NCBI GenBank assembly: GCA_963777165.1 | Contig: CAVZPO010000021.1 | Coordinates: 140,187-204,186, forward strand | Reading direction: 5' to 3' | DNA from: an uncultured Chloroflexia bacterium | GTDB taxonomy: Bacteria > Chloroflexota > Anaerolineae > Anaerolineales > E44-bin32 | Length of the DNA stretch: 64,000 nucleotides | Shown: piece by piece, positions 1 through 64,000 of the stretch | Layout: each line of letters starts with the position of its first letter | Position numbering within the stretch: position 1 is the stretch's first letter | Notes under the pieces: generated by a model | What the model saw: only the letters and a program-made list of their open reading frames with translations | What the model was told of the DNA's origin: nothing | Databases searched by the model: none | Position numbers and translations under genes: made by a program

Positions 1-478
1 GTAGAACCCACGCTGCCAGATCGGCGCCCCAGGCGTCCCACGCAGGAGGTTGATCCGGCGCGGAGGTGGCTGACTTGAAGGAGCCGACGATCGCGGAGAG
101 GGATGACGCGCCGGGACCGGACTGCCTCTCGACCGTTCGTAGGGGCGACGCATGCCGTCGCCCCTACGGGATCTGGCGGATCCGCTGTTACCGGGCGGGC
201 ATGGAGCCATCAGGATTCCGTGCACATGGTTGGGCATGACGACGAAGAGCGTCCAGGCGATGCACGTGTGGATGTGCACGCGGACCGCCCGCCAGCACTC
301 AGCGACAGCCTCTCCTTCGATGGAGGGCCGCATCGCTCCCATCGACCACTACTCCGAAACAGGGACACCCTCTCGTATGCGTGCACACGGTGACGAAATA
401 GGCCCCAGGCTGCGCGTAATCGAAACCGCGCAGACGGAGCGGACTCCGCCTGCGCGGTAGCAGGGCACGCATGGCCAT
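1..478 (-). pseudogene. RAYT-like (REP-associated tyrosine / IS200-Y1 family) transposase remnant; 3' part runs off the window start; several frame shifts
   Basis: Minus-strand translation from ATG at 478 gives MAMRALLPRRRSPLRLRGFDYAQPGAYFVTVCTHTRG..FGVVVDG. The later conserved blocks FVVMPNHVHGIL (HUH motif), SLSAIVGSFKSATS and RRINLLRGTPGAPIWQRGFY follow in order but lie in different reading frames. Confidence 0.6.
138..168. repeat. REP-like GC-rich hairpin (perfect 13-bp stem, 5-nt loop)
   Basis: cgtaggggcgacg-catgc-cgtcgcccctacg read directly. It lies inside the transposase remnant. Confidence 0.75.
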
Positions 479-507
479 GGACTCCCCCTTGGCTTTCCGC
501 ATCCATC

Positions 508-535
508 GTAGGGGCGAAGCGTGCTTCGCCCCTAC
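508..535. repeat. REP-like GC-rich hairpin (perfect 13-bp stem, 2-nt loop)
   Basis: gtaggggcgaagc-gt-gcttcgcccctac read directly. It shares the GTAGGGGCGA core with the 138-168 hairpin and sits about 30 nt upstream of the transposase start. Confidence 0.75.
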
Positions 536-549
536 CGCGTCGCGGCTCC

Positions 550-954
550 CTACTGCACCGAGAAGTCGAGCGTCTTGACCAGCTCCTCTCCCAGGTAGAT
601 CTCCGCCCGGTACGTCCCGGTGGGCCACAGGCTGTCATTGCTTAGCGTGAAATGCACCTGGCCGCTGCCGGTCGTGACCTCGGTCTCGTTGATCATGAGG
701 CCTGGCTCGGTGTCCTGCACCTCCACGGCCGTCCAAACCGCCTTCACGCTCGTGTCGTCCGGCGCATTCTTCAGGTCCGCCTGGGCATAGAAGGTGGCGT
801 CCTGTGCGAAGACGGTCGTTCGGTTGGCGCCGTCCTCATCGGTCGACATCCAGGCATCGCCCACGTTGGCCGTGCTGACGCTCCCTCCACACGCAAGCGT
901 CGCACCGAGAAGCGCGAGCAGCACCACGATCCAAGACACCCGTCGAGCATTCAT
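550..954 (-). CDS. small secreted lipoprotein, unknown function
   Basis: The internal ATG at 954 is preceded by GAGGAGG. The N-terminus MNARRVSWIVVLLALLGATLACGG has a signal peptide and lipobox. The rest is Thr/Asp-rich and looks beta-rich. Confidence 0.55.
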   Translation of the reverse strand: MNARRVSWIVVLLALLGATLACGGSVSTANVGDAWMSTDEDGANRTTVFAQDATFYAQADLKNAPDDTSVKAVWTAVEVQDTEPGLMINETEVTTGSGQVHFTLSNDSLWPTGTYRAEIYLGEELVKTLDFSVQ

Positions 955-1129
955 ACCCTCTGCCTCCTCTTGATCTATGGTTTGGGAGATTCTACTCGAT
1001 GAACTCAAGCTCTCGGGGCGCGGGAGCGTGCCTGCCGGTCGCTTGCCCGGCACCGCCCCGCCGCAAGCCCCATAGGACCGGCAGCCTCCAGCGGATGGGA
1101 CGCCCTCTCGTCCCTCTCGTCGATCAGGC

Positions 1130-3277
1130 TTACCTCAGGATCTGGAGTAGGTTGCTGTAGTCGTCCGTCCATAGGCGCAGCCCGGCGGGGATCGCCGGCG
1201 CGGCGGCCTCCCGGGCAGCGAGCGCCGGAACGTCGAGCAGACTACGATCGCGGGCAAGCAGCATCCAGATCGAGTCGTAGCTCCGCACGGCGTCCCCTCG
1301 ATCCTCGATCTTCACGGCCTGAAGGCCGAACTCTTCGGCCAGCCGGTAGACCGGCAGGCTCAGATCGAAGTATCGATTGGAGACGTTCACCGCCAGCACG
1401 CCGTCCGAAGCCAGATGCTGCAAATAGACCTCAAAGGCCTCGCGCGTGAGCAAGTGCAAGGGAACCGCGTCCCCGCTGAACGCGTCCAGCACCAGGACAT
1501 CGAAGTCCTGCGGCCCCGGGTTGGACAACTCACGCTCGAGCGACAGGCGCGCATCGCCAGCCACGATCTGCGTCTCCGCCTTGGAGCCCGACACGAACGA
1601 GAAGTAACCGCCATCGCCTTCTGCAAGGCGGATCATGTCCGGGTTGATCTCGTAGAAACGTAACACGTCGCCCGGCTGCGCGTAGTGTGCGATCACCCCA
1701 ACGCCCAGCCCCAGTCCGCCGATGCGCAGGCTCGCCGGGCGAGCAGGGTGGTTAAGCAGCGCCAGCCCCACCCCGCTGGTCTCCGCATAGTAGGTCGTCG
1801 GCACATCGCGCAGTTCGGGGGCCTCGAACTGGAACCCGTGCACCGTCCGGCCATGGGTGAGCTGATAGGCCCGTAGGGCCGGCTCTTCCGTATTGATCTC
1901 CCATACCCGCAGCACGCCATAGAACCCGCGCCGCACGGCGAGCGTGCTGGAGGCAAACGCGGCCATCAAAGCGATCACCAGCCCGCTCAGCAACAGGAGC
2001 AACGCCGCCGAAGCCAGGATGTCCGGCCGGAGCTTTCGCCCCTGTGAAGCGCTTCGCCCGGCTGTCTTGTGTTGACGCCGTCGCGACGCCGCCGCCGGGC
2101 GCTCCCGCACGATCACGATCGTGAGCAGTACACCGCAGGCGACGACGGCCCACTGCAGTTCCCAGAAACCGGAGGGGAATACGAACGGTGCGACCAGGTT
2201 GACGAAGATCCCGCCCAGCGCCCCTCCGACGGCTACCATCAGATAGAACGAAGGCAGGGAGCGCGGTGACGGACGCAGCCCGTACAGTTCGCAGTGGCAG
2301 ATCATCGACGCCACGAACAGCAGCCCGGCGTAGATCAACATCTGGGTCAGGATGGTGAACGGGGGAGATTTCGCCAGCATCCACACGCTGAGGAATGCAA
2401 ACCCGAAGTAGGCGATCCGATAAACTCGCCGCGAGTATCCGCGTCCGCCCGAGAACGCCAGAATGAAGGTCAGCAGGTAGATCGAAAGCGGCACGACCCA
2501 CAGGAACGGGACCGCGGCCACTTCTTGCGTGGTCTGGCTCGTCACCGAAATCAGCAGTGCCGAGGCGACCGCCGCCAGCCCGGCCCACAAGAGATGCAGC
2601 CTGAGGCCGGGGCGGGCCTCCGCCTCTTTCGGGGCGTTGCGGCTCGCCTCGGGGACCGACGGGGCACGGCGGTACGCCCTCAGCGCCAGGGCCGCCGCAC
2701 TGACGGCGAAGGCCGCGTAACCCGCCGTCCACAAGAAGGCCTGCGCTCGGAGCGTGAGGAGAGGTTCGAACACGAGCGGGTAGCTGATCAGCGCCGCCAA
2801 GGAACCGGCATTGGACAACGCATACAGGCGGTAGGGGGTCTGCGCGCGCTGTTCATGACTGAACCAGGCCTGCATCAGCGTGCTGTTGGACGCCAGCAGG
2901 AAGTACGGCACCCCGACGGCGACTGCCAGCAGGCGCAGGATTCCCCAGACGGGCAGCGTGTTGTCGACCGGGCGCCACGCGATGTCCGGTGTCAGCGGCG
3001 ACGGCCACGTCAACGCCGCAATCCCCAGCAGGCCCAAGGAGATCGCCAGGAAGACAAGGTGCACGATCCCCTGCTGGCGGCCGCGCAGGCGGCCGAGGAG
3101 CCAGTAGGCATACGCGTACCCGCCGGTCAGGACACACTGGAAGAAGAGCAGTACGGTAGACCACACGGCCGCCGTCCCGCCAAACCATGGCAGGATCGCC
3201 TTGCCGATCATGGGTTGAATTTGGAAGAGCAGGAAGGCCGAGAGAATAACACTCAGTGCGTAGGCGTTCGCCATCAT
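1130..3277 (-). CDS. fused polytopic membrane domain + spermidine synthase-like (class I SAM/aminopropyl transferase) protein
   Basis: 715-aa ORF. The N-terminal ~400 aa are hydrophobic multi-TM. The C-terminus carries GGLGLGVG..YEINP..VLVLDAFSGDAVPLHLLTREAF..L...GVLAVNVSN, typical of spermidine synthase-like proteins. Confidence 0.8.
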   Translation of the reverse strand: MMANAYALSVILSAFLLFQIQPMIGKAILPWFGGTAAVWSTVLLFFQCVLTGGYAYAYWLLGRLRGRQQGIVHLVFLAISLGLLGIAALTWPSPLTPDIAWRPVDNTLPVWGILRLLAVAVGVPYFLLASNSTLMQAWFSHEQRAQTPYRLYALSNAGSLAALISYPLVFEPLLTLRAQAFLWTAGYAAFAVSAAALALRAYRRAPSVPEASRNAPKEAEARPGLRLHLLWAGLAAVASALLISVTSQTTQEVAAVPFLWVVPLSIYLLTFILAFSGGRGYSRRVYRIAYFGFAFLSVWMLAKSPPFTILTQMLIYAGLLFVASMICHCELYGLRPSPRSLPSFYLMVAVGGALGGIFVNLVAPFVFPSGFWELQWAVVACGVLLTIVIVRERPAAASRRRQHKTAGRSASQGRKLRPDILASAALLLLLSGLVIALMAAFASSTLAVRRGFYGVLRVWEINTEEPALRAYQLTHGRTVHGFQFEAPELRDVPTTYYAETSGVGLALLNHPARPASLRIGGLGLGVGVIAHYAQPGDVLRFYEINPDMIRLAEGDGGYFSFVSGSKAETQIVAGDARLSLERELSNPGPQDFDVLVLDAFSGDAVPLHLLTREAFEVYLQHLASDGVLAVNVSNRYFDLSLPVYRLAEEFGLQAVKIEDRGDAVRSYDSIWMLLARDRSLLDVPALAAREAAAPAIPAGLRLWTDDYSNLLQILR

Positions 3278-3453
3278 GCTCCGTCCGACATCAGGGTGCG
3301 CTCGCAGCCCCCAGTATGTCCCAACGCCGGCCAGCCGGCAACCGACCTGCCCAGACGCGGGCCGCGGACAGCTGCGCCGACATCCGGCGCGCCGAGCCTA
3401 CGGCTTCCGGACAATACCTTATGACCGCCCGCCTGCGGCTGCCGATGGCCATC

Positions 3454-5613
3454 TCACCACCGACCGCGATTGAGCCGGGCCTCCGGGCGGCGAAGTTCCT
3501 CCTCCCGGGCACCGACGATGCGCACCGCACAGGCCTTGTACTCCGGGATCTTGGCCAGTGGATCGAGGGCATCGATGGTCAGCAGATTGGCGGCCGCCTC
3601 GGCGAAGTGGAAGGCGATAAACACCACGCCGATTGTCGACTTCTGCGTGACGCGAGCCCGCAGGACCACCGAGCCGCGGCGCGATGAGGCACGTACAGCC
3701 TGTCCATCTGACAGCTTGAGGCGGGCGGCATCTGCCGGATGGATTTCCACGACCGCCTCCGGGTACAGGTCGTCCAACTTCGAGTTGCGGGTGAGCGTCC
3801 CGCCGTGCCAGTGCTCGAGCACGCGCCCGGTGGTCAGGATCAGTGGGTACTCTTCATCCGGCATTTCGACCGTCGGCCGATACTCCAGAGGAAAGAACTT
3901 CGCCCGTCCGCTTGGAAAAGTGTCGGCGAAAAGGAAAGGCGTGCCCGGATGATTCTCGTCCCACACCGGAGTCTGCAGACCCTCGCCCTCGAGCCGGGAG
4001 TAGCGCACGCCGGCGTACTCGGGGACCAGCCGGCCCATTTCCTCCAGCACCTCGGACGGTCCGGCGTACGTCCAGCCAGCGGTCGGCGTGCCGAGGCGCT
4101 GCTCGATGCGCAGCGCCAGGTCGCACAGGATTTCCGAGTCCGGGCGCGATTGGCCGCGCGGCGGCATGGCCCTGCGAACGCGCTGCACCCGCCGATCGGT
4201 GTTGGTGAAGGTTCCTTCCTTCTCGGCCCACGAGGCGGCCGGCAGGAACACGTCGGCATAGGCGCCCAATTCATTCAGGAACAGGTCCTGCGCCACCAGG
4301 AACTCCAACTGCTCCATCTGCTGACGGGTGTGGTTGAGATTGGGCTCGGACATCATCGGGTTCTCGCCCATGATATACAGGGCGTGGACGCCTCCGGGGC
4401 CGACGGACGACATGATTTCGGTCGTCGTCAGGCCGAGGGCACGGTTCAGGCCCCCCGGCTCGATGTTCCACGCCGCCTCGAATTTGCGGGCCGCGGCGTC
4501 ATCGTCGACCCGCTGATAGCCGGGGTAGTGCCACGGCATCGCCCCTGCATCGGACGCACCCTGCACGTTGTTCTGCCCGCGCAGCGGGTTCAACCCGGTG
4601 CCGCGTCGCCCGATGTGCCCGGTGAGAAGCGCCAGATGGATCAGGCTCATGGCGTTATCGGTGCCGTGGGAGTGTTCCGGGATGCCCAGCGCCCAGTAGA
4701 TGGCGGCGTTGCGCGCGCCGGCGTACATCCGGGCGGCCTCCACGATCAGATCGCGCGACACGCCCGAGATCGCCTCGGCGTACTCGGGGGTGAAGGCCTC
4801 CATCGAGGCGGCGAAGACCTCGAAGCCCTCCGTCCGCGAGCTCACGAAGTCCTCGTTGTACAACTTCTCTTTGAGGATCACGTGCGCCATGGCCGAGAAG
4901 ACCGGCACGTCGGTGCCCGGCCGCTCCGGAAGCCATAGCGTCGCCCAGTTGACCATCTCAATCCGCCGCGGGTCGACGACGATCAGACGCGCGCCGTGCT
5001 TCTCGACGGCGGCCTTCATCTGCAGGGCGATGATCGGGTGAGTCTCGGACGTGTTCGAACCGGTGACGATGAACACGTCGTTGTCGGTCACTTCGGCGGC
5101 GGTGTTGCTCATCGCCGACGAGCCCAGCGCCATCTGTAGCGCCACGACCGAGCCAGCATGACACAAGCGCGTGCAGTGGTCGATATGGTTGGTGCGAAAC
5201 TGGGTGCGGAAGAGCTTCTGCAGCAGGTAGTTGTCTTCGTTCGTCGCCTTGGCGCAGCTGTAGGCTGCTAAGGCATGGTGACCGTCCGCCCGGTAGATCT
5301 GCGTGAGGCGGTCGGCGATCAGGTCGAGCGCTTCGTCCCAGGTTGCCTGGCGCCACTCGGAGCGATCGAAGGCCTGCGTGCGCCGGCCAGGCGCCTGTGG
5401 TGTTCGGCGCACGAGCGGGGTGGTCACGCGCTTCGGGTGGTAGACGAAGTCGTAGCCGAAGCGGCCCTTGACGCACAAGTTCCCATGATTGATGACGCTG
5501 TCGGGCGGAGACGAGACGCGATAGATGGCGTCGTCGCGCAGGTAGAGCTCGAGGTTGCACCCCACGCCGCAGTACGGACACACGGTGGTGACGATGCGAT
5601 CGGGACGAATCAC
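3454..5613 (-). CDS. fdhA: formate dehydrogenase catalytic (molybdopterin) subunit, cysteine type
   Basis: VCPYCGVGCNLELY is the 4Fe-4S motif. HCTRLCHAGS has Cys where FdhF has Sec. EKEGTFTNTDRRVQRV is the FdhF-like block. The start is placed at GTG 5613 (GGAG 5 nt upstream), because the longer ORF to 5799 overlaps the upstream gene. Confidence 0.85.
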   Translation of the reverse strand: MIRPDRIVTTVCPYCGVGCNLELYLRDDAIYRVSSPPDSVINHGNLCVKGRFGYDFVYHPKRVTTPLVRRTPQAPGRRTQAFDRSEWRQATWDEALDLIADRLTQIYRADGHHALAAYSCAKATNEDNYLLQKLFRTQFRTNHIDHCTRLCHAGSVVALQMALGSSAMSNTAAEVTDNDVFIVTGSNTSETHPIIALQMKAAVEKHGARLIVVDPRRIEMVNWATLWLPERPGTDVPVFSAMAHVILKEKLYNEDFVSSRTEGFEVFAASMEAFTPEYAEAISGVSRDLIVEAARMYAGARNAAIYWALGIPEHSHGTDNAMSLIHLALLTGHIGRRGTGLNPLRGQNNVQGASDAGAMPWHYPGYQRVDDDAAARKFEAAWNIEPGGLNRALGLTTTEIMSSVGPGGVHALYIMGENPMMSEPNLNHTRQQMEQLEFLVAQDLFLNELGAYADVFLPAASWAEKEGTFTNTDRRVQRVRRAMPPRGQSRPDSEILCDLALRIEQRLGTPTAGWTYAGPSEVLEEMGRLVPEYAGVRYSRLEGEGLQTPVWDENHPGTPFLFADTFPSGRAKFFPLEYRPTVEMPDEEYPLILTTGRVLEHWHGGTLTRNSKLDDLYPEAVVEIHPADAARLKLSDGQAVRASSRRGSVVLRARVTQKSTIGVVFIAFHFAEAAANLLTIDALDPLAKIPEYKACAVRIVGAREEELRRPEARLNRGRW

Positions 5614-5654
5614 ACCTACTCCAACTTTCTCCCCCCGGCCCGGTGGCCGGGGCG

Positions 5655-6356
5655 TTAGCTCTTGCGGCGCTTCTTCTTTTCCGAGAGCGTCGCCTGCAGC
5701 ATCGCCTCGGGAGACATGCCCTGCTCGAGGAGCCACTCGCGCCGGGGCTTGAGCGCCCCGCTCGGGCACACGTCGACACATTGACCACAGAAGACGCACG
5801 TAGTCTCAGGCATCGGCCGGTTGAGGAATGTCCCGATCTGTGTCGCGTGGCCGCGGCCGGTGAAGTCGAGCGCAAAGGTAAACTGCGCATCGTTGGCGCA
5901 CACCTGGACACAGCGCCAGCACAACACGCACTTGGCGTAATCGCGGATATACATCGGGTTGTCGTCGATCAGCTCCGGGCGCCGCCGCTCGCCGCCGTCG
6001 AATCTCTCCGGCCGGCAGGCGTAGGCTGTCATCAGCGCCTGAAGCTCCGGGGCTTCGGAAAGGTCGACGGAGAAGGCCAGCATTTCCAGCAGCGTGCGCC
6101 GCGCCCGCACGATCCGTTCGGACTCGGTGTGCACGCGCGCGCCGGCGCTCGCCGGCGTGACACACGACGCCACCAGCCCGCGCACGCCTTCGACTTCGAC
6201 GACGCACATCCGGCACAGGCCGTTGGCGGTCGTTCGGGGCGAATAGCACAGCACGGGGATGTTGATCCCCGCCTGTCGGGCCGCCTCCAGGAGCGTCGCC
6301 CCGGCTGCGATCTGCACCGCCCGGCCGTCGATCGTCAGCTCAATGCGATCGGTCAT
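5655..6356 (-). CDS. 2Fe-2S / 2x[4Fe-4S] ferredoxin-type electron-transfer subunit (NuoG/FdhA N-terminal module as a separate protein)
   Basis: [15 protein letters not shown]...[13 protein letters not shown] is the 2Fe-2S fold. [11 protein letters not shown] and [12 protein letters not shown] are ferredoxin motifs. Confidence 0.8.
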
Positions 6357-6430
6357 CGGCCTCCCGTTGATCTTTCACCGGGCCGCGCCAGCGCCTCGAA
6401 CTCATGACCGAAGGTTCCCGGGCATGGGTT

Positions 6431-8158
6431 TCAGCCTGCCTGCGGCTGGAACGCCGCAGGCCAGCGCCGTCGGGCGGAAAGGATGGCGGTGCTGGCGGTC
6501 ACGCCAAGTCCGCAGATCGACGTCTCGGTCATGGCGAAGGCGACGTCGTCCAGCGCCTCCAGGTCCCCCGGGTGCAGCCGGCCGTGCGCCAGCCGGTCGA
6601 CGATCTCGAGCTGCCGCTGGGTGCCGAGCTGGCAGGGGAAGCACTTGCCACACGACTCGTGGGCAAAGAAGCGCGCCAGGTGATAGCACGTCCGCCTGAG
6701 GTCGCGGCTGTGGTTCATGATCATGATCACACCCGAGCCCATCGGCAGCCCGGCCTGGCGGAAGCTGGCGTGCGTCAGGGACAGGTCGAGCGCCTCCGGT
6801 CCGGCGAAGGCACCGGCGGCGCCGCCCAGCAGGATCGCCTGCAGCTCGCCGCTCACGCCTCCCGCCAGATCGAGGAGCTCACCCAGCGTCGTCCCGAAGG
6901 GCACCTCGTAGGTGCCCGGCAGGGCGATATCGCCCGACAGACAGAACAGCTTGGTGCCCGGCGAATCCGGAACACCCACGGAACGGTGGTCTTCGACGCC
7001 GTGTCCGAGGATCCAGGCGGCCATGCACAGCGTCTCGACGTTGTTGATCGCCGTCGGCATCCCAAACAGGCCGTGGGTTACCGGGTACGGAGGTTTGAGG
7101 CGCGGCAGCCCGCGCTTTCCCTCGATCGATTCCAGCAGCGCGGTCTCTTCACCACAGATGTAAGCGCCGGCCCCGGAGCGCAGCTCGACGTCGAAGCTGA
7201 ATTCGCTGCCGAGCAGACGAGCCCCCAGGGTGCCGCCGTCGCGGGCCGCCTGAATCGCCTGGCGCAAGATGCGCTGCGCACGCGGGTATTCGCCGCGGAC
7301 GTACAGGTAGCCTTGCGAGGCGCCGATGGCGTAGCCGGCGAGCGTCATGCCCTCCAGCACCGCCAGAGGATCGCCCTCGAGAAGCACGCGGTCTTTGAAC
7401 GTCCCCGGCTCCGACTCATCGCCGTTGCACACGACGTAACGCTGCGGCGCCTCACCGGATGCCGCCAGCGCCCACTTGCGTCCCGTCGGGAACGCCGCCC
7501 CACCGCGCCCGTCCAATCCGGAGGCCTCGATCTCGTCGATGACCTTCTGCGGCGTCAGGCTGCTCAACGCACGCTTCAGACCCGTGTACCCCCCGCTCGC
7601 CGCATATGCCTGCACGTCGGTCGGATCGATGGCGCCGCAGCGCGCCGTCAGTCGGCGCGGCGCGCCGTGGATCTCACCCAGTCCGATCTCCTGCGGATCA
7701 CCGAGCCACTTCGCTACAGGAACACCATGCAGGTTTCCCACCGGCAGGCCGCCATGCAGCGCCGCCGGCGCGTGGTCGCACAGGCACAGGCAAGGGACTT
7801 CTTCGATCTCGAAGGCGCCATCCGCCGTCGGCTCCCCCGGATGCACCTTGAGGTGCTGGCAGAGTTCGCGCAGTACGGTTTCGCCCCCTGCCTGGGCACA
7901 GCGCGGGCTTGTGCATACGCGGATCACGGTCCGTCCCGTGGGACGATCGTAGAGCAGCGTGTAGAAGCTCACGACGCCGTGGATTTCGGCTTCGGAGACT
8001 CGAAGCGCCTGGCTGATGCTCGTTAGCACCGCGGGTTCCAGGTAGCCATATTGACGCTGGGCCTCGATCAGGGTCGGCAGCAACTGAGACCGGTCGCGGC
8101 TAGCCAGTTGCCCGAGCCACGCTTGGAGAGGCTGGAGGTCGATTTCAGAGGAGGTCAC
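6431..8158 (-). CDS. fused NuoE-like (2Fe-2S) + NuoF-like (FMN/NAD-binding, 4Fe-4S) diaphorase subunit
   Basis: NuoE block: VCTSPRC..(x)..CLCLCDHAP. NuoF blocks: GRGGAAFPTGRKW, CNGDESEPGTFKDR, ESCGKCFPCQLG. The start is uncertain (GTG 8158 or upstream, up to 8251). Confidence 0.85.
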   Translation of the reverse strand: MTSSEIDLQPLQAWLGQLASRDRSQLLPTLIEAQRQYGYLEPAVLTSISQALRVSEAEIHGVVSFYTLLYDRPTGRTVIRVCTSPRCAQAGGETVLRELCQHLKVHPGEPTADGAFEIEEVPCLCLCDHAPAALHGGLPVGNLHGVPVAKWLGDPQEIGLGEIHGAPRRLTARCGAIDPTDVQAYAASGGYTGLKRALSSLTPQKVIDEIEASGLDGRGGAAFPTGRKWALAASGEAPQRYVVCNGDESEPGTFKDRVLLEGDPLAVLEGMTLAGYAIGASQGYLYVRGEYPRAQRILRQAIQAARDGGTLGARLLGSEFSFDVELRSGAGAYICGEETALLESIEGKRGLPRLKPPYPVTHGLFGMPTAINNVETLCMAAWILGHGVEDHRSVGVPDSPGTKLFCLSGDIALPGTYEVPFGTTLGELLDLAGGVSGELQAILLGGAAGAFAGPEALDLSLTHASFRQAGLPMGSGVIMIMNHSRDLRRTCYHLARFFAHESCGKCFPCQLGTQRQLEIVDRLAHGRLHPGDLEALDDVAFAMTETSICGLGVTASTAILSARRRWPAAFQPQAG

Positions 8159-8376
8159 AGGATCCCGCCTCAAGATGGTACTTGATTCGAGCTCGTGATG
8201 CGGCTGCCGTTCGGGAGACGGGGCGCAAGCGCACCCCCTTTCAAGCCACAACCTATTTCCCGAGAATTTGTATCAGATAACTCCGCGTACCGCAATCCCG
8301 CCACACGTCCCGGCGCCATCGTGAGCGGCGGAGCAGACAGGGAGTGGCACACTCGCACGGCGCTCAGGCCTGCGGG

Positions 8377-9825
8377 TCACCCGATCGGCTCGACGTCATG
8401 CACGCCGGACTCGCTCATCCCTGCGCCGGTGACGCGCACGAACTCCGCCCGTTCCCAGAGCTCCCTCACCGTCTGCGCGCCGGCGTAGGACATCCCCGAG
8501 CGGATCCCGCCGATCAACTGCTCGAGGACTTCAGCCACGGCGCCGCGGTGCGGCACGACGGCCTCCACGCCTTCGGGAACGATCTGCTCCCAATCACCGG
8601 GTTCGAGATCGGCCCCACGCTCAATGATCAATCGGTCGGCATTGGCGGTGAGCGACGCCATGCCGCGAACGACCTTCATCTTGCGTCCGTCGCGGATCAC
8701 CGTCGCACCCGGAGCCTCGTCGGTCCCGGCCAGCATGCCCCCGATCATCACGCTGCTCGCACCGGCGGCCAGCGCTTTGATCGCATCGCCGGAGGTGCGG
8801 ATTCCACCGTCGGCGATCAGCGGCAGGTCCAACGCCTGCGCCTCCGCTGCGCATTCCAGGATCGCCGTGAGCTGCGGCACTCCGAATCCGGTGATCACCC
8901 GCGTGATACAGATCGAGCCCGAACCCACACCGACCTTTACCGCATCCACGCCGGCCTCGGCCAGATCGCGCACCCCCTCGGGTGTGGCGACGTTCCCGGC
9001 AATGATCGGCACCTCCGGCCAGCGCTCCTTCAGCCGCCGAACCATCCCCAGGCAGTTCTCCGAGTGCCCGTGGGCGATGTCGACCACGAAGAGGTCGGCG
9101 CCCGCCTGCAGGCAGGCCTCGGCCCGCTCGACGTCCTCGGCCCGCGCTCCGACGGCCGCTCCGACGCGCAGCCGGCCCTTGGCGTCTTTGGTCGCCTGCG
9201 GGTGCAGCTCGAGTTTCATGATGTCCTGCGCCGTGATCAGGCCGCGCAGCTTGCCCTGGTCATCCACCAGAGGCAGCTTCTCAAGCCGGTGGGCGTAGAG
9301 CTGTTCGCGGGCGGTCGCCAGATTGCCCGGCGCTTGCAGCGTGATCAGACGCTCGCGCGGCGTCATGACTTCACTCACCATCTCCTGCGCGTCCGGCGCG
9401 AAGAGCAGATCGCGCCGTGTGAGCATCCCCAGGACGCGCATCTCCCGGTCTACGACGACCAGCCCCCCGATCCCGGCGGCGGTCATCACCTCGCGCGCCT
9501 GGTTGATGGTGGCTTGAGGCTCGATCGTGATCGGGGCCTCGACGATGTAGCTCTCTGCCCGCTTGACCCGCGCCACGTCTCCGGCCTGGCGCTCGATCGG
9601 CATGAAGCGGTGGATGATCCCCAGACCGCCGCAGCGCGCCATGGCGACGGCCATTTCTGCTTCGGTCACCGTGTCCATGTTGGCGCTGATCACCGGGATG
9701 GCCAGCGGGATGCCTCGCGCCGCCAGGGTGTGCGGCGACACGTCGCCGCGGCTGACCAGCCGCGAGTGCCGCGGCACGAGCAGCACATCATCAAAGGTCA
9801 ATCCCTGCTCAGCCCGCATGCGCAT
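8377..9825 (-). CDS. guaB: IMP dehydrogenase
   Basis: 482 aa. [14 protein letters not shown]; tandem CBS region; active-site region [11 protein letters not shown]; GGIRTSGD. Confidence 0.95.
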
Positions 9826-10076
9826 CGGACCCTCCTCTCCCTGCTCCCGCCTCCATCTTGCGCCCGCCCTGCCCCACCAAGCATTGATCTACCTGGAGGC
9901 CGGCGAGCCGTTCGAACCCCGGTGGGCGCTGGTCACAGCCCCGATCACGATCCCCCCACCACCACGAGAGTCGCATCGAGCCATCCGGATCCGCGGATAC
10001 GAGGACGCCGGCGATCCCGGCTGCGGGACCAGGACTGCGATCCGGCGTGCCGGGTCTGCGTACGCTCGCTTGGCCT

Positions 10077-10964
10077 TCAACGGGCCGGCCGCGGCGACGG
10101 AGGAGTCTTCCGCTGCTTGCGAGCCGGCGATCGTTTACCCGCGGCCTTTGGCCCCGCAGCGGACGAGCCCGCTCGCGCCACGCGGTCGGCGCCCTTCCCC
10201 TTCGTAAGTTGGAACTCACGAATCACCTTGCGCAGGCGCGCCGCTTGCGAAGGCGAGAGATCCGGCCGCCTTCGTTCCAGGACAGCCAGGAACCGGCCCT
10301 GGGAGGCAACGTCAATGGCCGGGAAGCAGCTGAGCGCGTGCGTGGGCACGTCACGCGGCAGGCAGGTCTCCAGCCGGCGCAGCAGGTGCGGTAGGATCCT
10401 CGGACGATCGCTTCGGCTCGCTCCGGCGACCCCAGCCAGCGTTCGTACGCCCCAGACGACGGTAATGACGGTTCCCCGATCGAGGGCGGCAAGGATTTCG
10501 TCGAGACGGGACCCGATGACTCTGGCCCTCAGCGGGGCGATGGTCCCGAGCGCGATCATGCTCCCCCACACCATCCGGTTGTTCTTACTCCTCAGCAGGC
10601 CCAGAAACTCGCCGGCGTAGTCGGCGATCAATGCGGGGTCGAGATAGCCGATCTCGTAGAGCACCTTCAGGCAGTCGCTCTGCACGCTGCGATTCGGGTT
10701 GGTCAGGTTGCGCGCGATTTCCCGGATCCCGGCCGTGTCCTTGCGGCGCGCCAGGGCGCGAGCCAGTTGCTGGTTCGGCACCTCATCCCGTCGCCCCTGG
10801 TAGTATGCGATTCTCGCCAGGACGGTCATGCGGGCAACTCCGTGAGTGCTCATCGAGGCGTCACGCTTCGGCGGCCGGTTCGGCCGGGCACCTTGCGCGC
10901 CAGATGGGTCGATCACGATGGCCGGCAGCTCGACGGGCTCATCCGCCTGCGGCAGGCGCGCCAT
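10077..10964 (-). CDS. HEAT/ARM-like repeat protein with Lys/Arg/Pro-rich C-terminal tail
   Basis: Helical-repeat-like sequence (IREIARNLTNPNRSVQSDCLKVLYEIG; NNRMVWGSMIALGTIA) and a basic tail (KGKGADR..KRSPARKQRKTPPSPRPAR). The start may be an internal Met at 10853 or 10829. Confidence 0.45.
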   Translation of the reverse strand: MARLPQADEPVELPAIVIDPSGAQGARPNRPPKRDASMSTHGVARMTVLARIAYYQGRRDEVPNQQLARALARRKDTAGIREIARNLTNPNRSVQSDCLKVLYEIGYLDPALIADYAGEFLGLLRSKNNRMVWGSMIALGTIAPLRARVIGSRLDEILAALDRGTVITVVWGVRTLAGVAGASRSDRPRILPHLLRRLETCLPRDVPTHALSCFPAIDVASQGRFLAVLERRRPDLSPSQAARLRKVIREFQLTKGKGADRVARAGSSAAGPKAAGKRSPARKQRKTPPSPRPAR

Positions 10965-11110
10965 CCATTGTCGCGCCCTTCCTGCCCGTCGAGGTCTAGT
11001 TGCGGGGGTCGGGCGCGCGACCGTTCGGTTGGCACCGGAACCGCCCGCGGGGGGATTCCTTCGGCGATCGGGGGACGGTTGCGCGGCCCAAGCGGGCTAC
11101 AATCCACCAC

Positions 11111-11725
11111 ATGTCCCGGCTCACGCGTCGTTTCTTCCAGCGCCCGACGCTGATCGTGGCCCGGGAACTCCTGGGGGCGCGGCTGGTGCGCGTTGAGCGG
11201 AGCGGCTCCCGCACCAGCGGGTTGATCGTCGAGGTGGAGGCCTACCTTGGATCTGACGACCTGGGTTGCCATGCGCGTTCCGGGCGAACGGAGCGCAACG
11301 CCGCGATGTGGGGCCCGGCCGGTCGCGCCTACGTCTACTTCACCTACGGCATGCACTGGTGTCTGAATGTGGTCACCGAAGTGGACGGCTTCCCCGCTGC
11401 CGTGCTGCTGCGCGCCCTCGTCCCGGTTGAGGGGCGGGAGACCATGCGCCGTCGTCGCGGCCCTGCCGGAGACCGGGACATGACCGGCGGTCCTGCCCGG
11501 CTGTGCCAGGCCCTGGGGATCGATCGACGGTTCAACGGCCACGATCTGTGTGCGCCCGAGGCGAATCTGTTCCTGGAAGCGGGCGTCCTCATCCCAGAAC
11601 TCGACGTGTCCAAGAGCCCGCGGGTGGGGTTAAACAAGGTACCAGAGCCGTGGCGCAGCCTCCCCTGGCGCTTCCTCGTCCGGCCATCCGCACAAGCCGC
11701 GCTTCGCCCGGCCGGAGGCGCGTGA
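11111..11725 (+). CDS. DNA-3-methyladenine glycosylase (Mpg/AAG family)
   Basis: From ATG 11111: MSRLTRRFFQRPTLIVARELLGARLV....GLIVEVEAYLG..DLGCHA..GRTERNAAMWGPAGRAYVYFTYGMHWCLNVV. Confidence 0.85.
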   Translation: MSRLTRRFFQRPTLIVARELLGARLVRVERSGSRTSGLIVEVEAYLGSDDLGCHARSGRTERNAAMWGPAGRAYVYFTYGMHWCLNVVTEVDGFPAAVLLRALVPVEGRETMRRRRGPAGDRDMTGGPARLCQALGIDRRFNGHDLCAPEANLFLEAGVLIPELDVSKSPRVGLNKVPEPWRSLPWRFLVRPSAQAALRPAGGA

Positions 11726-11748
11726 ACTTGGGCCAAGGAGAAACCCTC

Positions 11749-12537
11749 ATGAACCTGTTGGACGGAAAGACGGCGCTGATCTTCGGCGTCGCCAACGATC
11801 ACTCGATCGCCTGGGGGATCGCCAAGGAGCTCCACGCGCACGGGGCGCGCCTGGCCTTCTCGTACGCTGGCGAAGCGCTCGAGCGCCGCGTCCGCCCGCT
11901 GGCCGAGTCCGTGGGCGCGAGCTTTGTCGAGCCGTGTGACGTCGGCAAGGACGCCGACATCGAGGCGGTGTTCGCCAAGGCCGCCCCCGCGCTGGGGAAG
12001 ATCGACATCCTGGTGCACGCCGTGGCGTACGCCGGGAGGGAAGAGCTCAGCCGCCCGTACTCAGAGACCAGCCGGGCCGGCTTCCAGACGGCGATGGACA
12101 TCAGCGTGTACTCCTTCACAGCCCTGGCACGCGCCGCGCGCCCTCTCATGCCGGACGGCGGCTCGATGCTTACGCTGACGTACTACGGGAGCCAGAAAGT
12201 GATGCCCAACTACAACGTGATGGGCGTGGCCAAGGCCGCGCTGGAATCTTCGGTGCGCTACCTGGCCGCCGAGCTTGGCCCCCAGGGCATTCGGGTCAAC
12301 GCCATCTCGGCCGGCCCGGTGCGGACGTTGTCGGCCGCGGGCGTCAGCGGGTTCAAGGATCTGTACCGCGCCTTCACCGAGATCGCCCCGCTGCGGCGCC
12401 CGATCACCATCGAGGATGTAGGGGGAACGGCTGTCTGGCTGGCGTCGGACCTCTCGCGCACGGTCACCGGCGAAGTGGTGTACGTCGATTCCGGCTACAA
12501 TATTCTCGGTCTGACCGCCCCCACGGCCGCAGAGTAG
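11749..12537 (+). CDS. fabI: enoyl-ACP reductase (NADH)
   Basis: AAGGAG 8 nt upstream of ATG 11749. MNLLDGKTALIFGVANDHSIAWGIA...YYGSQKVMPNYNVMGVAKAALE...RVNAISAGPVRTLSA. Confidence 0.95.
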   Translation: MNLLDGKTALIFGVANDHSIAWGIAKELHAHGARLAFSYAGEALERRVRPLAESVGASFVEPCDVGKDADIEAVFAKAAPALGKIDILVHAVAYAGREELSRPYSETSRAGFQTAMDISVYSFTALARAARPLMPDGGSMLTLTYYGSQKVMPNYNVMGVAKAALESSVRYLAAELGPQGIRVNAISAGPVRTLSAAGVSGFKDLYRAFTEIAPLRRPITIEDVGGTAVWLASDLSRTVTGEVVYVDSGYNILGLTAPTAAE

Positions 12538-12555
12538 CGGCGAGGTTGAGGACGC

Positions 12556-13722
12556 ATGCGCCGACTGTTCCGCCAAGTGCTCGCTTCCCTGGCCCCCCGG
12601 GTGGATCCCGACGAGAAGCCCTACCGCGTCCAGCTGGGGCGGGCGGCCGTCCGGGTCTCCCTGGTGCTGCTCAGCTGCTGGCTGCTGATCGAAATCCTGA
12701 TCGTGCAGCTGCTGCGGCCCGAGTCCGACCATGCCTGGCGCTACGACCTAGTGGCGATCCTCGTCCTGGCGGCGGTCCTGGCGGTGGCCGAAGGGTTCGT
12801 GCGCAAGGGGCGCACGACGGTCGTCGGGTACCTGCTGGCGATCAGCTTCTTCCTGTACCCGCTGGTGAATGCGTTTATCGTCCCAGGGGACATCTACCTG
12901 GTCAACGTCGCCTTCCTGATCTCGATTGTCGCCGCCGGCGCTATGGTCGGCGGCGGCCCGGCCTACCTGTTTGCCGGACTGACGACGCTGGCCAACGTCG
13001 GGACCTGGCTCTACGCCAGCGGCCATCCCGTGGCGCTGGTCCATCCCTTCGACCCGACGACCGGGGCGATCTTCCTGCTGAGCAACACCCTCGTGGCCGT
13101 GGCCCTGGCCGCGGTGCTGAACTTCTACTCCAGCTACATGCGGCGCAGCATCTCGGCTCTGAACGTGCAGGCCGAGCAGATGACCGAGCTGGCGCATACC
13201 GATCCGATGACCGGGCTGGCCAACCGGCGCTGGCTGATGGAACAGCTCGGGCGTGAGTTCTCGCGCGCCCGGCGCTACCGGCGGCCGCTCAGTCTGCTCT
13301 ATCTCGACCTCGACGGGTTCAAGGCGATCAACGACCGCTTCGGCCACCTGTTCGGCGACGAGGTGCTCACCGGGGCCGGGCGGGCGATGAAGTCCGTGCT
13401 GCGCTCGACCGACTTGCTGGCGCGCATCGGCGGAGACGAGTTCGTCGTCCTGCTTCCTGAGACCGGGATCGAGGGCGCCCACAACGTAACCGCCAAACTG
13501 CGCAAGTCGCTCAACGCCTACGGCCAGCAGCTCGGCCCGGCGGTCCCGATGTTGTCGTTCTGCGCCGGCGTCAGCCAGCTCCATCCGGACAATTCCACGA
13601 TCGACGACATCCTGTCCCGCGCCGACGAAGCACAGTATCTGGCCAAGGGCACGGGCCCCGGGCACACCCGCTCCGAACGCGAACTCGTCGTCTCTCCGCC
13701 GCCTTCACCTTCGCCGGGGTAG
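12556..13722 (+). CDS. membrane-anchored diguanylate cyclase (GGDEF)
   Basis: About 190 aa of TM segments, then DPMTGLANRR...LDLDGFKAINDRFGHLFGDEVL...RIGGDEFVVLLPE. Confidence 0.85.
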   Translation: MRRLFRQVLASLAPRVDPDEKPYRVQLGRAAVRVSLVLLSCWLLIEILIVQLLRPESDHAWRYDLVAILVLAAVLAVAEGFVRKGRTTVVGYLLAISFFLYPLVNAFIVPGDIYLVNVAFLISIVAAGAMVGGGPAYLFAGLTTLANVGTWLYASGHPVALVHPFDPTTGAIFLLSNTLVAVALAAVLNFYSSYMRRSISALNVQAEQMTELAHTDPMTGLANRRWLMEQLGREFSRARRYRRPLSLLYLDLDGFKAINDRFGHLFGDEVLTGAGRAMKSVLRSTDLLARIGGDEFVVLLPETGIEGAHNVTAKLRKSLNAYGQQLGPAVPMLSFCAGVSQLHPDNSTIDDILSRADEAQYLAKGTGPGHTRSERELVVSPPPSPSPG

Positions 13723-13737
13723 GGCAGCACGAAGCGG

Positions 13738-13960
13738 TCAGCTTTCAGCCGTCAGCGATCAACGATCAGCGGTCGGAGGCTGGGTAGGACCGGTATCTGT
13801 TCCCATCGCATGTGGCAGGTGGCGGGTGGCAATTAGCCTAAAGCTCGGCGCCAGCTGTGTTCCCTGGTCGCCAACGGCCAATTGCCAGTGGCTGATTGCT
13901 GGCTGCTAATCGCTGCTTGCTTGTTGCGGATCGCTGACTGCTGATCGCTATTCGCTTCTT
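13738..13960. repeat. intergenic element made of inverted heptanucleotide-repeat arrays (copy 1)
   Basis: Left arm: 6 units of period 7 with TCAGC at 13738, 13745, 13752, (13759), 13766, (13773). Right arm: 13 units of period 7, each starting GC(T/C), at 13870...13954 (for example GCTGATT GCTGGCT GCTAATC GCTGACT GCTGATC). The arms are reverse complements in motif. Confidence 0.8.
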
Positions 13961-13977
13961 CCCAATCGAGGTGCCCC

Positions 13978-14403
13978 GTGGTCCACACCGGCCGAATACG
14001 CCTGAACACGCGTGGCAACGCCGATACTCACGACCTGACCGAACGGGTGGCGGAGGTCGTCGCCGAGTCGGGAGTCCATGCAGGCACGGCCACGGTCTTC
14101 ACCCCTTCCTCGACCAGCGCGCTGACGACCATCGAGTACGAGGACGGCGCGCTCGAAGACCTGCGCCGAGCGCTGAACGAGATCGCCTCGCCGGAACGTG
14201 AATACCGCCACAACCTGCGTTGGGGTGACGGGAACGGACATGCGCACCTGCGGGCGGCGCTCCTCGGTCCTTCGCTCAGCATCCCGGTCGTCGACGGGCG
14301 CCTCACGCTGGGCACCTGGCAGCAGGTGCTCTACCTCGATTTCGACGTCCGACCGCGGCAGCGAGAGATCCTGGTGCAGGTGGTGGGCGAGGCGCAGGGA
14401 TGA
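13978..14403 (+). CDS. YjbQ/UPF0047 family protein (secondary thiamine-phosphate synthase-like)
   Basis: 141 aa; TATVFTPSSTSALTTIEYEDGALEDL....GNGHAHLRAALLGPSLSIPV..G.L.LGTWQQV. Confidence 0.85.
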   Translation: MVHTGRIRLNTRGNADTHDLTERVAEVVAESGVHAGTATVFTPSSTSALTTIEYEDGALEDLRRALNEIASPEREYRHNLRWGDGNGHAHLRAALLGPSLSIPVVDGRLTLGTWQQVLYLDFDVRPRQREILVQVVGEAQG

Positions 14404-15285
14404 GGGCCGCGCAAGGTTCGCCTGCCGATGGACGCCGCTTGCTTGCCGTCCTCGCCCATCCAGACGACGAGAGCTTCGGCCCTGGAGGCACGCTGGCCCT
14501 GTATGCCCGGCGCGGCGTCGACGTGCACCTCGTCTGCGCCACGCGGGGCGAGGTCGGGACGGTCTCCGAGGAACTGCTGGCCGGGCACGCCAGTGTCGGG
14601 GCGCTGCGGGAGAACGAGCTGCGCTGCGCCGCCGGACATCTGGGGCTGACCGATGTTCACTTCCTCGGGTATCGCGAACTCGGGAATGCCGGGCTCGGAA
14701 GACAACCGACACCCGGAGGCTCTGGCGGCCGCGCCGCTCGACGAGGTGGCGGCGCAGGTGACGCAGTTGATGCGCCGCCTTCGTCCGCAGGTCGTGATCA
14801 CCTTCGACCCGATCGGGGGCTATCGGCATCCCGATCACATCGCCATCCACCGCGCCACCCTGGCGGCCTTCGAAGCCAGCGGCGACCCCGCCCGCTTTCC
14901 GGACCGCGGGCCGGCTTATCAGCCGCTGAAGCTCTACTACCATACGTTCGGCCGGCGGTTCCTGCGTCTGGCGGTGCGGGTGATGCCTCTCCTCGGCCGT
15001 GATCCCCGCCGCTTCGGGCGCAACGGCGATATCGACCTCACCGAAATCGCCAACCAGGATTTCCCCCTTCACGCGTTCATCGATTTCCGCCAAGTCGCCG
15101 AGGCGAAAGCGCGGGCGGCGGCCTGCCATGCCAGCCAGGGTGGTCCGCCGACCTCGGGGCTGATGGGCTGGTTCTTCCGCCTGGCCGGAGGCAACGAGAC
15201 CTTCACCCGCGCTCTTCCGCCTCCGACGCCCGGCCTCCGAGAGACCGATCTCTTCGCAGGGGTTCCGCCGGAGGGAGCTCCATGA
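14400..15285 (+). pseudogene. PIG-L/LmbE family N-acetylglucosaminyl deacetylase, interrupted by a +1 frame shift near 14677
   Basis: Frame 0 reads LLAVLAHPDDESFGPGGTLA...VHFLGYRE. Frame +1 continues SGMPGSEDNRHPEAL...ITFDPIGGYRHPDHIAIHRAT. Removing one A from gaac (14676-14679) restores GYRDSGMPG. The start overlaps the yjbQ stop (ATGA). Confidence 0.8.
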
Positions 15286-15913
15286 CCGGTCGGCCCGATC
15301 CCCACGCGCAGATCATCGCCCGCTATCGCCGGGTCGCTCATCTTCCCGATGGATTGTTCTACTCACCTTCCCGATTCGCCGGCAGGCTGTACGGCGGCTG
15401 GCGCTGGCGCCGGGTGGATCCGTGCTCGAGGTGGGTTGCGGCTCGGGGGTCAACTTCCCCTTCCTGCTCGGGGCCGTCGGCCCCGCCGGGAAGATCGTGG
15501 GCGTCGATCTCAGCCCGGAGATGATCGCCGCCGCCCGGGCGCGGTTCCGACGCCGCGGCTGGTCCCAAATCCGTCTGATCGAGAGCGCGGCCAAGAGCCT
15601 GCGCCTCGACGAACAGTTCGATGCGCTCCTTCTCTTCGCCATGCACGATGTGTTCACCTCCCCGGCCGGGCTCGATGGCAGCTTCGCCCGTGTGCATCCG
15701 GGAGGGCGCGTCGTCGCCGCCGGTCCGATGCTGGCCGCCGGGCGGCTCGGACGCATCCTGAACCCGGTCGTGGGTGCGGTCTTTCAGCGTTTTGCCGTCT
15801 CGAGCCTCGATCGAGACCGACCCTGGCGATTGCTGGCCGAACGAGTTCGGGACCTGCATGTCGAGCGACCCGGTCCGGGTGTGCTTTTCTTGGCTTGGGG
15901 CGATGTCGCCTGA
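15282..15913 (+). pseudogene. class I SAM-dependent methyltransferase, apparent -1 frame shift near 15388-15395
   Basis: ATG 15282 overlaps the PIG-L stop (ATGA) and encodes MTGRPDPHAQIIARYRRVAHLPDGLF..FAGRL. Motif I lies in another frame: RRLALAPGGSVLEVGCGSGVNF...GKIVGVDLSPEMI. The track ORF at 15422 starts exactly at motif I, which would be a truncated enzyme. Confidence 0.6.
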
Positions 15914-15969
15914 CGGCAAGGCGTTGCGCGGCTACCGGACAGGTGGTGGTCGACATGAAGAACGAAGAG

Positions 15970-15997
15970 CAGGCTCCGGCGCATGCGCCGGAGCCTG
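15970..15997. terminator. perfect 28-nt palindrome between convergent genes (possible bidirectional terminator)
   Basis: caggctccggcgca/tgcgccggagcctg read directly. It lies between the methyltransferase (+) and rubrerythrin (-) 3' ends. There is no U-tract. Confidence 0.45.
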
Positions 15998-16028
15998 CGG
16001 CCTTACGGGTCAAATCGCTGATTGGTCG

Positions 16029-16532
16029 CTAGAACTTGCGGAACTTGTCGTGCTTGGCGCCGCACACCGGGCATACGTCAGGCGGCTCCCCCTCCATCGT
16101 GAATCCGCAGGAGGTGCACACCCAGAGATCGACCGTTGCCAGGTCCTTGCCGTCAGACACCGCCTTGTGCGCCTGCGTGTACAGGGCGGCATGGACGACC
16201 TCGGCTTTCAGCGCCCAGTTCATCGAGCGCAGCGCCTTGCTTTCACCCTGGGCTTCCGCTTCCGCCGTGTAGGCCGGGTACATCTCCTCCACCTCGAACG
16301 TCTCGCCCTCGATGGCCATCGCCAGGTTGGCGAGGGTGTCCTCGATCCCGCCCAAAGCGCGCAGGTGGCTGCTGGCGTGAATCCGTTCGGAGAACGCCGC
16401 GGCATGGAACAGCCGTGCCACGTTCGGCCGGCCCTCTTTCTCCGCCCGCTCGGCGAAGTTGGTGTACTTCAAGTGCGCCTGGCTCTCGCCCCCAAAGGCG
16501 GCCTCCAGGTTGTCTTCCGTCATCTGCTTCAT
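16029..16532 (-). CDS. rubrerythrin
   Basis: ATG 16532 preceded by GAGGAGG. Diiron four-helix motifs (E..H pairs: ESQAHLKY, ERIHA, EGETFEVEEMY, EVVHA). C-terminal rubredoxin motif CTSCG...CPVCG. Confidence 0.9.
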   Translation of the reverse strand: MKQMTEDNLEAAFGGESQAHLKYTNFAERAEKEGRPNVARLFHAAAFSERIHASSHLRALGGIEDTLANLAMAIEGETFEVEEMYPAYTAEAEAQGESKALRSMNWALKAEVVHAALYTQAHKAVSDGKDLATVDLWVCTSCGFTMEGEPPDVCPVCGAKHDKFRKF

Positions 16533-16744
16533 CTCTGCCTCCTCATCGCCCCGCATCCCCTGATCGGGATTGCGAGCGGGCCCTCGGTGAGCACCACCAG
16601 GATTCTTTGGCTTGAGGATGGGCCTCCGGCCATCATGGGGCAAGTACAAATGGTCACACCCGACAGCGCAGAGACTCACCGGGTGGACAGACGTCTGCCC
16701 CCGGGCGGCGCGTGGTATGATTGCACGTCCTCGACCCGGACCCC

Positions 16745-18922
16745 ATGAACGCCGATCGCAACCTGTCCCTCACCCCGCCGAATGGTTTCAACCTGCCGCG
16801 CCGCCTGCGCCGGCTGGCCGACCTGGCCTATAACTTGTGGTGGACCTGGCATCCGGATTCGGCGCGCATCTTCCGCTATCTCGACGCCGAGGTCTGGGAG
16901 CGGACGGCACATAACCCGGTTCACTTTTTGCGCCAGGTACCGCCCGAGACGCTCCGCCGCGCCACCAACGATCGCGGTTTCCTCGACTTCCATGATCGCG
17001 TCCTGCGCGCATTCGACGAGTACATGGCCAAAGGAGCGGAGGCCTGGTACCCGCGCGTTCATCCCGATCGGATGAACCAGCCGATTGCCTATTTCTCCAC
17101 CGAGTTCGGACTGCATGAGTCGCTCCCGATCTATGCCGGCGGCCTGGGCGTACTCTCCGGGGATCATCTCAAGGAAGCCAGCGACCTCGGCCTGCCGCTG
17201 GTCGCCGTCGGCTTCCTGTATACCCAGGGATACTTCCGCCAGCGGCTGAATGACGACGGCTGGCAGGAAGCGCGCTACACCCCGCTGGCCTTCGCCGACC
17301 TGCCGGTCTACCCGGTGTTCGACGCGCTCGGCGAGATGCTGATGATCACCGTCGAGCTCCCGGGGCGGCCGGTACACGCCCGGCTGTGGCGCATCCAGGT
17401 CGGCCGCGTGCCGTTGTTTCTGATCGACAGCGACGTCGAGGCCAATCAGCCTGCCGACCGCAGCCTGACCGCCCGCCTGTACACCAGCGACCTGGAGATG
17501 CGCATCTCGCAGGAGATCCTGCTGGGGATCGGCGGCGTGCGGGCCTTGCGCGCGCTGGGCTACAACCCGGCCGTCTGGCACATGAATGAAGGCCACTCGG
17601 CCTTCCTTGCGCTCGAGCGGGCGCGCGAGTTGGTGGCCGCCGGGCGGACGTTCGCGCAGGCGTCCGAACGCGTTCGCGCCTCCAGCCTATTCACCACCCA
17701 CACCCCTGTCGCCGCCGGACACGACGAGTTCCCGCTGTGGCTGATGGAGAAATACTTCGGAAGCTTCTGGCCCCAGCTCGGACTTGACCGGGAGGTATTC
17801 CTCGATCTCGCCCGACACAAGGAAGCCTGGGGCGAGACTTTCAGCATGGCCATCCTGGCCATGCGCTCCGCCGACCGCGCCAACGGCGTCTCCGAACTGC
17901 ACGGCCAGGTCGCCCGCAAGATGTGGTCGTACCTGTGGCCGAGCCTGCCCGTCGAGCAGGTGCCGATCGGGCACATCACGAACGGGATTCATACCGGGAC
18001 ATGGCTGGCGCGTCGAATGTGGCTGCTCTTCGACCGCTACCTCGACCCCGGCTGGTACGACCGCCTGGACGACGCCGCGACCTGGGAGGCGATCGACCGC
18101 ATCCCGGACGAGGAGCTGTGGGCGGTGCGGCGGCACTTGAAACGCAAGCTGGCGGCTTACATGCGCGAGCGAGCCCGAGTGCAGTGGCACGAAGCGCGGG
18201 TCCATCCGGTCCAGATTATCGCCGCCGGTGTTCTGCTCGACCCGTACGCTCTGACGATCGGCTTTGCCCGCCGCTTCGCCACCTACAAACGCGCCAGCCT
18301 GATCTTGCACGATGTCGAGCGGCTGCTGGAGCTCGTCCATCGGCCGGGGATGCCGGTGCAGGTGATCTTCGCCGGCAAGGCGCATCCGGCCGATGAGCCC
18401 GGGAAGCTGCTGATCCAGGAGGTCTACCGCCAGGTGAAGCGCGCCGAGACTGGCGGGCGGTTGGTCTTCCTGGAGGACTACGACATCAACCTGGCGCGCT
18501 ATCTGGTGCAAGGCGTCGACCTGTGGCTGAACACGCCCCGGCGCCCTAACGAAGCCTCCGGCACCTCGGGCCAGAAGGCGGCGCTCAACGGCGCGTTGAA
18601 CCTATCGGCCCTCGACGGCTGGTGGCGGGAGGGCTTCAACGGACGCAACGGGTGGGCGATCGGGGACGAACGCGAGTACAGCGACCCGGCCGTGCAGGAC
18701 GCCGCCGACGCGGAGAGCCTGTACCATCTGCTCGAGGATGAGATCATCCCGCTCTACTACCTGGAACGATCGGCCGATCGGCTGCCGGGCGAGTGGCTCG
18801 GCCGCGTGAAGGAGTCGATCCGCACACTGGCCCCGCGCTTCAGCATGCGGCGCATGGTGCGCGAGTATGTGGAGGAGATGTATCTTCCGGCACTGCCCGA
18901 GCCGGAGCCGGCTCAGGTCTGA
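16745..18922 (+). CDS. glgP: alpha-glucan family phosphorylase (GT35)
   Basis: LADLAYNLWWTWHP; FSTEFGLHESLPIYAGGLGVLSGDHLK; FTTHTPVAAGHD; QVIFAGKAHPADEPGK; SGTSGQKAALNG. Confidence 0.85.
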   Translation: MNADRNLSLTPPNGFNLPRRLRRLADLAYNLWWTWHPDSARIFRYLDAEVWERTAHNPVHFLRQVPPETLRRATNDRGFLDFHDRVLRAFDEYMAKGAEAWYPRVHPDRMNQPIAYFSTEFGLHESLPIYAGGLGVLSGDHLKEASDLGLPLVAVGFLYTQGYFRQRLNDDGWQEARYTPLAFADLPVYPVFDALGEMLMITVELPGRPVHARLWRIQVGRVPLFLIDSDVEANQPADRSLTARLYTSDLEMRISQEILLGIGGVRALRALGYNPAVWHMNEGHSAFLALERARELVAAGRTFAQASERVRASSLFTTHTPVAAGHDEFPLWLMEKYFGSFWPQLGLDREVFLDLARHKEAWGETFSMAILAMRSADRANGVSELHGQVARKMWSYLWPSLPVEQVPIGHITNGIHTGTWLARRMWLLFDRYLDPGWYDRLDDAATWEAIDRIPDEELWAVRRHLKRKLAAYMRERARVQWHEARVHPVQIIAAGVLLDPYALTIGFARRFATYKRASLILHDVERLLELVHRPGMPVQVIFAGKAHPADEPGKLLIQEVYRQVKRAETGGRLVFLEDYDINLARYLVQGVDLWLNTPRRPNEASGTSGQKAALNGALNLSALDGWWREGFNGRNGWAIGDEREYSDPAVQDAADAESLYHLLEDEIIPLYYLERSADRLPGEWLGRVKESIRTLAPRFSMRRMVREYVEEMYLPALPEPEPAQV

Positions 18923-18925
18923 ACG

Positions 18926-19453
18926 ATGCTCGATACCCTTGCGATCCCGGCCGCCCTTCTGCCCCTGGTGATTTTCGGCTTGCGCGTGTTCGATATGACC
19001 TTCGATACGCTGCGGGTCCTGCTCGTCATCCGCGGCCGCAAGGCGCTGGCCTGGACGCTCGGCTTCGCGCAGTCCGCCATCTGGGTCGTGGCCATCTCGA
19101 GCGTGCTGCGCCACGTCGACAACGTTTGGAACGTGGTCGGCTACGCCGGCGGGTTCGCCACCGGGACGGTAATCGGCATGCTGATCGAAGAGCGGCTGGC
19201 GATCGGGCACGGCCACGTGCGCGTCATCAGCCCACACCGCGGCAGCGCCCTGGCCGACGCGATCCGCGCCTCGGGCTACGCCGTGACCGAACTTGCAGCG
19301 CGCGGCAAGGATGGAACCGTCGCGGTGCTGACGTGCAGCGTGCGCCGCCGCGACATCTCCCGGGTGACGCGCCAGGCGCATGCCATCGACCCCGAGGCAT
19401 TCGTCACCGTCGAAGATGTCCGTCCCCTTCACCGCGGTTACTGGGGAGCCTGA
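18926..19453 (+). CDS. UPF0316 (DUF2179-containing) membrane protein, paralog 1
   Basis: Three TM segments (FGLRVFDMTFDTLRVLLVIRG) plus a C-terminal soluble domain (AVTELAARGKDGTVAVLTCSVRRRD...AFVTVEDV). Confidence 0.7.
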   Translation: MLDTLAIPAALLPLVIFGLRVFDMTFDTLRVLLVIRGRKALAWTLGFAQSAIWVVAISSVLRHVDNVWNVVGYAGGFATGTVIGMLIEERLAIGHGHVRVISPHRGSALADAIRASGYAVTELAARGKDGTVAVLTCSVRRRDISRVTRQAHAIDPEAFVTVEDVRPLHRGYWGA

Positions 19454-19456
19454 GGC

Positions 19457-20059
19457 GTGGCCGGCGTACCGATCCAGCCCCTCCTGGTCGTGGCGTTTGC
19501 CCTGGCGCTTGGCAAAGTCGTAGATCTGCCGGCTTTGCCGCTCCCTCCGGGGCTGCCGGCCTGGGCTCTGCCCGTCGGCATCTTCGTGCTCCTGGCGCTG
19601 AACACCGGGCTGGACACGCTGCGCATGCTGTCGGTGGCCCGCGGCCGGCGGGGCGCTGCCTGGCTGGCCGGGTTCACTCAGTCCGTCCTCTTTATCACGG
19701 CCATCGCCGGCCTGTTCAGCAATCTGGACAATCCATGGAATCTGGCAGCCTTAGCCGCGGGTTTCGCCAGCGGAAGCGTGCTCGGCATCCTGGCCGAAGC
19801 GCGCCTGGCGCCCGGACACCGGCTGGTGCGCATCGTCAGCTCCCGGCGCGGCGCGGCCATCGCCACCGCGCTCCGTCAGCGCGGCTGGGGCGCCACCGAA
19901 TTCGCCGCCCGCGGCCAGGACGGGATGGTGACGCTGATCTGGTGCCATGTCCCACGCCGCCAGGCTGGGTCGGTGACGGATGAGGCGCTCGACCTCGACC
20001 CTGAGGCCTTTGTCACCGCCGAGAGCGTCCGCCTGTTCCAGGGCGGATGGCGCGCCTGA
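19457..20059 (+). CDS. UPF0316 (DUF2179-containing) membrane protein, paralog 2
   Basis: Same architecture as the upstream gene (LNTGLDTLRMLSVARG...GATEFAARGQDGMVTLIWCHVPRRQ...AFVTAESV), 3 nt downstream of it. Confidence 0.7.
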   Translation: MAGVPIQPLLVVAFALALGKVVDLPALPLPPGLPAWALPVGIFVLLALNTGLDTLRMLSVARGRRGAAWLAGFTQSVLFITAIAGLFSNLDNPWNLAALAAGFASGSVLGILAEARLAPGHRLVRIVSSRRGAAIATALRQRGWGATEFAARGQDGMVTLIWCHVPRRQAGSVTDEALDLDPEAFVTAESVRLFQGGWRA

Positions 20060-20084
20060 CACCACGCCCCACCAAGGGTTCGGT

Positions 20085-20113
20085 TTGCGGTTCTCCCTCC
20101 GGCGACGTATAAT
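20085..20113 (+). promoter_or_regulatory. candidate sigma-70-type promoter
   Basis: TTGCGG (20085-20090), 17-nt spacer, TATAAT (20108-20113). It lies 45 nt upstream of the DUF4388 gene start. Confidence 0.4.
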
Positions 20114-20157
20114 CGCCAAACCCGGGCGGCGCCGCGCTCCGCCTGACCGAGGCCTGC

Positions 20158-20973
20158 ATGGCAGTCAAGGGCAATCTGCGTGACTTCAGTGTCACGCAAC
20201 TGCTCAATCTGATCAACCTGGCCCGCAAGACGGGGACGTTGACCGTCGAGGGGCCGAACGAAGCCGCCTGGGTCTCCTTCCAGGCCGGCAAGTTGATCTC
20301 TGCCCAGCTCGGCAACGAGGACGGGACGTTGGTCGGCATCCTGACCCGCTCGGGACGCATCACGGCCAAGCAGGCCCAGGTGATCAAGTCGCATGCCGGC
20401 GAGAAGTCCGACAAGGAGCTCGGCCTGCTGTTGATCAACGCCGGCTACCTGACGCAGCAGGACATCCTGGCCGGCATCCGCCAGTACATCATCGACATCG
20501 TCTACCGGCTGTTCACCTGGGTAGACGGCTTCTTCCGCTTCGACAATGATGTCCTGCCGCCCGACGACCGCATCGTCATGCGCCTCGACCTGGAAAACAT
20601 CATCATCGAGGGCGCGCGCCGGATGCGCGAATGGGAGCAGCTGCAGGAGGAACTTCCGAATCTGGACATGGCACTCGACTTCATCGAGCGCCCGGGGGCC
20701 AACATTCGCGACGTGAACTTGAACGTCGAAGAATGGAAGGTCGTCTCCTACATCAACCCAAAGAATTCCATCCGGCAGATCATGAAGGCCAACAAGATGA
20801 ACGAGCTCGAGATCCGCCGGATTGTTTACGGCCTGATCCAGGCGGGCCTGGTGGAAGTGGTGCGCCCGGTGGGCATGCCGCTCCCGCCGCAGGCCCGCCA
20901 GGTTCCGGTGGTCGACAAGCGTCAGCAAAGTTCGCTGGTCAATCGACTGATTGACCGCATCCGGTCGTTGTAG
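20158..20973 (+). CDS. DUF4388 domain protein
   Basis: The N-terminus GNLRDFSVTQLLNLINLARKTGTLTVEG....VSFQAGKLISA is the DUF4388 signature. The C-terminal half is helical. Confidence 0.7.
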   Translation: MAVKGNLRDFSVTQLLNLINLARKTGTLTVEGPNEAAWVSFQAGKLISAQLGNEDGTLVGILTRSGRITAKQAQVIKSHAGEKSDKELGLLLINAGYLTQQDILAGIRQYIIDIVYRLFTWVDGFFRFDNDVLPPDDRIVMRLDLENIIIEGARRMREWEQLQEELPNLDMALDFIERPGANIRDVNLNVEEWKVVSYINPKNSIRQIMKANKMNELEIRRIVYGLIQAGLVEVVRPVGMPLPPQARQVPVVDKRQQSSLVNRLIDRIRSL

Positions 20974-20985
20974 GCGAGGGCAGCC

Positions 20986-21519
20986 ATGCAAACCGTGAAG
21001 ATGGTCGTCACGGGTCCGTTCGCAGCCGGCAAGACCTCCTTCATCCGCTCGGTGAGTGAGATTGACGTCGTCTCGACCGAGCGTAAGATTTCCTCGGAGG
21101 CCGAGCGGATCAAGGAAACCACCACGGTGGCCATGGACTTCGGCCGGATCACCGTCGACGACGACCTGGTGCTCTACCTATTTGGCACACCGGGCCAGAA
21201 GCGGTTCGACTTCATGTGGGAAATCCTTTCGGAGGGGATGCTCGGCTTCATCGTCACCGTCGACAGCACGCGGCCGGAGACCTTCCGCGAGGCCAAGGGC
21301 ATTCTGCAGACCTTCCGCGCCTACGCCCCGACGCCGTACGTGGTGGCGGCCAACAAGCAGGACGTGAAGGACGCCTGGACGGTGGAGGACCTGCGCATCG
21401 CCCTGAAGCTCGATCCGGCGGTCAAGATGCTGCCGTGTGTCGCCAGCGATCGCGAGTCGGTCAAGAAGGTGCTGCTCGAGCTCCTATACAGCATCCTCGA
21501 GGAAATGGAAAAGAAGTAG
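20986..21519 (+). CDS. small Ras-like GTPase (COG2229 / conservon CvnD-type ATP/GTP-binding protein)
   Basis: G1 GPFAAGKTSF; G2 region TTTVAMDFG; G3 LFGTPGQKRF; G4 ANKQD. 177 aa. Confidence 0.8.
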   Translation: MQTVKMVVTGPFAAGKTSFIRSVSEIDVVSTERKISSEAERIKETTTVAMDFGRITVDDDLVLYLFGTPGQKRFDFMWEILSEGMLGFIVTVDSTRPETFREAKGILQTFRAYAPTPYVVAANKQDVKDAWTVEDLRIALKLDPAVKMLPCVASDRESVKKVLLELLYSILEEMEKK

Positions 21520-21544
21520 GCCGTTGGGCCGGCCCAGGGTTTCC

Positions 21545-22171
21545 GTGGCAAGCGAAGACGACCACTTCCTCCCCAACAAGATCGGGCGCATCCTGCTGCT
21601 ATCGCTCGAAGAGGTGGTCGGTCACAACGGCGTGAACGCTGCGCTGAACGTGGCCGGGCTGCCTGACCTGATCCACAGTTACCCGCCCAACACCCTCGAC
21701 CGCGAGTTCAGCTTCAGCGCCGTCGGGCGGATCCATCAGGCCCTCGACCGGTTGTACGGTACACGCGCCGGCCGCGGGCTGGCGCTGCGCACGGGACGTG
21801 CCGCTTTCAAGCACGCGCTGCGTGAATTCGGCCCGATGCTCGGGATGACCGAACTGCCCTTCCGCCTCCTCCCGCTGCCGATGAAGCTCAAGTCCGGGTT
21901 GGAAGGCACCGCCGAACTCCTCAACCGCTACACCGATCAGATCGTCCACCTCGAAGAAGGACCTGAGGCCTACCGCTTCCACCTGGACCTGTGCCCGCTG
22001 TGCTGGGGGCGCCGGCTCGACCAGCCTGGGTGCCACCTGGCCATCGGGTTCCTCCAGGAAGGGCTCTCCTGGATGAGCGGTGGGAAGAACTTCCTGGTCG
22101 AAGAGACCGATTGCGCTGCCCACGGCGGCGCCGCCTGCGTCCTACGCATCCTCCGCCAGCCTCTGGACTGA
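21545..22171 (+). CDS. V4R (4-vinyl reductase) domain protein
   Basis: The C-terminus CPLCWGR....PGCHLAIGFLQEGLSW.SG.....VEETDCAAHGGAACVLRI matches the V4R Cys pattern. The start is placed at GTG 21545, after the GTPase stop. Confidence 0.7.
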   Translation: MASEDDHFLPNKIGRILLLSLEEVVGHNGVNAALNVAGLPDLIHSYPPNTLDREFSFSAVGRIHQALDRLYGTRAGRGLALRTGRAAFKHALREFGPMLGMTELPFRLLPLPMKLKSGLEGTAELLNRYTDQIVHLEEGPEAYRFHLDLCPLCWGRRLDQPGCHLAIGFLQEGLSWMSGGKNFLVEETDCAAHGGAACVLRILRQPLD

Positions 22172-22301
22172 TCCGGGTGCAGGCGCGGCCGGCGGGCCTC
22201 GCCCATAGGTCATGGTTGCCCGCCCTCCGGCTTTACCGTAAGATTCTCTGGAGACACTACCTCCCCAGGCGAGCTCCGCCTCCTGTCGGCAACGGTGGAC
22301 G

Positions 22302-23186
22302 ATGGCCAAGCAACGCATCCTGGTAGTCGAGGACAATCGAGACATTGCCAAAGTCCTCGAGTTGTTCCTCAACGAGCAGGGCTACCTGGTCAAGGTCACG
22401 CCCCGCGGCCGGGACGCGCTCAGCCTGAGCCAACTCGAACTCCCCAACCTGATCCTGCTCGACATCCTGCTGCCCGACCTGGACGGCTACGAGGTGTGCC
22501 GCAGCCTACGGACCAGCCCGCGCACCGGTCACATCCCGATCATCTTCCTGACACAAAAGGACGAGCGCAGCGACCGCATCACCGGCCTGCAGCTCGGCGT
22601 CGATGACTACATCACAAAGCCCTTTGACATCGAAGAACTCGGCCTGCGGATTCAGAATGTCCTGCAACGGACTGAGCGGGAACGGCTGACGGATCCACGG
22701 ACGGGCCTGCCCGCCGGCAAGCTGGTGGAGGACCAGGTGGCGGGGCTGCTCGCCGCCGATGCCTGGGGACTGCTCGCTTGCCGCATCGAAGGCTTCGATC
22801 GCTTTCTCGAGTTGCGCGGTCCGCTCGCAGGGGACGAAGTGCTGCGCGGGGCCACCCAGTTCCTGGGGCAGACGGTCGACGCCCTGGGCGGCGCCGATGA
22901 TTTCATCGGTCATGACTGGAGTGGCAGTTTCACCGTTGTAACCAATGCCTTCGCCGCCTCGGCCGTCGCCGAACGGTTGCGGGAGCGCTTTGAGGATGAG
23001 ACGCGCGCCGCCCGCAGCGCCGCCGAGGACCTCGCCCCGGGTGGCCGCAAGCACGATCCGCCGCCAAATATGTACCTGGCCGTGGGCGTGCTGACCTCGG
23101 CCGAAGGCCCCTTCAGCCGATCCGAAGAGTTGCTCGAAGCGGCCGCGCGCGCCCGGCGCCGCGACGCCTACGAGCGCGCAGGCTGA
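22302..23186 (+). CDS. response regulator: receiver + degenerate GGDEF-like domain
   Basis: REC: ILVVEDN...LILLDILLPDLDGYEV...DDYITKPF. Then DPRTGLPAGK...GDEVLRG...GHDWSGSFTVV, where canonical GGDEF is replaced by WSGSF. Confidence 0.8.
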   Translation: MAKQRILVVEDNRDIAKVLELFLNEQGYLVKVTPRGRDALSLSQLELPNLILLDILLPDLDGYEVCRSLRTSPRTGHIPIIFLTQKDERSDRITGLQLGVDDYITKPFDIEELGLRIQNVLQRTERERLTDPRTGLPAGKLVEDQVAGLLAADAWGLLACRIEGFDRFLELRGPLAGDEVLRGATQFLGQTVDALGGADDFIGHDWSGSFTVVTNAFAASAVAERLRERFEDETRAARSAAEDLAPGGRKHDPPPNMYLAVGVLTSAEGPFSRSEELLEAAARARRRDAYERAG

Positions 23187-23189
23187 AGC

Positions 23190-24956
23190 GTGAGCCTGTC
23201 GATCCCGGCCATCCTTGGTCTGCTGATGCTGGCCGCCCTCGCCGGCGGCATGGTGGCGTCGTGGGTCGGGCAACGGCGACGCCGGACGCGCCCGGCGGAT
23301 CAATCGGGCGGGCGCCGTGAGTCAATCCCTCAGACGGCGCTTGCGGAACTGAGCCGCAACCTGGCGGCCAGCGACGACCTGGATCAGATGATCGAACGCT
23401 CGCTGTCGATCCTGGCTCAAGCCACGGGCGCCGAGCGCGCCGCAGTCCAATTGGCGACTCCCGGCTCCGAACGCCTGCTTCACTGGGCGTCGCATGACGC
23501 CTCACAAGGAGCCCGACCGGTTGCTCGGCCGCTCTCGACCGAACGCAGCCACGGCCTGGCCGGATGGGTGATCGACCACCGCGAACCGGCGCTGATTCCG
23601 GACGTCAGCCGCGACCGACGCTGGATCCCGTTTTCCGGCACGGACGAAGACCACTACAGCGCCCTGGCCGTGCCACTGCTGGCAGGCACGCAAGCGCTGG
23701 GCGCGTGCCTGCTGCTCGGCCGTTCACCCAAGGTCTTCACGCCGGAGGACCGCGAGCTGGCGATGGCCGGCTCGGCGTTGATGGCCTTCGCCATCCGCCT
23801 GGCGGAGGCGCGCCGCAGCCTCCACGAAGCGGAGCGCAGGAGCGAAGACGCCGTTCGCCAACAGCAAGCCGACTTCCGGCGTGCACAGGCGATCCTCGAG
23901 TCGGTCGCTGATGGCGTCGTAGTCACCGGGCCGAGTCATCAGGTGGCCGTGTGCAATGCCGCCGCCGAACGCATCCTGTCGCTGCCCCGCGCCTCGGTGC
24001 TCGGTGAACCGGCCGCCCAGTTCATCGGGCTGTATGGCTCCGCCGGCCGACGTTGGGCCGAGGCGCTGCAGGCGTGGAGCCAGGACCCGGCCTCGGCCGC
24101 CGACCGTCCGACGCTCGCCGATCGCCTCGACCTGGAGGACGGCCGGGTCGTCGAAGTGCACGTGGCCCCCGTCGTCCTGGGCAACGACTTCCTGGGAACG
24201 GTGGCGGTCTTCCGCGACATCAGCCGTGACGTCGAGGTCGATCAGCTCAAGTCGGACTTCGTAGCCACCGTCAGCCACGAACTGCGGACTCCGATGACCT
24301 CGATCCGCGGCTACGTGCAGATGCTGCTGCTCGAGGCCGCCGGCCCGCTGACCGACGAGCAGCGCAAGTTTCTGGAGACCATCCGTTCCAACTCGGAACG
24401 GCTCGGGCGGCTGGTTAACGATCTGCTCGACCTGTCGCGCCTTGAGTCCGGCGCCGACGAACTGCACCTTCAGGCCGTCGCGCCGCTGCCCGTCCTGGAG
24501 GCCGGCCGCGATTACCTCGCCTCGCGCTGCGTGCAGGATTCCAAAGGCCTGCGCGTGGAGCTCGAGGCCTCGGGCTTGCTTCCAGAGGTGCGCGCCGACC
24601 CGCAGCGGCTGCAGCAGATCTTGCGCGGCCTGCTCGACAACAGCTTCAACTTCACGCCCGCCGGGGGATCGGTCTGGATCCGCGCTCAGTCTACCGGGGA
24701 CCGGCTGCGGATCGAAGTGGCGGACTCCGGGACCGGCATCCCGCTGGCTGAACAGCCGCGGGTCTTCGAGCGGTTCTTCCGCGGCGAGCAGGCCCTCAAT
24801 CTCGGTGTGCCGGGGACCGGCCTGGGGCTCTCGATCGTCGCCCACCTGGTGGAGCTGCACGGCGGGACAATCAAGCTTCAGAGCGAAGGGGTGTCCGGAC
24901 AGGGGACGCGGTTTTCGTTCGCCCTTCCGCTCTCTCCATCCTCGGCAGGAGGCTAG
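23190..24956 (+). CDS. sensor histidine kinase (TM-GAF-PAS-HisKA-HATPase)
   Basis: H-box FVATVSHELRTPMTSIRGY; N box LLDNSFNFT; G boxes DSGTGIP, GTGLGLSIV. Upstream there are GAF-like and PAS-like regions. Confidence 0.85.
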   Translation: MSLSIPAILGLLMLAALAGGMVASWVGQRRRRTRPADQSGGRRESIPQTALAELSRNLAASDDLDQMIERSLSILAQATGAERAAVQLATPGSERLLHWASHDASQGARPVARPLSTERSHGLAGWVIDHREPALIPDVSRDRRWIPFSGTDEDHYSALAVPLLAGTQALGACLLLGRSPKVFTPEDRELAMAGSALMAFAIRLAEARRSLHEAERRSEDAVRQQQADFRRAQAILESVADGVVVTGPSHQVAVCNAAAERILSLPRASVLGEPAAQFIGLYGSAGRRWAEALQAWSQDPASAADRPTLADRLDLEDGRVVEVHVAPVVLGNDFLGTVAVFRDISRDVEVDQLKSDFVATVSHELRTPMTSIRGYVQMLLLEAAGPLTDEQRKFLETIRSNSERLGRLVNDLLDLSRLESGADELHLQAVAPLPVLEAGRDYLASRCVQDSKGLRVELEASGLLPEVRADPQRLQQILRGLLDNSFNFTPAGGSVWIRAQSTGDRLRIEVADSGTGIPLAEQPRVFERFFRGEQALNLGVPGTGLGLSIVAHLVELHGGTIKLQSEGVSGQGTRFSFALPLSPSSAGG

Positions 24957-24965
24957 ACACCGCGC

Positions 24966-25346
24966 ATGGCCCGCATATTGGTCGCAGAAGACGAACGCGA
25001 CATTCGCGAGTTGATCGGATTCACGCTCCGCCACCACGGCCACGAGGTGCTAACCGCTTCGAATGGCGAGGACGCTCTGGCCACGGCGCTGCGCGACCTG
25101 CCCGACCTGGTGCTCCTCGATATCCGCATGCCGCGCCTGACGGGGTATGATGTCTGCCGCCGGCTGCGCGCCGACCCCACCACGCAGCATATCCCGATCG
25201 CCTTCCTTTCCGCCAAGGGCCAGGAGGCCGAGATCCAGGCTGGAATGGATGCCGGTGCCACCGACTACATCCTCAAGCCGTTCGCCCCGAACCAATTGGC
25301 CAATCGTGTGGCCCTCTTGCTGGGGCAGCCTGGGGAACCAGGATAG
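24966..25346 (+). CDS. single-domain (CheY-like) response regulator
   Basis: MARILVAEDERDIRELI...LVLLDIRMPRLTGYDV...TDYILKPF. Confidence 0.85.
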   Translation: MARILVAEDERDIRELIGFTLRHHGHEVLTASNGEDALATALRDLPDLVLLDIRMPRLTGYDVCRRLRADPTTQHIPIAFLSAKGQEAEIQAGMDAGATDYILKPFAPNQLANRVALLLGQPGEPG

Positions 25347-25417
25347 GGACCTACCTGTCGGCCTGGCGTGCGCCGGGTGCCCGTGCCCCTTGCCGGATTG
25401 ACCAAGGAGAGAGACGG

Positions 25418-25927
25418 ATGCTGCGCGTGGTGGAGGAAGGGAACCGGCTGGAGATCATTTCGCCCATGCCCGCGGGCAAACGTGTGCTCTTCGGTGTCCT
25501 GGCGCTTGTCCCGCTTCTGGCTCCCTACCAGCTTCTGATCGCACCGCACTGGGAGGACGTCCTAAACCCCTTCTTTGGATTCGCCGCCCTGATCTCGCTG
25601 GGGGCATTAGCCGTCAGCGCCTTCCTCGTCTGGGCCGCCATTGCCGGCATCGAGTCCACGGCACTCTTCGACCGACAGCGACGCACCCTGACCACGATCG
25701 CCCGGGCACCGGTGATGCCGCTGCAGGCGCGGAGGTACTCCCTCAACGATCTGCGCGCCATCGAAATCGAGAAGACCGAGTGGAGCGCCGGTGTCCCGAG
25801 CTACTCACTGCGGATCGACACGGCCGACGGCCGCGCCTTCAAGCTGCTCGCCGAGTACGACAGGGCCGAGCCCGAGGCAGTCCTGCGCCAGATCAGCCGG
25901 TTCCTGGCACAGCCCTCGGCCCGCTGA
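25418..25927 (+). CDS. hypothetical membrane protein
   Basis: Two predicted TM helices followed by a small soluble domain. I recognise no family. Confidence 0.45.
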   Translation: MLRVVEEGNRLEIISPMPAGKRVLFGVLALVPLLAPYQLLIAPHWEDVLNPFFGFAALISLGALAVSAFLVWAAIAGIESTALFDRQRRTLTTIARAPVMPLQARRYSLNDLRAIEIEKTEWSAGVPSYSLRIDTADGRAFKLLAEYDRAEPEAVLRQISRFLAQPSAR

Positions 25928-26251
25928 TCGAGGAAGCCGGCACGCCCGGCAGCCTCTCGCCCGCCGCCTTCGCCGCGGCCTCTTGCTCCCCGGCGCGCTG
26001 GTCGCGGCCGAGGGATCGGACGCTGGCTGCCGCGCCGCTGCCGTCACATCAACTCGTCCTCCTTTGCGAGCGCACCTGCATCATCGCTCCCGGAAATCGC
26101 CCCCCGGGCATCACTTTCGTGCCCTTCGGCCTGGCCGCCGCCCGTGTTGTACACTTGGCCGGGCGACGACCGGGATCGTAATCCCTGGCGCGAAGAGGAA
26201 ACCAACCCATGGTCGGACGAGGGGTCACGGCCGCGCGCGAGACACTGGCAT

Positions 26252-28216
26252 ATGGAAGACGCGGCCGCGGGGCTGGCCGTCGTCTGTGCGCTCCTGCTTG
26301 GCCTCAGCGGATTCAACCACTTTGGTGCCTCGTGGGATGAGACGCAGGACTACGCATACGCCAGCCTGTCGCTCTCGGCATATCGCGGACCAGTCCCTGA
26401 GTGGTCGCGGCTTGCGGAAGGCGACTACGTCGAACTGCACGGGCCGGCGTACCTCATGGCCTCCGAGCTGGCCGCGACGGGCCTGACGCGACTCCGTCCC
26501 GGCTGGTCCATGCTGGATGCCAGGCACTTCACCAACCAATTCATCTTCCTGGTTGGGGGACTGTCGCTGTATCTCCTGACCCGCAGGTTGATCGGTCGCA
26601 GGGCCGCCCTGTTCGCCCTAGCCATGATGGCAACGCAACCGCTGCTGTGGGGCCATTCATTCATCAATCAGAAGGACACTCCCTTCATGGCGCTCTTCCT
26701 GGCCTCGGTGGCAGCTGGACTCCTGGTTGCCTCCAAGCCGGAGGGAGACCGCGTCCCCGACCCCGGCGAACCGCATTCGGTTCTCACGACCAGGGACGCC
26801 ATGTGGCGTGCGGCGAGGATGAACTGGGGGTCGGCCACCCGCATCAGGAAGTTCCTTCTCGCCGGGGTCCTGCTTGCGGCAGCAGCCGTGGTTGTCGAAG
26901 TCGTCTTCCTCAATCGCGTTCTGTGGCCGGCAGTGCAGTCGGTCATTCTCCGGGCTCACGCCGGCGACTCACTACCGTGGATCAACGCTCTATTTGACCG
27001 GCTCGCGCCCGGTGCAGCACAGGTCCCGGCGTCGTCCTACGTCGACAGGGCCGCCCAGGCTTATTCGTGGTTGCGACCCATCCTCGCGTTCCTGGCAATC
27101 GCCGCGGCATGGCTCGCCGGCCGGGCGGTTCTCCCGTCAGTCCGACTCCCGTGGAACGTCCGCTGGTCATGGAGAGGATCACCCAAGCCCGGCGCCGGCT
27201 CCGTGGCCGGCCTCCTCTTGGCGGGAGTCTTGTTGGGCGTGACGATCTCAGTCCGCTCACTGGGTGTCTTCGCAGGAGTGCTCGTGACACTGTTCATGAT
27301 CCGGCACCGGCGGCCTCCGGTGGTGGGGATCCTGGCCTATTGGGCCATGGCCGCGTTGGCCTGCTATGCCACGTGGCCTTACCTGTGGGGCGATCCCTTC
27401 GGCCGATTCGTTGACAGCCTGCGGACATTGGCGGCCTTCCCATGGCAGGGTGATATCTTGTACGCTGGCAAGCTGTGGGATGCTGGCGCAACCCCGTGGC
27501 ACTACCTTCCCTTCCTGATCCTTGCCCAACTTACCCTCCCCGCACTCTTGCTCGCCCTTATCGGGCTGGGGGTCGGTTTGCATCGCGTGGTTCAACGCGC
27601 CATGGATGGCATAGCGTTGGGGCTCCTGATGGTGTGGGGTAGCGTGCCGATTGCTGCGGCGATTGCCCTGCGCTCGATCGTTTATGACAACGCACGACAG
27701 TTCCTGTTTGCCCTGCCCCCGCTCTTCATCCTGGCAGGGCTCGGCATCGATGGGATCTTGGGGAGAATCCGTTCCCGAGCAATCGGGGCGGCAGGCGTGC
27801 TTGCCCTGCTTGCCCCGGGCGTGCTCGGCATCCTTGCCCTCCATCCCTACGAGTACACGTACTTCAACTCGCTGGTGGGGGGCACAGAAGGCGCCTATCG
27901 CAGATTCGAGACCGACTATTGGTGTACATCGTACCGGGAAGCCATGGAGCTGATCGGGGCCACAGCTCCGCCTGGGGCGGTCATCGCCGTCTCGGGGCCT
28001 TGGTATTCCGCCCAGCAGGTGGCCCGGGCAGACCTGGTGATCCGGCAAATCGATGACGGCACAGATCCACGTGCTGATCAGGTCACCTTCGGCCTCGCCT
28101 GCACTCGCACGAACAAGGACGCGGTTTTCTATCCGGGGTTTCCAGCTGCGGAGGAAATCACTGCGGGTGGAGCGACGCTGGCGGTGATCAAGGACTTCCG
28201 CCGTCCCCTGCCCTGA
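26252..28216 (+). CDS. GT-C-type polytopic membrane glycosyltransferase (ArnT/PMT-like)
   Basis: More than 10 TM segments and an acidic first-loop motif SWDETQDY. The start is uncertain (ATG 26252 or GTG/TTG 26144). Confidence 0.5.
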   Translation: MEDAAAGLAVVCALLLGLSGFNHFGASWDETQDYAYASLSLSAYRGPVPEWSRLAEGDYVELHGPAYLMASELAATGLTRLRPGWSMLDARHFTNQFIFLVGGLSLYLLTRRLIGRRAALFALAMMATQPLLWGHSFINQKDTPFMALFLASVAAGLLVASKPEGDRVPDPGEPHSVLTTRDAMWRAARMNWGSATRIRKFLLAGVLLAAAAVVVEVVFLNRVLWPAVQSVILRAHAGDSLPWINALFDRLAPGAAQVPASSYVDRAAQAYSWLRPILAFLAIAAAWLAGRAVLPSVRLPWNVRWSWRGSPKPGAGSVAGLLLAGVLLGVTISVRSLGVFAGVLVTLFMIRHRRPPVVGILAYWAMAALACYATWPYLWGDPFGRFVDSLRTLAAFPWQGDILYAGKLWDAGATPWHYLPFLILAQLTLPALLLALIGLGVGLHRVVQRAMDGIALGLLMVWGSVPIAAAIALRSIVYDNARQFLFALPPLFILAGLGIDGILGRIRSRAIGAAGVLALLAPGVLGILALHPYEYTYFNSLVGGTEGAYRRFETDYWCTSYREAMELIGATAPPGAVIAVSGPWYSAQQVARADLVIRQIDDGTDPRADQVTFGLACTRTNKDAVFYPGFPAAEEITAGGATLAVIKDFRRPLP

Positions 28217-28326
28217 GCTCCAGCGCTGCGGCCATTCTCAACGCGGGTTTGCGCAGCCACTGCCGACCCAAGCCGCACAGGGTTCTTCCATCCGGTTGGC
28301 AGCAGAAGTCCGACCGCCGGACGGTA

Positions 28327-29895
28327 CTAGTCCTGTCCGGCAGAGGAGAAGATGCTGCCGTCCCATGGCACGGAAAGCGCCGCCTGAAGGCCGAGGACCA
28401 GGTCGTCCTCTGGGACATACTCGGGGCTCACTCGGCCGAAGAGCACCATCACGGCTCCGGGCGACCGAAGGATCTCGCGCATCTTCTCCAGCGCCGCTTC
28501 GTCACCCCTAACCGGAACCGAGCATGGAGTGAGACCGGCACTGAAGTAGACGGCCGGGATCTCGTTCGTATACACAATTGCGGGCTTCTGCTCCCGAACG
28601 GCTTCCAGCACGGGAGAAGATCGCCATCGGGTGGCGGCGTAGCCCTGGCCGTCTTCTCGCAGCACTCGAACGGTCGAGGCGATCTGAACCCCTTGCACGC
28701 CCGCCAGACCCAGCGCGGCGACAATCACCAGCCCGCGCAACGCCGGTCGGCTCATGCGCCAAAGCCCCGTGGCACCCGCCACGAGGAGGGGTACGGCCGA
28801 AGCATACGCCGGGCTCAGGATCCGGTCGTCCAGGGGAATCCGTGGATCGAAAAGGACCAGGGAGACAGCGAGGAACCCGAGGTAGATGAAAATCCAGGCG
28901 AGCAGCACTGCCTCAAGGTCGAGACGACGCGTCCGCCGGCACTGGCGCACTATGCGAACGGCGGCGAACAAGAGCGCCAGGCCCAAGAGGGGCGGAATCA
29001 ATGATGCCAGCGATGCGTTCAGCGCTAGCCTCGTTACAGGTTGCCCCAGAGGGTTGATACCCGTCGGTAACAACCATGCCGCCACCGTCCGGGCGAGCTG
29101 TCCCAAGTTCTCCGATCCCAGTGGATGCCATTCCAGATGCCGGTTGACAGGGTTTCCGCGCAGCATCAGATTGCGGATCATCCATACGGCAAGTGGACCT
29201 GCGGCCAGGATGAGATATGCCGCCAAGGCAGCCCATCGCGCCCGCAACCCATGTGCCCTGGCTAGCCAAAGGTGGATCGCCATCACCACGGCCGCTGCAC
29301 CAAAGAGCGCCAGGCCCGCGTAGCGGAGCATCATCGCCAGACTGAGGCAGGCGGCCGAAGTGAGTAGGGCCCACACCCGATCCGACTTCAGGTACTCCGC
29401 CAGGAACAGCATACATCCGAGACAAACGACGACAAACGCCGGCTCGGTCCACGCCCAGCTGTAGACCCCCAGGATTGTGGAGGAGCTCAGCATGATCAGG
29501 CTCGCTAGAAGAGCCGCGGTATTTGACCGGGTCAGCTTGCGGACCAGGATCCCCGCCAAGAAGACTGTTGCACCGTAGGAGAGGGCGCTGATCCCTCTAG
29601 CTGCCCGCGCCGCATTGAGCCCGGCCCATTCAAGCCCCGCAAGCGCAAGCGGGTACAGTGGAGGATAGCCGGTCATGGGCTTGAGCTCACCGCAGACCGT
29701 CAGCCGTGCCAGGCCCCGCCCCTCGAGCATGCCCCGCGCGGAACTTATATAAGTGAACGAGTCCCAGGACAGCCCCACGCCGAGAGGAGTGCTTCGAACC
29801 AGGAGCCAAGCGCCGGCCGCGCTGGACACCAACAGGCATGCCCAGAAGACAAGCCCCCATCCCCTTGTCGTCTTGCGCCGCAGCACTTGGATCAT
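28327..29895 (-). CDS. GT-C-type polytopic membrane glycosyltransferase (ArnT/PMT-like)
   Basis: 522 aa; LSWDSFTYISSARGM first-loop motif; more than 10 TM segments; soluble C-terminal domain. Confidence 0.55.
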   Translation of the reverse strand: MIQVLRRKTTRGWGLVFWACLLVSSAAGAWLLVRSTPLGVGLSWDSFTYISSARGMLEGRGLARLTVCGELKPMTGYPPLYPLALAGLEWAGLNAARAARGISALSYGATVFLAGILVRKLTRSNTAALLASLIMLSSSTILGVYSWAWTEPAFVVVCLGCMLFLAEYLKSDRVWALLTSAACLSLAMMLRYAGLALFGAAAVVMAIHLWLARAHGLRARWAALAAYLILAAGPLAVWMIRNLMLRGNPVNRHLEWHPLGSENLGQLARTVAAWLLPTGINPLGQPVTRLALNASLASLIPPLLGLALLFAAVRIVRQCRRTRRLDLEAVLLAWIFIYLGFLAVSLVLFDPRIPLDDRILSPAYASAVPLLVAGATGLWRMSRPALRGLVIVAALGLAGVQGVQIASTVRVLREDGQGYAATRWRSSPVLEAVREQKPAIVYTNEIPAVYFSAGLTPCSVPVRGDEAALEKMREILRSPGAVMVLFGRVSPEYVPEDDLVLGLQAALSVPWDGSIFSSAGQD

Positions 29896-30411
29896 CGGCT
29901 ACTTTCTGCTCCCCACGAGTGTTGAATGCCGGTAGTACCGCTGACTCCACAAGCCCCACTTGAGCGGCAGCAACCAATTCTACTTTGTCTGGAGTCCTTG
30001 GTGCTCGAACGCCCGTTGCTTCAGGGCGGTCGGCCCCCGAGCAGAACGCGGTCAGGATTCTCCCACAACTGCGATGGAGGTGCTGCGAGGATGCTGGCGC
30101 CCAAGCCAGGGTACCCTGGCGCAATCAGGGTCCCAATGCGAGGGATCCGGATAGCCGCGGACACCCTCGCCCCGCGAGGGGGCGTGTCCTGATTGCATCT
30201 CTCCGGGTTCGATTGGCGAGGCCAAGGAACGTGGGACCATGCCTCCATCGGCCGTGCTCCAATCGTCCAGTGGATGAGAGCACACCGCCCACGATCGATC
30301 CGTCCGGACAGACACGGCCCCTTTCAGCCTGGTGCCGTCCCCTTCCGAGTCCCAATGCACTGAACCGCCGGCCGACCTACGCATGCGTCCCTCCCTGCCA
30401 TCCCACACTGC

Positions 30412-30440
30412 TTGACCGCCCGACGCGGCGGCGCTATACT
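30412..30440 (+). promoter_or_regulatory. candidate sigma-70-type promoter of the thiamine operon
   Basis: TTGACC (30412-30417), 17-nt spacer, TATACT (30435-30440), immediately upstream of the TPP aptamer. Confidence 0.55.
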
Positions 30441-30454
30441 CGGGGACATCCAAC

Positions 30455-30550
30455 TTGCACGGGGAGCCCGGTGTGCCGGGCTGAGAGGAGGGCTGTCAGC
30501 CCTCGACCCGCGGAACCTGATCCGGGTAATGCCGGCGGAGGGAGCACGAC
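30455..30550 (+). promoter_or_regulatory. TPP (THI-box) riboswitch
   Basis: ACGGGGAGCCCGG..CCGGGCTGAGAGGAGGGC...GCCCTCGACCC..GGAACCTGATCCGGGTAATGCCGGCGGAGGGAG contains the conserved CUGAGA, ACCUGAUC.GG.UAAUGCC.GCG.AGGGA elements. Confidence 0.85.
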
Positions 30551-30589
30551 CATCTCGTCACCATCACCCTCCCCTGCACCCGGTGGAGG

Positions 30590-31258
30590 GTGTTGCATTT
30601 GCGCGCTGTCGTGATCGCCAATGGGCGCCTGAGCCATCCGTCCGAGGACCGCGCCCGCATGCGCCCCGACGACTGGATCCTGGCTGCCGACGGCGGTCTG
30701 CACAACTGCCGCCGGCTGGGACTGTCACCGGCCGTGGTCATTGGCGACTTCGACTCGATCGACGCCGCCGAACTTGCCGCGCTCCAGGCGACCATCGTCC
30801 GCCACCCGGAACGAAAGGACGAGACCGACCTCGAGCTGGCGCTCGAGTATGCCGTTCGTCATGGCGCACAGGAGGTATTGATCCTTGGCGCCCTGGGCGA
30901 CCGCTGGGATCAGACACTGGCCAACGCGCTGCTCCTGGCCTCCCCCACCCTGTCCGAGGTTCGCACCTGGCTGGCGGACGGTTCGCAGCAGGTGACGCTG
31001 GCCCGTCCGGGCGACTCGCTCGTGCTCCACGGCCACCGGGGCGACACGCTCTCCCTCCTGCCTCTGGCCGGCGATGCATACGGTGTCACGACCGAAGGGC
31101 TCGAGTATCCACTCCTCGATGAGACGCTCCACTTCGCCGCCACCCGCGGCGTCAGCAACACGATGCTCGGAACGACGGCGACGGTTCACCTCAAAGCGGG
31201 CCTGCTGCTCGTGGTGCAACTTCAGTCCGCCGTGGCTCCCAAGGAGGACCCGCAATGA
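30590..31258 (+). CDS. thiN: thiamine pyrophosphokinase
   Basis: AVVIANG....ILAADGGL..........VVIGDFDSI........HPERKDETDLELAL; C-terminal thiamine-binding domain. The true start is probably TTG 30599, 7-9 nt after GGAGG. Confidence 0.8.
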   Translation: MLHLRAVVIANGRLSHPSEDRARMRPDDWILAADGGLHNCRRLGLSPAVVIGDFDSIDAAELAALQATIVRHPERKDETDLELALEYAVRHGAQEVLILGALGDRWDQTLANALLLASPTLSEVRTWLADGSQQVTLARPGDSLVLHGHRGDTLSLLPLAGDAYGVTTEGLEYPLLDETLHFAATRGVSNTMLGTTATVHLKAGLLLVVQLQSAVAPKEDPQ

Positions 31259-32331
31259 TCCGAGGCACACTGGCAGCCCTCCTCCTGGTCGGGATGCTGG
31301 CTGGTTGCGCTCCTCCGCCGGCCGCCGGGCCGGCACCGGTCGCCACCATCCCTCCCTCTCCGTCGATTCTGACCGTCATGACGCACGACTCGTTCAGCAT
31401 CTCCGCCTCGGTCCTAGCCGAGTTCGAGCGCACACACAATGCCAAGGTGCAGTTCGTCAAAGCCGGCGACGCCGGCACGATGCTCAACAAGGCCATCCTG
31501 GCCAAGGGCAGCCCGCTGGCCGACGTGCTCTACGGCGTCGACAACACGTACCTTTCGCGCGCCCTGCGGGAAGGCATCCTCGAAGCCTACAACTCCCCGC
31601 TGCTTGCCGATCTGCCGGAGACGGTGCGCCTCGATCCGGAGAACCGCGCCCTGCCGATCGACTACGGCGACGTGTGCCTCAACTACGACAAGGCGTATTT
31701 CGCCGAGAAGCGACTTGCGCCGCCCAAGTCGCTCAATGACCTGACCCAGCCCGAGTACAAGAGCTTGCTTGTGGTTGAAGACCCGTCCACCTCGTCTACC
31801 GGTCTGGCCTTCCTGATCGCTACCGTCGGGGCCTTCGGCGACCCAGGATACCTGGCCTACTGGGAAGCGTTGGTGGCGAACGACGTCCTGGTCGTCAGCG
31901 GCTGGGAGACGGCCTACAACACCGAGTTCAGCGGGTCCTCCGGGCGCGGCCCGCGGCCCGTGGTCGTGTCGTACGGCTCCAGCCCGGTGTTCGAGATGGT
32001 CTACGCCGCCACGCCGCCCAGTGAGCCCCCGACGGCCGCGGTGGTCGACGACGACACCTGCTTCCGCCAGATCGAATTCGCCGGAATCCTGGTGGGCACG
32101 GCCAACCGCCCGTTGGCCGAGGCCTGGATCGATTTCATGCTTTCCCCGTCCTTCCAGCAGGACCTTCCGCTGCAGATGTATGTGTTCCCGGTTAGTCCGT
32201 CGGCGCAGCTCGACCCGGTCTTCCAGAAGTACCTCGCGGTTCCGGACAAGCCAGTGAGCGTCAGTCCACAGGAGATCGACGCCAACCGCGAAACGTGGAT
32301 CAAGGCCTGGCGCGAGGTTGTGCTGCGTTGA
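31255..32331 (+). CDS. thiB: thiamine ABC transporter substrate-binding lipoprotein
   Basis: Lipobox LLVGMLAGC. Periplasmic binding protein fold of the Fe3+/thiamine family. Operon context behind the TPP riboswitch. Confidence 0.75.
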   Translation: MIRGTLAALLLVGMLAGCAPPPAAGPAPVATIPPSPSILTVMTHDSFSISASVLAEFERTHNAKVQFVKAGDAGTMLNKAILAKGSPLADVLYGVDNTYLSRALREGILEAYNSPLLADLPETVRLDPENRALPIDYGDVCLNYDKAYFAEKRLAPPKSLNDLTQPEYKSLLVVEDPSTSSTGLAFLIATVGAFGDPGYLAYWEALVANDVLVVSGWETAYNTEFSGSSGRGPRPVVVSYGSSPVFEMVYAATPPSEPPTAAVVDDDTCFRQIEFAGILVGTANRPLAEAWIDFMLSPSFQQDLPLQMYVFPVSPSAQLDPVFQKYLAVPDKPVSVSPQEIDANRETWIKAWREVVLR

Positions 32332-34064
32332 TGCCTGCCGGTCCCCGATCGGACGCCACGCGCCTGCGCTCGGCCGTACGCACGGCAGGGCTGTGGGGCG
32401 CGCCGCTCATCTTTCTGGCGCTGTTCTACGCGTTGCCGATGGTGCAGGTCCTGCGGCTCAGTCTAGCGCGCGGCGCCAGCCTGGCAGCGCCCTTCGTGGA
32501 AGCGCTCGGCTCGCCGGGCGTGCGCGGCGTCATCGGATTCACCTTCCTGCAGGCATCGCTCTCGACGGTGCTCACCCTGCTTCTCGGACTTCCCGGCGCC
32601 TACCTGCTGGCGCGCTACTCGTTCCGCGGGCGTTCGGTGCTGCTGGCCTTGACGTCCGTGCCCTTCGTCATGCCGACGCTGGTCGTCGGCGCGGCCTTCC
32701 AGGCACTCCTCGGCCCGCGCGGCTGGGTCAACCTGGCCCTGATGGCGGCCCTCGGGCTGTCGCAGCCTCCGATTGCCTTTCTGAATTCACTGGGTGCGAT
32801 CCTGCTGGCGCATGTCTTCTACAACACCAGCATCGTCCTGCGCATGGTCGGTGACTTCTGGTCGCATCTCGATCCGCGGATCGAGGCCGCCGCTCGCACA
32901 CTGGGAGCCAGCCGCTGGCAGGTCCTGCGCCGCGTCACGCTCCCGCTCTTGATGCCGGCGATCGCCGCCGCCTCGCTCCTGGTCTTCCTGTTCGATTTCA
33001 CCTCCTTCGGCGTGATCCTGATCCTGGGCGGACCGCGCCTGGCGACGCTCGAGGTCGAGATCTACAACCAGACGGTCGGACTCTTCAACCTGCCGCTGGC
33101 CGCGGCTTTGTCGATCCTCCAGTTGGCCTTCACGCTGCTGCTGACCATCGCATACACGCGCCTGGCAGCCAGGGCCTCCCGTCCCCTCAGCCTGCGCCCG
33201 CGCCGACTTACCCAACAGCCTTTGGTGGGGGTGCGCCGGCGTCTGGCCGCAGGAATGATGGTCGGCCTGCTGCTCGCGCTGCTCGTCACACCCCTGGTCG
33301 CGCTGGCGGCGCGCTCCGTAACCCGGCTCGACCCCGAGCGCGGGCAGGCGACCCAGGTTGCACGCGGCCTGACGGGCGACTTCTACCGCGAGCTGTGGGT
33401 CAATCGCCGCGAGTCGGTTTTCTACGTGCCCCCGTCGACCGCCGTCGGCGTCTCGCTAGCGTACGCCGCGGCCACGGTTGTGCTGTCGCTGTCGCTCGGG
33501 CTGCCTGCCGCCTGGGCGCTCGCCTACCGCCCCGCATCGACCGTCAGCCGTCTCTTCGATCCACTGTTGCTGCTTCCGCTGGGCACCTCGGCGGTTACGC
33601 TGGGACTGGGATTCATCGTCGCCCTCAACCGACCGCCGCTCGATCTGCGCGCCTCGCCCTTGCTCGTGCCGCTGGCGCACACGCTTGTCGCGCTGCCGTT
33701 CGTCGTACGAAGCCTGACCCCATCGCTTCGGAGCATCCGCCCGCGATTGCGGCAGGCGGCCGCCGTGCTCGGCGCCGGCCCGGCACAGGTCGTCGCCCGC
33801 ATCGATCTCCCCCTCGTCGGCCGGGCGCTGCTCGTCGCGGCGGCGTTCGCTTTCTCGATCTCGCTCGGAGAGTTCGGCGCCACGGCCCTGATCGCCCGCC
33901 CCGAATTCCCGACCATCCCCCTGATGATCTACCGCTTCCTGTCGCTGCCCGGCGCACTGAACTACGGACAGGCCCTGGCCCTGAGCACGATCCTGATGGT
34001 CGTTTGCGCCGCGGCGATGCTGGGCATCGAGCGGTTGAGGATTGCCGATGTCGGGGAGTTCTAG
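32331..34064 (+). CDS. thiP: thiamine ABC transporter permease (duplicated 6-TM domain)
   Basis: Two BPD-transporter EAA-loop regions (AARTLGASRWQVLRRVTLPLL and AAAVLGAGPAQVVARIDLPLV). ATG 32331 overlaps the thiB stop. Confidence 0.8.
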   Translation: MPAGPRSDATRLRSAVRTAGLWGAPLIFLALFYALPMVQVLRLSLARGASLAAPFVEALGSPGVRGVIGFTFLQASLSTVLTLLLGLPGAYLLARYSFRGRSVLLALTSVPFVMPTLVVGAAFQALLGPRGWVNLALMAALGLSQPPIAFLNSLGAILLAHVFYNTSIVLRMVGDFWSHLDPRIEAAARTLGASRWQVLRRVTLPLLMPAIAAASLLVFLFDFTSFGVILILGGPRLATLEVEIYNQTVGLFNLPLAAALSILQLAFTLLLTIAYTRLAARASRPLSLRPRRLTQQPLVGVRRRLAAGMMVGLLLALLVTPLVALAARSVTRLDPERGQATQVARGLTGDFYRELWVNRRESVFYVPPSTAVGVSLAYAAATVVLSLSLGLPAAWALAYRPASTVSRLFDPLLLLPLGTSAVTLGLGFIVALNRPPLDLRASPLLVPLAHTLVALPFVVRSLTPSLRSIRPRLRQAAAVLGAGPAQVVARIDLPLVGRALLVAAAFAFSISLGEFGATALIARPEFPTIPLMIYRFLSLPGALNYGQALALSTILMVVCAAAMLGIERLRIADVGEF

Positions 34065-35145
34065 CTCAGGTAACCACACTCCCGGCGCGCTCCAAGGCGA
34101 GGGCGGCGGGGTGGACGCTGCATGCACGGGGCTGAGCCTCGCGGGGATCTGCAAGGCATACGGCGCCACGCAGGCGCTCGACGGCGTCTCACTGTGTGTC
34201 CCCCTTGGGTCGATCGTCGCCGTCCTCGGGCCGAGCGGCTCGGGGAAATCCACACTGCTCTCGATCATCGCCGGGCTCGAGTTGCCCGACACCGGCCGGG
34301 TCCTTTGGGAAGGCGACCCGCTGGAAGGCGTTCCGGCCCATCGCCGCGGTTTCGGCCTGATGTTCCAGGACTTCGCCCTGTTCCCGCACCTGAACGTCGA
34401 ACGCAACGTCGCCTTCGGGCTTCAGATGCAGGGCCTGGAGGCGGAGCGCACCGGAGCTCGCGTCCAGGAGTGCCTCGAACAGGTCGGCCTCGCCGGCTTC
34501 GAACGGCGCGACGTGCAGACGCTCTCCGGCGGCGAGCAGCAGCGCGTGGCGCTCGCCCGCGCCCTGGCGCCGCGCCCGCGGCTGCTGATGCTCGACGAGC
34601 CGCTCGGCGCCCTCGACCGGTCGCTAAGAGAACGCCTGTTAGGGGAGATTCACCGCATCCTGCGCGCCGCCCGTCAGACCGCCCTGGTGGTTACGCACGA
34701 TCAGGAAGAGGCCTTCGGGCTGGCCGATCAGATCGTGATCCTCGACGCCGGCCGCGTCGTGCAGGAGGGTCAACCTCAGGATGTGTATCACCACCCGGCA
34801 TCGGCGGCCGTGGCGCGCTTTCTCGGTCTGACCAACCTGGTCCCCGGCGAAGCGGCACCCGGAGGAATCCGGACCGCGCTCGGGCTGCTTCCGGTCAACG
34901 GGCCCTCCTCCGGGCCCTGCACCGTACTCCTGCGGCCCGACGCCGCACGGCTGGACGGGCAGGGTCCCCTGGTGCTTGAGGCGACGCTCCTCGAGAAGAC
35001 CTTTCGTGGCCCGACGTGCATTCTCGGCGTCCAGGCGTCTGGCCTCCACCTGAGCTTCGAGGTGCCATCGGCCTCGCTCCTGCCGTCCGAAGGCAGCCCG
35101 CTCCGACTGTCGCTCGATCCGAGGGCTTTCCAGGTCTTCGCATGA
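34042..35145 (+). CDS. thiQ: thiamine ABC transporter ATP-binding protein
   Basis: Walker A GPSGSGKST; signature LSGGEQQRVALARAL; Walker B LLMLDEP. Has a C-terminal regulatory (TOBE-like) domain. Confidence 0.85.
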   Translation: MPMSGSSSSGNHTPGALQGEGGGVDAACTGLSLAGICKAYGATQALDGVSLCVPLGSIVAVLGPSGSGKSTLLSIIAGLELPDTGRVLWEGDPLEGVPAHRRGFGLMFQDFALFPHLNVERNVAFGLQMQGLEAERTGARVQECLEQVGLAGFERRDVQTLSGGEQQRVALARALAPRPRLLMLDEPLGALDRSLRERLLGEIHRILRAARQTALVVTHDQEEAFGLADQIVILDAGRVVQEGQPQDVYHHPASAAVARFLGLTNLVPGEAAPGGIRTALGLLPVNGPSSGPCTVLLRPDAARLDGQGPLVLEATLLEKTFRGPTCILGVQASGLHLSFEVPSASLLPSEGSPLRLSLDPRAFQVFA

Positions 35146-35633
35146 CCGAGGCGATCACCGTCCACAAGCTGGACGCTGCCGGGCGAGAAGTCTGGTCCTA
35201 TCCGACTCGCCTGCTCGCCCGCGGCGCAACCTGGGTAAGGCTGGAGGCGCGCTTCGACCGCGGCGACGTCGATTTTCCGGGGCTCAGCCTGCGGCGTGGC
35301 GACCGGATGGTCGAAACGTTCTACGCCGACCGGCACTACAACGTCTTCGCCGTGTATGACGGCCCCAGGGGAACTCTCAAGGGCTGGTACTGCAACATCA
35401 CACGTCCGGCACGACTCGAAGCGCAGCAGGTGTTCGCCGAGGATCTCGCATTGGACCTGCTGGTCTATCCAGGGGGTGGTGACCTGGTATTGGATGAAGA
35501 CGAGTTCGACGCGCTGGGCCTCTCAGCCCCCGAGCAATCACTGGCACGCCGGGCGCTGGACGAACTGAGGCACCTGGCGGGCCGTCGTCTGGATCCCTTC
35601 GCCGAGCCGCCCAATGACAGCGCCCCCGCCTGA
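35142..35633 (+). CDS. DUF402 domain protein (FomD/Ntdp-like nucleotide phosphatase fold)
   Basis: ATG 35142 overlaps the thiQ stop (ATGA). YADRHYNVFAVYD....KGWYCNITRP........EDLALDLLVYPGG matches DUF402. Confidence 0.65.
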   Translation: MTEAITVHKLDAAGREVWSYPTRLLARGATWVRLEARFDRGDVDFPGLSLRRGDRMVETFYADRHYNVFAVYDGPRGTLKGWYCNITRPARLEAQQVFAEDLALDLLVYPGGGDLVLDEDEFDALGLSAPEQSLARRALDELRHLAGRRLDPFAEPPNDSAPA

Positions 35634-35678
35634 GCGGGGGCGCTTGTTCATGCGCACATCGTGTGTCCGGTGAGGAGG

Positions 35679-35888
35679 TCAGGCGATCGGCAGGCCAGCC
35701 AGCAGCAGACTGGTTCCAAGGAACTGATCGCCGTTGCTCCACAGCCACGGGATCAGCCACTTGACTCCGGCGAATATCCCAACGCACAGACAGCACAGAA
35801 CCAAGACAATGATCAACACGACCAGCCAGGTGCGGGACTTCTTCGGCGGTGCCGGCTCACCTACCGGCGGCATCGGTGTAGCGGTCAT
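35679..35888 (-). CDS. small membrane protein
   Basis: 69 aa with two hydrophobic helices (WLVVLIIVLVLCCLCVGIFAG). No family recognised. Confidence 0.4.
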   Translation of the reverse strand: MTATPMPPVGEPAPPKKSRTWLVVLIIVLVLCCLCVGIFAGVKWLIPWLWSNGDQFLGTSLLLAGLPIA

Positions 35889-35932
35889 CGAACTCCTCCT
35901 TGGGGCTCAGGCATTCACGTAGTATAGCCCGA

Positions 35933-36295
35933 TCAGACGAAGGCGGCGAGGAGCAGGAAGGAGGAGCTATCGGCGCTCCAGATCCCGAGGCCCAGGCAGA
36001 GGGGCAAGAGGACAGCCGCGCCGGTGATGCACACGCCGATGACCGTCAGGCCAATTCCCACCCATCCGAGGATCGCTCCTGCCGTGGCCAGTCCCTCGCC
36101 CGACTGCGCGCCGCCGGAGGCGGCGATGTCACGCTTGGCGATCGGCCCGGTGATCACGGCCACGATGCTTCCGACGAACGGCAACAGCGAGAGGCCCAGG
36201 ATTCCGGCCACCAGGCTAACAACGGCCATCGTGCTGGTAGACGCGCCGGCCGGCACGGGCGCCGAACCGGAAGCGGGCGGGGTTTGCAGCGACAT
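35933..36295 (-). CDS. DUF4190-like membrane protein
   Basis: MAVVSLVAGILGLSLLPFVGSIVAVITGPIAKRDI....GEGLATAGAILGWVGIGL is the typical DUF4190 pattern. Confidence 0.6.
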   Translation of the reverse strand: MSLQTPPASGSAPVPAGASTSTMAVVSLVAGILGLSLLPFVGSIVAVITGPIAKRDIAASGGAQSGEGLATAGAILGWVGIGLTVIGVCITGAAVLLPLCLGLGIWSADSSSFLLLAAFV

Positions 36296-36322
36296 AGTGC
36301 GACTCCTTCGCGTGGGCCGCCG

Positions 36323-36892
36323 TCAGGCGGTCTGGATCTGGTTCGCCCGGCGCCAGAGCCACCAGACGACAAAGGCCGTGACCACGATCATCAGCGCCGC
36401 GATCAGGACCGGGACGACGACGGCCAGGATCGAGAGCACCGTGGCGACCACATCCTCCAGGATACTGATCGGGACGTTCCCGGCGCCGGCCGTCGTGGCT
36501 GTGACCGCCGGCCGAATGGCCAGCGCCTTGGTGGCGTGCACGCTGCCGGCGACGACCAGCCCGGCGATGATCGCCACGATCGGGTGGATGTGCGTGGCGG
36601 CGCCGGTGCTGGCGGCGAACAGGACGGCACCGGCCGCCGGGCGCACGAAGCTCTGCACCACATCGTTGACGTGATTGACCGCCGGGAACTTGTCGGCGAA
36701 GAACTCGACCAGCGTCAGGATCGCCAGCGCCCCGATCACCCACCAACTGCTCAACGCATCCCACGGCTCGCTCAGCGTCACCCAGTTGGTGAAGCGTGCC
36801 ATGAGCGACACGATCAGCAGCGGGATGTAGGCATTCAGTCCGGCGCTGGCCGACAACCCAAAGGCCGCCAGCACACTGCTCACTCCGTTCAT
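36323..36892 (-). CDS. DUF4126 family membrane protein
   Basis: FGLSASAGLNAYIPLL......EFFADKFPAVNHVNDVVQSFVRPAAGA is typical of DUF4126. The start may be 36922. Confidence 0.7.
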   Translation of the reverse strand: MNGVSSVLAAFGLSASAGLNAYIPLLIVSLMARFTNWVTLSEPWDALSSWWVIGALAILTLVEFFADKFPAVNHVNDVVQSFVRPAAGAVLFAASTGAATHIHPIVAIIAGLVVAGSVHATKALAIRPAVTATTAGAGNVPISILEDVVATVLSILAVVVPVLIAALMIVVTAFVVWWLWRRANQIQTA

Positions 36893-36941
36893 TTTGCGCG
36901 TGCCTCCCCCCGACAGGGACACCTGCCGGATTCCAGGCGGG

Positions 36942-37766
36942 CTACAGAGCGAACCCGCTCCACGTGCCCGTCAAAACATAGCGTATCACATCCAGGCCGC
37001 CGATCTGCAGCAGAGCCAGGATGAACCCGGCCATCGCCGGGACAACCAACTGCCGCGGGTGCGCGATCCGATTCTCGCGACCACTGAGCAGCAGCGCCAG
37101 CATCGCATACACGATCGTGAGCAGGAGCACTACGCCCAGGCTGCTCACCAGCGCCAGCGGGTAGAGTACCAGTGGGTTCTCGGTCAGGACGAGCAAGTCG
37201 ATGCCCAGGGCGGCGACGACGAGCAACCCCAGGTCGGCCCACGACGATAGCGAACGCCTCGGGTCCACCTTGGTCCAGACCGCCTGGTTGAAGCCGGGGG
37301 CGACCAGCACCCCTATCCCCAGTCCGAGGCCTGTCCCGGTCAGCAGCCTGAGCGTGTTGCCTGGCGCATACAGGTGCGGGGCGCCCGGGAAGAAGCTCAG
37401 GTAGGAGTTCGATCCGTCGATGACGAAGGCGGCGGCGAAGACCCCCAGCACGGCCAGGAGCCGCCGAGGCGGGAATTGACCTGCCAGCCCCCGGCCGCGC
37501 ATAAGCAGGTAGACGAAGGCCAAGGTCGAGCCGAGATACATCCCCGTGCAGCGGGCGCACAACGGCAGTTGCCGATCGCCGAGGTGGAACGACCGCAGGT
37601 CGATGCGGTGGCACACGGCGTAGCCCACAGCATCCGCTTTCCCGAGCAGGCCGTGCGGCGTGTAGATCAGCCAGATGAGCAGCACGGCGACTGCCAGCAA
37701 GATCAACACCAGGCGCGGCGCCCAGGACCGAAGGGGACTCGTCGGTGCGGGATCGGGGGAAGTCAT
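36942..37766 (-). CDS. DUF2085 family membrane protein
   Basis: YAVCHRIDLRSFHLGDRQLPLCARCTGMYLG is the DUF2085 Cys motif. The start is taken at ATG 37766. Confidence 0.7.
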   Translation of the reverse strand: MTSPDPAPTSPLRSWAPRLVLILLAVAVLLIWLIYTPHGLLGKADAVGYAVCHRIDLRSFHLGDRQLPLCARCTGMYLGSTLAFVYLLMRGRGLAGQFPPRRLLAVLGVFAAAFVIDGSNSYLSFFPGAPHLYAPGNTLRLLTGTGLGLGIGVLVAPGFNQAVWTKVDPRRSLSSWADLGLLVVAALGIDLLVLTENPLVLYPLALVSSLGVVLLLTIVYAMLALLLSGRENRIAHPRQLVVPAMAGFILALLQIGGLDVIRYVLTGTWSGFAL

Positions 37767-37857
37767 GCCGGCGATTATAACGGAGGGCTGCGAGGCGCGA
37801 AGCACAGAGCTGGTTGTCTTGACGCTCCTTGGGCGGGTCGTTATAATCCTCAAGCTT

Positions 37858-37931
37858 TCCTCGGTAGCTCAATAGGCAGAGCGGGCGGCTGTTAACCGCT
37901 AGGTTCCAGGTTCGAAGTCCTGGCCGAGGAG
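37858..37931 (+). tRNA. tRNA-Asn (GTT)
   Basis: Acceptor stem TCCTCGG/CCGAGGA; D-arm TAGCTCAATAGGCAGAGC; anticodon stem-loop GGCGG-CTGTTAA-CCGCT; T-arm CCAGGTTCGAAGTCCTGG. No encoded CCA. Confidence 0.9.
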
Positions 37932-37957
37932 CCTCTCCCGACCCCACGCCAGCCTCC

Positions 37958-37990
37958 AGCCCCCGGCATCAGCAAGTGCGGGGGCTTTGT
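37958..37990 (+). terminator. rho-independent terminator-like hairpin after the tRNA
   Basis: AGCCCCCG-13 nt-CGGGGGCT followed by TTGTCGTC. Confidence 0.5.
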
Positions 37991-38530
37991 CGTCCCGGCC
38001 GCCGGCGAGTCTTCGCCGGTCATGAGTTGCGGTACGCCCACGTGGGCGACCCCCGGCGCGGCGTGCCGGCCTCGGTCGACGTGGCCCGAGGGGCTGACAG
38101 GCCGATAGGGCGCACTCCGCTTGTCTGGGTTCACACCCGCATTGTGCGCCCTTCGCACAGTGCCTGCCTGACGTTTGACCGCCATCGAGCTTCCGGGTGA
38201 GGTCCCATTAAGTGCCCGCCAGTCGCTTGGGATACCAGTCCGCGGTGAGGAGAGGAGTTCCCTCGACCTCGTGCATCATTCTCGCCGTTTCGCACCAAAG
38301 GGACGAGGGCCCCAGCCTTGGCCTTGTCCTCCCGCCGGCAATGGACATCATCGACGCCTTAACGGCCTACTGCAAGCCGCTCTCCGAGCCTCCTCCCGGG
38401 TGGCTTTGCGGGAGACACGGCTGCGCGGGGCGCCATTGGGTTCATGCTGACACCCTCTCCTGAGAGACGCGGGGTGAGTGTCCTGCCCCGCCCTATCCGT
38501 CTCGCTGTCCAACTCCCCACGGGTCGTCCG

Positions 38531-39210
38531 TCACCTGAAGTAAGGCCGGACGAACTCCCAGTTCTGCACAAAGTCGAAGATTCCCACGCCCACCAGGAGC
38601 AGGCCGCCGATCGAGTTGATCACTCGACCATGCCGGGCGAAAAGCCTTGTCAACCGGGTTTGAGCGGCACCCGAGATTAAGGAAAGCGCCAAAAGCGGCA
38701 GCCCGAACCCAACCCCAAACCAAAGGAAGACCGCCAGCTTGCTGACGGCTTCTTCGACCGTGAGCGAGAAGGCGAAGATGCCGACCACCAGCGGCCCAGA
38801 GCAAGGCAGGGCGATCGGCCCGTATAGTAGGCCATACAGGTAGGCATTGACGAAAGGGTGCGAGAGCACCGGGACCCGCACCTGCGGCAGCCGTTGGAAG
38901 GGATTGATGTCCAACAGGAGCAAGACGCCAAAGCCCACGATCACCAGGTCAGCCAGGGGGACCAGGCTGGACAGGGCGCGCCCGACGGATACAGACAGCG
39001 CCGTGAAGACCAACCCGAGCATCAACATCATGCTCAGCACGCCGGCCAGGACGAAGGCGCCCAGCAGGTACCTCCCCGCCCCAGCGGCCGGCGGTCCTGG
39101 CCCGCCGCCAGGAAGGCCAGGAAGCCCGGATACAGTGGAAGGACACATGGACTGGTGGTGGCCAGCAGGCCCAGACCGATCGAAGTTAGCGCCAACTCAA
39201 TTCCCATCAT
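38531..39210 (-). pseudogene. ccdA: cytochrome c biogenesis/thiol-disulfide transporter CcdA (DsbD family), frame shift near 39066-39095
   Basis: GGAGGA then ATGATG at 39210 gives MMGIELALTSIGLGLLATTSPCVLPLYPGFLAFLAAGQ (catalytic Cys motif), which stops after 58 codons. The remainder (RYLLGAFVLAG....GPIALPCSGPLVVGIF) is the 205-aa track ORF in another frame. The total span of 680 nt is not a multiple of 3. Confidence 0.8.
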
Positions 39211-39270
39211 TCCTCCGCGCGTGGGCGGACGGCCGCATGACCGGCCGTCCGCCCACGCCGCCTTCCTGAG

Positions 39271-39969
39271 CTACATCGCTTCGGCCAGGAATGGCTCGAA
39301 GGTATTCAGCAGGTCCTCGGCGCTCTTCTTGCCGAAGGGCAGCGGGTGCACCTCGCCGTGGCGGTCGATGGCGAACATCGGCGCCGAAGGCGGGTTCAGG
39401 TACTGGCTGCCGTACAGTTCGCCGATCTCGCGCCCCACCTCGGCCGGTGCGATGGCATACAGCCAGTCGAAGCCATTGCGGGAAATGTATTCCTGGAGCA
39501 TGACCGCATCTTCGTTGGGATCGATGTCCAGTCCCACGGATACGAAGTCGTCGCGCTCCCCGAGCAGCTCATGCAGACGCGCAATCTCACGCTGCTGGCT
39601 CAGGCACGTCGGGCACCACTGGGCGAACGGCTCCAGCAAGATGACCTTGCCCTTCAAGTCCGCCAGCGTGAATGCCGTCCCGGTTGCGACATTCGTCAGG
39701 GAAGCGGAGAAAAAGCCCGGCATCGACATGGCACCCTGGTCCGCCATCTCCTCCGCCATCGGTGTCTCCTTGCCCATCATGACGTCCGGCGTAGGGGTGC
39801 CTTCGTCCATCATTGCCTCGCGCGTCGGCGTGCCCTTCTCGGCCATGGCCTCACCTGCGGGCGTCTTCTCAGCCATCGCGTCTGTCACCGGCGCACAGGC
39901 CGCCAAGAACAGGCCCACGACCAGCACCGACACGAGACCTCGCTTCCAGAATGCGGTGTTGCTCATCAC
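39271..39969 (-). CDS. TlpA/ResA-like thioredoxin-fold lipoprotein with Met-rich N-terminal repeat
   Basis: Lipobox LFLAAC. Repeats AMAEKTPAGE/AMAEKGTPTRE/AMMDEGTPTPD/VMMGKETPMAE. Redox motif FAQWCPTC. Confidence 0.8.
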   Translation of the reverse strand: MMSNTAFWKRGLVSVLVVGLFLAACAPVTDAMAEKTPAGEAMAEKGTPTREAMMDEGTPTPDVMMGKETPMAEEMADQGAMSMPGFFSASLTNVATGTAFTLADLKGKVILLEPFAQWCPTCLSQQREIARLHELLGERDDFVSVGLDIDPNEDAVMLQEYISRNGFDWLYAIAPAEVGREIGELYGSQYLNPPSAPMFAIDRHGEVHPLPFGKKSAEDLLNTFEPFLAEAM

Positions 39970-40215
39970 AATCCTCCATGAGGGTTTCTAGAGGCAGGAT
40001 AGCGCTCAGGCCTTACTGGCCGGGCGAGATTGGGTTACGCGAATCCGACAGGGCAGGAGAGCCGGTTAAGGAACGCGTAATACCCGTCGACGTTGCCAAC
40101 TTCCCTTCACGGGTAGAATCGGGGTTGACTGGGTCGTCTGCGCATGCCGCCAAATGGGACGACGCCGAGGCGCCCGTCGATCGCTGGCAGGAGAACCGCA
40201 CCGCGAGGCTTTGGA

Positions 40216-40902
40216 ATGCCGGAAACCACCATTCTGATCGTAGAGGACGAGCCTTCAATCTCCGAGGTCGTCGGCCTTTACCTGCGCCGTGCAGGGTATC
40301 AGGTCCTGTCGGCCTCCGACGGCGCGGCCGCCCTGGAGACACTCGCCCGGGAGATGCCGGACCTGGTGGTGCTCGACATCATGCTGCCTCAGGTCGACGG
40401 GTTCGCCATCACGCGTTGGATCCGGGACCGCGGCGACACGCCGATCATCATCATCTCGTCGCGCCGGGAGGAGAGCGATCGCATCGCCGGCCTCGAGCTG
40501 GGCGCCGACGACTACCTGGTCAAGCCGTTCAGCCCACAGGAACTCGTCAGCCGCGTGCGGGCCGTCTTGCGACGAGCGCGCCGCTCCGATGCCGAAGGCG
40601 AGGCTCCTTTGTCGTTCGTCGATCTGTCCATCGACCCGCAGACCATGCTCGTCACCGTGCGAGGTGGAGAGGTCTCCCTGACGGCCAAGGAGTTCGAGCT
40701 GCTACACCATCTAGCTCGTCACCCGCGCCGCGTGTTTAGCCGAGACCAGCTGCTCGAAGCAGTGTGGGGCGCCTCAGATTACATCGACCCCAGCACGGTC
40801 ACCGTCCATATCCGCCGCCTGCGCGAGAAGATCGAAGCCAACCCCTCCGACCCGCAACGGCTGCAGACGGTATGGGGCGTCGGATACAGGTTCGAACCGT
40901 GA
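40216..40902 (+). CDS. OmpR-family response regulator
   Basis: TILIVEDEPSI...LVVLDIMLPQVDGF...DDYLVKPF. Winged helix: LTAKEFELLHHLARHPRRVFSRDQLL...VWGVGYRF. Confidence 0.9.
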   Translation: MPETTILIVEDEPSISEVVGLYLRRAGYQVLSASDGAAALETLAREMPDLVVLDIMLPQVDGFAITRWIRDRGDTPIIIISSRREESDRIAGLELGADDYLVKPFSPQELVSRVRAVLRRARRSDAEGEAPLSFVDLSIDPQTMLVTVRGGEVSLTAKEFELLHHLARHPRRVFSRDQLLEAVWGASDYIDPSTVTVHIRRLREKIEANPSDPQRLQTVWGVGYRFEP

Positions 40903-41008
40903 ACCTGGTACGGCCTGCTTCGCCTCCATCCGCCGGCCGCTCACCGACCCGGCCTGCCTCCCTCCATCCGGGTGATGCCCTGCGTCTCCCGCTCCCCAGA
41001 GCCGACCG

Positions 41009-42277
41009 ATGACACACAAGTCCACCTACCGACAATTCGCCCTTGGGCTGGTCCTTACCTTGTTGGTCTCGCTCGGGCTGTTCTACGGCCTGATGCGCCC
41101 GACGCTGGGCGATCTGTGGCTGATGACGCTGTTCCTATCCATCAGCGCCGGCACTTCCGCGGCGGTTGGCTTCGTCGCCTACCGGTTGCGCTGGATCGAC
41201 CGCTCTCCCAGCCTGCGACTCAGCCTGGTGACTGTGATTGCCCTGGCCAGCACGCTCGCTCTGGCGTCCGTATGGGTCACCGCCCGCCTGATGTTCGCCA
41301 GCCAGCACGACCTGATGCTTGCGACCGTCCTGCTGCTTTTCGCCGGGGGGATGGCCACTGTCCTCGGCACGTTCCTTTCCAGCCGCGTGACCGATCGCAT
41401 TCGCCACCTGGAACTTGCCGCAAACCAGATCGAGGGCGGGGACCTGACGGCGCGCGTCCCGGTCAGCGGGAATGACGAGATGGCCGGGCTGGCGCGCTCG
41501 TTCAACCAGATGGCCTCTCGGCTGCAGGATGCGGCCGCCCGGCAGGCGGAGCTCGAGGGGCTGCGGAGCAACCTGGTGGCATGGGCCGGGCACGATCTGC
41601 AGACGCCGCTGGCATCGGTCCGCGCCATCCTTGAAGCGCTCGCCGATGGCGTGGTCGAAGACCCGGCCGCCATCCAGCGCTACCTGCGCACCGCCCAGCG
41701 GGACACCCAGAGCCTGTCCCATCTGATCGACGACTTGTTCCAAGTGGCCGAACTGCAGGCGGGCGGGCTGCGCCTGAATCTGGAAGCCGCCTCGCTGGGA
41801 GACCTGATCTCCGACGCGCTCGAAAGCTTCACGGAGCTGGCGGCTCGACGCAGCATCCACCTGGAAGGGCGCGTGGCGCCGGGGGTGGATCCCGTCGTCT
41901 TGGATGCCTCACGCATCGGACGCGTGCTCGGCAACCTGCTCGCCAACGCCCTGCGCCACACTCCGGATGGCGGCACGATCACCGTCGAGGCCAGCGGCAC
42001 ACCGGATGCAGTCCGCATCGAGGTCACCGACAGCGGGGAGGGCATCCCGGCCGAGGACCTGCCGCACGTGTTTGACAGCTTCTACCGGGGAGAGAAGTCG
42101 CGAGCCCGAGCCACCGGTGGGGCAGGCTTGGGCCTCGCCATCGCCCGCGGTTTCGTCCAGGCGCACGGCGGTGAGATCAGTGTTCTCAGCCACTCGGGCC
42201 TGGGCTGCCGCTTCTTCTTCACCCTTCCCCGACCGCCCCGTTCCCAGGACCTTCCGCATTCCGTAACCCCTGCGTAA
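41009..42277 (+). CDS. sensor histidine kinase (2 TM-HAMP-HisKA-HATPase)
   Basis: HAMP (LTARVPVSGNDEMAGLARSFNQM); H-box LVAWAGHDLQTPLASV; N box LLANALRHTP; G boxes DSGEGIP, GAGLGLAIA. Confidence 0.85.
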   Translation: MTHKSTYRQFALGLVLTLLVSLGLFYGLMRPTLGDLWLMTLFLSISAGTSAAVGFVAYRLRWIDRSPSLRLSLVTVIALASTLALASVWVTARLMFASQHDLMLATVLLLFAGGMATVLGTFLSSRVTDRIRHLELAANQIEGGDLTARVPVSGNDEMAGLARSFNQMASRLQDAAARQAELEGLRSNLVAWAGHDLQTPLASVRAILEALADGVVEDPAAIQRYLRTAQRDTQSLSHLIDDLFQVAELQAGGLRLNLEAASLGDLISDALESFTELAARRSIHLEGRVAPGVDPVVLDASRIGRVLGNLLANALRHTPDGGTITVEASGTPDAVRIEVTDSGEGIPAEDLPHVFDSFYRGEKSRARATGGAGLGLAIARGFVQAHGGEISVLSHSGLGCRFFFTLPRPPRSQDLPHSVTPA

Positions 42278-42307
42278 GAACTCCCCGCTAGAGTCAAAGT
42301 CAGGCTG

Positions 42308-42859
42308 ATGGGCTGGAGCGGGCCGATGCGCTGGGAATGGTTGGGGGTTCTCTCGATAGTCGTTGCGGGTTGTGCGGCGGAGGTGACCCCTGCCCGGGCG
42401 TCTGACCTTCCGAATCTGGGTGCTGCGCCGGAGTTGACGGCGGACATATGGCTCAATGCGGACCACCCCCTGCGGCTGGCAGACCTGCGCGGTCGGGTCG
42501 TGCTGCTCGAGATGTGGACCTTCGGGTGTATCAACTGCCAGCGTGTCATCCCGTACTTGCAGCAGTGGCACGAGTCGTTCGGAGCCCAGGGTTTGGTGGT
42601 GATCGGAAACCACTACCCGGAGTTCAACTACGAACGCGACCTGCAAGGGTTGGGCGACGCTCTCGATCGCCTAGGGGTGACGTACGCCGTGGCACAGGAC
42701 AATGACGGCGCCACCTGGCGGGCCTATCGGAACCAGTACTGGCCGACGCTATACCTGATCGACAAGCAAGGGCGCCTGCGCTACAAACACATCGGCGAGG
42801 GGGCCTATGATGTCACGCAGGCAGCTATTCGGACGCTGCTCGAGGAGCCGGAAGCGTGA
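42308..42859 (+). CDS. thioredoxin-fold redoxin (TlpA/AhpC-TSA like), probable lipoprotein
   Basis: LSIVVAGC lipobox; VVLLEMWTFGCINCQRVIPYL CxxC motif; YWPTLYLIDKQGRLR. Confidence 0.75.
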   Translation: MGWSGPMRWEWLGVLSIVVAGCAAEVTPARASDLPNLGAAPELTADIWLNADHPLRLADLRGRVVLLEMWTFGCINCQRVIPYLQQWHESFGAQGLVVIGNHYPEFNYERDLQGLGDALDRLGVTYAVAQDNDGATWRAYRNQYWPTLYLIDKQGRLRYKHIGEGAYDVTQAAIRTLLEEPEA

Positions 42860-42968
42860 TGAACTCCAAGGCTCCTCCTAACTTGCGACTTCGGAAACGT
42901 GGGCTCCTCTCCGTTACAATCCATTCGACTCGGGACGCCACCCAACACGCGCCCGAAAAGGAGATGGC

Positions 42969-43926
42969 ATGAAGCCTCGTCGTGTACTCCCCGCATCCCC
43001 GCCCTCGTCGGAGATCACGCCGGAGGCGGTGTATCTCAATCGAAGGGCGTTCCTGCGCGCGGCCGGGATCGCCGGCGCGGGCGCGCTGCTGGCCGCATGC
43101 GGCGTAAAGGAGCAGCCGGCCGTCTCTCCGGCTCCCGGCCTCTCGGCCAGCTCCCAGGTTGACGAACTCGGCGCCCCGCTCACCGCCTTCGAGTCGGTGA
43201 CGAACTACAACAACTACTACGAGTTCACCACCGACAAGGAGGGTGTCGCCGGGCTGGCCAAGGACTTCCCCGTCCGGCCGTGGACCGTCCAGGTGGGCGG
43301 GCTGGTCCATAAGCCGGCCACGTTCGCCATCGACGACCTGCTCACCGCCATCCCCCAGGAGGAGCGCATCTACCGGCTGCGTTGCGTCGAGGCGTGGTCG
43401 ATGGTCATTCCCTGGATGGGCTTCGAACTCGGCCGACTGCTGGACCTGGTCGAACCGATGAGCTCCGCCGGCTATGTTGGCTTCACCACGCTCCTCGACC
43501 CCGATCAGATGCCCGGCCAACGCAGCCCGTTCTATCCGTGGCCATACACCGAAGGGCTGCGCCTGGACGAAGCGAAGCACACGCTGACACTGCTGTCCGC
43601 AGGTCTGTACGGGCAGCCTCTGCTCCCGCAGAACGGCGCGCCGCTCCGCCTGGTGGTGCCCATGGAAGTACGGCTTCAAGAGCATCAAGGCCATCGTGCG
43701 GATCGACTTGCTCGAGCAGCCCCCGGCGACCATGTGGAGCACGATCGCACCGGAAGAGTACGGGTTCTACGCCAACGTCAACCCCGAGGTCGATCACCCG
43801 CGCTGGTCGCAGGGCTCCGAGCGCCGCATCGGCGAGGGCGGCCGGCGTGAGACCTTGATGTTCAACGGCTATGCCGATCAGGTTGCCGGTATGTACGCCG
43901 GCATGGACCTGCAGGCCAGCTACTGA
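42969..43926 (+). pseudogene. msrP: periplasmic protein-methionine-sulfoxide reductase catalytic subunit MsrP (YedY), +1 frame shift at 43662
   Basis: Tat-like signal RRAFLRAAGIAGAG. YNNYYEFTTDK and RLRCVEAWSMVIPW up to GAPLRLVVP lie in frame 0. The family continuation [16 protein letters not shown]...[26 protein letters not shown]...LMFNGY lies in frame +1. Deleting a43662 (ccc-a-tgg) joins them. Confidence 0.9.
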
Positions 43927-43940
43927 TCCGGGAACACCGG

Positions 43941-44646
43941 ATGCCCACCCTGCCTACCGCGCCCGCCCGTGAACCGCCCCGATGGCTCCAGCGATTACAG
44001 GCGATCGACCTGCTTCGGTTGGCAGTCCACGTTGGCGCGCTGCTCCCGGCCGTGTGGATCCTTGCCGGATGGGTGAGTGGGGATCTGACCGCCAACCCGT
44101 ACCAGGCCGTCGAACAGCGAACCGGCAAGACGGCATTGATCCTGCTCGTCCTTTCGCTTGCGTGTTCACCAGTCAACCTGCTGTTTGGCTGGCGTGCGGT
44201 GCTGCGGCACCGCCGCACGCTGGGCTTGTACGCCTTCACCTACGCCGGGATACATCTCCTCGCCCTGGTCGGCCTCGACTACGGATTCGACTTCCGTCTG
44301 TTGCGCGCCGACCTGACGGGCAAGCCCTTCATCTGGGTGGGTGCCGCCGCGCTCTTGTTCCTGGCCGCCCTGGCCGCCACCTCCTTCCCGGCCTGGAAGA
44401 AGCGCATGGGCAAGAACTGGAAGCGGCTGCACCGCATGGCGTACCTCGCCGTCCTCCTGGTTGTGGTTCACTATGCATGGGCGCGCAAGGGAAACCTGAC
44501 CGCGCTGAGCGGGGACATTGTGCAGCCGGTTGCCTTCGGTGCCCTCGCCTGTCGTTCTGCTCCTGCTGCGCGTGCCGGCCGTCAAACGCTGGATCGCACA
44601 ACGTCGTGGGGCTGGCATGGAAGCGCGGGCGGGGGTCGGAAACTAG
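43941..44646 (+). pseudogene. msrQ: MsrQ (YedZ) heme-b membrane subunit, probable +1 frame shift at about 44550
   Basis: Ferric-reductase-like TM domain (RRTLGLYAFTYAGIHLL...HRMAYLAVLLVVVHY). After ...VAFGALA, frame 0 gives a non-hydrophobic tail. Frame +1 gives VVLLLLRVPAVKRWIAQRRGAGMEARAGVGN-stop, a last TM plus a basic tail. Confidence 0.7.
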
Positions 44647-44801
44647 CAGTCAGCAATTAGCAGTCAGCAACTAGCAACTAGCCATTTGCAGTTGGCGGGG
44701 GCCGTTGGCGACAAGATGTTCGTGAAGTGCTATGGGTAGCTGAAGGCCAGTAGCTCCTGGCTTGCAGCCAGCTGCTAGCCGCTGGTTGCTGGTTGCTTCC
44801 A
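44646..44801. repeat. intergenic element made of inverted heptanucleotide-repeat arrays (copy 2)
   Basis: Left arm, period 7 from 44646: GCAGTCA GCAATTA GCAGTCA GCAACTA GCAACTA GCCATTT GCAGTTG GCGGGG GCCGTTG GCGACAA. Right arm, period 7 from 44739: GCTGAAG GCCAGTA GCTCCTG GCTTGCA GCCAGCT GCTAGCC GCTGGTT GCTGGTT GCTTCCA. It shares a 34-40 nt block, including GCCGTTGGCGAC, with copy 1 in inverted orientation. Confidence 0.8.
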
Positions 44802-44881
44802 CCTGGCCTCGCCTCCCCCGGCTGACCTTGAACCCCCCGAACACACAGCTTATACTGGCGTCGGAGGCTGCAGATCTCGGA

Positions 44882-45589
44882 ATGCTACCCGCAACCCAAC
44901 GCCCCTCCGGCCGTGATGCCGTCAACCTGGTCATCCCGGCGCACAACGAAGCGGAGCATATCGCGGCCATCGTCCGAACGGCATTGCGCGCCTCGCTGGT
45001 GGGGCGCGTCATCCTGGTGGATGATGGCTCGACCGACGGGACGGCGGAAGCCGCAGCGGCCGCAGACCGCCGGCTCGAAGTGCTGCGCACGCAGGTTAAC
45101 CAGGGGAAAGCCGCCGCCTTGCTCCTCGGCATCCAGGCAGCCAACAGCGACCTGATCGCCTTTCTCGATGCCGACTTGATCGGCCTTCGCCCTGAGCATA
45201 TCGACGACCTGATCCGCCCAGTCCTGACGGGTGATTGCGACATGACACTCGGGCTGTTCCGGGGAGGCCGGCTTCGCACGGACCTGGCTCACCGCACAAC
45301 GCCTTACCTGAGCGGCCAGCGCTGCCTGCGCTGGGGGCCGTTTCGCGACACACCTCTTCTTGCAGACGCCCGCTATGGCGTCGAGGTCGCTCTCAGTTTG
45401 CATGCCCGCCGGCGCAGGCTGCGCGTCCGGTCCATTGTGTGGAATGGCGTCACGCATCTCACCCAGCCGGAAAAGCACGGCGCCGTGCGCGGCTACTTGT
45501 CCTATCTGCGCATGTACACCGAGATCCTGCTGTACCTGATCCGCCTCGGGCTTGAGCCCCTCGGTCGTCGAGGGCCTCGTCCTGCCTAG
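44882..45589 (+). CDS. family 2 glycosyltransferase
   Basis: VNLVIPAHNEAEHI......ILVDDGSTDGT......NQGKAAAL......IAFLDADL. The start is taken at ATG 44882, because the longer ORF from 44762 translates the repeat element. Confidence 0.7.
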   Translation: MLPATQRPSGRDAVNLVIPAHNEAEHIAAIVRTALRASLVGRVILVDDGSTDGTAEAAAAADRRLEVLRTQVNQGKAAALLLGIQAANSDLIAFLDADLIGLRPEHIDDLIRPVLTGDCDMTLGLFRGGRLRTDLAHRTTPYLSGQRCLRWGPFRDTPLLADARYGVEVALSLHARRRRLRVRSIVWNGVTHLTQPEKHGAVRGYLSYLRMYTEILLYLIRLGLEPLGRRGPRPA

Positions 45590-45725
45590 TCTGCACGAAT
45601 CGGCCGCCGACACTAGAATTCAGTCCAGCCTGCCCTGGCGCATGGACCCGGCCCTCAGTTCAAATCCGTCGTACGAGACGGGAACTCCCTGAGGACGTTG
45701 ACCCGCCGGGCTCAGGGGTGACCCC

Positions 45726-46685
45726 ATGTCGAGAAAGCCCCCCGTGAAGACTCCGTCTGTGGCCGTGGTCGTGCCGGTGTTCAATGAGCAGGCCGCCCTG
45801 CCCGCCTTCCACCCGCGACTCATGACCGCGCTGCTGGCGCTGCCGATCGACTTCCAGATCACCTACGTCGACGACGGCTCGAGCGATGAGACACCCCGGA
45901 TCCTGCAGGCCCTGGCGGCGGACGACCCGCGCGTGCGCGCTGTCCACCTGAGCCGCAATTTCGGTCACCAGGCGGCGCTCACTGCCGGCCTCGATCACAC
46001 CGACGGCGACATCGTGATCACCTTGGACGGCGATGGCCAGCATCCGCCGGAGCTCCTCGGCGAGATGCTGCGCCTGCACGCTGCCGGCTATGAGATCGTT
46101 CAGACCCAGCGGCTGGACACGCGGCGCACTCCGACCTTCAAGCGCTGGACCGCCGGCCTGTTCTACGCGCTGCTAAACCGTATCGGCGATACACCCGTCC
46201 GCCCGGGGGCGGCCGATTTCCGTCTGCTTTCACGCGCTGCCGCCGACGGGCTGCGTCAGATGCGCGAGCGCCATCGCTTCCTGCGCGGCATGGTCTCGTG
46301 GATGGGTTTCCGCACCGTCATCCTGCCGTACGAGCCGACGGAGCGCATCGCCGGGACCTCCAAGTATTCGGTGCGCAAGATGGTGCGCCTGGCGATCGAT
46401 GCCGCTTTCTCGTTCTCGCTCGCGCCGTTGTGGATCGGGCTGAGCGTCGGGCTGGTCTTCTTCCTGGGGGCCTGCGCCGAGGCGGTCTATGTGCTGAGCT
46501 TCTGGGTGCGCGGGCAGGCCGATGCCCTCGCACCAGGCTGGTCATCGCTGATGTTCATGGTGTTGATCGTCGGCGGGGTGTTGACGACGCTGCTGGGGTT
46601 CATCGGGGTCTACGTCGGCTACATCTTCCAGGAAGCCAAGCAGCGCCCGCTGTATCTGCTGCGCCCCGGACCCCCTCCCGTCTGA
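45726..46685 (+). CDS. polyprenol-phosphate glycosyltransferase (GT2, GtrB/ArnC/DPM1-like) with C-terminal TM helices
   Basis: VAVVVPVFNE....YVDDGSSDET......SRNFGHQAALTAGLDH..GD.VITLDGDGQHPPE. Two C-terminal TM segments. Confidence 0.85.
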   Translation: MSRKPPVKTPSVAVVVPVFNEQAALPAFHPRLMTALLALPIDFQITYVDDGSSDETPRILQALAADDPRVRAVHLSRNFGHQAALTAGLDHTDGDIVITLDGDGQHPPELLGEMLRLHAAGYEIVQTQRLDTRRTPTFKRWTAGLFYALLNRIGDTPVRPGAADFRLLSRAAADGLRQMRERHRFLRGMVSWMGFRTVILPYEPTERIAGTSKYSVRKMVRLAIDAAFSFSLAPLWIGLSVGLVFFLGACAEAVYVLSFWVRGQADALAPGWSSLMFMVLIVGGVLTTLLGFIGVYVGYIFQEAKQRPLYLLRPGPPPV

Positions 46686-46834
46686 GGAGCGCGATCCGGC
46701 GCGGCGCGGCCGAGCCTTGGCCGAGCTCTCCGAGCGCAGCGTCTGTGCTCTGCCTCGTCATCCGCCGGACGCCGAAGACGCCACCCGCGGCTGGGCGCGG
46801 CAACCGCCCCGAAGCCGACAGGAGCGCAAGGCAG

Positions 46835-48133
46835 CTACCCCGCTGGATTGACCACCCGACCCAGGAAGAGAATCGTCCCGGTCTGACCGTCGCGGATCAG
46901 GTACAGGAACGGGCGGTCGATGGTGAAGCTGATCGGCTCGTCGGCGGGAGCCGAGGTCACCGACATGATCACGGCCGTGGCGGCGGCTGCCTCGGTGCCC
47001 TTCTCGTCCACCAGCACAAACGCCTTGTGAAGCACATCGCTGATATACAGATCCCGGGCGTCATCCATGCCGGAGAAGTCCGCCCGGTCGGGATCGAAGG
47101 CGTCCGGCATCCCCAGACCGATGAGGGCGTCATTCAGGCTGAAGCTCGATGTGTAGCTGAACTTGGGCAGGGTCAGGATCACGAGCCCGTGGGTCAGGCT
47201 TCCGGAAAGACCCTGGATCATCTCCGAGCTCAATCTCTCTTCGACAGCCTCGAACTCGCCCTCGTCGGGCAGGATAATCAGCATCGAGCTGTTTCCGTTC
47301 AAGTAGGATAGCTCGAGCGCCCGGTATCCATCCCCCATCGCATACCCGTACGACTCGGTCTGATGCATCATGGGGACGTCAAGCGTCGATCCGTCAAGAA
47401 GGTGGAAGGGCTCCGGGCCGGTGGCGCTCTCTTCGAAGGGATGAAGCCAGCCCGCCTTGAAGTAGATGGCATTGGCCAGAACCAGGCGTGTCATCGCGTC
47501 GACGGCACCTTCGGGGATCAGGTCCTGGATCTTCTTGCGGGTTTCGCTGCTCACCCAATCGTTGATCGCCCGGCGGGAGGCATCGGGGTCGGCCATGTAG
47601 TCGACCAGGCGCATGCCCGCGCCGTAGTTCTCCCCCAGCAGGTCGAGGAATTCGCCTCGGAACGGGAAGTCCCGCTGGCCCCACAACGAGTTGGCAATGC
47701 TCAGCTCGAACGGCGTCCCCTCGGTCGCCTGCGCGGCACGCGCCTCGAGGTCGAGGGCGTAGGCGTTGAAGGCGGGGTGCAGGCGCTCCGGGGGCAGGTC
47801 GAAGTGGAGAGCGGCCGCCATCTGGCTGGCGGTCTCTCCGGCGGCGCCGGCGTAGGTCATGGCGAGCGCGGTGGAGATGCTGTAAGGGGAGAAGAACAGG
47901 TTGCCTGGCGCCTGGCGCAATGCGGCGTACAAGTCCGTGGCGAAAGCGGCGTTGCCTTCGGCCAGTGCGGAGAGATCGCCCTGGTTGGCGACGGGGCCCC
48001 GATCGCGTGGTTTATCGGAGATGACCAGCGATGAACCCGGCGGGACGTTCGGCGATGTGGGGGCGCCACAGCCGGCCAAGACAGACAGGAAGAGTGCGAG
48101 AACCATCACGGACGCAAGCGGGAAGCGGTTCAT
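46835..48133 (-). CDS. serpin family serine-protease inhibitor, lipoprotein
   Basis: Signal and lipobox LSVLAGC. NLFFSPYSISTALAMTYAGAAGETASQM; hinge/RCL region GTEAAAATAVIMSVTSA; FTIDRPFLYLIRD. Confidence 0.9.
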   Translation of the reverse strand: MNRFPLASVMVLALFLSVLAGCGAPTSPNVPPGSSLVISDKPRDRGPVANQGDLSALAEGNAAFATDLYAALRQAPGNLFFSPYSISTALAMTYAGAAGETASQMAAALHFDLPPERLHPAFNAYALDLEARAAQATEGTPFELSIANSLWGQRDFPFRGEFLDLLGENYGAGMRLVDYMADPDASRRAINDWVSSETRKKIQDLIPEGAVDAMTRLVLANAIYFKAGWLHPFEESATGPEPFHLLDGSTLDVPMMHQTESYGYAMGDGYRALELSYLNGNSSMLIILPDEGEFEAVEERLSSEMIQGLSGSLTHGLVILTLPKFSYTSSFSLNDALIGLGMPDAFDPDRADFSGMDDARDLYISDVLHKAFVLVDEKGTEAAAATAVIMSVTSAPADEPISFTIDRPFLYLIRDGQTGTILFLGRVVNPAG

Positions 48134-48446
48134 CGTGTTTCCCTCCCTTGATCAGACGCCGGTGCCGGGCGAGGAGTTCCCCAGGCAGCGCGATCAGGCT
48201 GGTGCCGCCGAGGCGCATGGCCGCAGCGTGCAGTGGACCGCCTGGCGCTCGAACGCGGCAGATGAGTTGAAGGCACTCTACGCGGAGCCGACCCGGCAAG
48301 AGGGGCGTGGCAGTAACCCTGGAAGGGGTTGTCCCCTTCAAGGGCCGCCGGCAACCATTCACATTCCGTCCATGGCGGCGTCACGCGGCGCGCTGGATCT
48401 CAAGGCGGAGCTTCCGGCCCTCAGGGGGAGGCACGGGCATCAGCCC

Positions 48447-49149
48447 TCAGTCTTCGTCTGCCTGGATCCTGAGTCGGTAGCCTACCCCCGGCTCAGTGAC
48501 GATGTGCGTGGGACGCGAAGCATCGGGTTCGATCTTCCGTCTCAGGTTGCTGACATTCACGCGCAGTAGGTGCGCTTCCTGTTCGTAGCCAGCGCCCCAG
48601 ACCTGCCGGAGGATCTGATGGTGGGTCAGTACCTTTCCGGCATTGGTGACGAGCGCGCGGAGGATGTCGTACTCCGTCGGCGTGAGCTGCACCTCATTCC
48701 CTGCGACGGTCACCATGCGGCGCCCCAGGTCGACCGTGAGATTGCCGGAGACGAACACCGGTGCGCTGTCTGACGGGGCCGCCCGCCGCATGCGCCACGC
48801 GCATGCGGGCGAGCAGCTCTCCGGCTCCGAATGGTTTGGTGAGGTAGTCGTCGGCGCCGGCGTCGAGGGCCTCGATCTTGTCGGCCTCTTGCCCTCGGAC
48901 CGAAAGGATGATGATCGGCACCGAGGCCCACTCGCGCACTCGGCGCGTGACCTCGCTTCCATCCATGTCCGGCAAGCCAAGGTCGAGAATGATCAGGTCC
49001 GGGCGGTGCGCAACAACTCCCGAGAGCGCTTCCGCTCCGGAAACCGCCGCAAAGACGGAATAGCCTTCCGCGGAAAGCGCCATGTGCAGGAAGCGCTGGA
49101 TGGCGGGCTCGTCGTCGACGACGAGGACCCGCAGCCCGTTCTCCGTCAT
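48447..49149 (-). pseudogene. kdpE: KdpE response regulator, +1 frame shift at about 48791
   Basis: REC domain LRVLVVDDEPAI...IILDLGLPDMDG...DDYLTKPFGAGELLARMRVA in one frame. The DNA-binding domain (RRAAPSDSAPVF..LTVDL...LTPTEYDILRALVTNAGKVLTHHQILRQVWG...GVGYRL) is in the next frame. Removing one base (t48791 on the + strand) gives RVALRR as in E. coli KdpE. The span is 703 nt. Confidence 0.85.
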
Positions 49150-51815
49150 CCGCTGGCCGCCTCACGCTCGGGGATGGCAATCGTGATCGTCGTGCCGCCA
49201 CCAGGGCGGTTTTCGGCGGCGATGAACCCTCCATGGGCCTCGACGATTCCTTTGCAGATCGACAACCCAAGGCCGCTCCCAGAGACACGACCCGGACGCT
49301 GGACGCGGTAGAACTTGTCAAACACGCGGTTGAGGTCCTCGGCGGGGATTCCAAGACCTCGGTCGGAGACCTCGATCTCCAATTGTCCCCCCGGTAGCTT
49401 CGCCTCGACGTCGATGGGCGAGTCCGGCGGAGAGTACTTGAGCGCGTTGTCGATGACGTTCACCAGAACCCGGGTCATCAACGCGAAATCCATGGGGACA
49501 AGCGGAAACTCCTCCGGTACCCGCACGTTCACACGGCGGTCCCCAAACCTCTCCTCGAGTTGGGCGAGGGCTGAGCCGATGACGTCCTGGACGTCGCTGG
49601 GTTCGAGGCGCAACCGCAGGGCACCGGCTTCGACACGCGTCATATCCAGCAGGTTTCCCACGAGCCGGTTCAGCCGCTCGGCCTCTTCCCGGGCATTCTT
49701 GATGAGCCCGCGCCGGCTGGCCTCGTCGAGTTGAGCGTCCTGGTCCTGCAGGCTGCTCAAGGCACCCGTGATGGACACCAGGGGAGTCCGCAGGTCATGC
49801 GAGATTGAGTTAAGCAATGCCGTCTGGAGCTGCTCGCCAGCCTGCAGCACCTGCGCCTGTCGCGCCTGTTCTGCCAGCTGCGCCCTCTCGATCGCGACGG
49901 CTGCCTGGCTGGCGAACGCTTCCATCAGCCGCTGTTGTTCTGGAGTCAGGTAGCCGTCGGGTTCCTCGGAGCCGCGGATCCCCAGGACGCCGAGGACACC
50001 GCGGGCGGTCTTCACCGGCAGGTAGCGCAGCTGGGCACCCGGGAGGGTGGTCGTGTTTCTCCCGGCCGGTTCGCCATGCCGCAAGACCCAATCGGCCACG
50101 GCCAATTCGTTTTCATCCAATTCCAACTCGCCGCTGCCGACGGTTGACGCCAGACGGCCATCTTCCTGGAGGAGGATCACGCCCTCCCGCCCGAAAGTGC
50201 CCTGGACGTGCCGGATGAGGGCCCGAAGGATGTCATTGAGGCCATATACCGCGGCCAGGTCGCGGCTGAGTTCGTACAGTTCGGTGGTCTGCTCCGCACG
50301 CAGGCGGGCCGCATCCGCCTGTTCGCGCGCCCGCGCGGCAAGCGTGCTGATCACGAGACCCACCAGGAACAGGCCGATGAAGGTTAGGACGTACTCGGTG
50401 TCGGTCACCGCGAAGGTGAAGCGCGGGGGCACGAAGAAGAAGTCGAATGCCAGCACGCTCAACACCGAGGCCAGGATGGAAGGGCCACGGCCAAGGAAGA
50501 CGGCAGAGATGACCACCACGACCAGGTACAGCATGACCAGGTTGACCGGCGAGAGCATCAAGGAGAATGGAACGCTGACCATTGTGGCGGCCACGACGAG
50601 AAAAGCGCTTTGCAGGTACCGGCGCCATGGGCGGTGCGGAACCCAGTCGCCAGTTTCCGCCGAGGTGGCTTGAGCCTCACCGCTGACGACGTAAACGTCG
50701 ATCGCTCCGCTTCTGCGAATCAATTGATCGACGATTTGTCCCTGCACCCAATCCTGCCAGCGCGATCGGAGCGGCTTCCCGGCGATGATCTTGGTGACAT
50801 TGTGGGCACGCGCGTAGTCCAAGGCAGTGGCGGCCACCGATTGGCCCGGGAGGGTCACGACCTGGGCGCCCAGGTCTTCTGCCAGACGCATGGTCCGAGC
50901 GACCCGCGCCTGAACCTCCTCCGGCGCCCGCCTGTCTTCCCCTGTCTCGACATGCAGGGCAGACCATTCCGCCCCGAGTTCGTCCGCCAACCGCCGCGCC
51001 GATCGAACAAGTCGCTCTCCGGCCGAACTGGTGCTGACGCACACCAGCAGCCTTTCACCCGCCGGCCAAGGCCCGGGAATGGCGCGGGTCTGCATGTAAG
51101 CGAGCATTTGCTCGTCGACGCGGCCGGCGGCGCGCCTCAGGGCCATCTCCCGCAGAGCAGTCAGATTCCCTTTGCGGAAGAAGCGCTCCACTGCCACCGC
51201 CGCCGTGTCGGGGACGTAGACTTTGCCGTCGTGCAACCGCTGGATCAGTTCGTCCGGCGGAAGGTCGACCAGTTTGATCTCCGCCGCCTCGTCCAGGAGG
51301 CTGTCCGGAATCGTCTCTCGGACGGTGATCCCGGTGATCTGGGCGACGGCGTCGTTCAGGCTCTCGAGGTGCTGGATGTTGAGCGTGGTGTAGACATCGA
51401 TCCCGGCCTCCAGCAAGTCGTGGACATCGTGGTGCCGCTTTGGGTGGCGGGACCCCGGCGCGTTAGTGTGGGCAAACTCGTCGACCAGAGCCAGTTGAGG
51501 GTGGCGGGCGAGGACCGCATCCACGTCCATTTCGGTCACGGTCGTTCGGCGATACTCCACCTGACGTCGCGGGGTGATCTCCAGCCCTTGGAGCAAAGCC
51601 TCCGTCTCCGCTCGTCCGTGAGTTTCGATAAACCCGACGACGACGTCCACGCCTTGCGCTTTGCGCTGCCGGGCCGCCTCGAGCATGGCATACGTCTTCC
51701 CGACGCCGGCCGCGTAGCCGAGAAAGATCTGCAGCTTGCCGCGTGCTTTCTCACGCTCCTCGGCTTGGACGCGGACCAACAGTTCGTCGGGGTCGGGTCT
51801 AGAAGTGACGCTCAT
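49146..51815 (-). CDS. kdpD: KdpD sensor histidine kinase (KdpD-N/Usp/DUF4118/GAF/HisKA/HATPase)
   Basis: 889 aa. GKLQIFLGYAAGVGKTYAML; DEFAHTN; TM block FDFFFVPPRFTFAV; H-box LNSISHDLRTPL; G box GSGLGLSICKG. The stop overlaps the kdpE start. Confidence 0.95.
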   Translation of the reverse strand: MSVTSRPDPDELLVRVQAEEREKARGKLQIFLGYAAGVGKTYAMLEAARQRKAQGVDVVVGFIETHGRAETEALLQGLEITPRRQVEYRRTTVTEMDVDAVLARHPQLALVDEFAHTNAPGSRHPKRHHDVHDLLEAGIDVYTTLNIQHLESLNDAVAQITGITVRETIPDSLLDEAAEIKLVDLPPDELIQRLHDGKVYVPDTAAVAVERFFRKGNLTALREMALRRAAGRVDEQMLAYMQTRAIPGPWPAGERLLVCVSTSSAGERLVRSARRLADELGAEWSALHVETGEDRRAPEEVQARVARTMRLAEDLGAQVVTLPGQSVAATALDYARAHNVTKIIAGKPLRSRWQDWVQGQIVDQLIRRSGAIDVYVVSGEAQATSAETGDWVPHRPWRRYLQSAFLVVAATMVSVPFSLMLSPVNLVMLYLVVVVISAVFLGRGPSILASVLSVLAFDFFFVPPRFTFAVTDTEYVLTFIGLFLVGLVISTLAARAREQADAARLRAEQTTELYELSRDLAAVYGLNDILRALIRHVQGTFGREGVILLQEDGRLASTVGSGELELDENELAVADWVLRHGEPAGRNTTTLPGAQLRYLPVKTARGVLGVLGIRGSEEPDGYLTPEQQRLMEAFASQAAVAIERAQLAEQARQAQVLQAGEQLQTALLNSISHDLRTPLVSITGALSSLQDQDAQLDEASRRGLIKNAREEAERLNRLVGNLLDMTRVEAGALRLRLEPSDVQDVIGSALAQLEERFGDRRVNVRVPEEFPLVPMDFALMTRVLVNVIDNALKYSPPDSPIDVEAKLPGGQLEIEVSDRGLGIPAEDLNRVFDKFYRVQRPGRVSGSGLGLSICKGIVEAHGGFIAAENRPGGGTTITIAIPEREAASG

Positions 51816-52127
51816 CGAATGGTCGAATCCATGTCGGGGTGGACGCCCTCGGTATGTGCGGAGGGATTGTCTCTATTCTATCTCTCGCTGACCGCCGGTG
51901 CTTCGGGCGCGATCTTGCACGCCGCGCCCGAAGGCCCGAAAGGACCGGCCCACCCCTCACGGGGGAATGCGTTTGTCGTAGGTTACACAACGTGAGCTCG
52001 GTATTGAACGGGCGGATCCCAGGCAAGATTACGTCCGGGTTCATGGGCTGGCCGAGAGTACCTTCGCGCGCGAGTGGTCACTCGCCGCGGGGACCCGGCC
52101 GGCTTCCGTACCTGAGGCGCTCGGCAG

Positions 52128-52719
52128 CTACAGATGCCCATCCAGCGCCAGGTTCAACTCGAGCACGTTGACCCGCGGCTCGCCCAGGATCCAGAGCTGG
52201 CGGCCTTGTGTGGAGCGATCCACAAGTTGCCGGACTTGATCCTCGGAGAGACCGCGCTCGCGAGCGACCCGCGGCAGCTGATAGAGTGCCGCGGCAACGC
52301 TGATGTGCGGATCAAGCCCGCTTCCGGAAGCCGTGACGAGATCCACCGGGATCGGGGAGCTATTTCCGGGGTCGGCTGCCTCCAAGGCGTCGATCCGCGC
52401 CTGTGCGGCAGCGACCAGGGCCGGGTTGAGCGGACCATAGTTAGAGCCGGAGGAGGCGGTGAGGTTCTCCGCGTTGAAGGCGTTGTACGGGAACGTGCCG
52501 GTCGCCGAGAGACGGCCCCAGAAGTACTTGGGATCTTCGAACGATTGTCCGATGAGCTCGGAGCCAACGGCCTGTCCATTGCTGAGAATCAAGCTGCCGT
52601 TGGCCTGGTGAGGGAAGACCAAGCTGTGCCACCCCGGTCACGACCAGCGGGTAGATTCCGCCGGTCAGGACCGTCAGGACAAGCAGCAGAAGGAAACCGG
52701 TCTTCAGTTGACTGATCAT
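52128..52719 (-). pseudogene. kdpC: K+-transporting ATPase subunit KdpC, +1 frame shift at about 52619-52622
   Basis: N-terminal [35 protein letters not shown] in one frame. The continuation [11 protein letters not shown]...ELIGQSF...[14 protein letters not shown]...LELNLALD is in the next frame. The span is 592 nt. Confidence 0.85.
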
Positions 52720-52726
52720 GGCATGC

Positions 52727-53506
52727 CTACTTTTCGGAGATAGCGGTCAACGTGGTCGCCCGAAGTTCGAGCTCGGTGGCATAGGCCCGCTCAAGGGACG
52801 TTGCCGCCAAGGCGGCCAGATCCCCCAGCAGACGGCTGTCCGGCGATGGAAGCCAGCCATGGCCTTGCCAGATGTGGATCTCTCCAATCAAGCCGGGAGC
52901 GGCCTCGATGGGGACGACTCGATCCGGCGGCTTGTCAATCGTCACGCCGGCAGGCGCCCTGACCACCGCCGGGATGGAACCGGTTTCGGCCTGCAGCGTG
53001 ACCTCGACCAGCGCGGCATAGAACGTCTGCTGGAGGCGCCGGGCCAGGGTGTGAAGGACGGACTGGCGCGTGCGCAGGCCGGCCAGGGCCAGGCTGAGTT
53101 CGTACATCAGCTTGGCGTCGCGCTCGCTGATGCGCGCCTTCGAGAGTGCATCTTGCATCCGTCCCACGACCAGGATGGCCACGCCCAGGAAGATCGTCAG
53201 GACCAGCCAGCCCTCCAGCTGACCAACGGCAAAGGTGAAGAAGGGAGGGATGAAGAAGAAGTTGAAGACCAACGTGGCCGTCACCGCGGCGCACATGCCC
53301 GGGAGCTGGCCCCAACGGCTCGAGCTCCACACGACGGCCGCCAGATACAGCAGGGCGATGACCGCTTCCCCGAGTGTCCGGCGGCCGAGCAAGAACATGG
53401 GGACGGTCAGGAAGAGCACCAGTACCGTGGCCATGGCACTCTGGTAGACAAGTTCGGCGGGCAGGTTGAGGCGAAGTCTCTTCATCACAGGTTCCTTTCG
53501 GATCAA
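52727..53506 (-). CDS. stand-alone DUF4118 + GAF-like protein (KdpD sensor-core paralog with no KdpD-N, Usp or kinase domains)
   Basis: TM block VTATLVFNFFFIPPFFTFAVGQLEGWL parallels KdpD FDFFFVPPRFTFAVTDTEYVL. It is followed by a coiled linker (ERDAKLMYELSLALAG vs TTELYELSRDLAA) and a GAF-like domain. The protein ends without an H-box. Confidence 0.7.
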   Translation of the reverse strand: MIRKEPVMKRLRLNLPAELVYQSAMATVLVLFLTVPMFLLGRRTLGEAVIALLYLAAVVWSSSRWGQLPGMCAAVTATLVFNFFFIPPFFTFAVGQLEGWLVLTIFLGVAILVVGRMQDALSKARISERDAKLMYELSLALAGLRTRQSVLHTLARRLQQTFYAALVEVTLQAETGSIPAVVRAPAGVTIDKPPDRVVPIEAAPGLIGEIHIWQGHGWLPSPDSRLLGDLAALAATSLERAYATELELRATTLTAISEK

Positions 53507-53525
53507 TGGGTATCTTGCCCTTGGA

Positions 53526-55643
53526 TCAGGTCAACCGCAGCGCGACGAGCAGGAGGTCGATGAGCTTGATCCCGATGAACGGTGCGATGACACCGCCGAC
53601 TCCGTAGATCAGCAAGTTGTCGCGCAGGATCCGCGCCGCCCCCAGCGGCCGATAGGGCACACCGCGCAGGGCCAGGGGAACCAGGGCGATGATGATCAGA
53701 GCGTTGAAGATCACTGCCGAGAGGATGGCGCTTTGCGGGGTCGCCAGCCGCATGAAGTTCAGCGCCGTCAGCACCGGATAGGTGGAGGCGAAGGCGGCCG
53801 GGATGATGGCGAAGTACTTCGCCACGTCGTTGGCAATGCTGAACGTCGTCAGGGCGCCGCGGGTCATCAGCAGCTGCTTGCCGATCTCCACGATCTCGAT
53901 CAGCTTGGTGGGGTTGCTGTCCAGATCTACCATGTTGGCCGCTTCGCGCGCCGGCTGGGTGCCGGTGTTCATGGCCACGGCGACATCGGCCTGCGCCAGG
54001 GCCGGTGCGTCATTCGTGCCGTCGCCGGTCATGGCGACCAGGCGACCGCCGGCCTGATGCTCGCGGATCAGCTTGAGCTTGGCCTCCGGCGTGGCCTGCG
54101 CCAGGAAATCGTCCACCCCGGCTTCGGCGGCGATGGCGGCGGCGGTCAGCGGGTTGTCACCCGTGATCATCACGGTCTTAATGCCCATCTTGCGCAAGTG
54201 CGCGAACCGCTCTTTGATTCCGCCCTTGACGATATCCTTCAAGTGGATCACGCCCAGCGCCTGTCCGTTGCGCGCCACCACCAAAGGTGTGCCCCCGCTG
54301 CGGGCGATCGTATCTACCGCGACCTGCAATTCCGGCGGGGTGTGGTTCCCCTGGCTGCGGATCAGCGTCTGCATCGTATCCGGGGCGCCCTTGCGGATCG
54401 TGGTCCCATCCGGCAGGTCCACGCCGCTCATCCGCGTTTGTGCGGTAAACGGGACGAAGTGCATCTCGGCCGAGCGTGCCTCGGCGGCAGCCCCCAGGGG
54501 TCCGGTGCCCACGGAGCGGGCGCGCAAGCCGTACTTCTCCTTCGCCAGGACCACGATGCTTCGTCCCTCCGGTGTCTCGTCGGCCAGGGAAGCCAGCTGG
54601 GCAGCTTCGGCCAGCGTCTCCGGCGGGGTCATCCCCACCGGAACGAACTCCACCGCCTGCCGGTTGCCGAGCGTGATCGTGCCGGTCTTGTCCAGCAGCA
54701 GCACGTCGACGTCCCCGGCCGCCTCCACCGCGCGGCCGGACATGGCGATGACGTTGCGCTGGATCATGCGGTCCATCCCGGCAATGCCGATGGCCGAGAG
54801 CAGGCCGCCGATGGTCGTGGGGATCAGGCACACCAGCAGAGCGACCAGCACGGTAATGGTGATCGGGATCCCCATGCCAGCGGCCCGCACGCTGAACAGC
54901 GAGTAGGGCAGCAGCGTGGAGCACACGACAAGGAAGATGACCGTGAAGCCGGCCAGCAGGATGTTCAGGGCGATCTCGTTCGGCGTCTTCTGCCGCTTGG
55001 CGCCCTCCACCAGGCTGATCATGCGGTCCAGGAACCCCTCCCCGGGGTCGGCCGTGACGCGGATGATGAGCCAGTCCGAGAGCACGCGCGTGCCGCCCGT
55101 GACGGCGCTGCGATCGCCGCCCGCTTCACGGATCACAGGGGCGCTCTCTCCGGTGACGGCGCTTTCGTCGACGGAGGCAATGCCCTCGACGATCTCACCG
55201 TCGGCCGGGATGATGTCGTTGACCTCGACCAGGAACGCATCGTCCTTGCGCAGCCCGATGGAGGAAACCAGCTCCACCTCGGCGTCGCGGCGCGGGGCGC
55301 GCAGCTTCTTGGCCCTGGTCTCCTTGCGCGTCTTGCGCAGCGCCTCGGCCTGGGCTTTGCCGCGCCCCTCGGCCACCGCCTCGGCGAAGTTGGCGAACAG
55401 GACGGTGAACCACAGCCACAGCGCCACCGCCCCGATGAACCCGACCGGTGCCTCGCCGCGTCCGGCAAGGGCCTGGATCCAGAGAGCGGTCGTGAGCACG
55501 CTGCCGACCTCGACGACGAACATCACCGGGTTGCGGACTTCCAGGCGCGGGTCGAGCTTGCGGAAGGAGTCCCAGATGGCACGCTGGTAGAGCTGTCGGC
55601 GGTAAGATGGTTGTTTCTTGAGTTGCATCGTATGTGTTGTCAT
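53526..55643 (-). CDS. kdpB: K+-transporting P-type ATPase subunit KdpB
   Basis: 705 aa; [10 protein letters not shown] phosphorylation site; TGDNPLTA; [21 protein letters not shown]. Confidence 0.95.
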
Positions 55644-55647
55644 GGCC

Positions 55648-57391
55648 CTAATGCCCCAACATCAGATGTTCCACGAAGGGTCCGAGCGACAGCGCCGGGA
55701 TGAAGCTCAGCGCGCCGACAATGATGATGACGCCGATCAGCCAGGCAATGAACAGCGGCGTGTGCGTGGAAAGCGTTCCGGCCCCTGCCGGCACCTTCTT
55801 CTTGCGCACCAGCGATCCGGCGATCGCCAGGGCCGGGATGGCCAGCCAGTATCGAGCAAGGAACATGGCGACCCCCAAGGAGGTGTTGTAGAAAGGCGTG
55901 TTCACGCCGATCCCGGCAAAGGCACTTCCATTGTTGTTGGATGCCGACGAGAAGGCATAGAGGACCTCGCTGAACCCGTGCGCTCCGGGATTGAAGATCG
56001 TCTCCTGCCCGGCAGGGACGGCTACCGCCGCTGCCGTTCCGATCACCACGAGAACGATCGGGATCAGGATCATCAGCGACGCCATCTTCATCTCAAAGGC
56101 CTCGATCTTCTTTCCCAGGTACTCCGGCGTGCGGCCGACCATCAGCCCGGCGACAAACACTGCCACGATGACGAAGGCCAGCATGCCGTACAGCCCGGAC
56201 CCCACCCCTCCGTAGATGATCTCGCCCAACTGCATCATGAACAGCGGAACGAACCCACCCAGCGGCATGAACGAGTCGTGCATCGAGTTGACCGACCCGT
56301 TGGAGGCGGCGGTCGTGGCCGTGGCCCACAGGGCCGAGTTGGCGATGCCGAAGCGCGCCTCCTTGCCTTCCATGTTGCCGCCAGGCTGCAGGGTACTTGC
56401 CTGCTGATCGACGCCCAGCGCGGCGAAGGCCGGGTTGCCGCTCTGCTCGGCCCACACGGCGATCCCCAGCATCACCACAAAGATGGCCGTCATCGCCGCC
56501 AGCAGTGCCCAGCCCTGGCGCGTGTCACCGACCATCTTGCCGAAGGTGTAGACCAGCGCCGCCGGGATCAGCAGGATCGACAGCATCTCCAGGAAGTTGG
56601 AGAACGGTGTCGGGTTCTCGAACGGGTGGGAGGAGTTCACATTGAAGAAGCCCCCACCATTGGTCCCCAGCTGCTTGATGGCGACTTGCGATGCCGCGGG
56701 GCCGACGGCCAGCACCTGCTGCGCCACGGCCCCGCCGTTCGAATCGGTTGTCGGCTGCAGCAGGTTCACGGTCTCATAGGTGCCGAAGGTCTGCACCACG
56801 CCTTGCGAAACCAGCAGGACCGCCAGGACGAACGCAAGCGGGAGCAGGATGTAGAGCGTGGTCCGCACCATGTCCACCCAGAAGTTGCCGATGGTCTTCG
56901 AGGAGTGCCGGGCGATGCCGCGGATCAACGCCACCATCGCCGCCATCCCGGTGGCGGCGGAGACGAAGTTCTGTACCGTCAGGGCAAACATCTGGGTCAG
57001 GTAGCTCATCGTCACTTCGCCGCCGTAGCCCTTGCCAGTTGGTGTTGGTGGCGAAGCTGACGGCCGTGTTCCAGGACGAGTCGGGCGTGACGGCCCCGAG
57101 GGCCTGCGGATTGAGCGGCAGGAATGCCTGCAGCCGCTGCAGGGCATACACCGCCAGCAGCCCCAGGACGTTGAAGACCATGAAGGCGATGGCGTAGGTT
57201 CTCCACCCCATCTCTTCATTGGAGCGCACGCCCGTAATCCGATACACCAACCGTTCCACCGGGCCAACGACTGCATCAAGGAACGTCCGCTCCCCCTGGT
57301 AGACACGGGCCATGAAAGTCCCCAGCGGCTTGGCCAGAAGCAGGAGCACGACAATGTAGAGAACGAGTTGAAACCAGCTTGCCGCGTTCAT
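55648..57391 (-). pseudogene. kdpA: K+-transporting ATPase subunit KdpA, +1 frame shift in a C-run at 57029-57031
   Basis: The N-terminus through [16 protein letters not shown] is in one frame. [27 protein letters not shown]...[19 protein letters not shown]...NNNGSAFAG continues in the next frame. Removing one G from CAAGGGCTAC restores NWQGYGGE. ATG 57391 overlaps the kdpF stop. The span is 1744 nt. Confidence 0.9.
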
Positions 57392-57480
57392 CCGAACCAC
57401 TCCGGCTTGAGCATGGCGAAGACCAGGTAGACGAGCAGCGCCAACGAGATCAGTCCGGCTGCAAGGTAGAGGACGCTCAT
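57388..57480 (-). CDS. kdpF: K+-transporting ATPase subunit KdpF
   Basis: 30 aa, MSVLYLAAGLISLALLVYLVFAMLKPEWFG: a single TM peptide directly coupled (ATGA) to kdpA. Confidence 0.7.
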   Translation of the reverse strand: MSVLYLAAGLISLALLVYLVFAMLKPEWFG

Positions 57481-57575
57481 GGGTTTGTCTCCATCAGCCG
57501 GTCGCAGACGACGATCAACCCCCACGAGAGGGCGAACAGGACCAATGTGAAGCCAATGTACGCAAGATCCATCAT
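57477..57575 (-). CDS. candidate 32-aa single-TM micro-protein upstream of kdpF
   Basis: GAAGGAG 7 nt upstream of ATGATG. MMDLAYIGFTLVLFALSWGLIVVCDRLMETNP. Its TGA overlaps the kdpF ATG (ATGA). Confidence 0.35.
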   Translation of the reverse strand: MMDLAYIGFTLVLFALSWGLIVVCDRLMETNP

Positions 57576-58263
57576 GGGCCGGCTCCTTCACGATCGCATC
57601 ATTGGGCGACAAAGCCCAGTCTATCGAGGGCGATGGCAAAGTAGGGACAAAGACTCCTCATTTCGGGTCAAGGACTTGTCAAGATACCGTGGACGTGAGT
57701 TCTTCCCGGGGTGAGAGGGAGGCAGTGGAGCAGCGAGCAGGCCTGGCGGGACTCCTCCCTATGGTCAAGTTCATGTTCACAACACACCTGGCATAAGGAA
57801 CTCATGCTGCAAGCTGCACAATTCGGAGCCAAGGGATCAAGTTGTACCGTCCCTGCGACGCGCCGTGGATGAGAAGGGCTCCATTGCCTGAGCCTGTGAC
57901 GGCACCGCGCAGGCCCGTCAGCGAGCCCGCTCCACGATCCGCCTTCGCCTGGATACGCCGTCGGCCGTCCTACAGGAGGCTATAGGACATACTTTGGGGT
58001 TTGGATGTGCTTCGCGACGGCGATGAGGCAGCCTACCGCGCATCGGGCTTGAGTTCGAACTGCTCCACTTCCAAGAGGAGACAATCGATTCTACTTCGTC
58101 CATGACGGGCAGCTCTATGAACTCACCCTCCTTCACACTGGCAAGGAGGACCGGGGCGTGCACAATCGCTTCCTGGACAGCTTTGCTTTTCAGAAGCAGC
58201 GGCGCGTTCGCGCCATCCGTTGCCCTAAGCCACGCTGCCCGCCCTTCGCACGCCGGCAGCGCC

Positions 58264-58683
58264 TTATCCGGGTCGACGCCAGGCGAGGACAAACGCGAGG
58301 AGGAGCAGCGCAAGCCCCGCGCCGTCAAAGACGATGAAGCGCAGCGCCGTAGACGAAAGCGCGGCATGCCCGGCCGAAAGCGAGGCGAGGATCCAGCTCT
58401 CACCAACCAGGCCGATCATCTGCTGGGCCAGGATCACTCCGAACAGCCCTGCGTGACGAGCAGGATGTGCAACGACCGGCACGTAGGCCGCACACCACAT
58501 CAGGAACAGGATGCCGATCGCACGCACCATCGCCGCCCCGGCTGCACCGGTCAGTTCGAAGGCAGCCGCGTATCGATCCGGGTGGAGCACATAGGGGATT
58601 GCGGCGCTCAGGTTCGAGATCAGGACAAGCCCGACTGCAACGCGCGCCGCCCACACGCGCCCGGGTTCGGGCTGCGAGTTCAT
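58264..58683 (-). CDS. hypothetical 4-TM membrane protein
   Basis: 139 aa with four hydrophobic segments. Last gene of the minus-strand cytochrome operon. No family recognised. Confidence 0.45.
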   Translation of the reverse strand: MNSQPEPGRVWAARVAVGLVLISNLSAAIPYVLHPDRYAAAFELTGAAGAAMVRAIGILFLMWCAAYVPVVAHPARHAGLFGVILAQQMIGLVGESWILASLSAGHAALSSTALRFIVFDGAGLALLLLAFVLAWRRPG

Positions 58684-58768
58684 GCTTGCCCCCCGGCGCC
58701 GTCACCTGCGGCTTCCCGTTCCCGGGTGACGCTTGGGATGGCGCGGACCTCCGGGCTCGAGGCAACCT

Positions 58769-59275
58769 TCATCCGCGATCCTTCCATGCCGGGCGCGGCA
58801 GCCAGCGCGGGACGCGTTTCAAGTAGTCGTCGTACGCACCGCCCAGCCGTCGACGCGTCGCCGGCTCTTCCACCCGCACCAGGAACACGTGCATGGCGGG
58901 CAGGAAGGCCAGGGCGATTGCCAGCAGCGTCGCCGAGCCCCGCCACATCGAGAGCCCGAGCAGCAGCGCGAACGCCCCGAGGTAGATCGGATTGCGCACG
59001 TGACGGTAGGGTCCCTGGGCCACGAGAGTCGTCGGAGGGTCCCCGAAGCCGCCGGTCGAGCGTGCGATGAGCAAGAGCGTCGCTTCCGCCCAGCCGATGA
59101 GCGCCAAACCGAAAGTCATGGCAGCCAACCCCGGCAGCCTCAGCCCGCCAGGCAAGCCGAGGCCGAGCCGCGCATCGATCTTCCAGGCGAACAGGACGAC
59201 GGCAACCACCATGGTTGAGGCCGTCGCCAGGATCATCCCACGGGCCGGGTGCGATCGCGGAGGGGTCTGAGCCAT
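58769..59275 (-). CDS. isoprenylcysteine carboxyl / phospholipid methyltransferase family (ICMT/PEMT-like) membrane protein
   Basis: LVAQGPYRHVRNPIYLGAFALLLGLSMW....EEP.TRRRLGGAYDDYLKRVPRW is the family signature. Confidence 0.75.
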   Translation of the reverse strand: MAQTPPRSHPARGMILATASTMVVAVVLFAWKIDARLGLGLPGGLRLPGLAAMTFGLALIGWAEATLLLIARSTGGFGDPPTTLVAQGPYRHVRNPIYLGAFALLLGLSMWRGSATLLAIALAFLPAMHVFLVRVEEPATRRRLGGAYDDYLKRVPRWLPRPAWKDRG

Positions 59276-59314
59276 GTTCGGCGGTGTCGAACGCGCGGCC
59301 GAGGGCCGGCCGCG

Positions 59315-60226
59315 TTACTTCGCCGCCTCCTCCGGCCCGAGCAGGACGAACAGCCCGAGCGAACCCATGTTGGCAAATAGCAGCGGCGCCAGGAACGGCG
59401 CGCCGCGGATGAAACGCTCGCCGACGAAGACCCCCGCGGCGGTCAGGTCGTCGATCACGTGCAGCACCGCGCCGACGACGCCTACGGCGATCATCAACAC
59501 CATTGCCCCGGCGAAGATCGCCAGATCCGCCCGTCGGCGCCGCTCGGTCATCCCCATTCCGGCAGCGACGACCGTCCCGAACACCCCGGCGGCGGTTGGC
59601 AGCCACAGCCACGGGTTGACGAACCCGGTCCGCGCGTGATCGAGCACGCTGCTGATGACCGTCGCCAGGCTGCCCATGCCGACCATGAAGAAGTACGCCT
59701 GCGATTTGCTGTAGGGCAGCGCCAGCCTCCGGCGGCCGGTCAGGCTCAGTACGCCGCTATCGGGTGGATCTTCCACCCACGCGGCGCTGATGCCAAGCAG
59801 CCCGGTTAGCGAAAACGTCAAAGGACCGAGGATCGGGGGCGCCCACACCAGCAGATCGACCGAGACCTGCTCACCCGGCACCGCCTGGGGCAGCAAGGCG
59901 CGGCGCAGGTGGAAGTAGGCGCCCATCAGACCAACGACGATGCTGGCCCCCAGGACGACGGTGGCAATCGACGATGCCAGCGGCCGCCGGCGCAAGGCGA
60001 TCAGCCCGGCGATCAGCAGCAGGCCCCCGGCGACCGGGCCGAAGATGATCGGGATCCATTCGTAAGAGCGAATCGTCCCGCTGATGTTGTGCGCCAGGTA
60101 GGTATCGATTCCGAGGAACACTTCATTGACCGCTGCCATCAGCAGCATCATCTGGTCGCGCGTCAGCGGCAACCACCGACGCCTCAGCCCATCGAGTGGC
60201 AGGGAGAGCTCCGCCAGCAGCGTCAT
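59315..60226 (-). CDS. 8-TM membrane protein with internal duplication and four conserved His (candidate di-heme b / quinol-interacting partner)
   Basis: ATG 60226 overlaps the cytochrome stop (ATGA). Half 1 reads ..YLAHNISG..YEWIPIIFGPVAG...ALRRRP...GLMGAYFHLRRAL...APPILGPLTF. Half 2 reads ..VLDHARTG..WLWLPTAAGVFG...TERRRR...GVVGAVLHVIDDL...APFLAPLLF. Confidence 0.55.
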   Translation of the reverse strand: MTLLAELSLPLDGLRRRWLPLTRDQMMLLMAAVNEVFLGIDTYLAHNISGTIRSYEWIPIIFGPVAGGLLLIAGLIALRRRPLASSIATVVLGASIVVGLMGAYFHLRRALLPQAVPGEQVSVDLLVWAPPILGPLTFSLTGLLGISAAWVEDPPDSGVLSLTGRRRLALPYSKSQAYFFMVGMGSLATVISSVLDHARTGFVNPWLWLPTAAGVFGTVVAAGMGMTERRRRADLAIFAGAMVLMIAVGVVGAVLHVIDDLTAAGVFVGERFIRGAPFLAPLLFANMGSLGLFVLLGPEEAAK

Positions 60227-61518
60227 GGCGCCGAGCCCGCCGCGGCCGCCTCCAACTTGGCCGCCGCCATCTCCTTGAGATCGGACAGGTCTTGGAGCAG
60301 CTCGTAGATGCCGTGCCACTGGGTGTAGTCCGGTCCCTGCATCCACACGCCGAACTTGGCCGTCCGGCCCCAGTAGTGCCAGACGTCGAAGTACTTGAAG
60401 TCGATCGGCTCGTCGAACGGCTCGACCGTCAGCAGCCCCTGCTGCTTGAGCGGCTCCATGACGGCGTCGCTCTCACGCACGCGCTCGTTCACTGCCTCGG
60501 TGGCGGCATCCGCCGCAGCGTAGAAGTCCGCCAGGAAGGTCTCGTTGTGGCACTCGCGGCATACGGCCTGCATGCGCGTCAGGTTGTCCTGCCAGGAGGG
60601 CCGGCGTTGGCTGAGCGGCGAAAACAGGTACCACGTCAGTCGGTCACCCACATCGTGCGTCGTCCCCGCGGCGCCGAATCCGCTCAGATGGCACGTGGCG
60701 CACGTCGGCGCCGGGAAGTCCTGGACGGTCAGCGTGCCGGGTTCGGCCTCCCAGTTCCAGCGGTCGCCGCCGGTGGCATAGGCGATGCCGTGCGGCGACT
60801 CCTGGTAGATCTCCCACTGGGGGTGATCCGGGCCGATGTGGCAGGCGTTGCACGTCTCCGGCTTGCGCGCCTGTTCCAGGCTGAACTCGTGGCGCAGGTG
60901 GCACTTCTGGCACTCGCCGACCGAGCCGTCCGCCGCCGGGCGACCGATGTCGTGACAGGTCTCGCAGGCGAAACGGGTGAGATCCTGTCCCTCGATGGCA
61001 TACAGCGCGTGGCGGCTCTTGTCGGGCGCGAACGAACCCTCCGGGACCGCCTGGTAAGCCGCACGCTGTGTTTCGGTCAGCGGTTCGATACCGACCACCG
61101 CCACATACGCGGGTAGGGAGTGGCGGCTGGCGTTGTACTGCGCCACCTCCGGCCCATGGCAGCGTTGACACATGGCCGTGCTGGGTGAGCCGAGGATGAT
61201 GGACCCTTCGTGTTCGACGGCGCCGGCGTAGCCGCTGCTCACCTCGTGGCAGTCACGACACGTCACCTTGGCGGCGGCCATCGTGCTGCCGCCGTACTGT
61301 TCCACGATGCCCGGTGTTGCCTGGCGATGGCAAGCGACGCATTCGTCCGCGCTCCCGGCAAGCGCATTGGGGCGCCCCTCAACCGCAGCGGCCGAGGTGG
61401 TGGCGCCTACCACTGCCTGGGCGATCAGAATCACACCCAGGGTGATGATCACCGCTACCAGCCCGACAATCAGCAAACGCGCAGAGCGCAGACGGCCTCC
61501 GGTATCCGACTGTGCCAT
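60223..61518 (-). CDS. membrane-anchored octaheme c-type cytochrome, hydroxylamine-oxidoreductase (HAO)-like
   Basis: GGAGGGTGGG precedes ATG 61518. N-terminal TM anchor. Eight CxxCH motifs: CVACH, CRDCH, CQRCH, CETCH, CQKCH, CNACH, CATCH, CRECH. C-terminal helical region with FDVWHYWGRTAKFGVWMQGPDYTQWHG. Confidence 0.8.
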   Translation of the reverse strand: MAQSDTGGRLRSARLLIVGLVAVIITLGVILIAQAVVGATTSAAAVEGRPNALAGSADECVACHRQATPGIVEQYGGSTMAAAKVTCRDCHEVSSGYAGAVEHEGSIILGSPSTAMCQRCHGPEVAQYNASRHSLPAYVAVVGIEPLTETQRAAYQAVPEGSFAPDKSRHALYAIEGQDLTRFACETCHDIGRPAADGSVGECQKCHLRHEFSLEQARKPETCNACHIGPDHPQWEIYQESPHGIAYATGGDRWNWEAEPGTLTVQDFPAPTCATCHLSGFGAAGTTHDVGDRLTWYLFSPLSQRRPSWQDNLTRMQAVCRECHNETFLADFYAAADAATEAVNERVRESDAVMEPLKQQGLLTVEPFDEPIDFKYFDVWHYWGRTAKFGVWMQGPDYTQWHGIYELLQDLSDLKEMAAAKLEAAAAGSAP

Positions 61519-61616
61519 CCCACCCTCCGTGGTTCCAAAGTCCCTGCCAAGGGTCAAGGATCCATGTCTTATATAGCACAATCGTTCAGCGGAGCACAAT
61601 AACCTGCGTCAGTCCC

Positions 61617-62053
61617 TCAGCCCAAGAACCGGTCCTCCCAGCCTGGCACCCAGAGCAGGCAGGTCGAGCGCCGACCGAACCAGCGCCGTCGCCGGCTGGC
61701 GATCAGCGCGTAGGCCGCGTCGCGTAGCGGACGGGGGACAAGCCACAGTCCTGCCAACGCCGGCCAGGGGAGCGGAAGCAGGCGGCAGATCCGCAGCACG
61801 GCATCCGATCGGCTCCAGCAGCGAGCTCCTTCGACGAGCACCACCGTCGAATAGCTCGCCGTATTGTGCAGTCCGCCCCCGCCAGCAGTCGGCGTCCGGC
61901 GTCGGATTGCAGGGCGGCGAATTGGAAGCGCCCGCGGCGATCGCGCGGCAGGATGAAGGCGACCACCGAGGCGCACAGGTTGCACTCGCCGTCGTACAGG
62001 ATGACCAAACTGCCTTCGTCGATGGCGGAGCTGAGCGGCGGCATCGGCCGCAT
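61617..62053 (-). pseudogene. DCC1-like thiol-disulfide oxidoreductase (DUF393), -1 frame shift near 61873-61883
   Basis: LVILYDGECNLCASVVAFILPRDRRGRFQFAALQSDAGRRLLAG in one frame. GGGLHNTASYSTVVLVEGARCWSRSDAVLRI...VPRPLRDAAYALIASRRRRWFGR is in another. The junction lies in the ccgcccccgcc run. The span is 437 nt. Confidence 0.75.
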
Positions 62054-62201
62054 TACGTCTGCGTGTTTGGAGACAGCCGATGGAATGGCGCCGGGTCTGC
62101 GGCCGGATAGCTCCACACGAGACAGGAATGTTGACTCGCGTGGCACAGGGGCTCGCGCGGCTCGGCGCCATCCATCCAGGCGCTGGAGGGGTGCTCCCGC
62201 A

Positions 62202-63545
62202 TCACTCGTACTTGAGTGCGTCGACGGGGGAGAGCGTGGCGGCGCGCAGTGCGGGGTACAACCCGGAGAGCAGGCCGATCAGCGTGGCGAAGATCAACGC
62301 CGCGATCGGCAGCCAGAGGGGCGTGAAGACGGCGACGGAGGGAGGCGGCGCACCTCCGGACTGGGCCGCCTGCCCTGCCAGGTAGGCCAACGCCACGACG
62401 TTGATCGCCTGCCCGCCCGCCCACCCGAGCAGCGTGCCTCCCAGCCCGCCCAGGAAGCCGATGCCGGAGGCTTCGCCGAGAAACACGCCCAGCACGTCGC
62501 GGTTCGTCGCCCCGACGGCCTTCATCAATCCGATCTCGCGCGTCCGCTCCAGGATCGCCATCGCCATCGTGTTGGCGATCCCGATCGCCGCCACCAGCAG
62601 CGCGATGGCGCCCAATCCGCCGAAGACGACCTGCAGGACGAGGAAGAAGCTGCTGATGCCCTGAATGTAGGACATGGGCGAGAAGGCCTGGTACCCCAGG
62701 GCCGTGATCGTCTCGGACAGATCGGAGACGACCGACACGTCCTCGGCTTTGACCATCGCCAGCTGGTAGCCGTCGCGATTGCGGTCGATCCGCCGGCCCA
62801 TCGCCCACTGGTTGAAACCGGTCACTTCGTCCAGCGGCATGAAGATCGACCAGTCGGGTTCGTCGCGCGTCTCGGCCAGCACGCCGACCACGCGAACCTG
62901 GAGGGACTTGCGGACTTCCTCGCCCTCGCTGGTCCACTTGATCAGCGTCAGCTTGATCGTCTGCCCGAGCAGGTCCGGCGGCTCAGGGATCGTCTGTCCC
63001 GGGCGTGGCCGCGGGTAGTAGAAGCTCTGCGGGACCATCGCCCCAATCACGATCGTCCCCTTGGCCAGGGTCCGTTCGCCGCCCTGGAGAGGAATGTCGA
63101 GCGCCTCCAGGTAGTCCGGAGGAACGCCCAGCACCCCGGTGCGCGCCTCCAGCTGCCCGCTGCTGAAGACGCTCTCGAGGTTCAGGTAGTCGCGCGGGAA
63201 GACCGCCTGGACCCCTTCCAATGCCGCCAGGTCCTTGAGCGTCTGAGGCGTGATCAGTGAAACCTGCGACGGCCCGGTCGCATTGACCGCGACCGCGTAC
63301 CCGCCGCCCCCGCCGCCCCCACCGCCGTAGAACTCCCCGCCGTATTGCGGCGAGACCTGGATCAGAGTCAGATCGCTGATGCCGCCAAGCTGCTCGGTGG
63401 CATTGCGCTGCAGGCCGATGCCCAAAGACACCAGCACGACGACCGCCGCCGTGCCGATCACGACACCAATCGCCGTCAGGGCGACGCGCGCCTTGCGCCG
63501 CCCCAGGTTATCCGCGATCAGCCGCAGCAGATCGATCAGCCGCAT
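62202..63545 (-). CDS. ABC transporter permease, FtsX/MacB type
   Basis: N-terminal TM (RKARVALTAIGVVIGTAAVV), a large extracytoplasmic domain containing a 9-Gly run, and a C-terminal FtsX 3-TM bundle (REIGLMKAVGATNRDVL). Confidence 0.8.
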   Translation of the reverse strand: MRLIDLLRLIADNLGRRKARVALTAIGVVIGTAAVVVLVSLGIGLQRNATEQLGGISDLTLIQVSPQYGGEFYGGGGGGGGGYAVAVNATGPSQVSLITPQTLKDLAALEGVQAVFPRDYLNLESVFSSGQLEARTGVLGVPPDYLEALDIPLQGGERTLAKGTIVIGAMVPQSFYYPRPRPGQTIPEPPDLLGQTIKLTLIKWTSEGEEVRKSLQVRVVGVLAETRDEPDWSIFMPLDEVTGFNQWAMGRRIDRNRDGYQLAMVKAEDVSVVSDLSETITALGYQAFSPMSYIQGISSFFLVLQVVFGGLGAIALLVAAIGIANTMAMAILERTREIGLMKAVGATNRDVLGVFLGEASGIGFLGGLGGTLLGWAGGQAINVVALAYLAGQAAQSGGAPPPSVAVFTPLWLPIAALIFATLIGLLSGLYPALRAATLSPVDALKYE

Positions 63546-63546
63546 G

Positions 63547-64000
63547 TCAGCCCTTGGGCGCCGGGATGGGTTTCGACGGCGATCCGCCGGGGATCCCAGA
63601 CTCAGTCGCCGGCGCCGTTGACGGATCGATCCCCGGCACTTCCGCCCCGCTGTCCAGCCCGAACAGGCCCTTCAGGAAGCGGACGATCTTCGCCCAGAAG
63701 GTCTCCGGCTCCGGCTCCAGCGGACCGGCCGGCACTTCGATGCCGCCTCCCCCGCCCCCGCCGCCTCCTCCTTCGAACGCCTGCTCGGCCTCCATCACTT
63801 CGACCGGCAGAACCTGCGTGATGCGCTGCGGCTGGCTGAAGTCATCCAGGTAGTCCACGGTGACGGTCAGCTCCACCGGCCCGGCCGCCACCGGGATGTA
63901 CACGGCGTCCAACGTGAAGTACCCGCCGGCATCCAGCAGGCCGATGGGCAGCACGTTGTTGCTCAGCTCACCGGCCTCGACACTGGCCTGCAACCGGCCG
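63547..64000 (-). CDS. C-terminal part of a secreted or cell-surface protein (5' end outside the window)
   Basis: The frame is open to the window edge. There is a beta-rich segment (FTLDAVYIPVAAGPVELTVTVDYLD), a 10-Gly run and a Pro/Glu-rich tail. The stop is 2 nt from the permease start. Confidence 0.45.
   Translation of the reverse strand, partial: GRLQASVEAGELSNNVLPIGLLDAGGYFTLDAVYIPVAAGPVELTVTVDYLDDFSQPQRITQVLPVEVMEAEQAFEGGGGGGGGGGIEVPAGPLEPEPETFWAKIVRFLKGLFGLDSGAEVPGIDPSTAPATESGIPGGSPSKPIPAPKG

Follow-up and report, generated by a model that had tools for sequence, protein, structure and literature searches.

The question raised by this locus was what kind of element fills the spacer between a GGDEF diguanylate cyclase gene and yjbQ. 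In the whole stretch of DNA that was analysed (64 kb, hereafter the window), the ORF list placed the GGDEF gene at 12556..13722 and yjbQ at 13978..14403, both on the + strand. PF00990 was recorded on genes orthologous to the former, the PF01894 domain was found in the latter, and the nearest named YjbQ relatives belonged to Anaerolineae/Chloroflexi MAGs. The GGDEF frame was closed by a TAG at 13720-13722 and yjbQ was opened by a GTG at 13978, leaving a spacer of 255 nt with a GC content of 0.58-0.64 versus ~0.68 in the flanks, just as the first-pass annotation had described it. Judged by its sequence, the element in this spacer (copy 1) is a worn and expanded member of a widespread extragenic palindrome family of phased heptads.

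The left arm of copy 1 (13726..13779, + strand) was delimited by inverted-repeat, period-7 and AGC-phase matches. It consisted of the AGC-anchored heptads AGCACGA, AGCGGTC, AGCTTTC, AGCCGTC, AGCGATC, AACGATC and AGCGGTC, followed by GGAGG, and its first anchor, at 13726, was separated from the GGDEF stop codon by 3 nt. Read in the TCAGC phase, positions 13731-13779 were GAAGCGG, TCAGCTT, TCAGCCG, TCAGCGA, TCAACGA, TCAGCGG and TCGGAGG; hence, of six TCAGC units counted in this arm earlier, four were exact and two proved to be degenerate. The terminal GAAGC (13731) pairs with GCTTC at the far end of the element (13954-13958). The arm was followed by a non-periodic central segment (13780..13807, no strand assigned) that was delimited by alignment and by the listing of the spacer, and that was conserved in the close relatives (the window itself and loci L001, L002 and L574), but not in locus L003.

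Degenerate GC-anchored heptads occupied 13808..13863 on the + strand (GCATGTG, GCAGGTG, GCGGGTG, GCAATTA, GCCTAAA, GCTCGGC, GCCAGCT and further bases), where TRF reported period 7 at 13808-13831 and an inverted repeat was detected, the left half of the inner inverted pair being located at 13827-13838. The centre of copy 1 was thus itself mostly built of degenerate heptads, which goes beyond the earlier description. Next came a TTGGC-type array (13867..13890, + strand) composed of GTC, GCCAACG, GCCAATT and GCCAGTG, with the terminus TTGGCGAC on the - strand and the right half of the inner pair at 13876-13887; an array of this type, with the same terminus, was also present in the IMG/VR locus L249. 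The right arm (13891..13960, + strand) was supported by TRF, inverted-repeat and AGC-phase matches, comprised ten GCT-anchored heptads (GCTGATT ... GCTTCTT), and was in kind the reverse complement of the left arm, with the exact GCTGA core in three of the ten (GCTGATT, GCTGACT and GCTGATC). Over 13870-13960, TRF found periods of 7 and 21, and the thirteen units reported earlier were all in phase and all started with GC: GCCAACG, GCCAATT, GCCAGTG, GCTGATT, GCTGGCT, GCTAATC, GCTGCTT, GCTTGTT, GCGGATC, GCTGACT, GCTGATC, GCTATTC and GCTTCTT. Between the element and the start codon of yjbQ, an intact Shine-Dalgarno-like GAGGTG (13968..13973, + strand) was read from the sequence, and it was conserved in all orthologs, including a site that lacks the element (L577).

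The inverted heptanucleotide arrays proposed for the spacer were clearly recovered. The period-7 autocorrelation of the four arms of copy 1 and of a second element in the window (element 2) was 0.59-0.67, against a window mean of 0.275 (sd 0.067), and these were the top four values of the whole 64 kb. The pattern AGCNNNNAGCNNNNAGCNNNNAGC (AGC-N4 x4) had 9 matches in the window, all of them in the four arms, when 0.05 were expected from shuffles, so the periodicity was far beyond that of shuffled sequence. In both elements, the AGC-phase matches on the + strand fell in the left arms and those on the - strand in the right arms. The outer arms of copy 1 (13731-13760 and 13929-13958) were 80% complementary over 30 nt, and the second inverted pair that had been noted in the centre, TGGCAATTAGCC and GGCCAATTGCCA, was 92% complementary. 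The spacer was predicted to fold at -115.3 kcal/mol, with z of -2.8 for the + strand and -3.6 for the - strand. Neither element of the window had a meaningful match among the Rfam covariance models, with E values of up to 10 admitted, and a sigma-70 promoter inside copy 1 was rejected because none was found.

Element 2 (44641-44801) agreed with the earlier report of a second copy in the window carrying an inverted shared block. Its left half (44641..44712, + strand; TRF, period-7, AGC-phase matches and the shared block) contained the heptads AACTAGC, AGTCAGC, AATTAGC, AGTCAGC, AACTAGC, AACTAGC, CATTTGC and AGTTGGC, then GGGGGCC GTTGGCGAC. An msrQ-like ORF upstream ended at a TAG (44658-44660) inside the third heptad. 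The right arm (44739..44801, + strand; TRF, period-7 and AGC-phase matches) read GCTGAAG, GCCAGTA, GCTCCTG, GCTTGCA, GCCAGCT, GCTAGCC, GCTGGTT, GCTGGTT and GCTTCCA. There were only 2 exact cores in this element, and its folding was barely better than that of shuffles (z from -1.3 to -2.6). The sequence GTCGCCAACGGCC and the following heptads of copy 1 recurred inverted in element 2, where the counterpart of 13867..13890 was found at 44690-44712 in the opposite orientation.

Relatives whose YjbQ was 89-99% identical retained copy 1 in the corresponding spacer, so that neither a lack of conservation nor a lack of periodicity speaks against the first-pass observation. The element was absent altogether, without an obvious replacement, from a syntenic relative with 78% YjbQ identity. 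The number of units varied among the orthologs, L001 having one unit fewer and L003 and L574 differing as well. In every ortholog, the outer TCAGC and GCTGA arrays were paired in the minimum free energy structure, in line with the long imperfect hairpin suggested before.

Copy 1 was further compared with a family whose canonical form was 5'-AGC(NNTCAGC)~4 - loop - (GCTGANN)~4GCT-3'. At least 120 stretches of the family were found in a genome scan, and MAGs of at least 11 phyla were represented among the matches listed. In the full IMG/VR scan, 76 stretches were recorded versus 2 for the mirror-image arrangement, a handedness of ~38:1. The carriers were soil, sediment and rumen phyla and their phages. 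The number of units per arm had a sharp mode at 4, giving, with the terminal unit, five AGC anchors per canonical arm; loops of canonical copies were 2-94 nt long. The 5-nt core was invariant across phyla, the phasing was strictly 7 nt and the NN dinucleotides were free. The ends were sharp, with the consensus N-A-G-C-T and random sequence beyond. Copy 1 shared the handedness, the closing AGC ... GCT ends and the intergenic position near a stop codon; with 4 exact TCAGC on the left and a right arm of 10-13 units, 3 of them with an exact GCTGA, it was expanded and degenerate relative to the 4-unit mode, as was element 2. That copy 1 is a degenerate representative of such a sharply defined and very widespread family had been missed in the first-pass annotation.

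Canonical copies folded at -39 to -62 kcal/mol (z from -4.8 to -7.6) with periodic internal loops. The NN position beside the U-A pair avoided complementarity across the arms (0.186 versus 0.273, -4.3 sd), which indicates that the two arms constrain each other. Overall NN complementarity was at or below chance, and the other of the two NN positions paired slightly more often than chance. No compensatory pairing was detected at NN positions across the arms, nor any excess of G-U over A-C at these positions on the transcribed strand (78 versus 107). Within the arms, a 14-nt superperiod was observed (NN identity between units i and i+2 of 0.23 versus 0.089 expected; TRF periods of 14 and 21), and units turned over in steps of 7 or 14 nt. 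The gap between the arms showed neither 10.5-bp helical phasing nor a fixed length, only a weak mod-7 preference. At the rpmD-rplO junction, heptad palindromes had different cores depending on the lineage (AGTTC/GAACT, TTTTCAG/CTGAAAA, GTGNGAA/TTCACAC, GTTGG/CCAAC and TCAGC/GCTGA), with the arms still complementary.

The elements of the family were always intergenic. Of the canonical copies, 79% lay between co-directional genes, ~11% between convergent and up to 11% between divergent ones. In 76 of 111 co-directional cases, the first TCAGC was at most 15 nt away from the stop codon, and a G peak at +13 corresponded to start codons at +11 to +13. Elements were found directly upstream of the starts of rplO, rplF, rplB, obg, glyQ, ligA, gatA and hpf, the start codons of L15, L6, L2, Obg and GlyQ being ~10 nt beyond the last GCTGA. 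Among 27 starts whose canonical N-termini could be recognised (ten of them Pfam-checked), 23 had no Shine-Dalgarno-like tetramer. Many copies resided inside phage late operons and ribosomal protein operons, and one was positioned between two tRNA genes. A phage with a tape measure protein carried an element at most of its gene boundaries, and the density was high in size-limited phage genomes.

Several known systems were considered for comparison. The REP/BIME elements of enterobacteria are multicopy imperfect palindromes that are confined to spacers, co-transcribed in operons and often situated very near stop codons, where they act as mRNA 3' stabilisers; those within ~15 nt of a stop codon reportedly reduce translation of the upstream gene. 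They are 20-40 nt long, non-periodic, lineage-specific in sequence and rare right upstream of starts, and have a GTAG-type tag (GTAG/CGTC) and RAYT transposases. The family shares with them the extragenic, imperfectly palindromic, co-transcribed character and the proximity to stop codons; unlike REP, it is heptad-periodic and ends in AGCT, the GTAG tag not being present. The STRR elements are direct arrays of near-identical tandem 7-nt intergenic units, highly iterated and cyanobacterial, with the unit sequences CCCCAGT, TTGGTCA and CAACAGT. The kinship in kind with them that was suggested earlier holds for tandem heptanucleotide units in intergenic DNA, and STRR1 (CCCCAGT) also fits NNYCAGY; the window, by contrast, belongs to a non-cyanobacterial taxon with units NNTCAGC, GCTGANN and GCCAANN, and the family has paired 4-unit arrays with a variable dinucleotide. 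The STRR repeats of Calothrix/Anabaena are cited in the report on Xanthomonas heptamers (PMC4692102).

A close published likeness was offered by the 'class 3 global regulator binding sites' of Geobacter metallireducens, where five tandem heptanucleotides with the consensus MTYCTGA are paired on opposite strands at a variable distance in intergenic DNA (8 pairs in one genome, one of them between proB and proA), and which were interpreted as sites of an IHF/HU-type protein (Aklujkar et al. 2009, PMC2700814). The opposite-strand pairs, five anchors per arm, variable loop and CTGA in the heptamer are common to both, whereas the family unit NNGCTGA has G rather than Y before CTGA, and that report does not contain the family-wide anatomy, the handedness, the codon proximity or the cross-phylum distribution. 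Marine Beggiatoaceae, cyanobacteria and some Bacteroidetes carry, in a patchy distribution, TAACTGA direct repeats that lie a few nt upstream of starts and overlap the expected ribosome-binding site, canonical Shine-Dalgarno sites being rare, with ribosomal protein operons included (MacGregor 2015, PMC4679880). They also contain CTGA, and their reverse complement, TATCAGT, fits NNTCAG(C/T); unlike the family, they are identical, strand-biased ('forward') direct heptamers without palindromic architecture, only one inverted pair having been seen (PMC4679880). The GGGAATC repeats of Xanthomonas, a high-GC genome, are intergenic, are found between the corresponding genes of related species with differences in length and sequence, include some inverted pairs and, being G-rich, form quadruplexes (Rehm et al. 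2015, PMC4692102); their motif differs from that of the family and their reported distribution is not cross-phylum. The omega (ParB) protein of pSM19035 reads contiguous WATCACW heptads, direct and inverted, of which at least 4 are needed for full activity; these arrays are plasmid-specific, are found in promoter regions and have this one known RHH reader (PMC9499535). Only the 7-bp phasing, the minimum of 4 units and TCA are shared with them. They lack a loop and paired arms, and they do not occur dispersed over chromosomes. Hence, the earlier statement that no equivalent was known for high-GC genomes has to be withdrawn in view of the Xanthomonas (PMC4692102), Geobacter metallireducens (PMC2700814) and Beggiatoaceae (PMC4679880) heptamers. 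Heptamer elements of a related kind are thus already published, and for the family itself, no description was found in the literature on TCAGC/GCTGA heptamers or Chloroflexi heptanucleotide repeats. Rfam at the gathering threshold returned nothing on the elements of 16 loci with canonical copies, and no match to a canonical element was obtained by BLAST among the plasmids of PLSDB or the phages of INPHARED, for which the low-complexity filter may be the cause.

A MITE or another transposase-mobilised element with subterminal repeat arrays would have the inverted ends, the multicopy nature and the strictly intergenic location observed here, and the copies of Desulfobacteraceae did have common loop and flank sequence, including a CCAGAAA...TTTCTGG hairpin. 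Over 170 canonical copies, however, no target-site duplication was found at any offset, no 6-nt direct repeat flanked the element, direct repeats of 2-5 nt were explained by the palindromic AGCT, and neither palindromy nor conservation extended beyond this AGCT. Moreover, NN and loop sequence were not common to the copies, as they would be for copies of a master element, and orthologous copies changed in place by gain and loss of units; a MITE origin, which had been raised before, is therefore very improbable. An intrinsic, possibly bidirectional, transcription terminator would explain a stable GC-rich hairpin just past stop codons, and the flanks were indeed weakly T-rich (0.42 T at +8 and +9). 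Nevertheless, at least 5 T in 8 nt followed the element in only 5% of co-directional copies, no terminator-like site was predicted at either window copy, and termination inside ribosomal protein operons or between tRNA genes would be lethal or polar, so this explanation is hardly credible. We know of no support for Chi, primase, Type III restriction or MqsR (GCU) cleavage sites, C/D-box-like k-turns or Rho rut sites.

If the arms were phased binding-site arrays for a sequence-specific protein, either on dsDNA, each 7-bp heptad taking up one dimer in the manner of the pSM19035 RHH protein omega, or on RNA, like proteins that read NAG-N4 repeats, with the arrays facing each other through a protein assembly, the invariant core, strict phasing, free NN, 14-nt superperiod and fixed handedness would all be accommodated. 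The ~4 contiguous units per arm would match the at least 4 contiguous heptads that omega needs (PMC9499535), and IHF/HU binding was proposed for the paired five-heptamer Geobacter sites (PMC2700814). We nonetheless consider this unlikely: quite different cores occupied the same junction in related lineages, so a single reader protein cannot account for the rpmD-rplO palindromes; the correlation of mirrored NN positions was unexpected for independent arrays; the gap between the arrays had no fixed length or helical periodicity; many copies sat within phage late and ribosomal protein operons; and no candidate protein was identified. The other reading, that spacer hairpins grow by slipped-strand duplication of heptads and persist as harmless, functionless (neutral or selfish) by-products, is possible, if rather doubtful. 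Heptads would then be the repeat size most prone to expansion in bacteria. The gene contexts of the family looked like background, unpaired arrays had no strand bias, units turned over fast, the window-lineage copies were degenerate, and the syntenic relative lacked the element, with nothing obvious in its place. Arbitrary-core heptamer arrays were also common in IMG/VR (52-94 stretches, with ~0.1 expected by a rough estimate for 20 specified bases), bearing in mind that the control cores TGCCA, CACTG and AGTCC were imperfect negatives overlapping YCAGY-type heptamers such as STRR1. Those control arrays differed in kind from the family, being mostly perfect SSRs without facing pairs. A by-product of this kind fits poorly with a core that stays invariant while NN is free, with mirrored NN positions that avoid pairing, with the sharp 4-unit mode, sharp ends and handedness, with elements that abut stop and start codons instead of being scattered over long spacers, with the density in size-limited phage genomes, and with the occupation of the Shine-Dalgarno position of ribosomal protein genes.

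We proposed, with about even confidence, that the family represents a REP-like intercistronic stem-loop that is co-transcribed, punctuated by mismatches and extended by slippage, with a function inferred from where it sits and how it is built. The element is situated between co-directional genes and, in the clear cases, inside essential operons, and is therefore transcribed there as part of the mRNA. Pairing of its two arrays can yield a very stable stem-loop of 5-6-bp helices with a mismatch every 7 nt, and it reads alike on both strands. The stem would be lengthened and shortened as units of 7 or 14 nt are gained and lost by strand slippage, which would account for periodic arms and for other cores at the same site in other lineages. 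An excess of heptamer SSRs and a polymerase-slippage hypothesis have been published (Mrazek 2007, as cited in PMC4679880 and PMC4692102). Acting as an intercistronic RNA stem-loop in a REP-like manner, the element could bring together, at the stem base, the upstream stop codon and the downstream start region, so that the stem may buffer the 3' end of the upstream cistron and may gate or couple initiation of the next one. Termination of a ribosome beside the 5' arm would open the stem at its foot, the 3' strand of which sits just upstream of the next start codon.

Coupling cannot apply in the convergent and divergent contexts. A stem-loop by itself does not account for the strict handedness (TCAGC arm on the 5' side, GCTGA arm on the 3' side), or for TCAGC being the predominant core in so many phyla. 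Pairing at NN could be avoided because perfect palindromes are unstable as DNA, and not through any property of the RNA. The degenerate window copies and the relative without the element count against the preferred reading as well. Copy 1 is placed between the GGDEF stop codon and the intact Shine-Dalgarno site of yjbQ, and as it retains a normal site of this kind, it need not be doing anything; its effect on coupling or buffering is probably modest at most. A broader idea, which we hold only tentatively, is that heptad-periodic palindromes form a general, so far unrecognised class of intercistronic signals in bacteria and phages, in which the stem-loop replaces the Shine-Dalgarno site. TCAGC would be the commonest of many cores, and the strand-symmetric, mismatch-punctuated stem-loop would hold the upstream stop and the downstream start at its foot. 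Translation of the next cistron, ribosomal protein genes included, would then depend on the preceding termination or on a dedicated factor reading the heptads, and the fixed handedness would reflect what the ribosome tolerates immediately 5' of the start codon.

No other long simple repeats are as over-represented in prokaryotes as heptamers, and STRR elements date from 1990. The family delineated here is searchable and sharply defined by paired 4-unit arrays, an invariant core, a variable mismatched dinucleotide and a fixed handedness, and it directly adjoins stop and start codons, among them those of essential genes without Shine-Dalgarno sites. The finding means little for the window itself, where copy 1 is an old, decaying copy. 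If the elements are only products of slippage, they would provide a clean natural system for studying hairpin growth. If coupling or mRNA protection is true, the family would explain the expression of many genes of Acidobacteriota, Planctomycetota and their relatives, and would give annotators a new operon-junction signal.

The spacer between the GGDEF diguanylate cyclase gene (ORF end at 13722) and yjbQ (start codon GTG at 13978, according to the ORF list) was 255 nt long and had a GC content of 0.58-0.64 versus ~0.68 in the flanks, as the first-pass annotation had described. Both of the heptad arrays reported there were read in register on the forward strand. The left side of this element (copy 1) consisted of GAAGCGG, TCAGCTT, TCAGCCG, TCAGCGA, TCAACGA, TCAGCGG and TCGGAGG (13731-13779), and the right side comprised thirteen in-phase GC-anchored heptads running from GCCAACG at 13870 to GCTTCTT at 13954-13960. 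The centre was largely made of degenerate GC-anchored heptads too. The claimed 7-nt periodicity was reproduced by a sliding autocorrelation over the whole window (mean 0.275, sd 0.067): its four top period-7 peaks, 0.59-0.67, were the four arms of copy 1 and of element 2, the second copy at 44641-44801. Four consecutive AGC-N4 units occurred nine times in the window (0.05 expected), always in these arms.

The inverted arrangement was also recovered, with 80% complementarity over 30 nt for the outer arms and 92% over 12 nt for the central pair. The predicted long imperfect hairpin was possible on both strands (fold z of -2.8 for the + strand and -3.6 for the - strand). The block GTCGCCAACGGCC and the subsequent heptads were common to copy 1 and element 2 in opposite orientation, as had been noted. 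This block was a heptad array of a different type, NNTTGGC, with the terminus TTGGCGAC, and an array of the NNTTGGC type was also present in one IMG/VR contig.

The only Rfam matches at the gathering threshold in the window were a TPP riboswitch (30450-30561, + strand, 66.6 bits) and a tRNA gene (37858-37931, + strand); no Rfam identity was found for the elements. It was also observed that the msrQ-like ORF (43941-44660) overlapped the left arm of element 2, ending inside the third heptad of that arm (TAG, 44658-44660), so that element 2 provided the stop codon. The ~30-residue tail of this ORF did not, by eye, resemble conserved protein sequence. In the ORF upstream of it (42969-43850), the last ~60 residues of the translation seemed by eye to differ from the remainder of the protein, possibly due to a frameshift or sequencing error. 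A promoter-like TTGAAC-17-TATACT sequence (44828-44856, + strand) was located just right of element 2, upstream of a glycosyltransferase gene.

The nearest named relatives of YjbQ came from Anaerolineae/Chloroflexi MAGs. Further copies were found, and the element was conserved in the same spacer of syntenic metagenome contigs with YjbQ identities of 99%, 91% and 89%. Unit number and sequence varied among these orthologs: one (L001) had one heptad fewer, another (L003) had six TCAGC cores in its left array and four GCTGA cores in its right one, and the GCCAA array was longer in a third (L574). Nevertheless, the outer TCAGC array paired with the outer GCTGA array in the minimum-energy fold of every ortholog. 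No heptads were found in the 171-nt spacer of a syntenic relative with 78% YjbQ identity, which contained a TATACT box instead. Based on this distribution and the unit differences, copy 1 was gained, or lost, within the clade and evolves in place via unit turnover. The TATACT box (GCGTATACT), the same as that next to element 2, was seen upstream of yjbQ in relatives without copy 1 (L577, L576 and L006).

Copy 1 was shown to be a real, conserved and periodic palindrome, and a degenerate member of a widespread family. Four tandem TCAGCNN units were found in at least 120 stretches of IMG/VR, and the paired pattern (TCAGCNN)x4, 2-32 nt, (GCTGANN)x4 in at least 120 stretches of species-representative genomes, some of them on contigs of 2-5 Mb. 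The 80 genome matches listed included 36 from Acidobacteriota, 11 from Planctomycetota, 8 from Desulfobacterota and relatives, 7 from Bacteroidota, 5 from Nitrospirota, 4 from Proteobacteria, 2 each from Chloroflexota and Gemmatimonadota, and 1 each from Myxococcota, Elusimicrobia and Vulcanimicrobiota; all were MAGs, and cultured carriers are not to be judged from them. One 34-kb IMG/VR contig encoding a tape measure protein and DNA methylases carried at least 14 copies, at most of its gene boundaries. In Desulfobacteraceae-type MAGs the palindrome was seen inside a larger repeated unit (L152, L180, L206, L224 and L238; in the other orientation L221, L231 and L234) with a conserved loop and a neighbouring CCAGAAA-N-TTTCTGG hairpin; the variable dinucleotide NN differed between these copies despite the conserved loop and flanks.

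The anatomy was determined from ~175 non-redundant copies. An arm consisted of a terminal AGC and four NNTCAGC units (range 3-7), and the loop was 2-94 nt with a weak mod-7 preference. The end consensus past the last GCTGA was N, A (0.59), G (0.92), C (0.94), T (0.82); from the base after this T the composition was random, and complementarity between the flanks ended at the same point. In these copies the arm with TCAGC invariably came first (5') and the arm with GCTGA second, so either strand gives the same reading of the element; the complete IMG/VR scan returned 76 stretches with this order and 2 with the mirror order. Arrays with TGCCA, CACTG, AGTCC and GCATC cores were likewise far above chance frequency; these were mostly perfect simple repeats with long tails, and no facing pairs were seen among them. 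Perfect repeats made up just 10% of the TCAGC arrays. Simple heptamer repeats with arbitrary cores were common in viral contigs, and some in IMG/VR contigs were perfect and very long (L258:12353-12462, L250:8495-8548, L560:14566-14703), one example being 16 x TGCCAGT.

The NN positions of mirrored units showed no excess of complementarity when pooled (0.25-0.27 versus 0.28-0.29 for shuffled pairs). The base adjoining the U-A pair avoided complementarity (0.186 versus 0.273, -4.3 sd), and pairing of the base adjoining the C-G pair was slightly above chance (0.349 versus 0.290). No preference for G-U over A-C was seen at NN on the transcribed strand. Within an element, mirrored units resembled each other less than non-mirrored ones did, and units two apart within an arm were often identical (0.23 versus 0.089), giving a 14-nt superperiod. 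Despite the interruptions, canonical copies folded at -39 to -62 kcal/mol (z of -4.8 to -7.6). The avoidance of pairing and the dissimilarity of mirrored units indicate that the two arms constrain each other and that the interruption of the stem every 7 nt is maintained.

Further, the copies with gene context were examined, and no paired elements were found inside ORFs. The contexts were co-directional in 111 cases, convergent in 15 and divergent in 15, several of the divergent calls being doubtful. In 76 of the 111 co-directional cases no more than 15 nt separated the end of the upstream stop codon from the first TCAGC, and the stop codon often overlapped the terminal unit (TAGC). Start codons at +11 to +13 were marked by a peak of G at +13, and 39 long ORFs began 7-13 nt past the last GCTGA. 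The Pfam-confirmed downstream genes encoded ribosomal proteins L15, L6 (twice) and L2, Obg, GlyQ, an SdhB-like protein, LigA, an amidase (GatA-like) and HPF. The start codons were right, since the profile match began at residues 2-5 in several of these proteins. An SD-like tetramer was absent at 23 of 27 starts with recognisable N-termini (ten of the 27 Pfam-checked). The elements are compatible with efficient initiation directly downstream. Unpaired TCAGCNN arrays sometimes lay within long ORFs (13 and 32 cases among the IMG/VR matches listed, L007-L126), invariably with TCAGC on the sense strand; GCTGANN would give TGA in all three frames. Provided that the ORFs are genuine, such arrays would specify peptide repeats of 7 residues.

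Other identities were considered for the family. A canonical element also occupied a tRNA-tRNA spacer of an Anaerolineales MAG (L179:2756-3002, element at 2838-2920), ~5 nt and 4 nt from the tRNAs, and a T tract followed the element in only 5% of the co-directional cases. Such positions at ribosomal protein and tRNA genes, together with the rare T tracts, exclude terminators and place transcription of the canonical members, as judged from gene order, inside essential operons. The MITE origin raised by the first-pass annotation was excluded as well, because no target-site duplication was found at the ends of family copies. A single sequence-specific reader was disfavored by the rpmD-rplO junction, for which 80 metagenomic loci were fetched around relatives of one carrier's L15 gene. 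About half of these spacers were 0-21 nt with an SD-like motif. Other lineages had long hairpins of facing heptad arrays with differing cores. In Acidobacteriota-like lineages these were AGTTC/GAACT (L589:1041-1140), TTTTCAG/CTGAAAA (L612:1097-1192, 94% complementary over 32 nt), GTGNGAA/TTCACAC (L586:1077-1140), GTTGG/CCAAC (L584:38-107) and an ATTT-type core (L609:1083-1185); four further loci (L590, L581, L141, L198) had TCAGC/GCTGA. Most of all these hairpins had 14- or 21-nt superperiods. Arm complementarity was kept while the core changed, which speaks for a paired structure and argues that the architecture may count for more than the TCAGC sequence itself. A conserved leader, AACGCGAGTCGGC...GCCGGCG(Y)TA.AGCGAGGAAA, was observed within the ~50 nt upstream of rplO in several contigs among L585-L594; it followed the heptad palindrome, preceded the start codon of the L15 gene and could be a ribosomal-protein leader motif.

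It was proposed that slipped-strand duplication lengthens the stems in steps of 7 or 14 nt, the repeating unit deriving from a 5-bp stem with two additional bases left unpaired; the core would then be maintained by pairing and NN would drift. Position and anatomy suggest that the elements work in a REP-like manner as intercistronic stem-loops. With both the stop codon and the start codon located at the stem foot, a terminating ribosome could melt the part of the stem over the next initiation region, thereby coupling the two genes. The retained mismatches may protect from RNase III or from DNA palindrome instability. This mechanism explains neither why the handedness is fixed nor why the TCAGC core dominates.

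Heptamer-size units are described as the most readily expanding in bacteria (Mrazek and colleagues, as cited in PMC4679880 and PMC4692102). The closest description to the TCAGC family is 'class 3' of Geobacter metallireducens, in which five tandem heptanucleotides (MTYCTGA) on one strand are paired with five on the other; eight such pairs were described and proposed as IHF/HU sites (PMC2700814). In Beggiatoaceae, direct repeats of TAACTGA immediately precede starts without ribosome-binding sites, including those of ribosomal protein genes (PMC4679880), and their reverse complement TATCAGT matches NNTCAG(C/T). The cyanobacterial STRR and Xanthomonas GGGAATC repeats are relatives in kind (PMC4692102), and REP/BIME elements may be regarded as the nearest functional analogues. 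As the omega heptad arrays of pSM19035 demonstrate, arrays phased at 7 bp can serve as protein sites, at least four contiguous units being needed (PMC9499535). The literature search turned up no earlier account of the paired TCAGC family or of its handedness, mismatch rule, codon-hugging position or cross-phylum and phage distribution.

The geometry of copy 1 was typical of the family, with 3 nt between the stop codon and the first AGC, and 7 nt between the end of the element and an intact SD. Its arrays were expanded and worn, so any effect is probably small, and copy 1 is likely ordinary in its consequences. Extragenic palindromes and heptamer repeats are known in kind; the paired TCAGC family to which copy 1 points is under-described and testable.

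Follow-up and report, generated by a model that had tools for sequence, protein, structure and literature searches.

Which kind of switch could be formed by a small Ras-like GTPase that is encoded between a DUF4388 protein and a V4R protein with no Roadblock gene nearby, and what might these two neighbors contribute to it? The question arises from a 64,000-nucleotide stretch of an Anaerolineales contig (hereafter the window), in which a sequence-only reading had picked out three closely packed genes on one strand. Open reading frames, Pfam searches and the folds of AlphaFold2 models bear out this arrangement (Table 1), with gaps of 12 nucleotides between the PATAN (DUF4388) and GTPase genes and of 25 nucleotides between the GTPase and V4R genes. 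We place the start of the V4R gene at the GTG at 21545, as in public gene calls; a longer open reading frame that starts at 21437 extends into the GTPase gene. The two-component set that had been reported directly downstream is indeed present in the window, but only its first response regulator, here called RRx, is widely conserved with the module. PADLOC anti-phage defense profiles gave no match to the PATAN, GTPase or V4R proteins, and a reading of the locus as a defense system was dropped on that ground.

Table 1. Genes and promoter-like elements of the locus, in coordinates of the window
Feature	Position	Strand	Details
Promoter-like element TTGCGG-17-TATAAT, 5' of the PATAN gene	20085..20113	+	sequence reading
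PATAN (DUF4388/PatA_N) gene	20158..20973	+	271 aa; Pfam PF14332
MglA-family (Group-5-type) small GTPase gene	20986..21519	+	177 aa; Pfam ATP_bind_1, Ras, Arf
Stand-alone V4R / Bet3 / H-NOX-fold gene, putative Zn site	21545..22171	+	208 aa, GTG start
Promoter-like element TTGCCC-17-TAAGAT, in the 130-nt V4R-RRx spacer	22216..22244	+	conservation
Response regulator RRx (REC + degenerate GGDEF-like) gene	22302..23186	+	294 aa; Pfam
Histidine kinase gene (GAF, PAS, HisKA, HATPase_c)	23190..24956	+	Pfam
Single-domain CheY-like response regulator gene	24966..25346	+	126 aa; Pfam Response_reg 1.6e-29

Gene order in related genomes

Relatives of the V4R protein were found in 336 GTDB species, and we examined the best 80 loci, all of which come from a single Chloroflexota class (Anaerolineae-type). 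Conservation of the triad in related genomes was checked in this set and gene order proved to be strongly conserved: the GTPase gene lies 5' of the V4R gene on the same strand in 75 of the 76 loci in which the upstream DNA exceeds 1 kb, a PATAN gene is found in 68 loci, and a downstream RRx gene is found in 68 of the 80. As a three-gene module, however, the triad is an incomplete description. The usual arrangement is an operon of seven genes, which respectively encode a PATAN protein, the GTPase, an α/β-hydrolase (Abhydrolase_1), the V4R protein, a hexapeptide transferase (Hexapep/LbH), an acyl-thioester reductase (homologous to acyl-ACP reductase and to the N-terminal region of PigE) and the REC-degenerate GGDEF protein. 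Median gaps between successive genes are 28, 31, -4, 39, 6.5 and 27.5 nucleotides. Judged by its gene content, the window is a reduced version of this operon from which the three enzyme genes have been lost, and tblastn recovered no hydrolase, LbH or reductase elsewhere in the window. The same order recurs with a distant V4R representative (E ~1e-46), which is encoded in a PATAN-GTPase-hydrolase-V4R-LbH-RRx string. Because every examined locus belongs to one class, conservation of gene order may in part reflect inheritance rather than selection.

The promoter-like element TTGCGG-17-TATAAT that had been claimed ahead of the triad was found in place. Its -35 hexamer agrees with the consensus at only three of six positions and a consensus scan does not report the element; its -10 box, GTATAATC, is kept in every diverged compact locus of the related set, and 48 of 65 related loci have a perfect TATAAT 20-120 nucleotides 5' of the PATAN gene, where chance would give ~0.006 per locus. 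The element in the V4R-RRx spacer is likewise absent from the output of the consensus promoter scan and is recognized by conservation, as the block GGTTGCC..CTTTACCGTAAGAT is retained out to the locus L028 within an otherwise diverged spacer. Its position between the V4R and RRx genes may give the two-component genes some independence.

The GTPase, its PATAN neighbor and the Roadblock question

The 177-residue GTPase had been described as possessing complete G1-G4 motifs, and this was confirmed, with all nucleotide-binding motifs in place: GPFAAGKT (aa 10-17), TTT (aa 45-47), GTPGQ (aa 67-71) and NKQD (aa 123-126). It is matched by the Pfam models ATP_bind_1 (5.5e-20), Ras (2.4e-10) and Arf, and its sequence matches in the PDB include MglA, Ypt1 and Asgard Arf. 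Identity across Anaerolineae is ~80-91%, 47% of the positions are invariant, and both GTPGQ and TTT are invariant among 71 orthologs. Groups 2-5 of the MglA family are distinguished by GTPGQ in G3 and by a Thr that replaces the intrinsic Arg of Group 1 beside the G2 Thr, and within them Group 5 has a canonical [NT]KxD in G4, from which Groups 2 and 3 deviate by NxFD and the lack of the Lys (Wuichet & Sogaard-Andersen 2014). CvnD of the conservons is a Group 2 member, with NxFD in G4 and DAR in G5. The combination of GTPGQ, TTT and NKQD therefore represents Group-5-type features, and by its motifs the protein fits an assignment to the MglA Group-5 type and not to the conservon-type Group 2, the NxFD/DAR signature of which gives way to NKQD in the G4 of the window GTPase. 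The earlier label 'conservon-like' thus set the locus in the wrong frame.

Comparison with Streptomyces conservons (CvnA-D) and the mycobacterial Mfp system points the same way. A small MglA-family GTPase with histidine-kinase-type genes is common to them and the window, but the CvnB Roadblock and CvnC DUF742 proteins are absent here, and PATAN and V4R are the neighbors instead. CvnA is a HAMP-type kinase with a C-terminal LPxR motif, whereas the window kinase is of the GAF-PAS type with a cognate REC partner; conservons are also devoid of response regulators, which the window encodes. The Anaerolineae GTPases are named 'ATP/GTP-binding protein' by NCBI, and CvnD proteins bear the same generic annotation. 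The Group 1 MglA/MglB polarity switches of Myxococcus xanthus and Thermus thermophilus likewise contain an MglA-family Ras-like GTPase with Thr in place of Asp in G3 and have response-regulator-type partners, and their Roadblock GAP has a counterpart in the operons of some relatives of the window. Group 1 MglA differs in having an intrinsic Arg finger beside the G2 Thr and TVPGQ in G3, as against TTT and GTPGQ here, and in the window MglB is not adjacent and no motility context was found. With the Group 5 MglA-PATAN pairs of Chloroflexi, on the other hand, the window has in common the order of PATAN then GTPase, a GTPase length of 176-179 aa, GTPGQ, the G2 Thr, NKxD, the taxon range and an MglB that is not adjacent.

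The pairing of DUF4388 with such a GTPase had already been catalogued in 2014 (Wuichet & Sogaard-Andersen 2014, Table S2) for Anaerolinea thermophila (ANT_06780), Chloroflexus (Caur_0665) and Roseiflexus (Rcas_1730); the 179-aa GTPase that adjoins the PATAN gene in A. thermophila is assigned to Group 5 there. That catalogue is confined to PATAN, MglA and MglB: the three enzymes, V4R and the REC-GGDEF-like regulator go unmentioned, and the Group 5 neighborhoods are called 'widely variable', whereas in our set a constant multi-gene operon recurs in 75 species-level genomes. What appears to be new, apparently, is the link between V4R and the GTPase. We found no description in the literature of V4R linked to small-GTPase switches, nor any experimental characterization of Group 5 MglA GTPases and their PATAN partners.

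The PATAN protein matches PF14332 with E=1.8e-28 (99.4 bits, cut-off 25; residues 4-160 align to profile positions 1-122) and is 48-76% identical to its orthologs in related loci outside the clade of the window. Its AlphaFold2 model (pLDDT 81) has a b-a-b-b-b unit, a helical insert (58-118), a further b-a unit and a C-terminal winged helix (172-235), followed by a disordered tail. In Foldseek searches of the PDB the winged helix matches that of RPC39 (probability 1.0) and there is no other significant match; the best whole-protein hits, NPRL2 and NPRL3 of GATOR1, are not significant (E=0.03-0.05, poor TM). GATOR1 is a GAP for Rag GTPases and is made of longin and winged-helix domains. A cryptic Roadblock or longin domain was considered and rejected, since Pfam at E<=10 returned DUF4388 only for both the full protein and an insertion-deleted core, and hhalign against four Roadblock sequences gave a probability of 0.1%. 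Pfam likewise gives no Roadblock or DUF742 match for the flanking proteins, which are thus not ordinary homologs of either, in line with the earlier reading.

The absence of a Roadblock partner, also proposed earlier, is true of the window, where narrow HMMs built on four related Roadblock sequences found no match; similarly, the annotation of the near-identical contig L001 lists neither Robl_LC7 nor DUF742 within +/-10 kb. It does not extend to all relatives, as in 4 of 80 related loci the gene string includes a Roadblock gene. In two of these (L043 and L066) it sits between the GTPase and hydrolase genes, so that MglB/Roadblock lies within four genes of the GTPase there but not in the window; in the other two (L042 and L079) a Roadblock-V4R-RRx string precedes PATAN-GTPase, with the Roadblock gene five genes upstream of the GTPase. 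Aquificae, Cyanobacteria, Deinococcus and Roseiflexus, moreover, frequently show MglB>PATAN>MglA triads, the genome of A. thermophila contains an orphan MglB at a separate place (Wuichet & Sogaard-Andersen 2014, Table S2), and orphan MglA members are recognized in the family (Wuichet & Sogaard-Andersen 2014). Because PATAN co-occurs with Roadblock/MglB in these cases, it is an additional partner and not a Roadblock substitute, contrary to the suggestion that DUF4388 occupies the Roadblock position. PATAN has been described as an output domain that binds PilB1 and PilC (bioRxiv 10.1101/2021.06.11.447907). A Pfam batch search of the window proteins detected no pilus or motility genes. To our knowledge, cultured Anaerolineae are described as non-motile.

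The V4R protein and the response regulators

The V4R gene product scores 30.4-30.9 bits on the Pfam V4R model (PF02830), for which the gathering cut-off is 31, and most of its listed homologs have a precomputed PF02830 match. Its AlphaFold2 model (pLDDT 93) has the two-layer fold of helices and a 4-stranded sheet seen in MopR/PoxR, MJ1460 and Bet3. Foldseek matches the MopR/PoxR sensor domains, TRAPPC3/Bet3 and H-NOX, all with probability 1.0, and the sequence profile weakly matches PoxR, MopR and MJ1460 as well. C150, C153, C163, E187, C190 and C198 are invariant in 18 orthologs, and the spacing E187-x2-C190-x7-C198 equals that of the aligned PoxR sequence. PoxR binds Zn via cysteines. We take the aligned Glu and Cys residues of PoxR to be its Zn ligands, and the window protein would fit the same putative Zn pattern, Cys ... 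Glu-x2-Cys-x7-Cys (C153/C163, E187, C190, C198). A proximal haem-ligating His is the defining feature of H-NOX haem sensors; none of the columns invariant in the 18 orthologs is a His, which rules out a haem H-NOX.

Both H-NOX and MopR/PoxR thus share the fold (TM 0.55-0.73), PoxR/MopR also share the Cys/Glu pattern, and stand-alone H-NOX genes lie beside kinases or diguanylate cyclases much as the V4R gene lies beside those of a REC-GGDEF-like protein and a kinase. The window protein departs from them in lacking the invariant His and a fusion to an AAA+ activator, and in being encoded in one operon with a GTPase. In the V4R family, fusions to TIR, Ser/Thr kinase, kinase-TIR and CHAT-FHA modules occur, which suggests that V4R is used as a sensor module. 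A role as ligand sensor, as envisaged in the sequence-only reading, is plausible in view of the fold and the Zn-site pattern. Prokaryotic V4R proteins were said to have 'no clear function' in a 2013 review (PMC3791482), and a V4R ancestry of the TRAPP subunit Bet3 has been proposed based on fold alone.

RRx combines a receiver domain (Response_reg 3e-27) with a GGDEF match of 6.5e-4 that is below the cut-off; the intact GG[DE]EF active-site motif is absent, being replaced by WSGSF in the window protein and, in most orthologs, by GGDNF. The histidine kinase has an N-terminal hydrophobic segment and its gene begins 3 nucleotides past RRx. Full-length matches to it are found in close relatives of the window (L007-L009) and in L028, and the kinase with the second response regulator was seen in these and in the detached variant L090, where a GAF-rich kinase follows RRx. 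This variant belongs to a set of loci (L090-L092) with the order V4R-LbH-RRx-kinase-RR and no PATAN-GTPase genes, and in L070 PATAN-GTPase is missing despite 7 kb of upstream flank. That the V4R arm exists without PATAN-GTPase indicates that V4R may communicate chiefly with RRx rather than with the GTPase.

Possible roles of the operon

Based on these observations we propose, with a probability of about 55%, that the locus encodes an MglA-family (Group-5-type) switch of Anaerolineae which is co-transcribed with a sensory arm of V4R and two-component proteins. The GTPase would act as a nucleotide-dependent switch, for which the PATAN-winged-helix protein is most likely an effector or localization adaptor. 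The sensory arm would consist of the stand-alone V4R protein and RRx, to which this lineage would have added the GAF-PAS kinase and the CheY-like regulator. V4R may be a Zn-stabilized pocket protein with a probable small hydrophobic ligand, the presence of which it would signal to RRx, to the GTPase cycle or to both; in most relatives the ligand may be a product of the α/β-hydrolase, hexapeptide acyltransferase and acyl-thioester reductase of the operon. No GAP or GEF for the GTPase was identified within the genome fragment, and GTP hydrolysis is probably stimulated by an unlinked Roadblock/MglB rather than by PATAN or V4R. What the data show are the domain identities, motifs and folds, the conservation of operon and promoter, and the links to Roadblock; which proteins bind each other, what the ligand is and whether the output concerns polarity, pili or division we infer. 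The lack of pilus and motility genes in the window speaks against the proposal.

The sequence-only reading had PATAN and V4R replacing Roadblock (CvnB/MglB) and DUF742 (CvnC) as GAP, GEF or scaffold partners of a conservon-like GTPase, with V4R sensing a ligand directly for it. We regard this as improbable. The lack of Roadblock and DUF742 within +/-10 kb, the tight and conserved coupling of the three genes and the weak structural resemblance of PATAN to NPRL2/NPRL3 speak for it, but the G4 motif is not that of conservons, PATAN coexists with Roadblock in MglB>PATAN>MglA triads and in the 4 of 80 relatives and has no profile similarity to it, Anaerolinea has an orphan MglB, and the V4R arm occurs without any GTPase. 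It is also conceivable, if on balance unlikely, that a PATAN-MglA switch and a V4R/LbH/reductase/RRx unit of some small-molecule or lipid-related pathway are juxtaposed by descent, their adjacency having no function. The origin of 80/80 loci in a single class, the detached V4R units and L070, the PATAN>MglA pairs in the published catalogue, where V4R does not figure (Wuichet & Sogaard-Andersen 2014, Table S2), and the second promoter-like element 5' of RRx are all consistent with such a history. Yet the block stays intact while both flanks vary among loci, start and stop codons overlap within the operon, and V4R remains directly behind the GTPase gene in lineages that have lost the hydrolase, as in the window. 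Furthermore, paralogous V4R genes are independently tied to Roadblock/MglB-like genes, lying 8 nucleotides 3' of Robl_LC7 genes in L093, L094 and L099 and adjoining one in L098, and in L042 and L079 such a pair is in the same string as PATAN-GTPase. Chance juxtaposition is unlikely because V4R has in this way been linked twice to parts of MglA/MglB-type systems.

The Bet3 fold brings up a platform reminiscent of TRAPP or Ragulator, in which V4R dimers would combine with Roadblock, PATAN or both into a multisubunit GEF or GAP for the MglA-type GTPase, a bacterial analog of the Bet3-family plus longin/roadblock regulators. The match of the V4R model to TRAPPC3/Bet3, its sharing of an operon with a small GTPase and the paralogs directly after Roadblock genes would agree with this, but the model matches the ligand sensors H-NOX and MopR/PoxR at least as well, the fusions to TIR, kinase and CHAT modules suggest a generic sensor, GTPase-V4R (Rosetta-stone) fusions are absent among the 150 best V4R representatives, and neither longin nor roadblock domains match the PATAN model significantly. 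We hold such an analogy to be very improbable. That the Anaerolineae V4R is a physical partner of MglA/MglB-type switches, its dimer serving with Roadblock and/or PATAN as a ligand-gated GEF/GAP platform, seems to us a doubtful proposition too.

The proposed MglA-type switch with its sensory arm is of wider interest in that one operon brings together genes for a Bet3/V4R-fold protein, a Ras-like GTPase, a PATAN adaptor and a phosphorelay, in some loci with a Roadblock gene as well, which makes pairwise binding, ligand and GTPase assays directly feasible. If V4R feeds the response regulator only, the operon would be a useful illustration of how MglA-type switches of filamentous Chloroflexota are coupled to the sensing of small molecules. 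Should V4R act on the GTPase cycle, this would be the first functional tie of the Bet3 fold to small GTPases outside eukaryotes, and were the platform to exist, a bacterial Bet3-like protein would control a Ras-like GTPase in the manner of the eukaryotic TRAPP core. In the eukaryotic TRAPP core, where Bet3-family and longin subunits form the Rab1/Ypt1 GEF, the partner fold is longin, whereas here the Bet3/V4R fold is tied to a Ras-like GTPase, and its paralogs to Roadblock, through gene neighborhoods, with Roadblock and PATAN as candidate partner folds. In Asgard archaea the GTPase genes are reported to lie generally outside operons with RB, longin and TRAPPC3 genes (Tran et al. 2024), whereas in Anaerolineae the GTPase and V4R genes belong to one operon.

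Transcription signals and products of the three genes

The three genes lie on the same strand with spacers of only 12 nt (gene 1 to gene 2) and 25 nt (gene 2 to gene 3), in a window with a G+C content of 63-69%. They encode a DUF4388/PatA_N (PATAN) protein, a 177-aa GTPase with the motifs GPFAAGKT, TTT, GTPGQ and NKQD, and a V4R protein, whose GTG start at 21545 gives 208 aa in agreement with public gene calls. Both this arrangement and the domain identities, including the G1-G4 motifs of the GTPase, had been proposed in the sequence-only reading and were borne out by Pfam searches, motif reading and a structural model of the V4R protein.

The promoter recognized in that reading upstream of the PATAN gene is passed over by a consensus scan because its -35 hexamer matches at only 3/6 positions. 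Its -10 box is retained, as GTATAATC, throughout the diverged compact loci, and 48 of 65 related loci have a perfect TATAAT 20-120 nt 5' of PATAN, against a chance expectation of ~0.006 per locus; judging from these patterns we regard it as a real promoter. The block preceding RRx, a response regulator with REC and degenerate GGDEF-like domains, probably acts as a promoter of its own for the regulator-kinase-regulator genes. An inverted repeat rich in G+C (GGCCGTTGGGCCGGCC; window 21517-21536) inside the GTPase-V4R spacer, flagged as terminator-like only on the minus strand in a terminator scan, may form a stem-loop acting on V4R translation or mRNA stability.

Positions of the three genes, putative promoters and related V4R-containing genes (window coordinates unless a related locus, L, or homologous protein, P, is named)
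Feature	Position	Setting	Basis or remark
Putative promoter TTGCGG-17-TATAAT	20085-20113	before PATAN gene	sequence and conserved -10 box
PATAN gene (gene 1)	20158-20973	same strand as genes 2 and 3	Pfam DUF4388/PatA_N E=1.8e-28
GTPase gene (gene 2)	20986-21519	same strand	Pfam ATP_bind_1, Ras, Arf
V4R gene (gene 3)	21545-22171	same strand	Pfam V4R 30.4-30.9 bits; AlphaFold2 and structure matches
Promoter-like block TTGCCC-17-TAAGAT	22216-22244	130-nt V4R-RRx spacer	kept as far as L028, rest of spacer diverged
Roadblock-V4R' pair	L093 8615-9633		
Roadblock-V4R' pair	L094 8615-9633		
Roadblock-V4R' pair	L099 287-1296		
Roadblock-V4R' pair	L098 1-929		
Roadblock-V4R' pair	L042 1988-3005		
Roadblock-V4R' pair	L079 1885-2898		
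TIR-V4R fusions	P0440, P0410, P0447		
Ser/Thr kinase-TIR-V4R fusion	P0475		
CHAT protease + FHA-V4R fusion	P0461 = L095 8001-10160		

The GTPase, PATAN and V4R families

By definition, MglA Groups 2-5 have GTPGQ as their G3 motif and, beside the G2 Thr, a Thr replacing the Group-1 arginine finger; canonical NKxD occurs in Groups 1, 4 and 5, while the conservon GTPases (Group 2) show NxFD and DAR (Wuichet and Sogaard-Andersen, PMC4316618). Since it has GTPGQ, TTT and, as its G4 motif, NKQD rather than NxFD, the window GTPase fits Group 5 by its motifs and fails those of the conservons, so the earlier label 'conservon-like' does not suit it. Its conservation is unusually high: identity is about 80-91% across the class, and 71 orthologs share the same residue at 47% of positions. 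The remaining operon proteins fall far below this (PATAN 48-76%, V4R 49-64%, RRx 44-58%).

Table S2 of the same 2014 survey, which called Group 5 neighbourhoods widely variable, gives Anaerolinea thermophila ANT_06780 (179 aa) as 'MglA Group 5, <MglA<PATAN' and similar PATAN-MglA pairs in Chloroflexus, Roseiflexus and Herpetosiphon (PMC4316618), the PATAN-adjacent MglA genes including Caur_0665, Cagg_2798, Rcas_1730, RoseRS_2140 and Haur_0845; the PATAN-GTPase pair was therefore already catalogued. It further records MglB>PATAN>MglA triads in Aquificae, Cyanobacteria, Deinococcus-Thermus and some Chloroflexi, and the A. thermophila genome contains an orphan MglB at a separate site (PMC4316618). 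PATAN is thus a third partner coexisting with Roadblock (Robl_LC7/MglB-like) proteins and not, as had been suggested, a replacement for them; a profile comparison of PATAN with Roadblock revealed no similarity. In the AF2 model of PATAN (pLDDT 81) a β-α-β-β-β core is followed by an insertion of four helices, another β-α, a winged helix and a disordered tail that carries a terminal helix. A PDB structure search with this model gave no significant match, and its top hits, NPRL2/NPRL3 of GATOR1 (E=0.03-0.05, poor TM scores), are only a lead; the modelled winged helix matches RPC39 with probability 1.0. In Synechocystis PixE the PATAN domain has been shown experimentally to be an output domain binding PilB1 and PilC (bioRxiv 10.1101/2021.06.11.447907).

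The Pfam V4R score of gene 3 falls a fraction short of the cut-off of 31, and the assignment is secured by its AlphaFold2 model (pLDDT 93), which matches H-NOX domains (E ~1e-6, TM 0.65-0.73), the V4R sensor domains of MopR/PoxR and TRAPPC3/Bet3, each with probability 1.0. C150, C153, C163, E187, C190 and C198 are invariant in 18 orthologs, and the aligned PoxR sequence has the same E-x2-C-x7-C spacing. As no histidine is invariant among these 18, identity with a haem H-NOX is ruled out. Searching 1.84 billion representatives with a profile recovered 378 clusters at E<=1e-30, nearly all of them stand-alone proteins of ~210 aa; about a third of the best 150 representatives were closer to V4R', a second, paralogous lineage (paralog B), than to the window protein. 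Some members carry fusions to TIR, kinase-TIR or CHAT-FHA modules, which resembles the use of V4R as a general-purpose sensor; TIR, protein kinase and CHAT-FHA fusions are typical of signalling or conflict systems of multicellular bacteria. Defence-system models gave no match to the PATAN, GTPase or V4R proteins.

Operon architecture across relatives

Scanning one genome per GTDB species with the V4R protein uncovered relatives in 336 species, and the best 80 of these loci all belong to Anaerolineae-type Chloroflexota. Of these 80 loci, 76 have over 1 kb of sequence on the upstream side, and in 75 of those a same-strand GTPase gene precedes V4R; PATAN and RRx are each present in 68 loci. The dominant form (~56 loci, typified by L065 6210-10064) encodes PATAN, the GTPase, an alpha/beta-hydrolase, V4R, a hexapeptide (LbH) transferase, an NAD-dependent reductase and RRx, with median intergenic gaps of -4 to 39 nt. 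In A. thermolimosa the genes GAP05454-05458 run DUF4388, GTPase, MhpC, a gap and a GlmU-like gene. The reductase shares homology with the acyl-ACP reductase of cyanobacteria and with the N-terminal region of PigE, a prodigiosin aminotransferase, and the 423-aa LbH protein has no assignment for its N-terminal half; together with the hydrolase these two enzymes suggest a fatty aldehyde or lipid-like product. No hydrolase, LbH or reductase gene of this set occurs elsewhere in the 64-kb window, and the hydrolase is also missing from L041 and L084. The neighbourhood is thus conserved, as the sequence-only reading required, but the triad is itself a reduced form of the seven-gene operon.

The window belongs to a compact clade of about ten loci (L007-L009, L011, L023, L025, L027, L028, L037, L067) with the order GlgP, two DUF5698 genes, PATAN, GTPase and V4R, marked by its upstream synteny; in L007-L009 and L028 a regulator, a kinase and a second regulator follow V4R as in the window. 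Here a DUF3417-type glycogen phosphorylase gene (16721-18922) precedes two tandem paralogous DUF5698/DUF2179 membrane-protein genes (18926-20059, products ~47-49% identical) and then PATAN. Closely matching MAG contigs carry the labels Chloroflexia/Chloroflexota; the near-identical contig_10089 (MFD05942.bin.2.115) encodes a GTPase 100% identical and other cluster proteins 95-99% identical to those of the window. In this long-read contig (L001/L007; L001 coordinates 5732-9985) the genes for the phosphorylase, DUF5698 and PATAN proteins each fall into 2-3 frames, with PATAN called at 193 aa; as the short-read contigs L002-L005 are intact, the splits are probably assembly indels and not pseudogenes.

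Roadblock links and a possible sensory arm

Roadblock, which the sequence-only reading took to be lacking, is not absent from the system. L043 and L066 carry a 123-aa Roadblock-like gene between GTPase and hydrolase (Pfam Robl_LC7 E=1.4e-3, cross-matching a clear Roadblock HMM), and L042 and L079 have a clear Robl_LC7 gene (E=5.7e-18) at the front of the series Roadblock - V4R' - RRx' - GT2 - PATAN - GTPase - hydrolase - V4R onward. Among four sampled paralog-B V4R genes three directly follow a Robl_LC7 gene (L093/L094 and L099, with 8-nt gaps, and L098) and one lies beside Ser/Thr kinases instead; a family-2 glycosyltransferase often comes next after the pair. With V4R beside the GTPase and paralog B directly after Robl_LC7, the V4R subfamily is tied twice, independently, to parts of MglA/MglB-type switches. 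In our literature search on V4R with GTPase, Roadblock, TRAPP and operon, no account of V4R genes next to GTPase or Roadblock genes was found. Asgard GTPase genes are reported to lie generally outside operons with roadblock, longin or TRAPPC3 genes (Tran et al. 2024). Hence the MglA-Group-5 and PATAN module is known, and the conserved V4R and phosphorelay arm and the parallel Roadblock-V4R pairing appear to be new.

We favour, with a probability of about 0.55, an MglA-type switch with a PATAN adaptor and a V4R/two-component sensory arm, a picture whose domain identities, folds, motifs, operon structure and conserved promoter are established. That two units merely came to lie side by side by chance is unlikely: the flanks vary between lineages while the block persists, which argues for selection on it. 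A strict V4R-GTPase partnership is nevertheless disfavoured by the TIR, kinase-TIR and CHAT-FHA fusions and by the V4R-LbH-RRx-kinase-RR units without PATAN-GTPase in L090-L092; L070 lacks PATAN-GTPase as well. Less probable still, given the loci and triads in which Roadblock accompanies PATAN, is the model that PATAN and V4R take the places of Roadblock and DUF742 in a triad such as that of the window. We give least credence to a TRAPP-like V4R/Roadblock platform, towards which the TRAPPC3/Bet3 fold match and the Roadblock-V4R' pairs could point.

Under the favoured MglA-type reading the GTPase would be the switch, and the PATAN-winged-helix protein would link it, as adaptor or effector, to some machinery at the membrane, for instance pili, the division apparatus or a polarity system. 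The ligand of V4R would be small and hydrophobic; the ancestral operon may have produced it through its hydrolase, acyltransferase and acyl-thioester reductase. V4R would signal via the REC-degenerate-GGDEF protein, to which a GAF-PAS kinase and a CheY-like regulator may be connected in the window lineage. An unlinked Roadblock protein is the probable GAP.

In the detached units of L090 (163-9242), L091 and L092 the V4R variant is extended at its N terminus by a Pro/Ala-rich stretch of 150 aa that contains Cys; its gene comes first, followed by LbH, RRx, a 1719-aa kinase with many GAF domains and REC. Upstream of the unit in L091/L092 there is neither a PATAN nor a GTPase gene. In the window, 6.4 kb upstream of the operon, a 388-aa GGDEF protein (12556-13722, plus strand, E=5e-41) could, from its domain, be relevant to the degenerate GGDEF of RRx. 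The minus strand further encodes a formate-dehydrogenase-like molybdopterin oxidoreductase adjoining a NuoF/NuoE-like flavoprotein fusion (3454-8251), a multihaem cytochrome near the opposite end (60223-61599), and a full-length bacterial serpin (46835-48133, Pfam Serpin E=1e-114) whose N terminus bears a lipoprotein-like signal.

Follow-up and report, generated by a model that had tools for sequence, protein, structure and literature searches.

We analysed a 64,000-nucleotide stretch of DNA from an Anaerolineae-type genome of the Chloroflexi (the window), in which a loosely kept heptad, RGCRRYY, forms two arrays of opposite orientation 3' of the msrQ gene. We refer to this element as copy 2; copy 1, an element of the same build, follows a GGDEF gene. 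A preliminary description had reported that 44640-44805 and 13735-13960 share their architecture and that both copies sit between co-directional genes. We found that this is so, and that in each copy opposed heptad arms surround a centre.

Table 1. Features of the two loci, in window coordinates
Feature	Position	Strand	Remarks
GGDEF gene	12556-13722		TAG stop; copy 1 left arm begins 4 nt 3' of the stop
Copy 1, whole element	13726-13956		Same build as copy 2
Copy 1 left arm	13726..13781	+	Eight heptads, mostly AGCNNTC
Copy 1 centre	13782..13865	+	84 nt between arms
Copy 1 right arm	13866..13956	-	Thirteen heptads
msrQ (heme-binding subunit of methionine sulfoxide reductase)	43941..44646	+	Pfam PF01794 Ferric_reduct; homologues named MsrQ/YedZ
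Copy 2 left arm	44645..44700	+	Eight RGCRRYY-type heptads (AGCNNNN type), in phase
Copy 2 centre/spacer	44701..44734	+	34 nt between arms
Copy 2 right arm	44735..44801	-	Nine left-arm-type heptads; GCTNNNN on + strand from 44739
Sigma-70-like promoter of GT2	44828..44856	+	TTGAAC-17-TATACT; promoter scan: 1 found vs 0.1 expected
GT2 glycosyltransferase	44882..45589	+	PF00535; true start ATG 44882

In copy 2, the left-arm units from 44645/44646 read AGCAGTC, AGCAATT, AGCAGTC, AGCAACT, AGCAACT, AGCCATT, TGCAGTT and GGCGGGG. Ten period-7 units had been counted here, a generous figure, as the sequence runs out of phase beyond GGCGGGG; eight are in phase. The count of nine units in the right arm agrees exactly with the sequence, which on the + strand runs GCTGAAG, GCCAGTA, GCTCCTG, GCTTGCA, GCCAGCT, GCTAGCC, GCTGGTT, GCTGGTT and GCTTCCA. 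The left arm supplies TAG stops in all three frames, and its last units together with the centre make up a block, TGCAGTTGGCGGGGGYCGTTGGCGACAWGRTGTTCGYGAARTGCT, that is kept in the orthologue L125. The element had been placed between msrQ and the GT2 gene; these are indeed its flanks, but the array also contains the msrQ stop codon, which lies inside the first unit. From the end of the right arm, 80 nt remain to the GT2 start.

The msrQ copy in the window has a +1 frameshift near 44541, which we recognized by comparing gcctgtcgttctg with gccctcgttctg of the related locus L121 and by comparing translations with P0001; homologues with 91% identity cover just 84% of the query. In the corrected frame, msrQ ends at the TAG at 44644-44646, and the uncorrected ORF continues to the TAG at 44658-44660, inside the array. 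On the other side of the element, a TTG at 44762 opens a longer GT2 ORF, already suspected to have a spurious N-terminal extension. The 235 aa annotated for orthologues fit a start at the ATG at 44882, and the 44762 start is an artefact that arises because the frame is open through the copy 2 right arm. Copy 2 accounts for the 40 spurious codons at the N-terminal end of the GT2 ORF and hides the true msrQ end, both of which matter for annotation. The GT2 promoter lies directly 3' of copy 2 and is kept in L121, L125 and L127; the same scan places matching promoters just 5' of a tRNA and a TPP riboswitch.

Period-7 signal and relationship between the two elements

To describe the repeat, we searched the 64-kb window with two patterns. 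AGCRRYY repeated three times with at most 3 mismatches gave 27 matches (1.9 expected), AGC at period 7 repeated five times with at most 2 mismatches gave 24 (0.39 expected), and 48 of the 51 matches of both searches fall within the two loci. Self-similarity peaks at periods 7, 14 and 21 are seen in the window only at these loci, and periods 5, 6, 8 and 9 give no self-similarity signal. TRF reports periods 7, 14 and 21 in the arrays, as expected of the latter two if the arrays change by slippage, and its period-7 matches of 61-70% indicate heterogeneous units. When we aligned 171 units from the clade, the consensus was RGCRRYY, with 1.2 bits at the G and at the C and 0.2-0.4 bits at positions 4-7. 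Both copies have at least four tandem head-to-tail 7-nt units per arm (8+9 in copy 2 and 8+13 in copy 1); near-perfect unit identity is absent, and the RGC core alone is conserved among units. In this respect, the copies correspond to the arrays grouped as "heterogeneous" in PMC4692102 and not to a strict simple sequence repeat (SSR). There are no in-phase GGG runs in the units of either copy, and a G-quadruplex was ruled out, the units being without G-tracts.

The preliminary description regarded the two copies as a dispersed repeat family, possibly a non-autonomous mobile element, and matched a 40-nt block of copy 2 to the reverse complement of 13867-13900. By manual count, this match extends over 29 of 34 positions (85%) with one 6-nt gap. 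Dispersed homologous copies of a MITE- or REPIN-like element could account for this shared block of 34-40 nt, for the presence of two inverted-arm copies in 64 kb, and for a near match of about 23 nt between GCAGGTGGCGGGTGGCAATTAGC in the copy 1 centre (about 13817-13839) and the array after msrQ in L123. The alignment score of copy 1 against copy 2 is 54, compared to 17.7 ± 2.3 for plain shuffles; when heptad phase is kept in the shuffles, the null rises to 39 ± 5.5 and 54 is reached by 5 of 500, so that the score is only marginally above it. Against the window copies, arrays of unrelated phyla reach 47-50. The similarity of the two loci comes close to, but does not fully drop to, the level expected of low-complexity sequence. 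Because the similarity is barely above that expected of two degenerate arrays of the same unit, the case for a mobile or homologous family is weak.

The form of the copies also speaks against mobility. They are not near-identical and are without defined termini, no whole-length homology with sharp common ends was found between them, target-site duplication is not evident by eye, and both are orthologously placed in relatives and diverge in situ. REP, BIME, REPIN and MITE elements are likewise intergenic, hairpin-forming, multi-copy and often located at gene 3' ends; however, their copies are homologous, have a fixed sequence and fixed ends and are mobilised by a transposase (RAYT or IS), whereas the copies here share only unit type and architecture. 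We consider a mobile element very improbable, and a MITE was rejected as the leading idea on the copy 1/copy 2 and cross-phylum alignment scores.

Array turnover in related genomes

We compared the loci with orthologous msrP-msrQ-GT2 loci of relatives (L121/L124, 92%; L125, 88%; L208, 84%; L128/L129, 77-78%; L127, 76%). In each of these, an array is present from the msrQ stop onward, with different units and lengths. At the end of the GGDEF gene, an array is likewise present from the stop codon onward in L205, L206 and L207, and its unit number and sequence vary. The arrays of L128/L129 and L208 are long and chiefly direct, without a clear inverted arm, and in L126 (81%) and L204 the array is absent altogether; these element-free relatives differ in their flanks too, which prevents definition of an empty site. 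A distant clade has a different unit, GTAGACG, at the msrQ end, and the unit types across related lineages are GTAGACG, AGTAAWA, GCGTRAT and RGCRRYY. There are similar elements in L206, L207, L146/L147 and L182/L186, where long ORFs end at an arm; in L206 and L207, convergent genes flank the element.

Since orthologues carry different units at the same gene ends, turnover in situ fits these data rather than transposition. They show that the element is a fast-evolving array of simple-sequence-repeat type that changes in place and is not a transposed copy. In Anaerolineae-type Chloroflexi of one genus-level clade, the element stays at the same gene end, whereas unit number, unit sequence and the presence of the inverted arm turn over; within the unit, the GC core is retained while the remaining positions drift. 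Judged from these comparisons, both elements are old residents of their loci.

Quick gain, loss and length change among close relatives, with no array in two of them, would also be seen if the arrays were a neutral by-product, that is, functionless and locally fragile DNA made of slippage-derived heptanucleotide repeats with template-switch inverted partners and tolerated at operon boundaries; polymerase slippage reportedly favours units of 7 nt. In copy 1 of the window, L207 and L209, the arrays are sites of breaks in synteny or of endpoints of deletions, and the element coincides with assembly breaks and rearrangement endpoints of related contigs. At copy 1, a deletion seen in comparison with L207 and L206 has an endpoint at the outer edge of the right arm; the arm ends about 12 nt 5' of a GAGGTG ribosome-binding site and only 21 nt 5' of the GTG start (13978) of yjbQ/UPF0047, a proximity that follows a lineage-specific deletion of the ancestral yjbQ upstream region. 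Heptanucleotide repeats are moreover the commonest long SSRs in many prokaryotes, with slippage proposed as their origin, in the accounts relayed by PMC4679880 and PMC4692102. A purely neutral origin is harder to reconcile with the unit itself: degenerate arrays hold a strict period of 7 and a GC core while positions 4-7 drift, and neutral decay would hit all positions alike. That the arrays recur at these two gene ends throughout the clade, and that GTAGACG occupies the msrQ end in the distant clade, argues in the same direction, as does the recurrence of stop-codon-proximal placement and inverted pairing across phyla.

Folding of the arms and candidate roles

To ask how far the arms pair, we folded the elements and compared them with shuffled sequences. 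The arms of copy 2 are predicted to form a hairpin of about -56 kcal/mol, and 186 nt to fold at about -80 kcal/mol, with z = -1.8 compared to dinucleotide shuffles. When the right arm was shuffled within heptad phase, arm-to-arm pairing in copy 2 and its orthologues gave z = -0.2, +0.4, -0.06 and +0.9, so there is no sign of selection on specific pairs. The stability of the hairpin is wholly accounted for by the common unit type of the arms, and a specifically maintained hairpin was dropped as an explanation. RNAalifold on the only four alignable orthologues gave a weak consensus of -15.8 kcal/mol with a covariation term of +1.94 and 3 of 27 pairs doubly changed, and this lack of usable covariation, like the lack of excess complementarity between the copy 2 arms, is what a neutral by-product would leave. 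In contrast, the folding bias towards the sense strand is consistent: in copies 1 and 2, L121, L125 and L127, folds of the sense strand are 2-24 kcal/mol more stable than those of the antisense strand, with a difference that varies with the boundaries chosen, and keto skew is +0.06 to +0.165 compared to about 0 in genes. This G.U bias could alternatively originate in transcription-linked C-to-T mutation. Weighing both sides, we regard a neutral by-product as possible but rather unlikely.

An sRNA, also proposed previously, has no support in the data. A promoter scan of both strands found none inside the element, on which ground an sRNA gene was rejected, and no conserved structure is apparent in the four alignable orthologues. 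Among Rfam 15 families, the window matches at gathering score are a TPP riboswitch and a tRNA only, and at E <= 10 the element region gives only spurious miRNA and lncRNA (H19) matches.

The suggestion of a terminator or insulator is reasonable, as copy 2 has the msrQ stop on one side and a conserved GT2 promoter on the other. As with intrinsic (Rho-independent) terminators, the hairpin is directly 3' of a stop codon, at an operon end and before the next promoter. However, a U-tract is absent 3' of the hairpins at both loci (3' of the copy 2 right arm the sequence reads CCACCTGGCC...), the consensus terminator scan was empty at both, and the stem, at about 55-60 nt per arm, is longer by far, has a higher AT content than the genome and is rich in mismatches. 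A canonical intrinsic terminator was ruled out in the absence of a U-tract. We also scanned three 20-kb blocks (positions 1-60000) for hairpin-plus-U-tract terminators; two blocks showed no enrichment, with 12 (7.5 ± 3.2 expected) and 10 (8.8 ± 3.1 expected), and the remaining block had an excess (20 vs 9.0 ± 3.6). Few canonical terminators are apparent in two of the three blocks only.

The assignment of the element to the class of convergent heptanucleotide arrays is firm, and its function is the weaker, inferred part. At roughly even confidence, we favour the explanation that copy 2 is a pair of convergent, degenerate RGCRRYY arrays that grew by slippage and act as a hairpin at the msrPQ 3' end. 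Slippage would lengthen or shorten the arrays by 7, 14 or 21 nt at a time, and strand-switch copying would supply the inverted partner. As the msrPQ transcript runs into the element, the arms may form a long hairpin, imperfect and tolerant of register shifts, which starts at the stop codon and would mark the 3' end of the msrPQ operon, ahead of the independent promoter of GT2. It could act as a U-tract-free terminator or insulator, as a barrier against 3' exonucleases, or both. Termination or insulation by a 3'-end hairpin at copy 2 is our best guess and is unproven. In copy 1, the right arm now borders on the ribosome-binding site of yjbQ, where an efficient terminator would silence yjbQ, and the arrays without a clear inverted arm (L128/L129 and L208) and the missing array in L126 count against a hairpin role.

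The position of copy 2 just 5' of the GT2 promoter, the variable array length among relatives and the nature of GT2, a gene type often phase-variable in pathogens, bring to mind a contingency switch in which heptad number tunes expression of the downstream glycosyltransferase. The array, however, lies 5' of the -35 box, neither between -35 and -10 nor inside the ORF, its heterogeneous units suppress high-frequency slippage, and elements of this type are also found 3' of unrelated genes (GGDEF and others). A GT2 phase-variation switch was judged unlikely from geometry, and overall we think it exceedingly improbable.

Place among known heptamer arrays

The closest counterpart of these elements is in Xanthomonas, where GGGAATC or (GGGANTN)n arrays form 70-75 convergent pairs and are transcribed (Rehm et al. 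2015, PMC4692102). Those arrays have about 4-26 units, are about 90% intergenic and lie mostly between co-directional genes, and termination is among the roles considered (PMC4692102). In both systems, a degenerate heptad has conserved and variable positions, arrays on opposite strands are paired close together, the array adjoins or overlaps the upstream stop codon far from the downstream gene, and gene context is kept between related species while length and sequence vary (PMC4692102). In contrast to the GGGANTN unit of these Gammaproteobacteria, the unit here is RGCRRYY, which has no G-tracts and allows no G-quadruplex, and the host belongs to the Chloroflexi.

Two further groups of heptamers share part of this pattern. 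As relayed by PMC4679880 and PMC4692102, the long prokaryotic heptanucleotide SSRs of Mrazek et al. (2007) are mostly near-perfect direct arrays attributed to slippage, and cyanobacterial STRR heptanucleotides are known from Calothrix PCC 7601 (cited in PMC4692102). As far as these accounts describe them, long SSRs and STRRs resemble the present arrays in being period-7, tandem, chiefly intergenic, phylogenetically scattered and attributed to slippage, whereas the arrays here consist of heterogeneous units and form inverted pairs. TAACTGA repeats occur in marine Beggiatoaceae, cyanobacteria and Bacteroidetes (MacGregor 2015, PMC4679880). They too are intergenic heptamer arrays with stops in all frames, some of which overlap the end of the upstream ORF, and they include "split" sets with variant units, with a role at the RNA level suspected; however, they have 2-6 units, are almost always direct, with one inverted case, and lie just 5' of start codons (PMC4679880).

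We also scanned a genome collection for AGC at period 7 repeated six times, which gave at least 120 loci in a biased sample; conservation of AGC in these matches is uninformative, and only the other positions are informative. Stop-anchored, inverted arrays of degenerate heptads are found, among the matches listed, in Chloroflexi, Acidobacteriota, Verrucomicrobiota, Bacteroidota, Gemmatimonadota, Rubrobacteria, Gammaproteobacteria and Cyanobacteria. Among the matches listed, 18 of 44 degenerate AGC-selected arrays, from many phyla, have AGCNNTY in common, compared to about 12% by chance. This commonality would be expected if the core, repeated every 7 nt, formed RNA, ssDNA or dsDNA sites for an oligomeric protein, with the hairpin secondary. 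Cold-shock or OB-fold proteins, which take about 7 nt per domain, are an example of such a binder. Conservation of RGC at a strict period, separated by variable positions, and the persistence of arrays without an inverted arm in L128, L129 and L208, are in line with periodic binding, and an unidentified binding protein has been speculated on for TAACTGA (PMC4679880) and for Nostoc heptamers (bioRxiv 10.1101/2022.06.06.494920). Against periodic binding, the units are wholly different between related lineages, which leaves no common binding site, no candidate protein is tied to the loci, and a conserved core can arise otherwise, as GC-anchored units re-pair and duplicate. We consider periodic binding improbable.

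Stop-codon-anchored, inverted, degenerate heptad arrays might even be a single functional class across phyla, with the core selected, and the other positions free, as part of a U-tract-free 3'-end signal or as a landing pad for a factor that reads RNA or DNA in 7-nt steps; we put this forward as a speculation that is unlikely to hold. Taken together, our data add the Chloroflexi and a unit that cannot form a G-quadruplex to the little-studied heptamer arrays at gene 3' ends, and this unit argues against G-quadruplex formation as the property that defines the class. If it is true that such arrays are 3'-end signals in GC-rich phyla that seem poor in canonical terminators, they would be useful for operon prediction.

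Heptad arrays at the ends of msrQ and a GGDEF gene

When we re-read the sequence between msrQ and the family-2 glycosyltransferase (GT2) gene, we found that the inverted heptad arrays at 44640-44805 (copy 2) are a real element, with the sequence and architecture claimed for it in the preliminary description. The left-arm units on the + strand are AGCAGTC, AGCAATT, AGCAGTC, AGCAACT, AGCAACT, AGCCATT, TGCAGTT and GGCGGGG, and the right arm reads GCTGAAG ... GCTGGTT GCTGGTT GCTTCCA on the + strand from 44739. The element between the GGDEF gene and yjbQ (copy 1) does have the same build, as had been proposed. In the 64-kb window, AGCRRYYx3 (≤3 mismatches) gave 27 matches vs 1.9 expected and AGC at period 7 x5 (≤2 mismatches) gave 24 vs 0.39 expected; 48 of the 51 matches fall inside copies 1 and 2, and three lie elsewhere. 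A sliding self-match scan of the 64 kb placed peaks at periods 7, 14 and 21 in these two copies only, and periods 5, 6, 8 and 9 gave no peaks anywhere. The heptad signal at both loci is well beyond chance. The arrays are richer in AT than the window, which has 66% G+C.

Pooling 171 units, taken from the window and from its relatives, gives the consensus R-G-C-R-R-Y-Y. Positions 1-3 carry 0.7, 1.2 and 1.2 bits of information, and positions 4-7 carry 0.2-0.4 bits; period 7 and the GC core are retained among units while the other positions drift. TRF reported 14-nt units in copy 2 (90% matches) and 21-nt units in copy 1, a signature of multi-unit slippage.

A 40-nt block had been matched between the two copies; it does align, with 29 matches over 34 positions and a gap of 6 nt, although the similarity is mostly at the level of the unit. 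The best local alignment of copy 1 with copy 2 scores 54. Plain shuffles score 17.7 ± 2.3, shuffles that keep the heptad phase score 39.2 ± 5.5 (5 of 500 reach 54), and the window copies aligned with arrays of Acidobacteriota, Bacteroidota and Cyanobacteria reach scores of up to 47-50. Therefore, the likeness of the copies is mostly that of a shared degenerate unit. Judged by these alignments, similarity beyond the unit would be a marginal excess at most.

Features of the window and of comparison loci (L-numbered loci are DNA of other genomes; percentages are MsrQ identities)
Feature	Position	Strand	Remarks
Copy 1 left arm	13726-13781	+	8 units
Copy 1 right arm	13866-13956	-	13 units
Copy 2 left arm	44645-44700	+	8 heptads in AGC phase; sequence reading
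Copy 2 right arm	44735-44801	-	9 heptads like left-arm units; sequence reading
msrP	5' of msrQ		PF00174
msrQ	5' neighbour of copy 2		PF01794; homologues bear the names MsrQ/YedZ
GT2 gene	3' neighbour of copy 2
Promoter-like TTGAAC-17-TATACT	44828-44856		directly 3' of right arm; consensus scan
TPP riboswitch (RF00059, 66.6 bits) and tRNA (RF00005)	30412-30561 and 37819-37931
Palindrome GCAGGCTCCGGCGC ATGC GCCGGAGCCTGC	15969-15998	-	perfect, 13 bp, GC-rich; then T-rich tail
Stem-loop AACGGGCG-loop-CGCCCGTT	L206:5590-5640, L207:2040-2085		14-18 bp stem, centre of heptad element
msrQ-end array	L121/L124		92%; left array 13 units, right arm 6
msrQ-end array	L125		88%; centre shared with window, right arm short
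msrQ-end array	L208		84%; >25 units, chiefly direct
msrQ-end array	L123		79%; short
msrQ-end array	L128/L129		77-78%; 10-16 direct units, without clear inverted arm
msrQ-end array	L127		76%; arms abut each other
Inverted arrays of GTAGACG, AGTAAWA, GCGTRAT units	L157:3574-3672, L160:797-937, L198:108-176; L146:5724-5836, L147, L200; L182:2672-2868, L186:4237-4462		other Anaerolineae-type contigs
Forward-spacer-inverted build	L001, L030; L018, L113; L067		Acidobacteriota; Verrucomicrobiota; Rubrobacteraceae
Forward-spacer-inverted build	L117, L118; L069; L013		Pyrinomonadaceae; Gammaproteobacteria; Anaerolineales, unit GAGCGTA

Persistence, breakpoints and spread of the arrays

The named MsrQ and GGDEF homologues come from Anaerolineales or Chloroflexi metagenome-assembled genomes. 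In the six msrQ loci or locus pairs of the table, the heptad array begins at the msrQ stop; at the msrQ end of L126 (81%) and of relatives under ~72% MsrQ identity, the array is absent. In a distant clade (L157-L160, 51%), there is an inverted array of another unit, GTAGACG, at the msrQ stop codon. Counterparts of copy 1 start from the GGDEF stop in L205 (93%), L206 (88%) and L207 (89%), and the GGDEF end of L204 (82%) is without an array. Copies 1 and 2 are long-term residents of their own loci. Together, this residence and the near-unit-level similarity argue against a transposing family, and the suggestion of a mobile element is unsupported, as is that of an sRNA.

In L206, a ~6-kb block of - strand genes lies between the GGDEF gene and yjbQ, and the heptad element, flanked by convergent genes, has inside it a perfect GC-rich stem-loop (AACGGGCG...CGCCCGTT), which looks like a bidirectional terminator core and is absent from window copy 1. 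In L207, all that remains between the element and yjbQ is a crp-like remnant and a conserved TATACT. Compared with L207, the window lacks another ~320 nt, including the TATACT 5' of yjbQ, and the deletion starts precisely at the outer end of the copy 1 right arm (regions compared: window 13957-13977, L207:2215-2535 and L206:5432-11414). In the window yjbQ is now without a recognisable promoter of its own; a strong terminator at copy 1 would be hard to reconcile with yjbQ expression. The msrQ array of L209 (2215-2385) is interrupted after ~4 units by unrelated AT-richer DNA, and the L205 contig terminates within its own GGDEF-end array (2745-2798). Rearrangement and assembly breakpoints thus fall at heptad arrays.

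In ~400 kb of Chloroflexi loci, period-7 arrays occur at ~10 distinct places and periods 5, 6, 8 and 9 hardly ever; AGTAAWA and GCGTRAT are further unit types there, likewise as inverted pairs. A genome scan for AGC at period 7 x6, a sample biased to AGC, found at least 120 loci in many phyla. The matches listed comprise near-perfect repeats and 44 degenerate arrays, 18 of which have AGCNNTY in common vs ~12% expected. Many among the matches listed consist of a forward array, a spacer and an inverted array, and a long ORF often ends at an arm; ORF ends inside arrays are partly trivial because the units hold stop codons in all frames. Also among the matches listed, a perfect (AGCACTC)n is identical in genomes or metagenome-assembled genomes that are assigned to six phyla or classes (L011, L028, L044, L068, L101, L110), with several of these arrays at contig ends; it could be a favoured repeat, or contamination or an assembly artefact.

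Transcription signals and hairpin folding around copy 2

Compared with the 91% identical MsrQ protein P0001 and its DNA (L121), msrQ of the window has one surplus base near 44541 (44535-44545; 'gcctgtcgttctg' vs 'gccctcgttctg' in 91-92% identical orthologues) that frameshifts the last ~36 codons and may be an error of sequencing or assembly, or else a genuine frameshift. Once the frame is corrected, the protein ends in ...AGVGN and the stop TAG (44644-44646) overlaps the first heptad of copy 2; in the uncorrected frame, the next in-phase TAG is supplied by the array, 14 nt beyond the normal stop. On the other side, the N-terminal extension of the GT2 ORF from TTG 44762 is an artefact, as had been suspected: orthologues are 235 aa long, which corresponds to ATG 44882.

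A scan of 600 nt gave TTGAAC-17-TATACT as its sole promoter-like match, and this site is retained in orthologous msrQ-GT2 spacers. The scan also finds TTGACG-17-TATAAT before the tRNA and TTGACC-17-TATACT before the TPP riboswitch, and therefore consensus sigma-70-type promoters are credible in this organism. The riboswitch and the tRNA each lie ~10 nt 3' of such a near-consensus site.

When we scanned three 20-kb blocks (1-60000) for hairpin-plus-U-tract sites and compared them with shuffles, there was an excess in the middle block (20 vs 9.0 ± 3.6 expected) and no enrichment in the other two (12 vs 7.5 ± 3.2 and 10 vs 8.8 ± 3.1). The consensus scan found no such site in copies 1 and 2. In the first 20 kb, no canonical terminator-like hairpin other than the 15969-15998 palindrome looked convincing.

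The fold of 44630-44815 RNA has a 17-bp inner helix and an energy of -80.1 kcal/mol (z = -1.8); that of copy 1 RNA is at -110.8 kcal/mol (z = -3.8). Arm pairing is real but results from the architecture itself: one unit type, inverted, can pair in any register. When the right arm was shuffled within heptad phase, the hairpin was equally stable, i.e. there was no excess of specific pairing (z of -0.2 for copy 2, +0.4 for L121, -0.06 for L125, +0.9 for L127 and -1.35 for copy 1), and RNAalifold on four orthologues gave a consensus of just -15.8 kcal/mol with a covariation penalty. The phase shuffles and RNAalifold would count against a specifically maintained structure. A serious rival to a transcript-end hairpin role is that the arrays are a neutral by-product without a cellular role. 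The sense strand folds more stably than the antisense strand by 2-24 kcal/mol, depending on the boundaries chosen (copies 1 and 2, L121, L125, L127), and it has more G.U pairs; keto skew ranges from +0.06 to +0.165 in the elements vs ~0 in neighbouring genes. This bias and skew are consistent with an RNA-level role; alternatively, the sense-strand bias could reflect transcription-linked C-to-T mutation.

Published heptamer arrays and the role of copy 2

In many prokaryotes, heptanucleotides form the most abundant class of long simple sequence repeats, according to earlier work cited in Rehm et al. 2015 (PMC4692102) and MacGregor 2015 (PMC4679880), where the Calothrix heptanucleotide repeats are cited as well. 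Other heptamers in Nostoc are reported to have modest regulatory effects (preprint, bioRxiv 10.1101/2022.06.06.494920). Xanthomonas genomes each carry ~185 (GGGANTN)n arrays, conserved at positions 1-4 and 6, with 70-75 as convergent pairs on opposite strands; ~90% are intergenic, at a mean of 28 nt to the upstream and 160 nt to the downstream ORF, gene context is alike in two species while length varies, and the arrays are for the most part transcribed (PMC4692102). Termination was suggested as a possible role and left unsettled (PMC4692102). The window element likewise consists of degenerate heptanucleotide arrays at a gene 3' end, in a convergent pair. In contrast to (GGGANTN)n, its unit is new and incapable of G-quadruplex formation, and its host belongs to the Chloroflexi. 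Copy 2 is a Chloroflexi member of this known class of gene-3'-end arrays, and most likely it would serve as a generic long hairpin that closes the msrPQ transcript ahead of the putative GT2 promoter.
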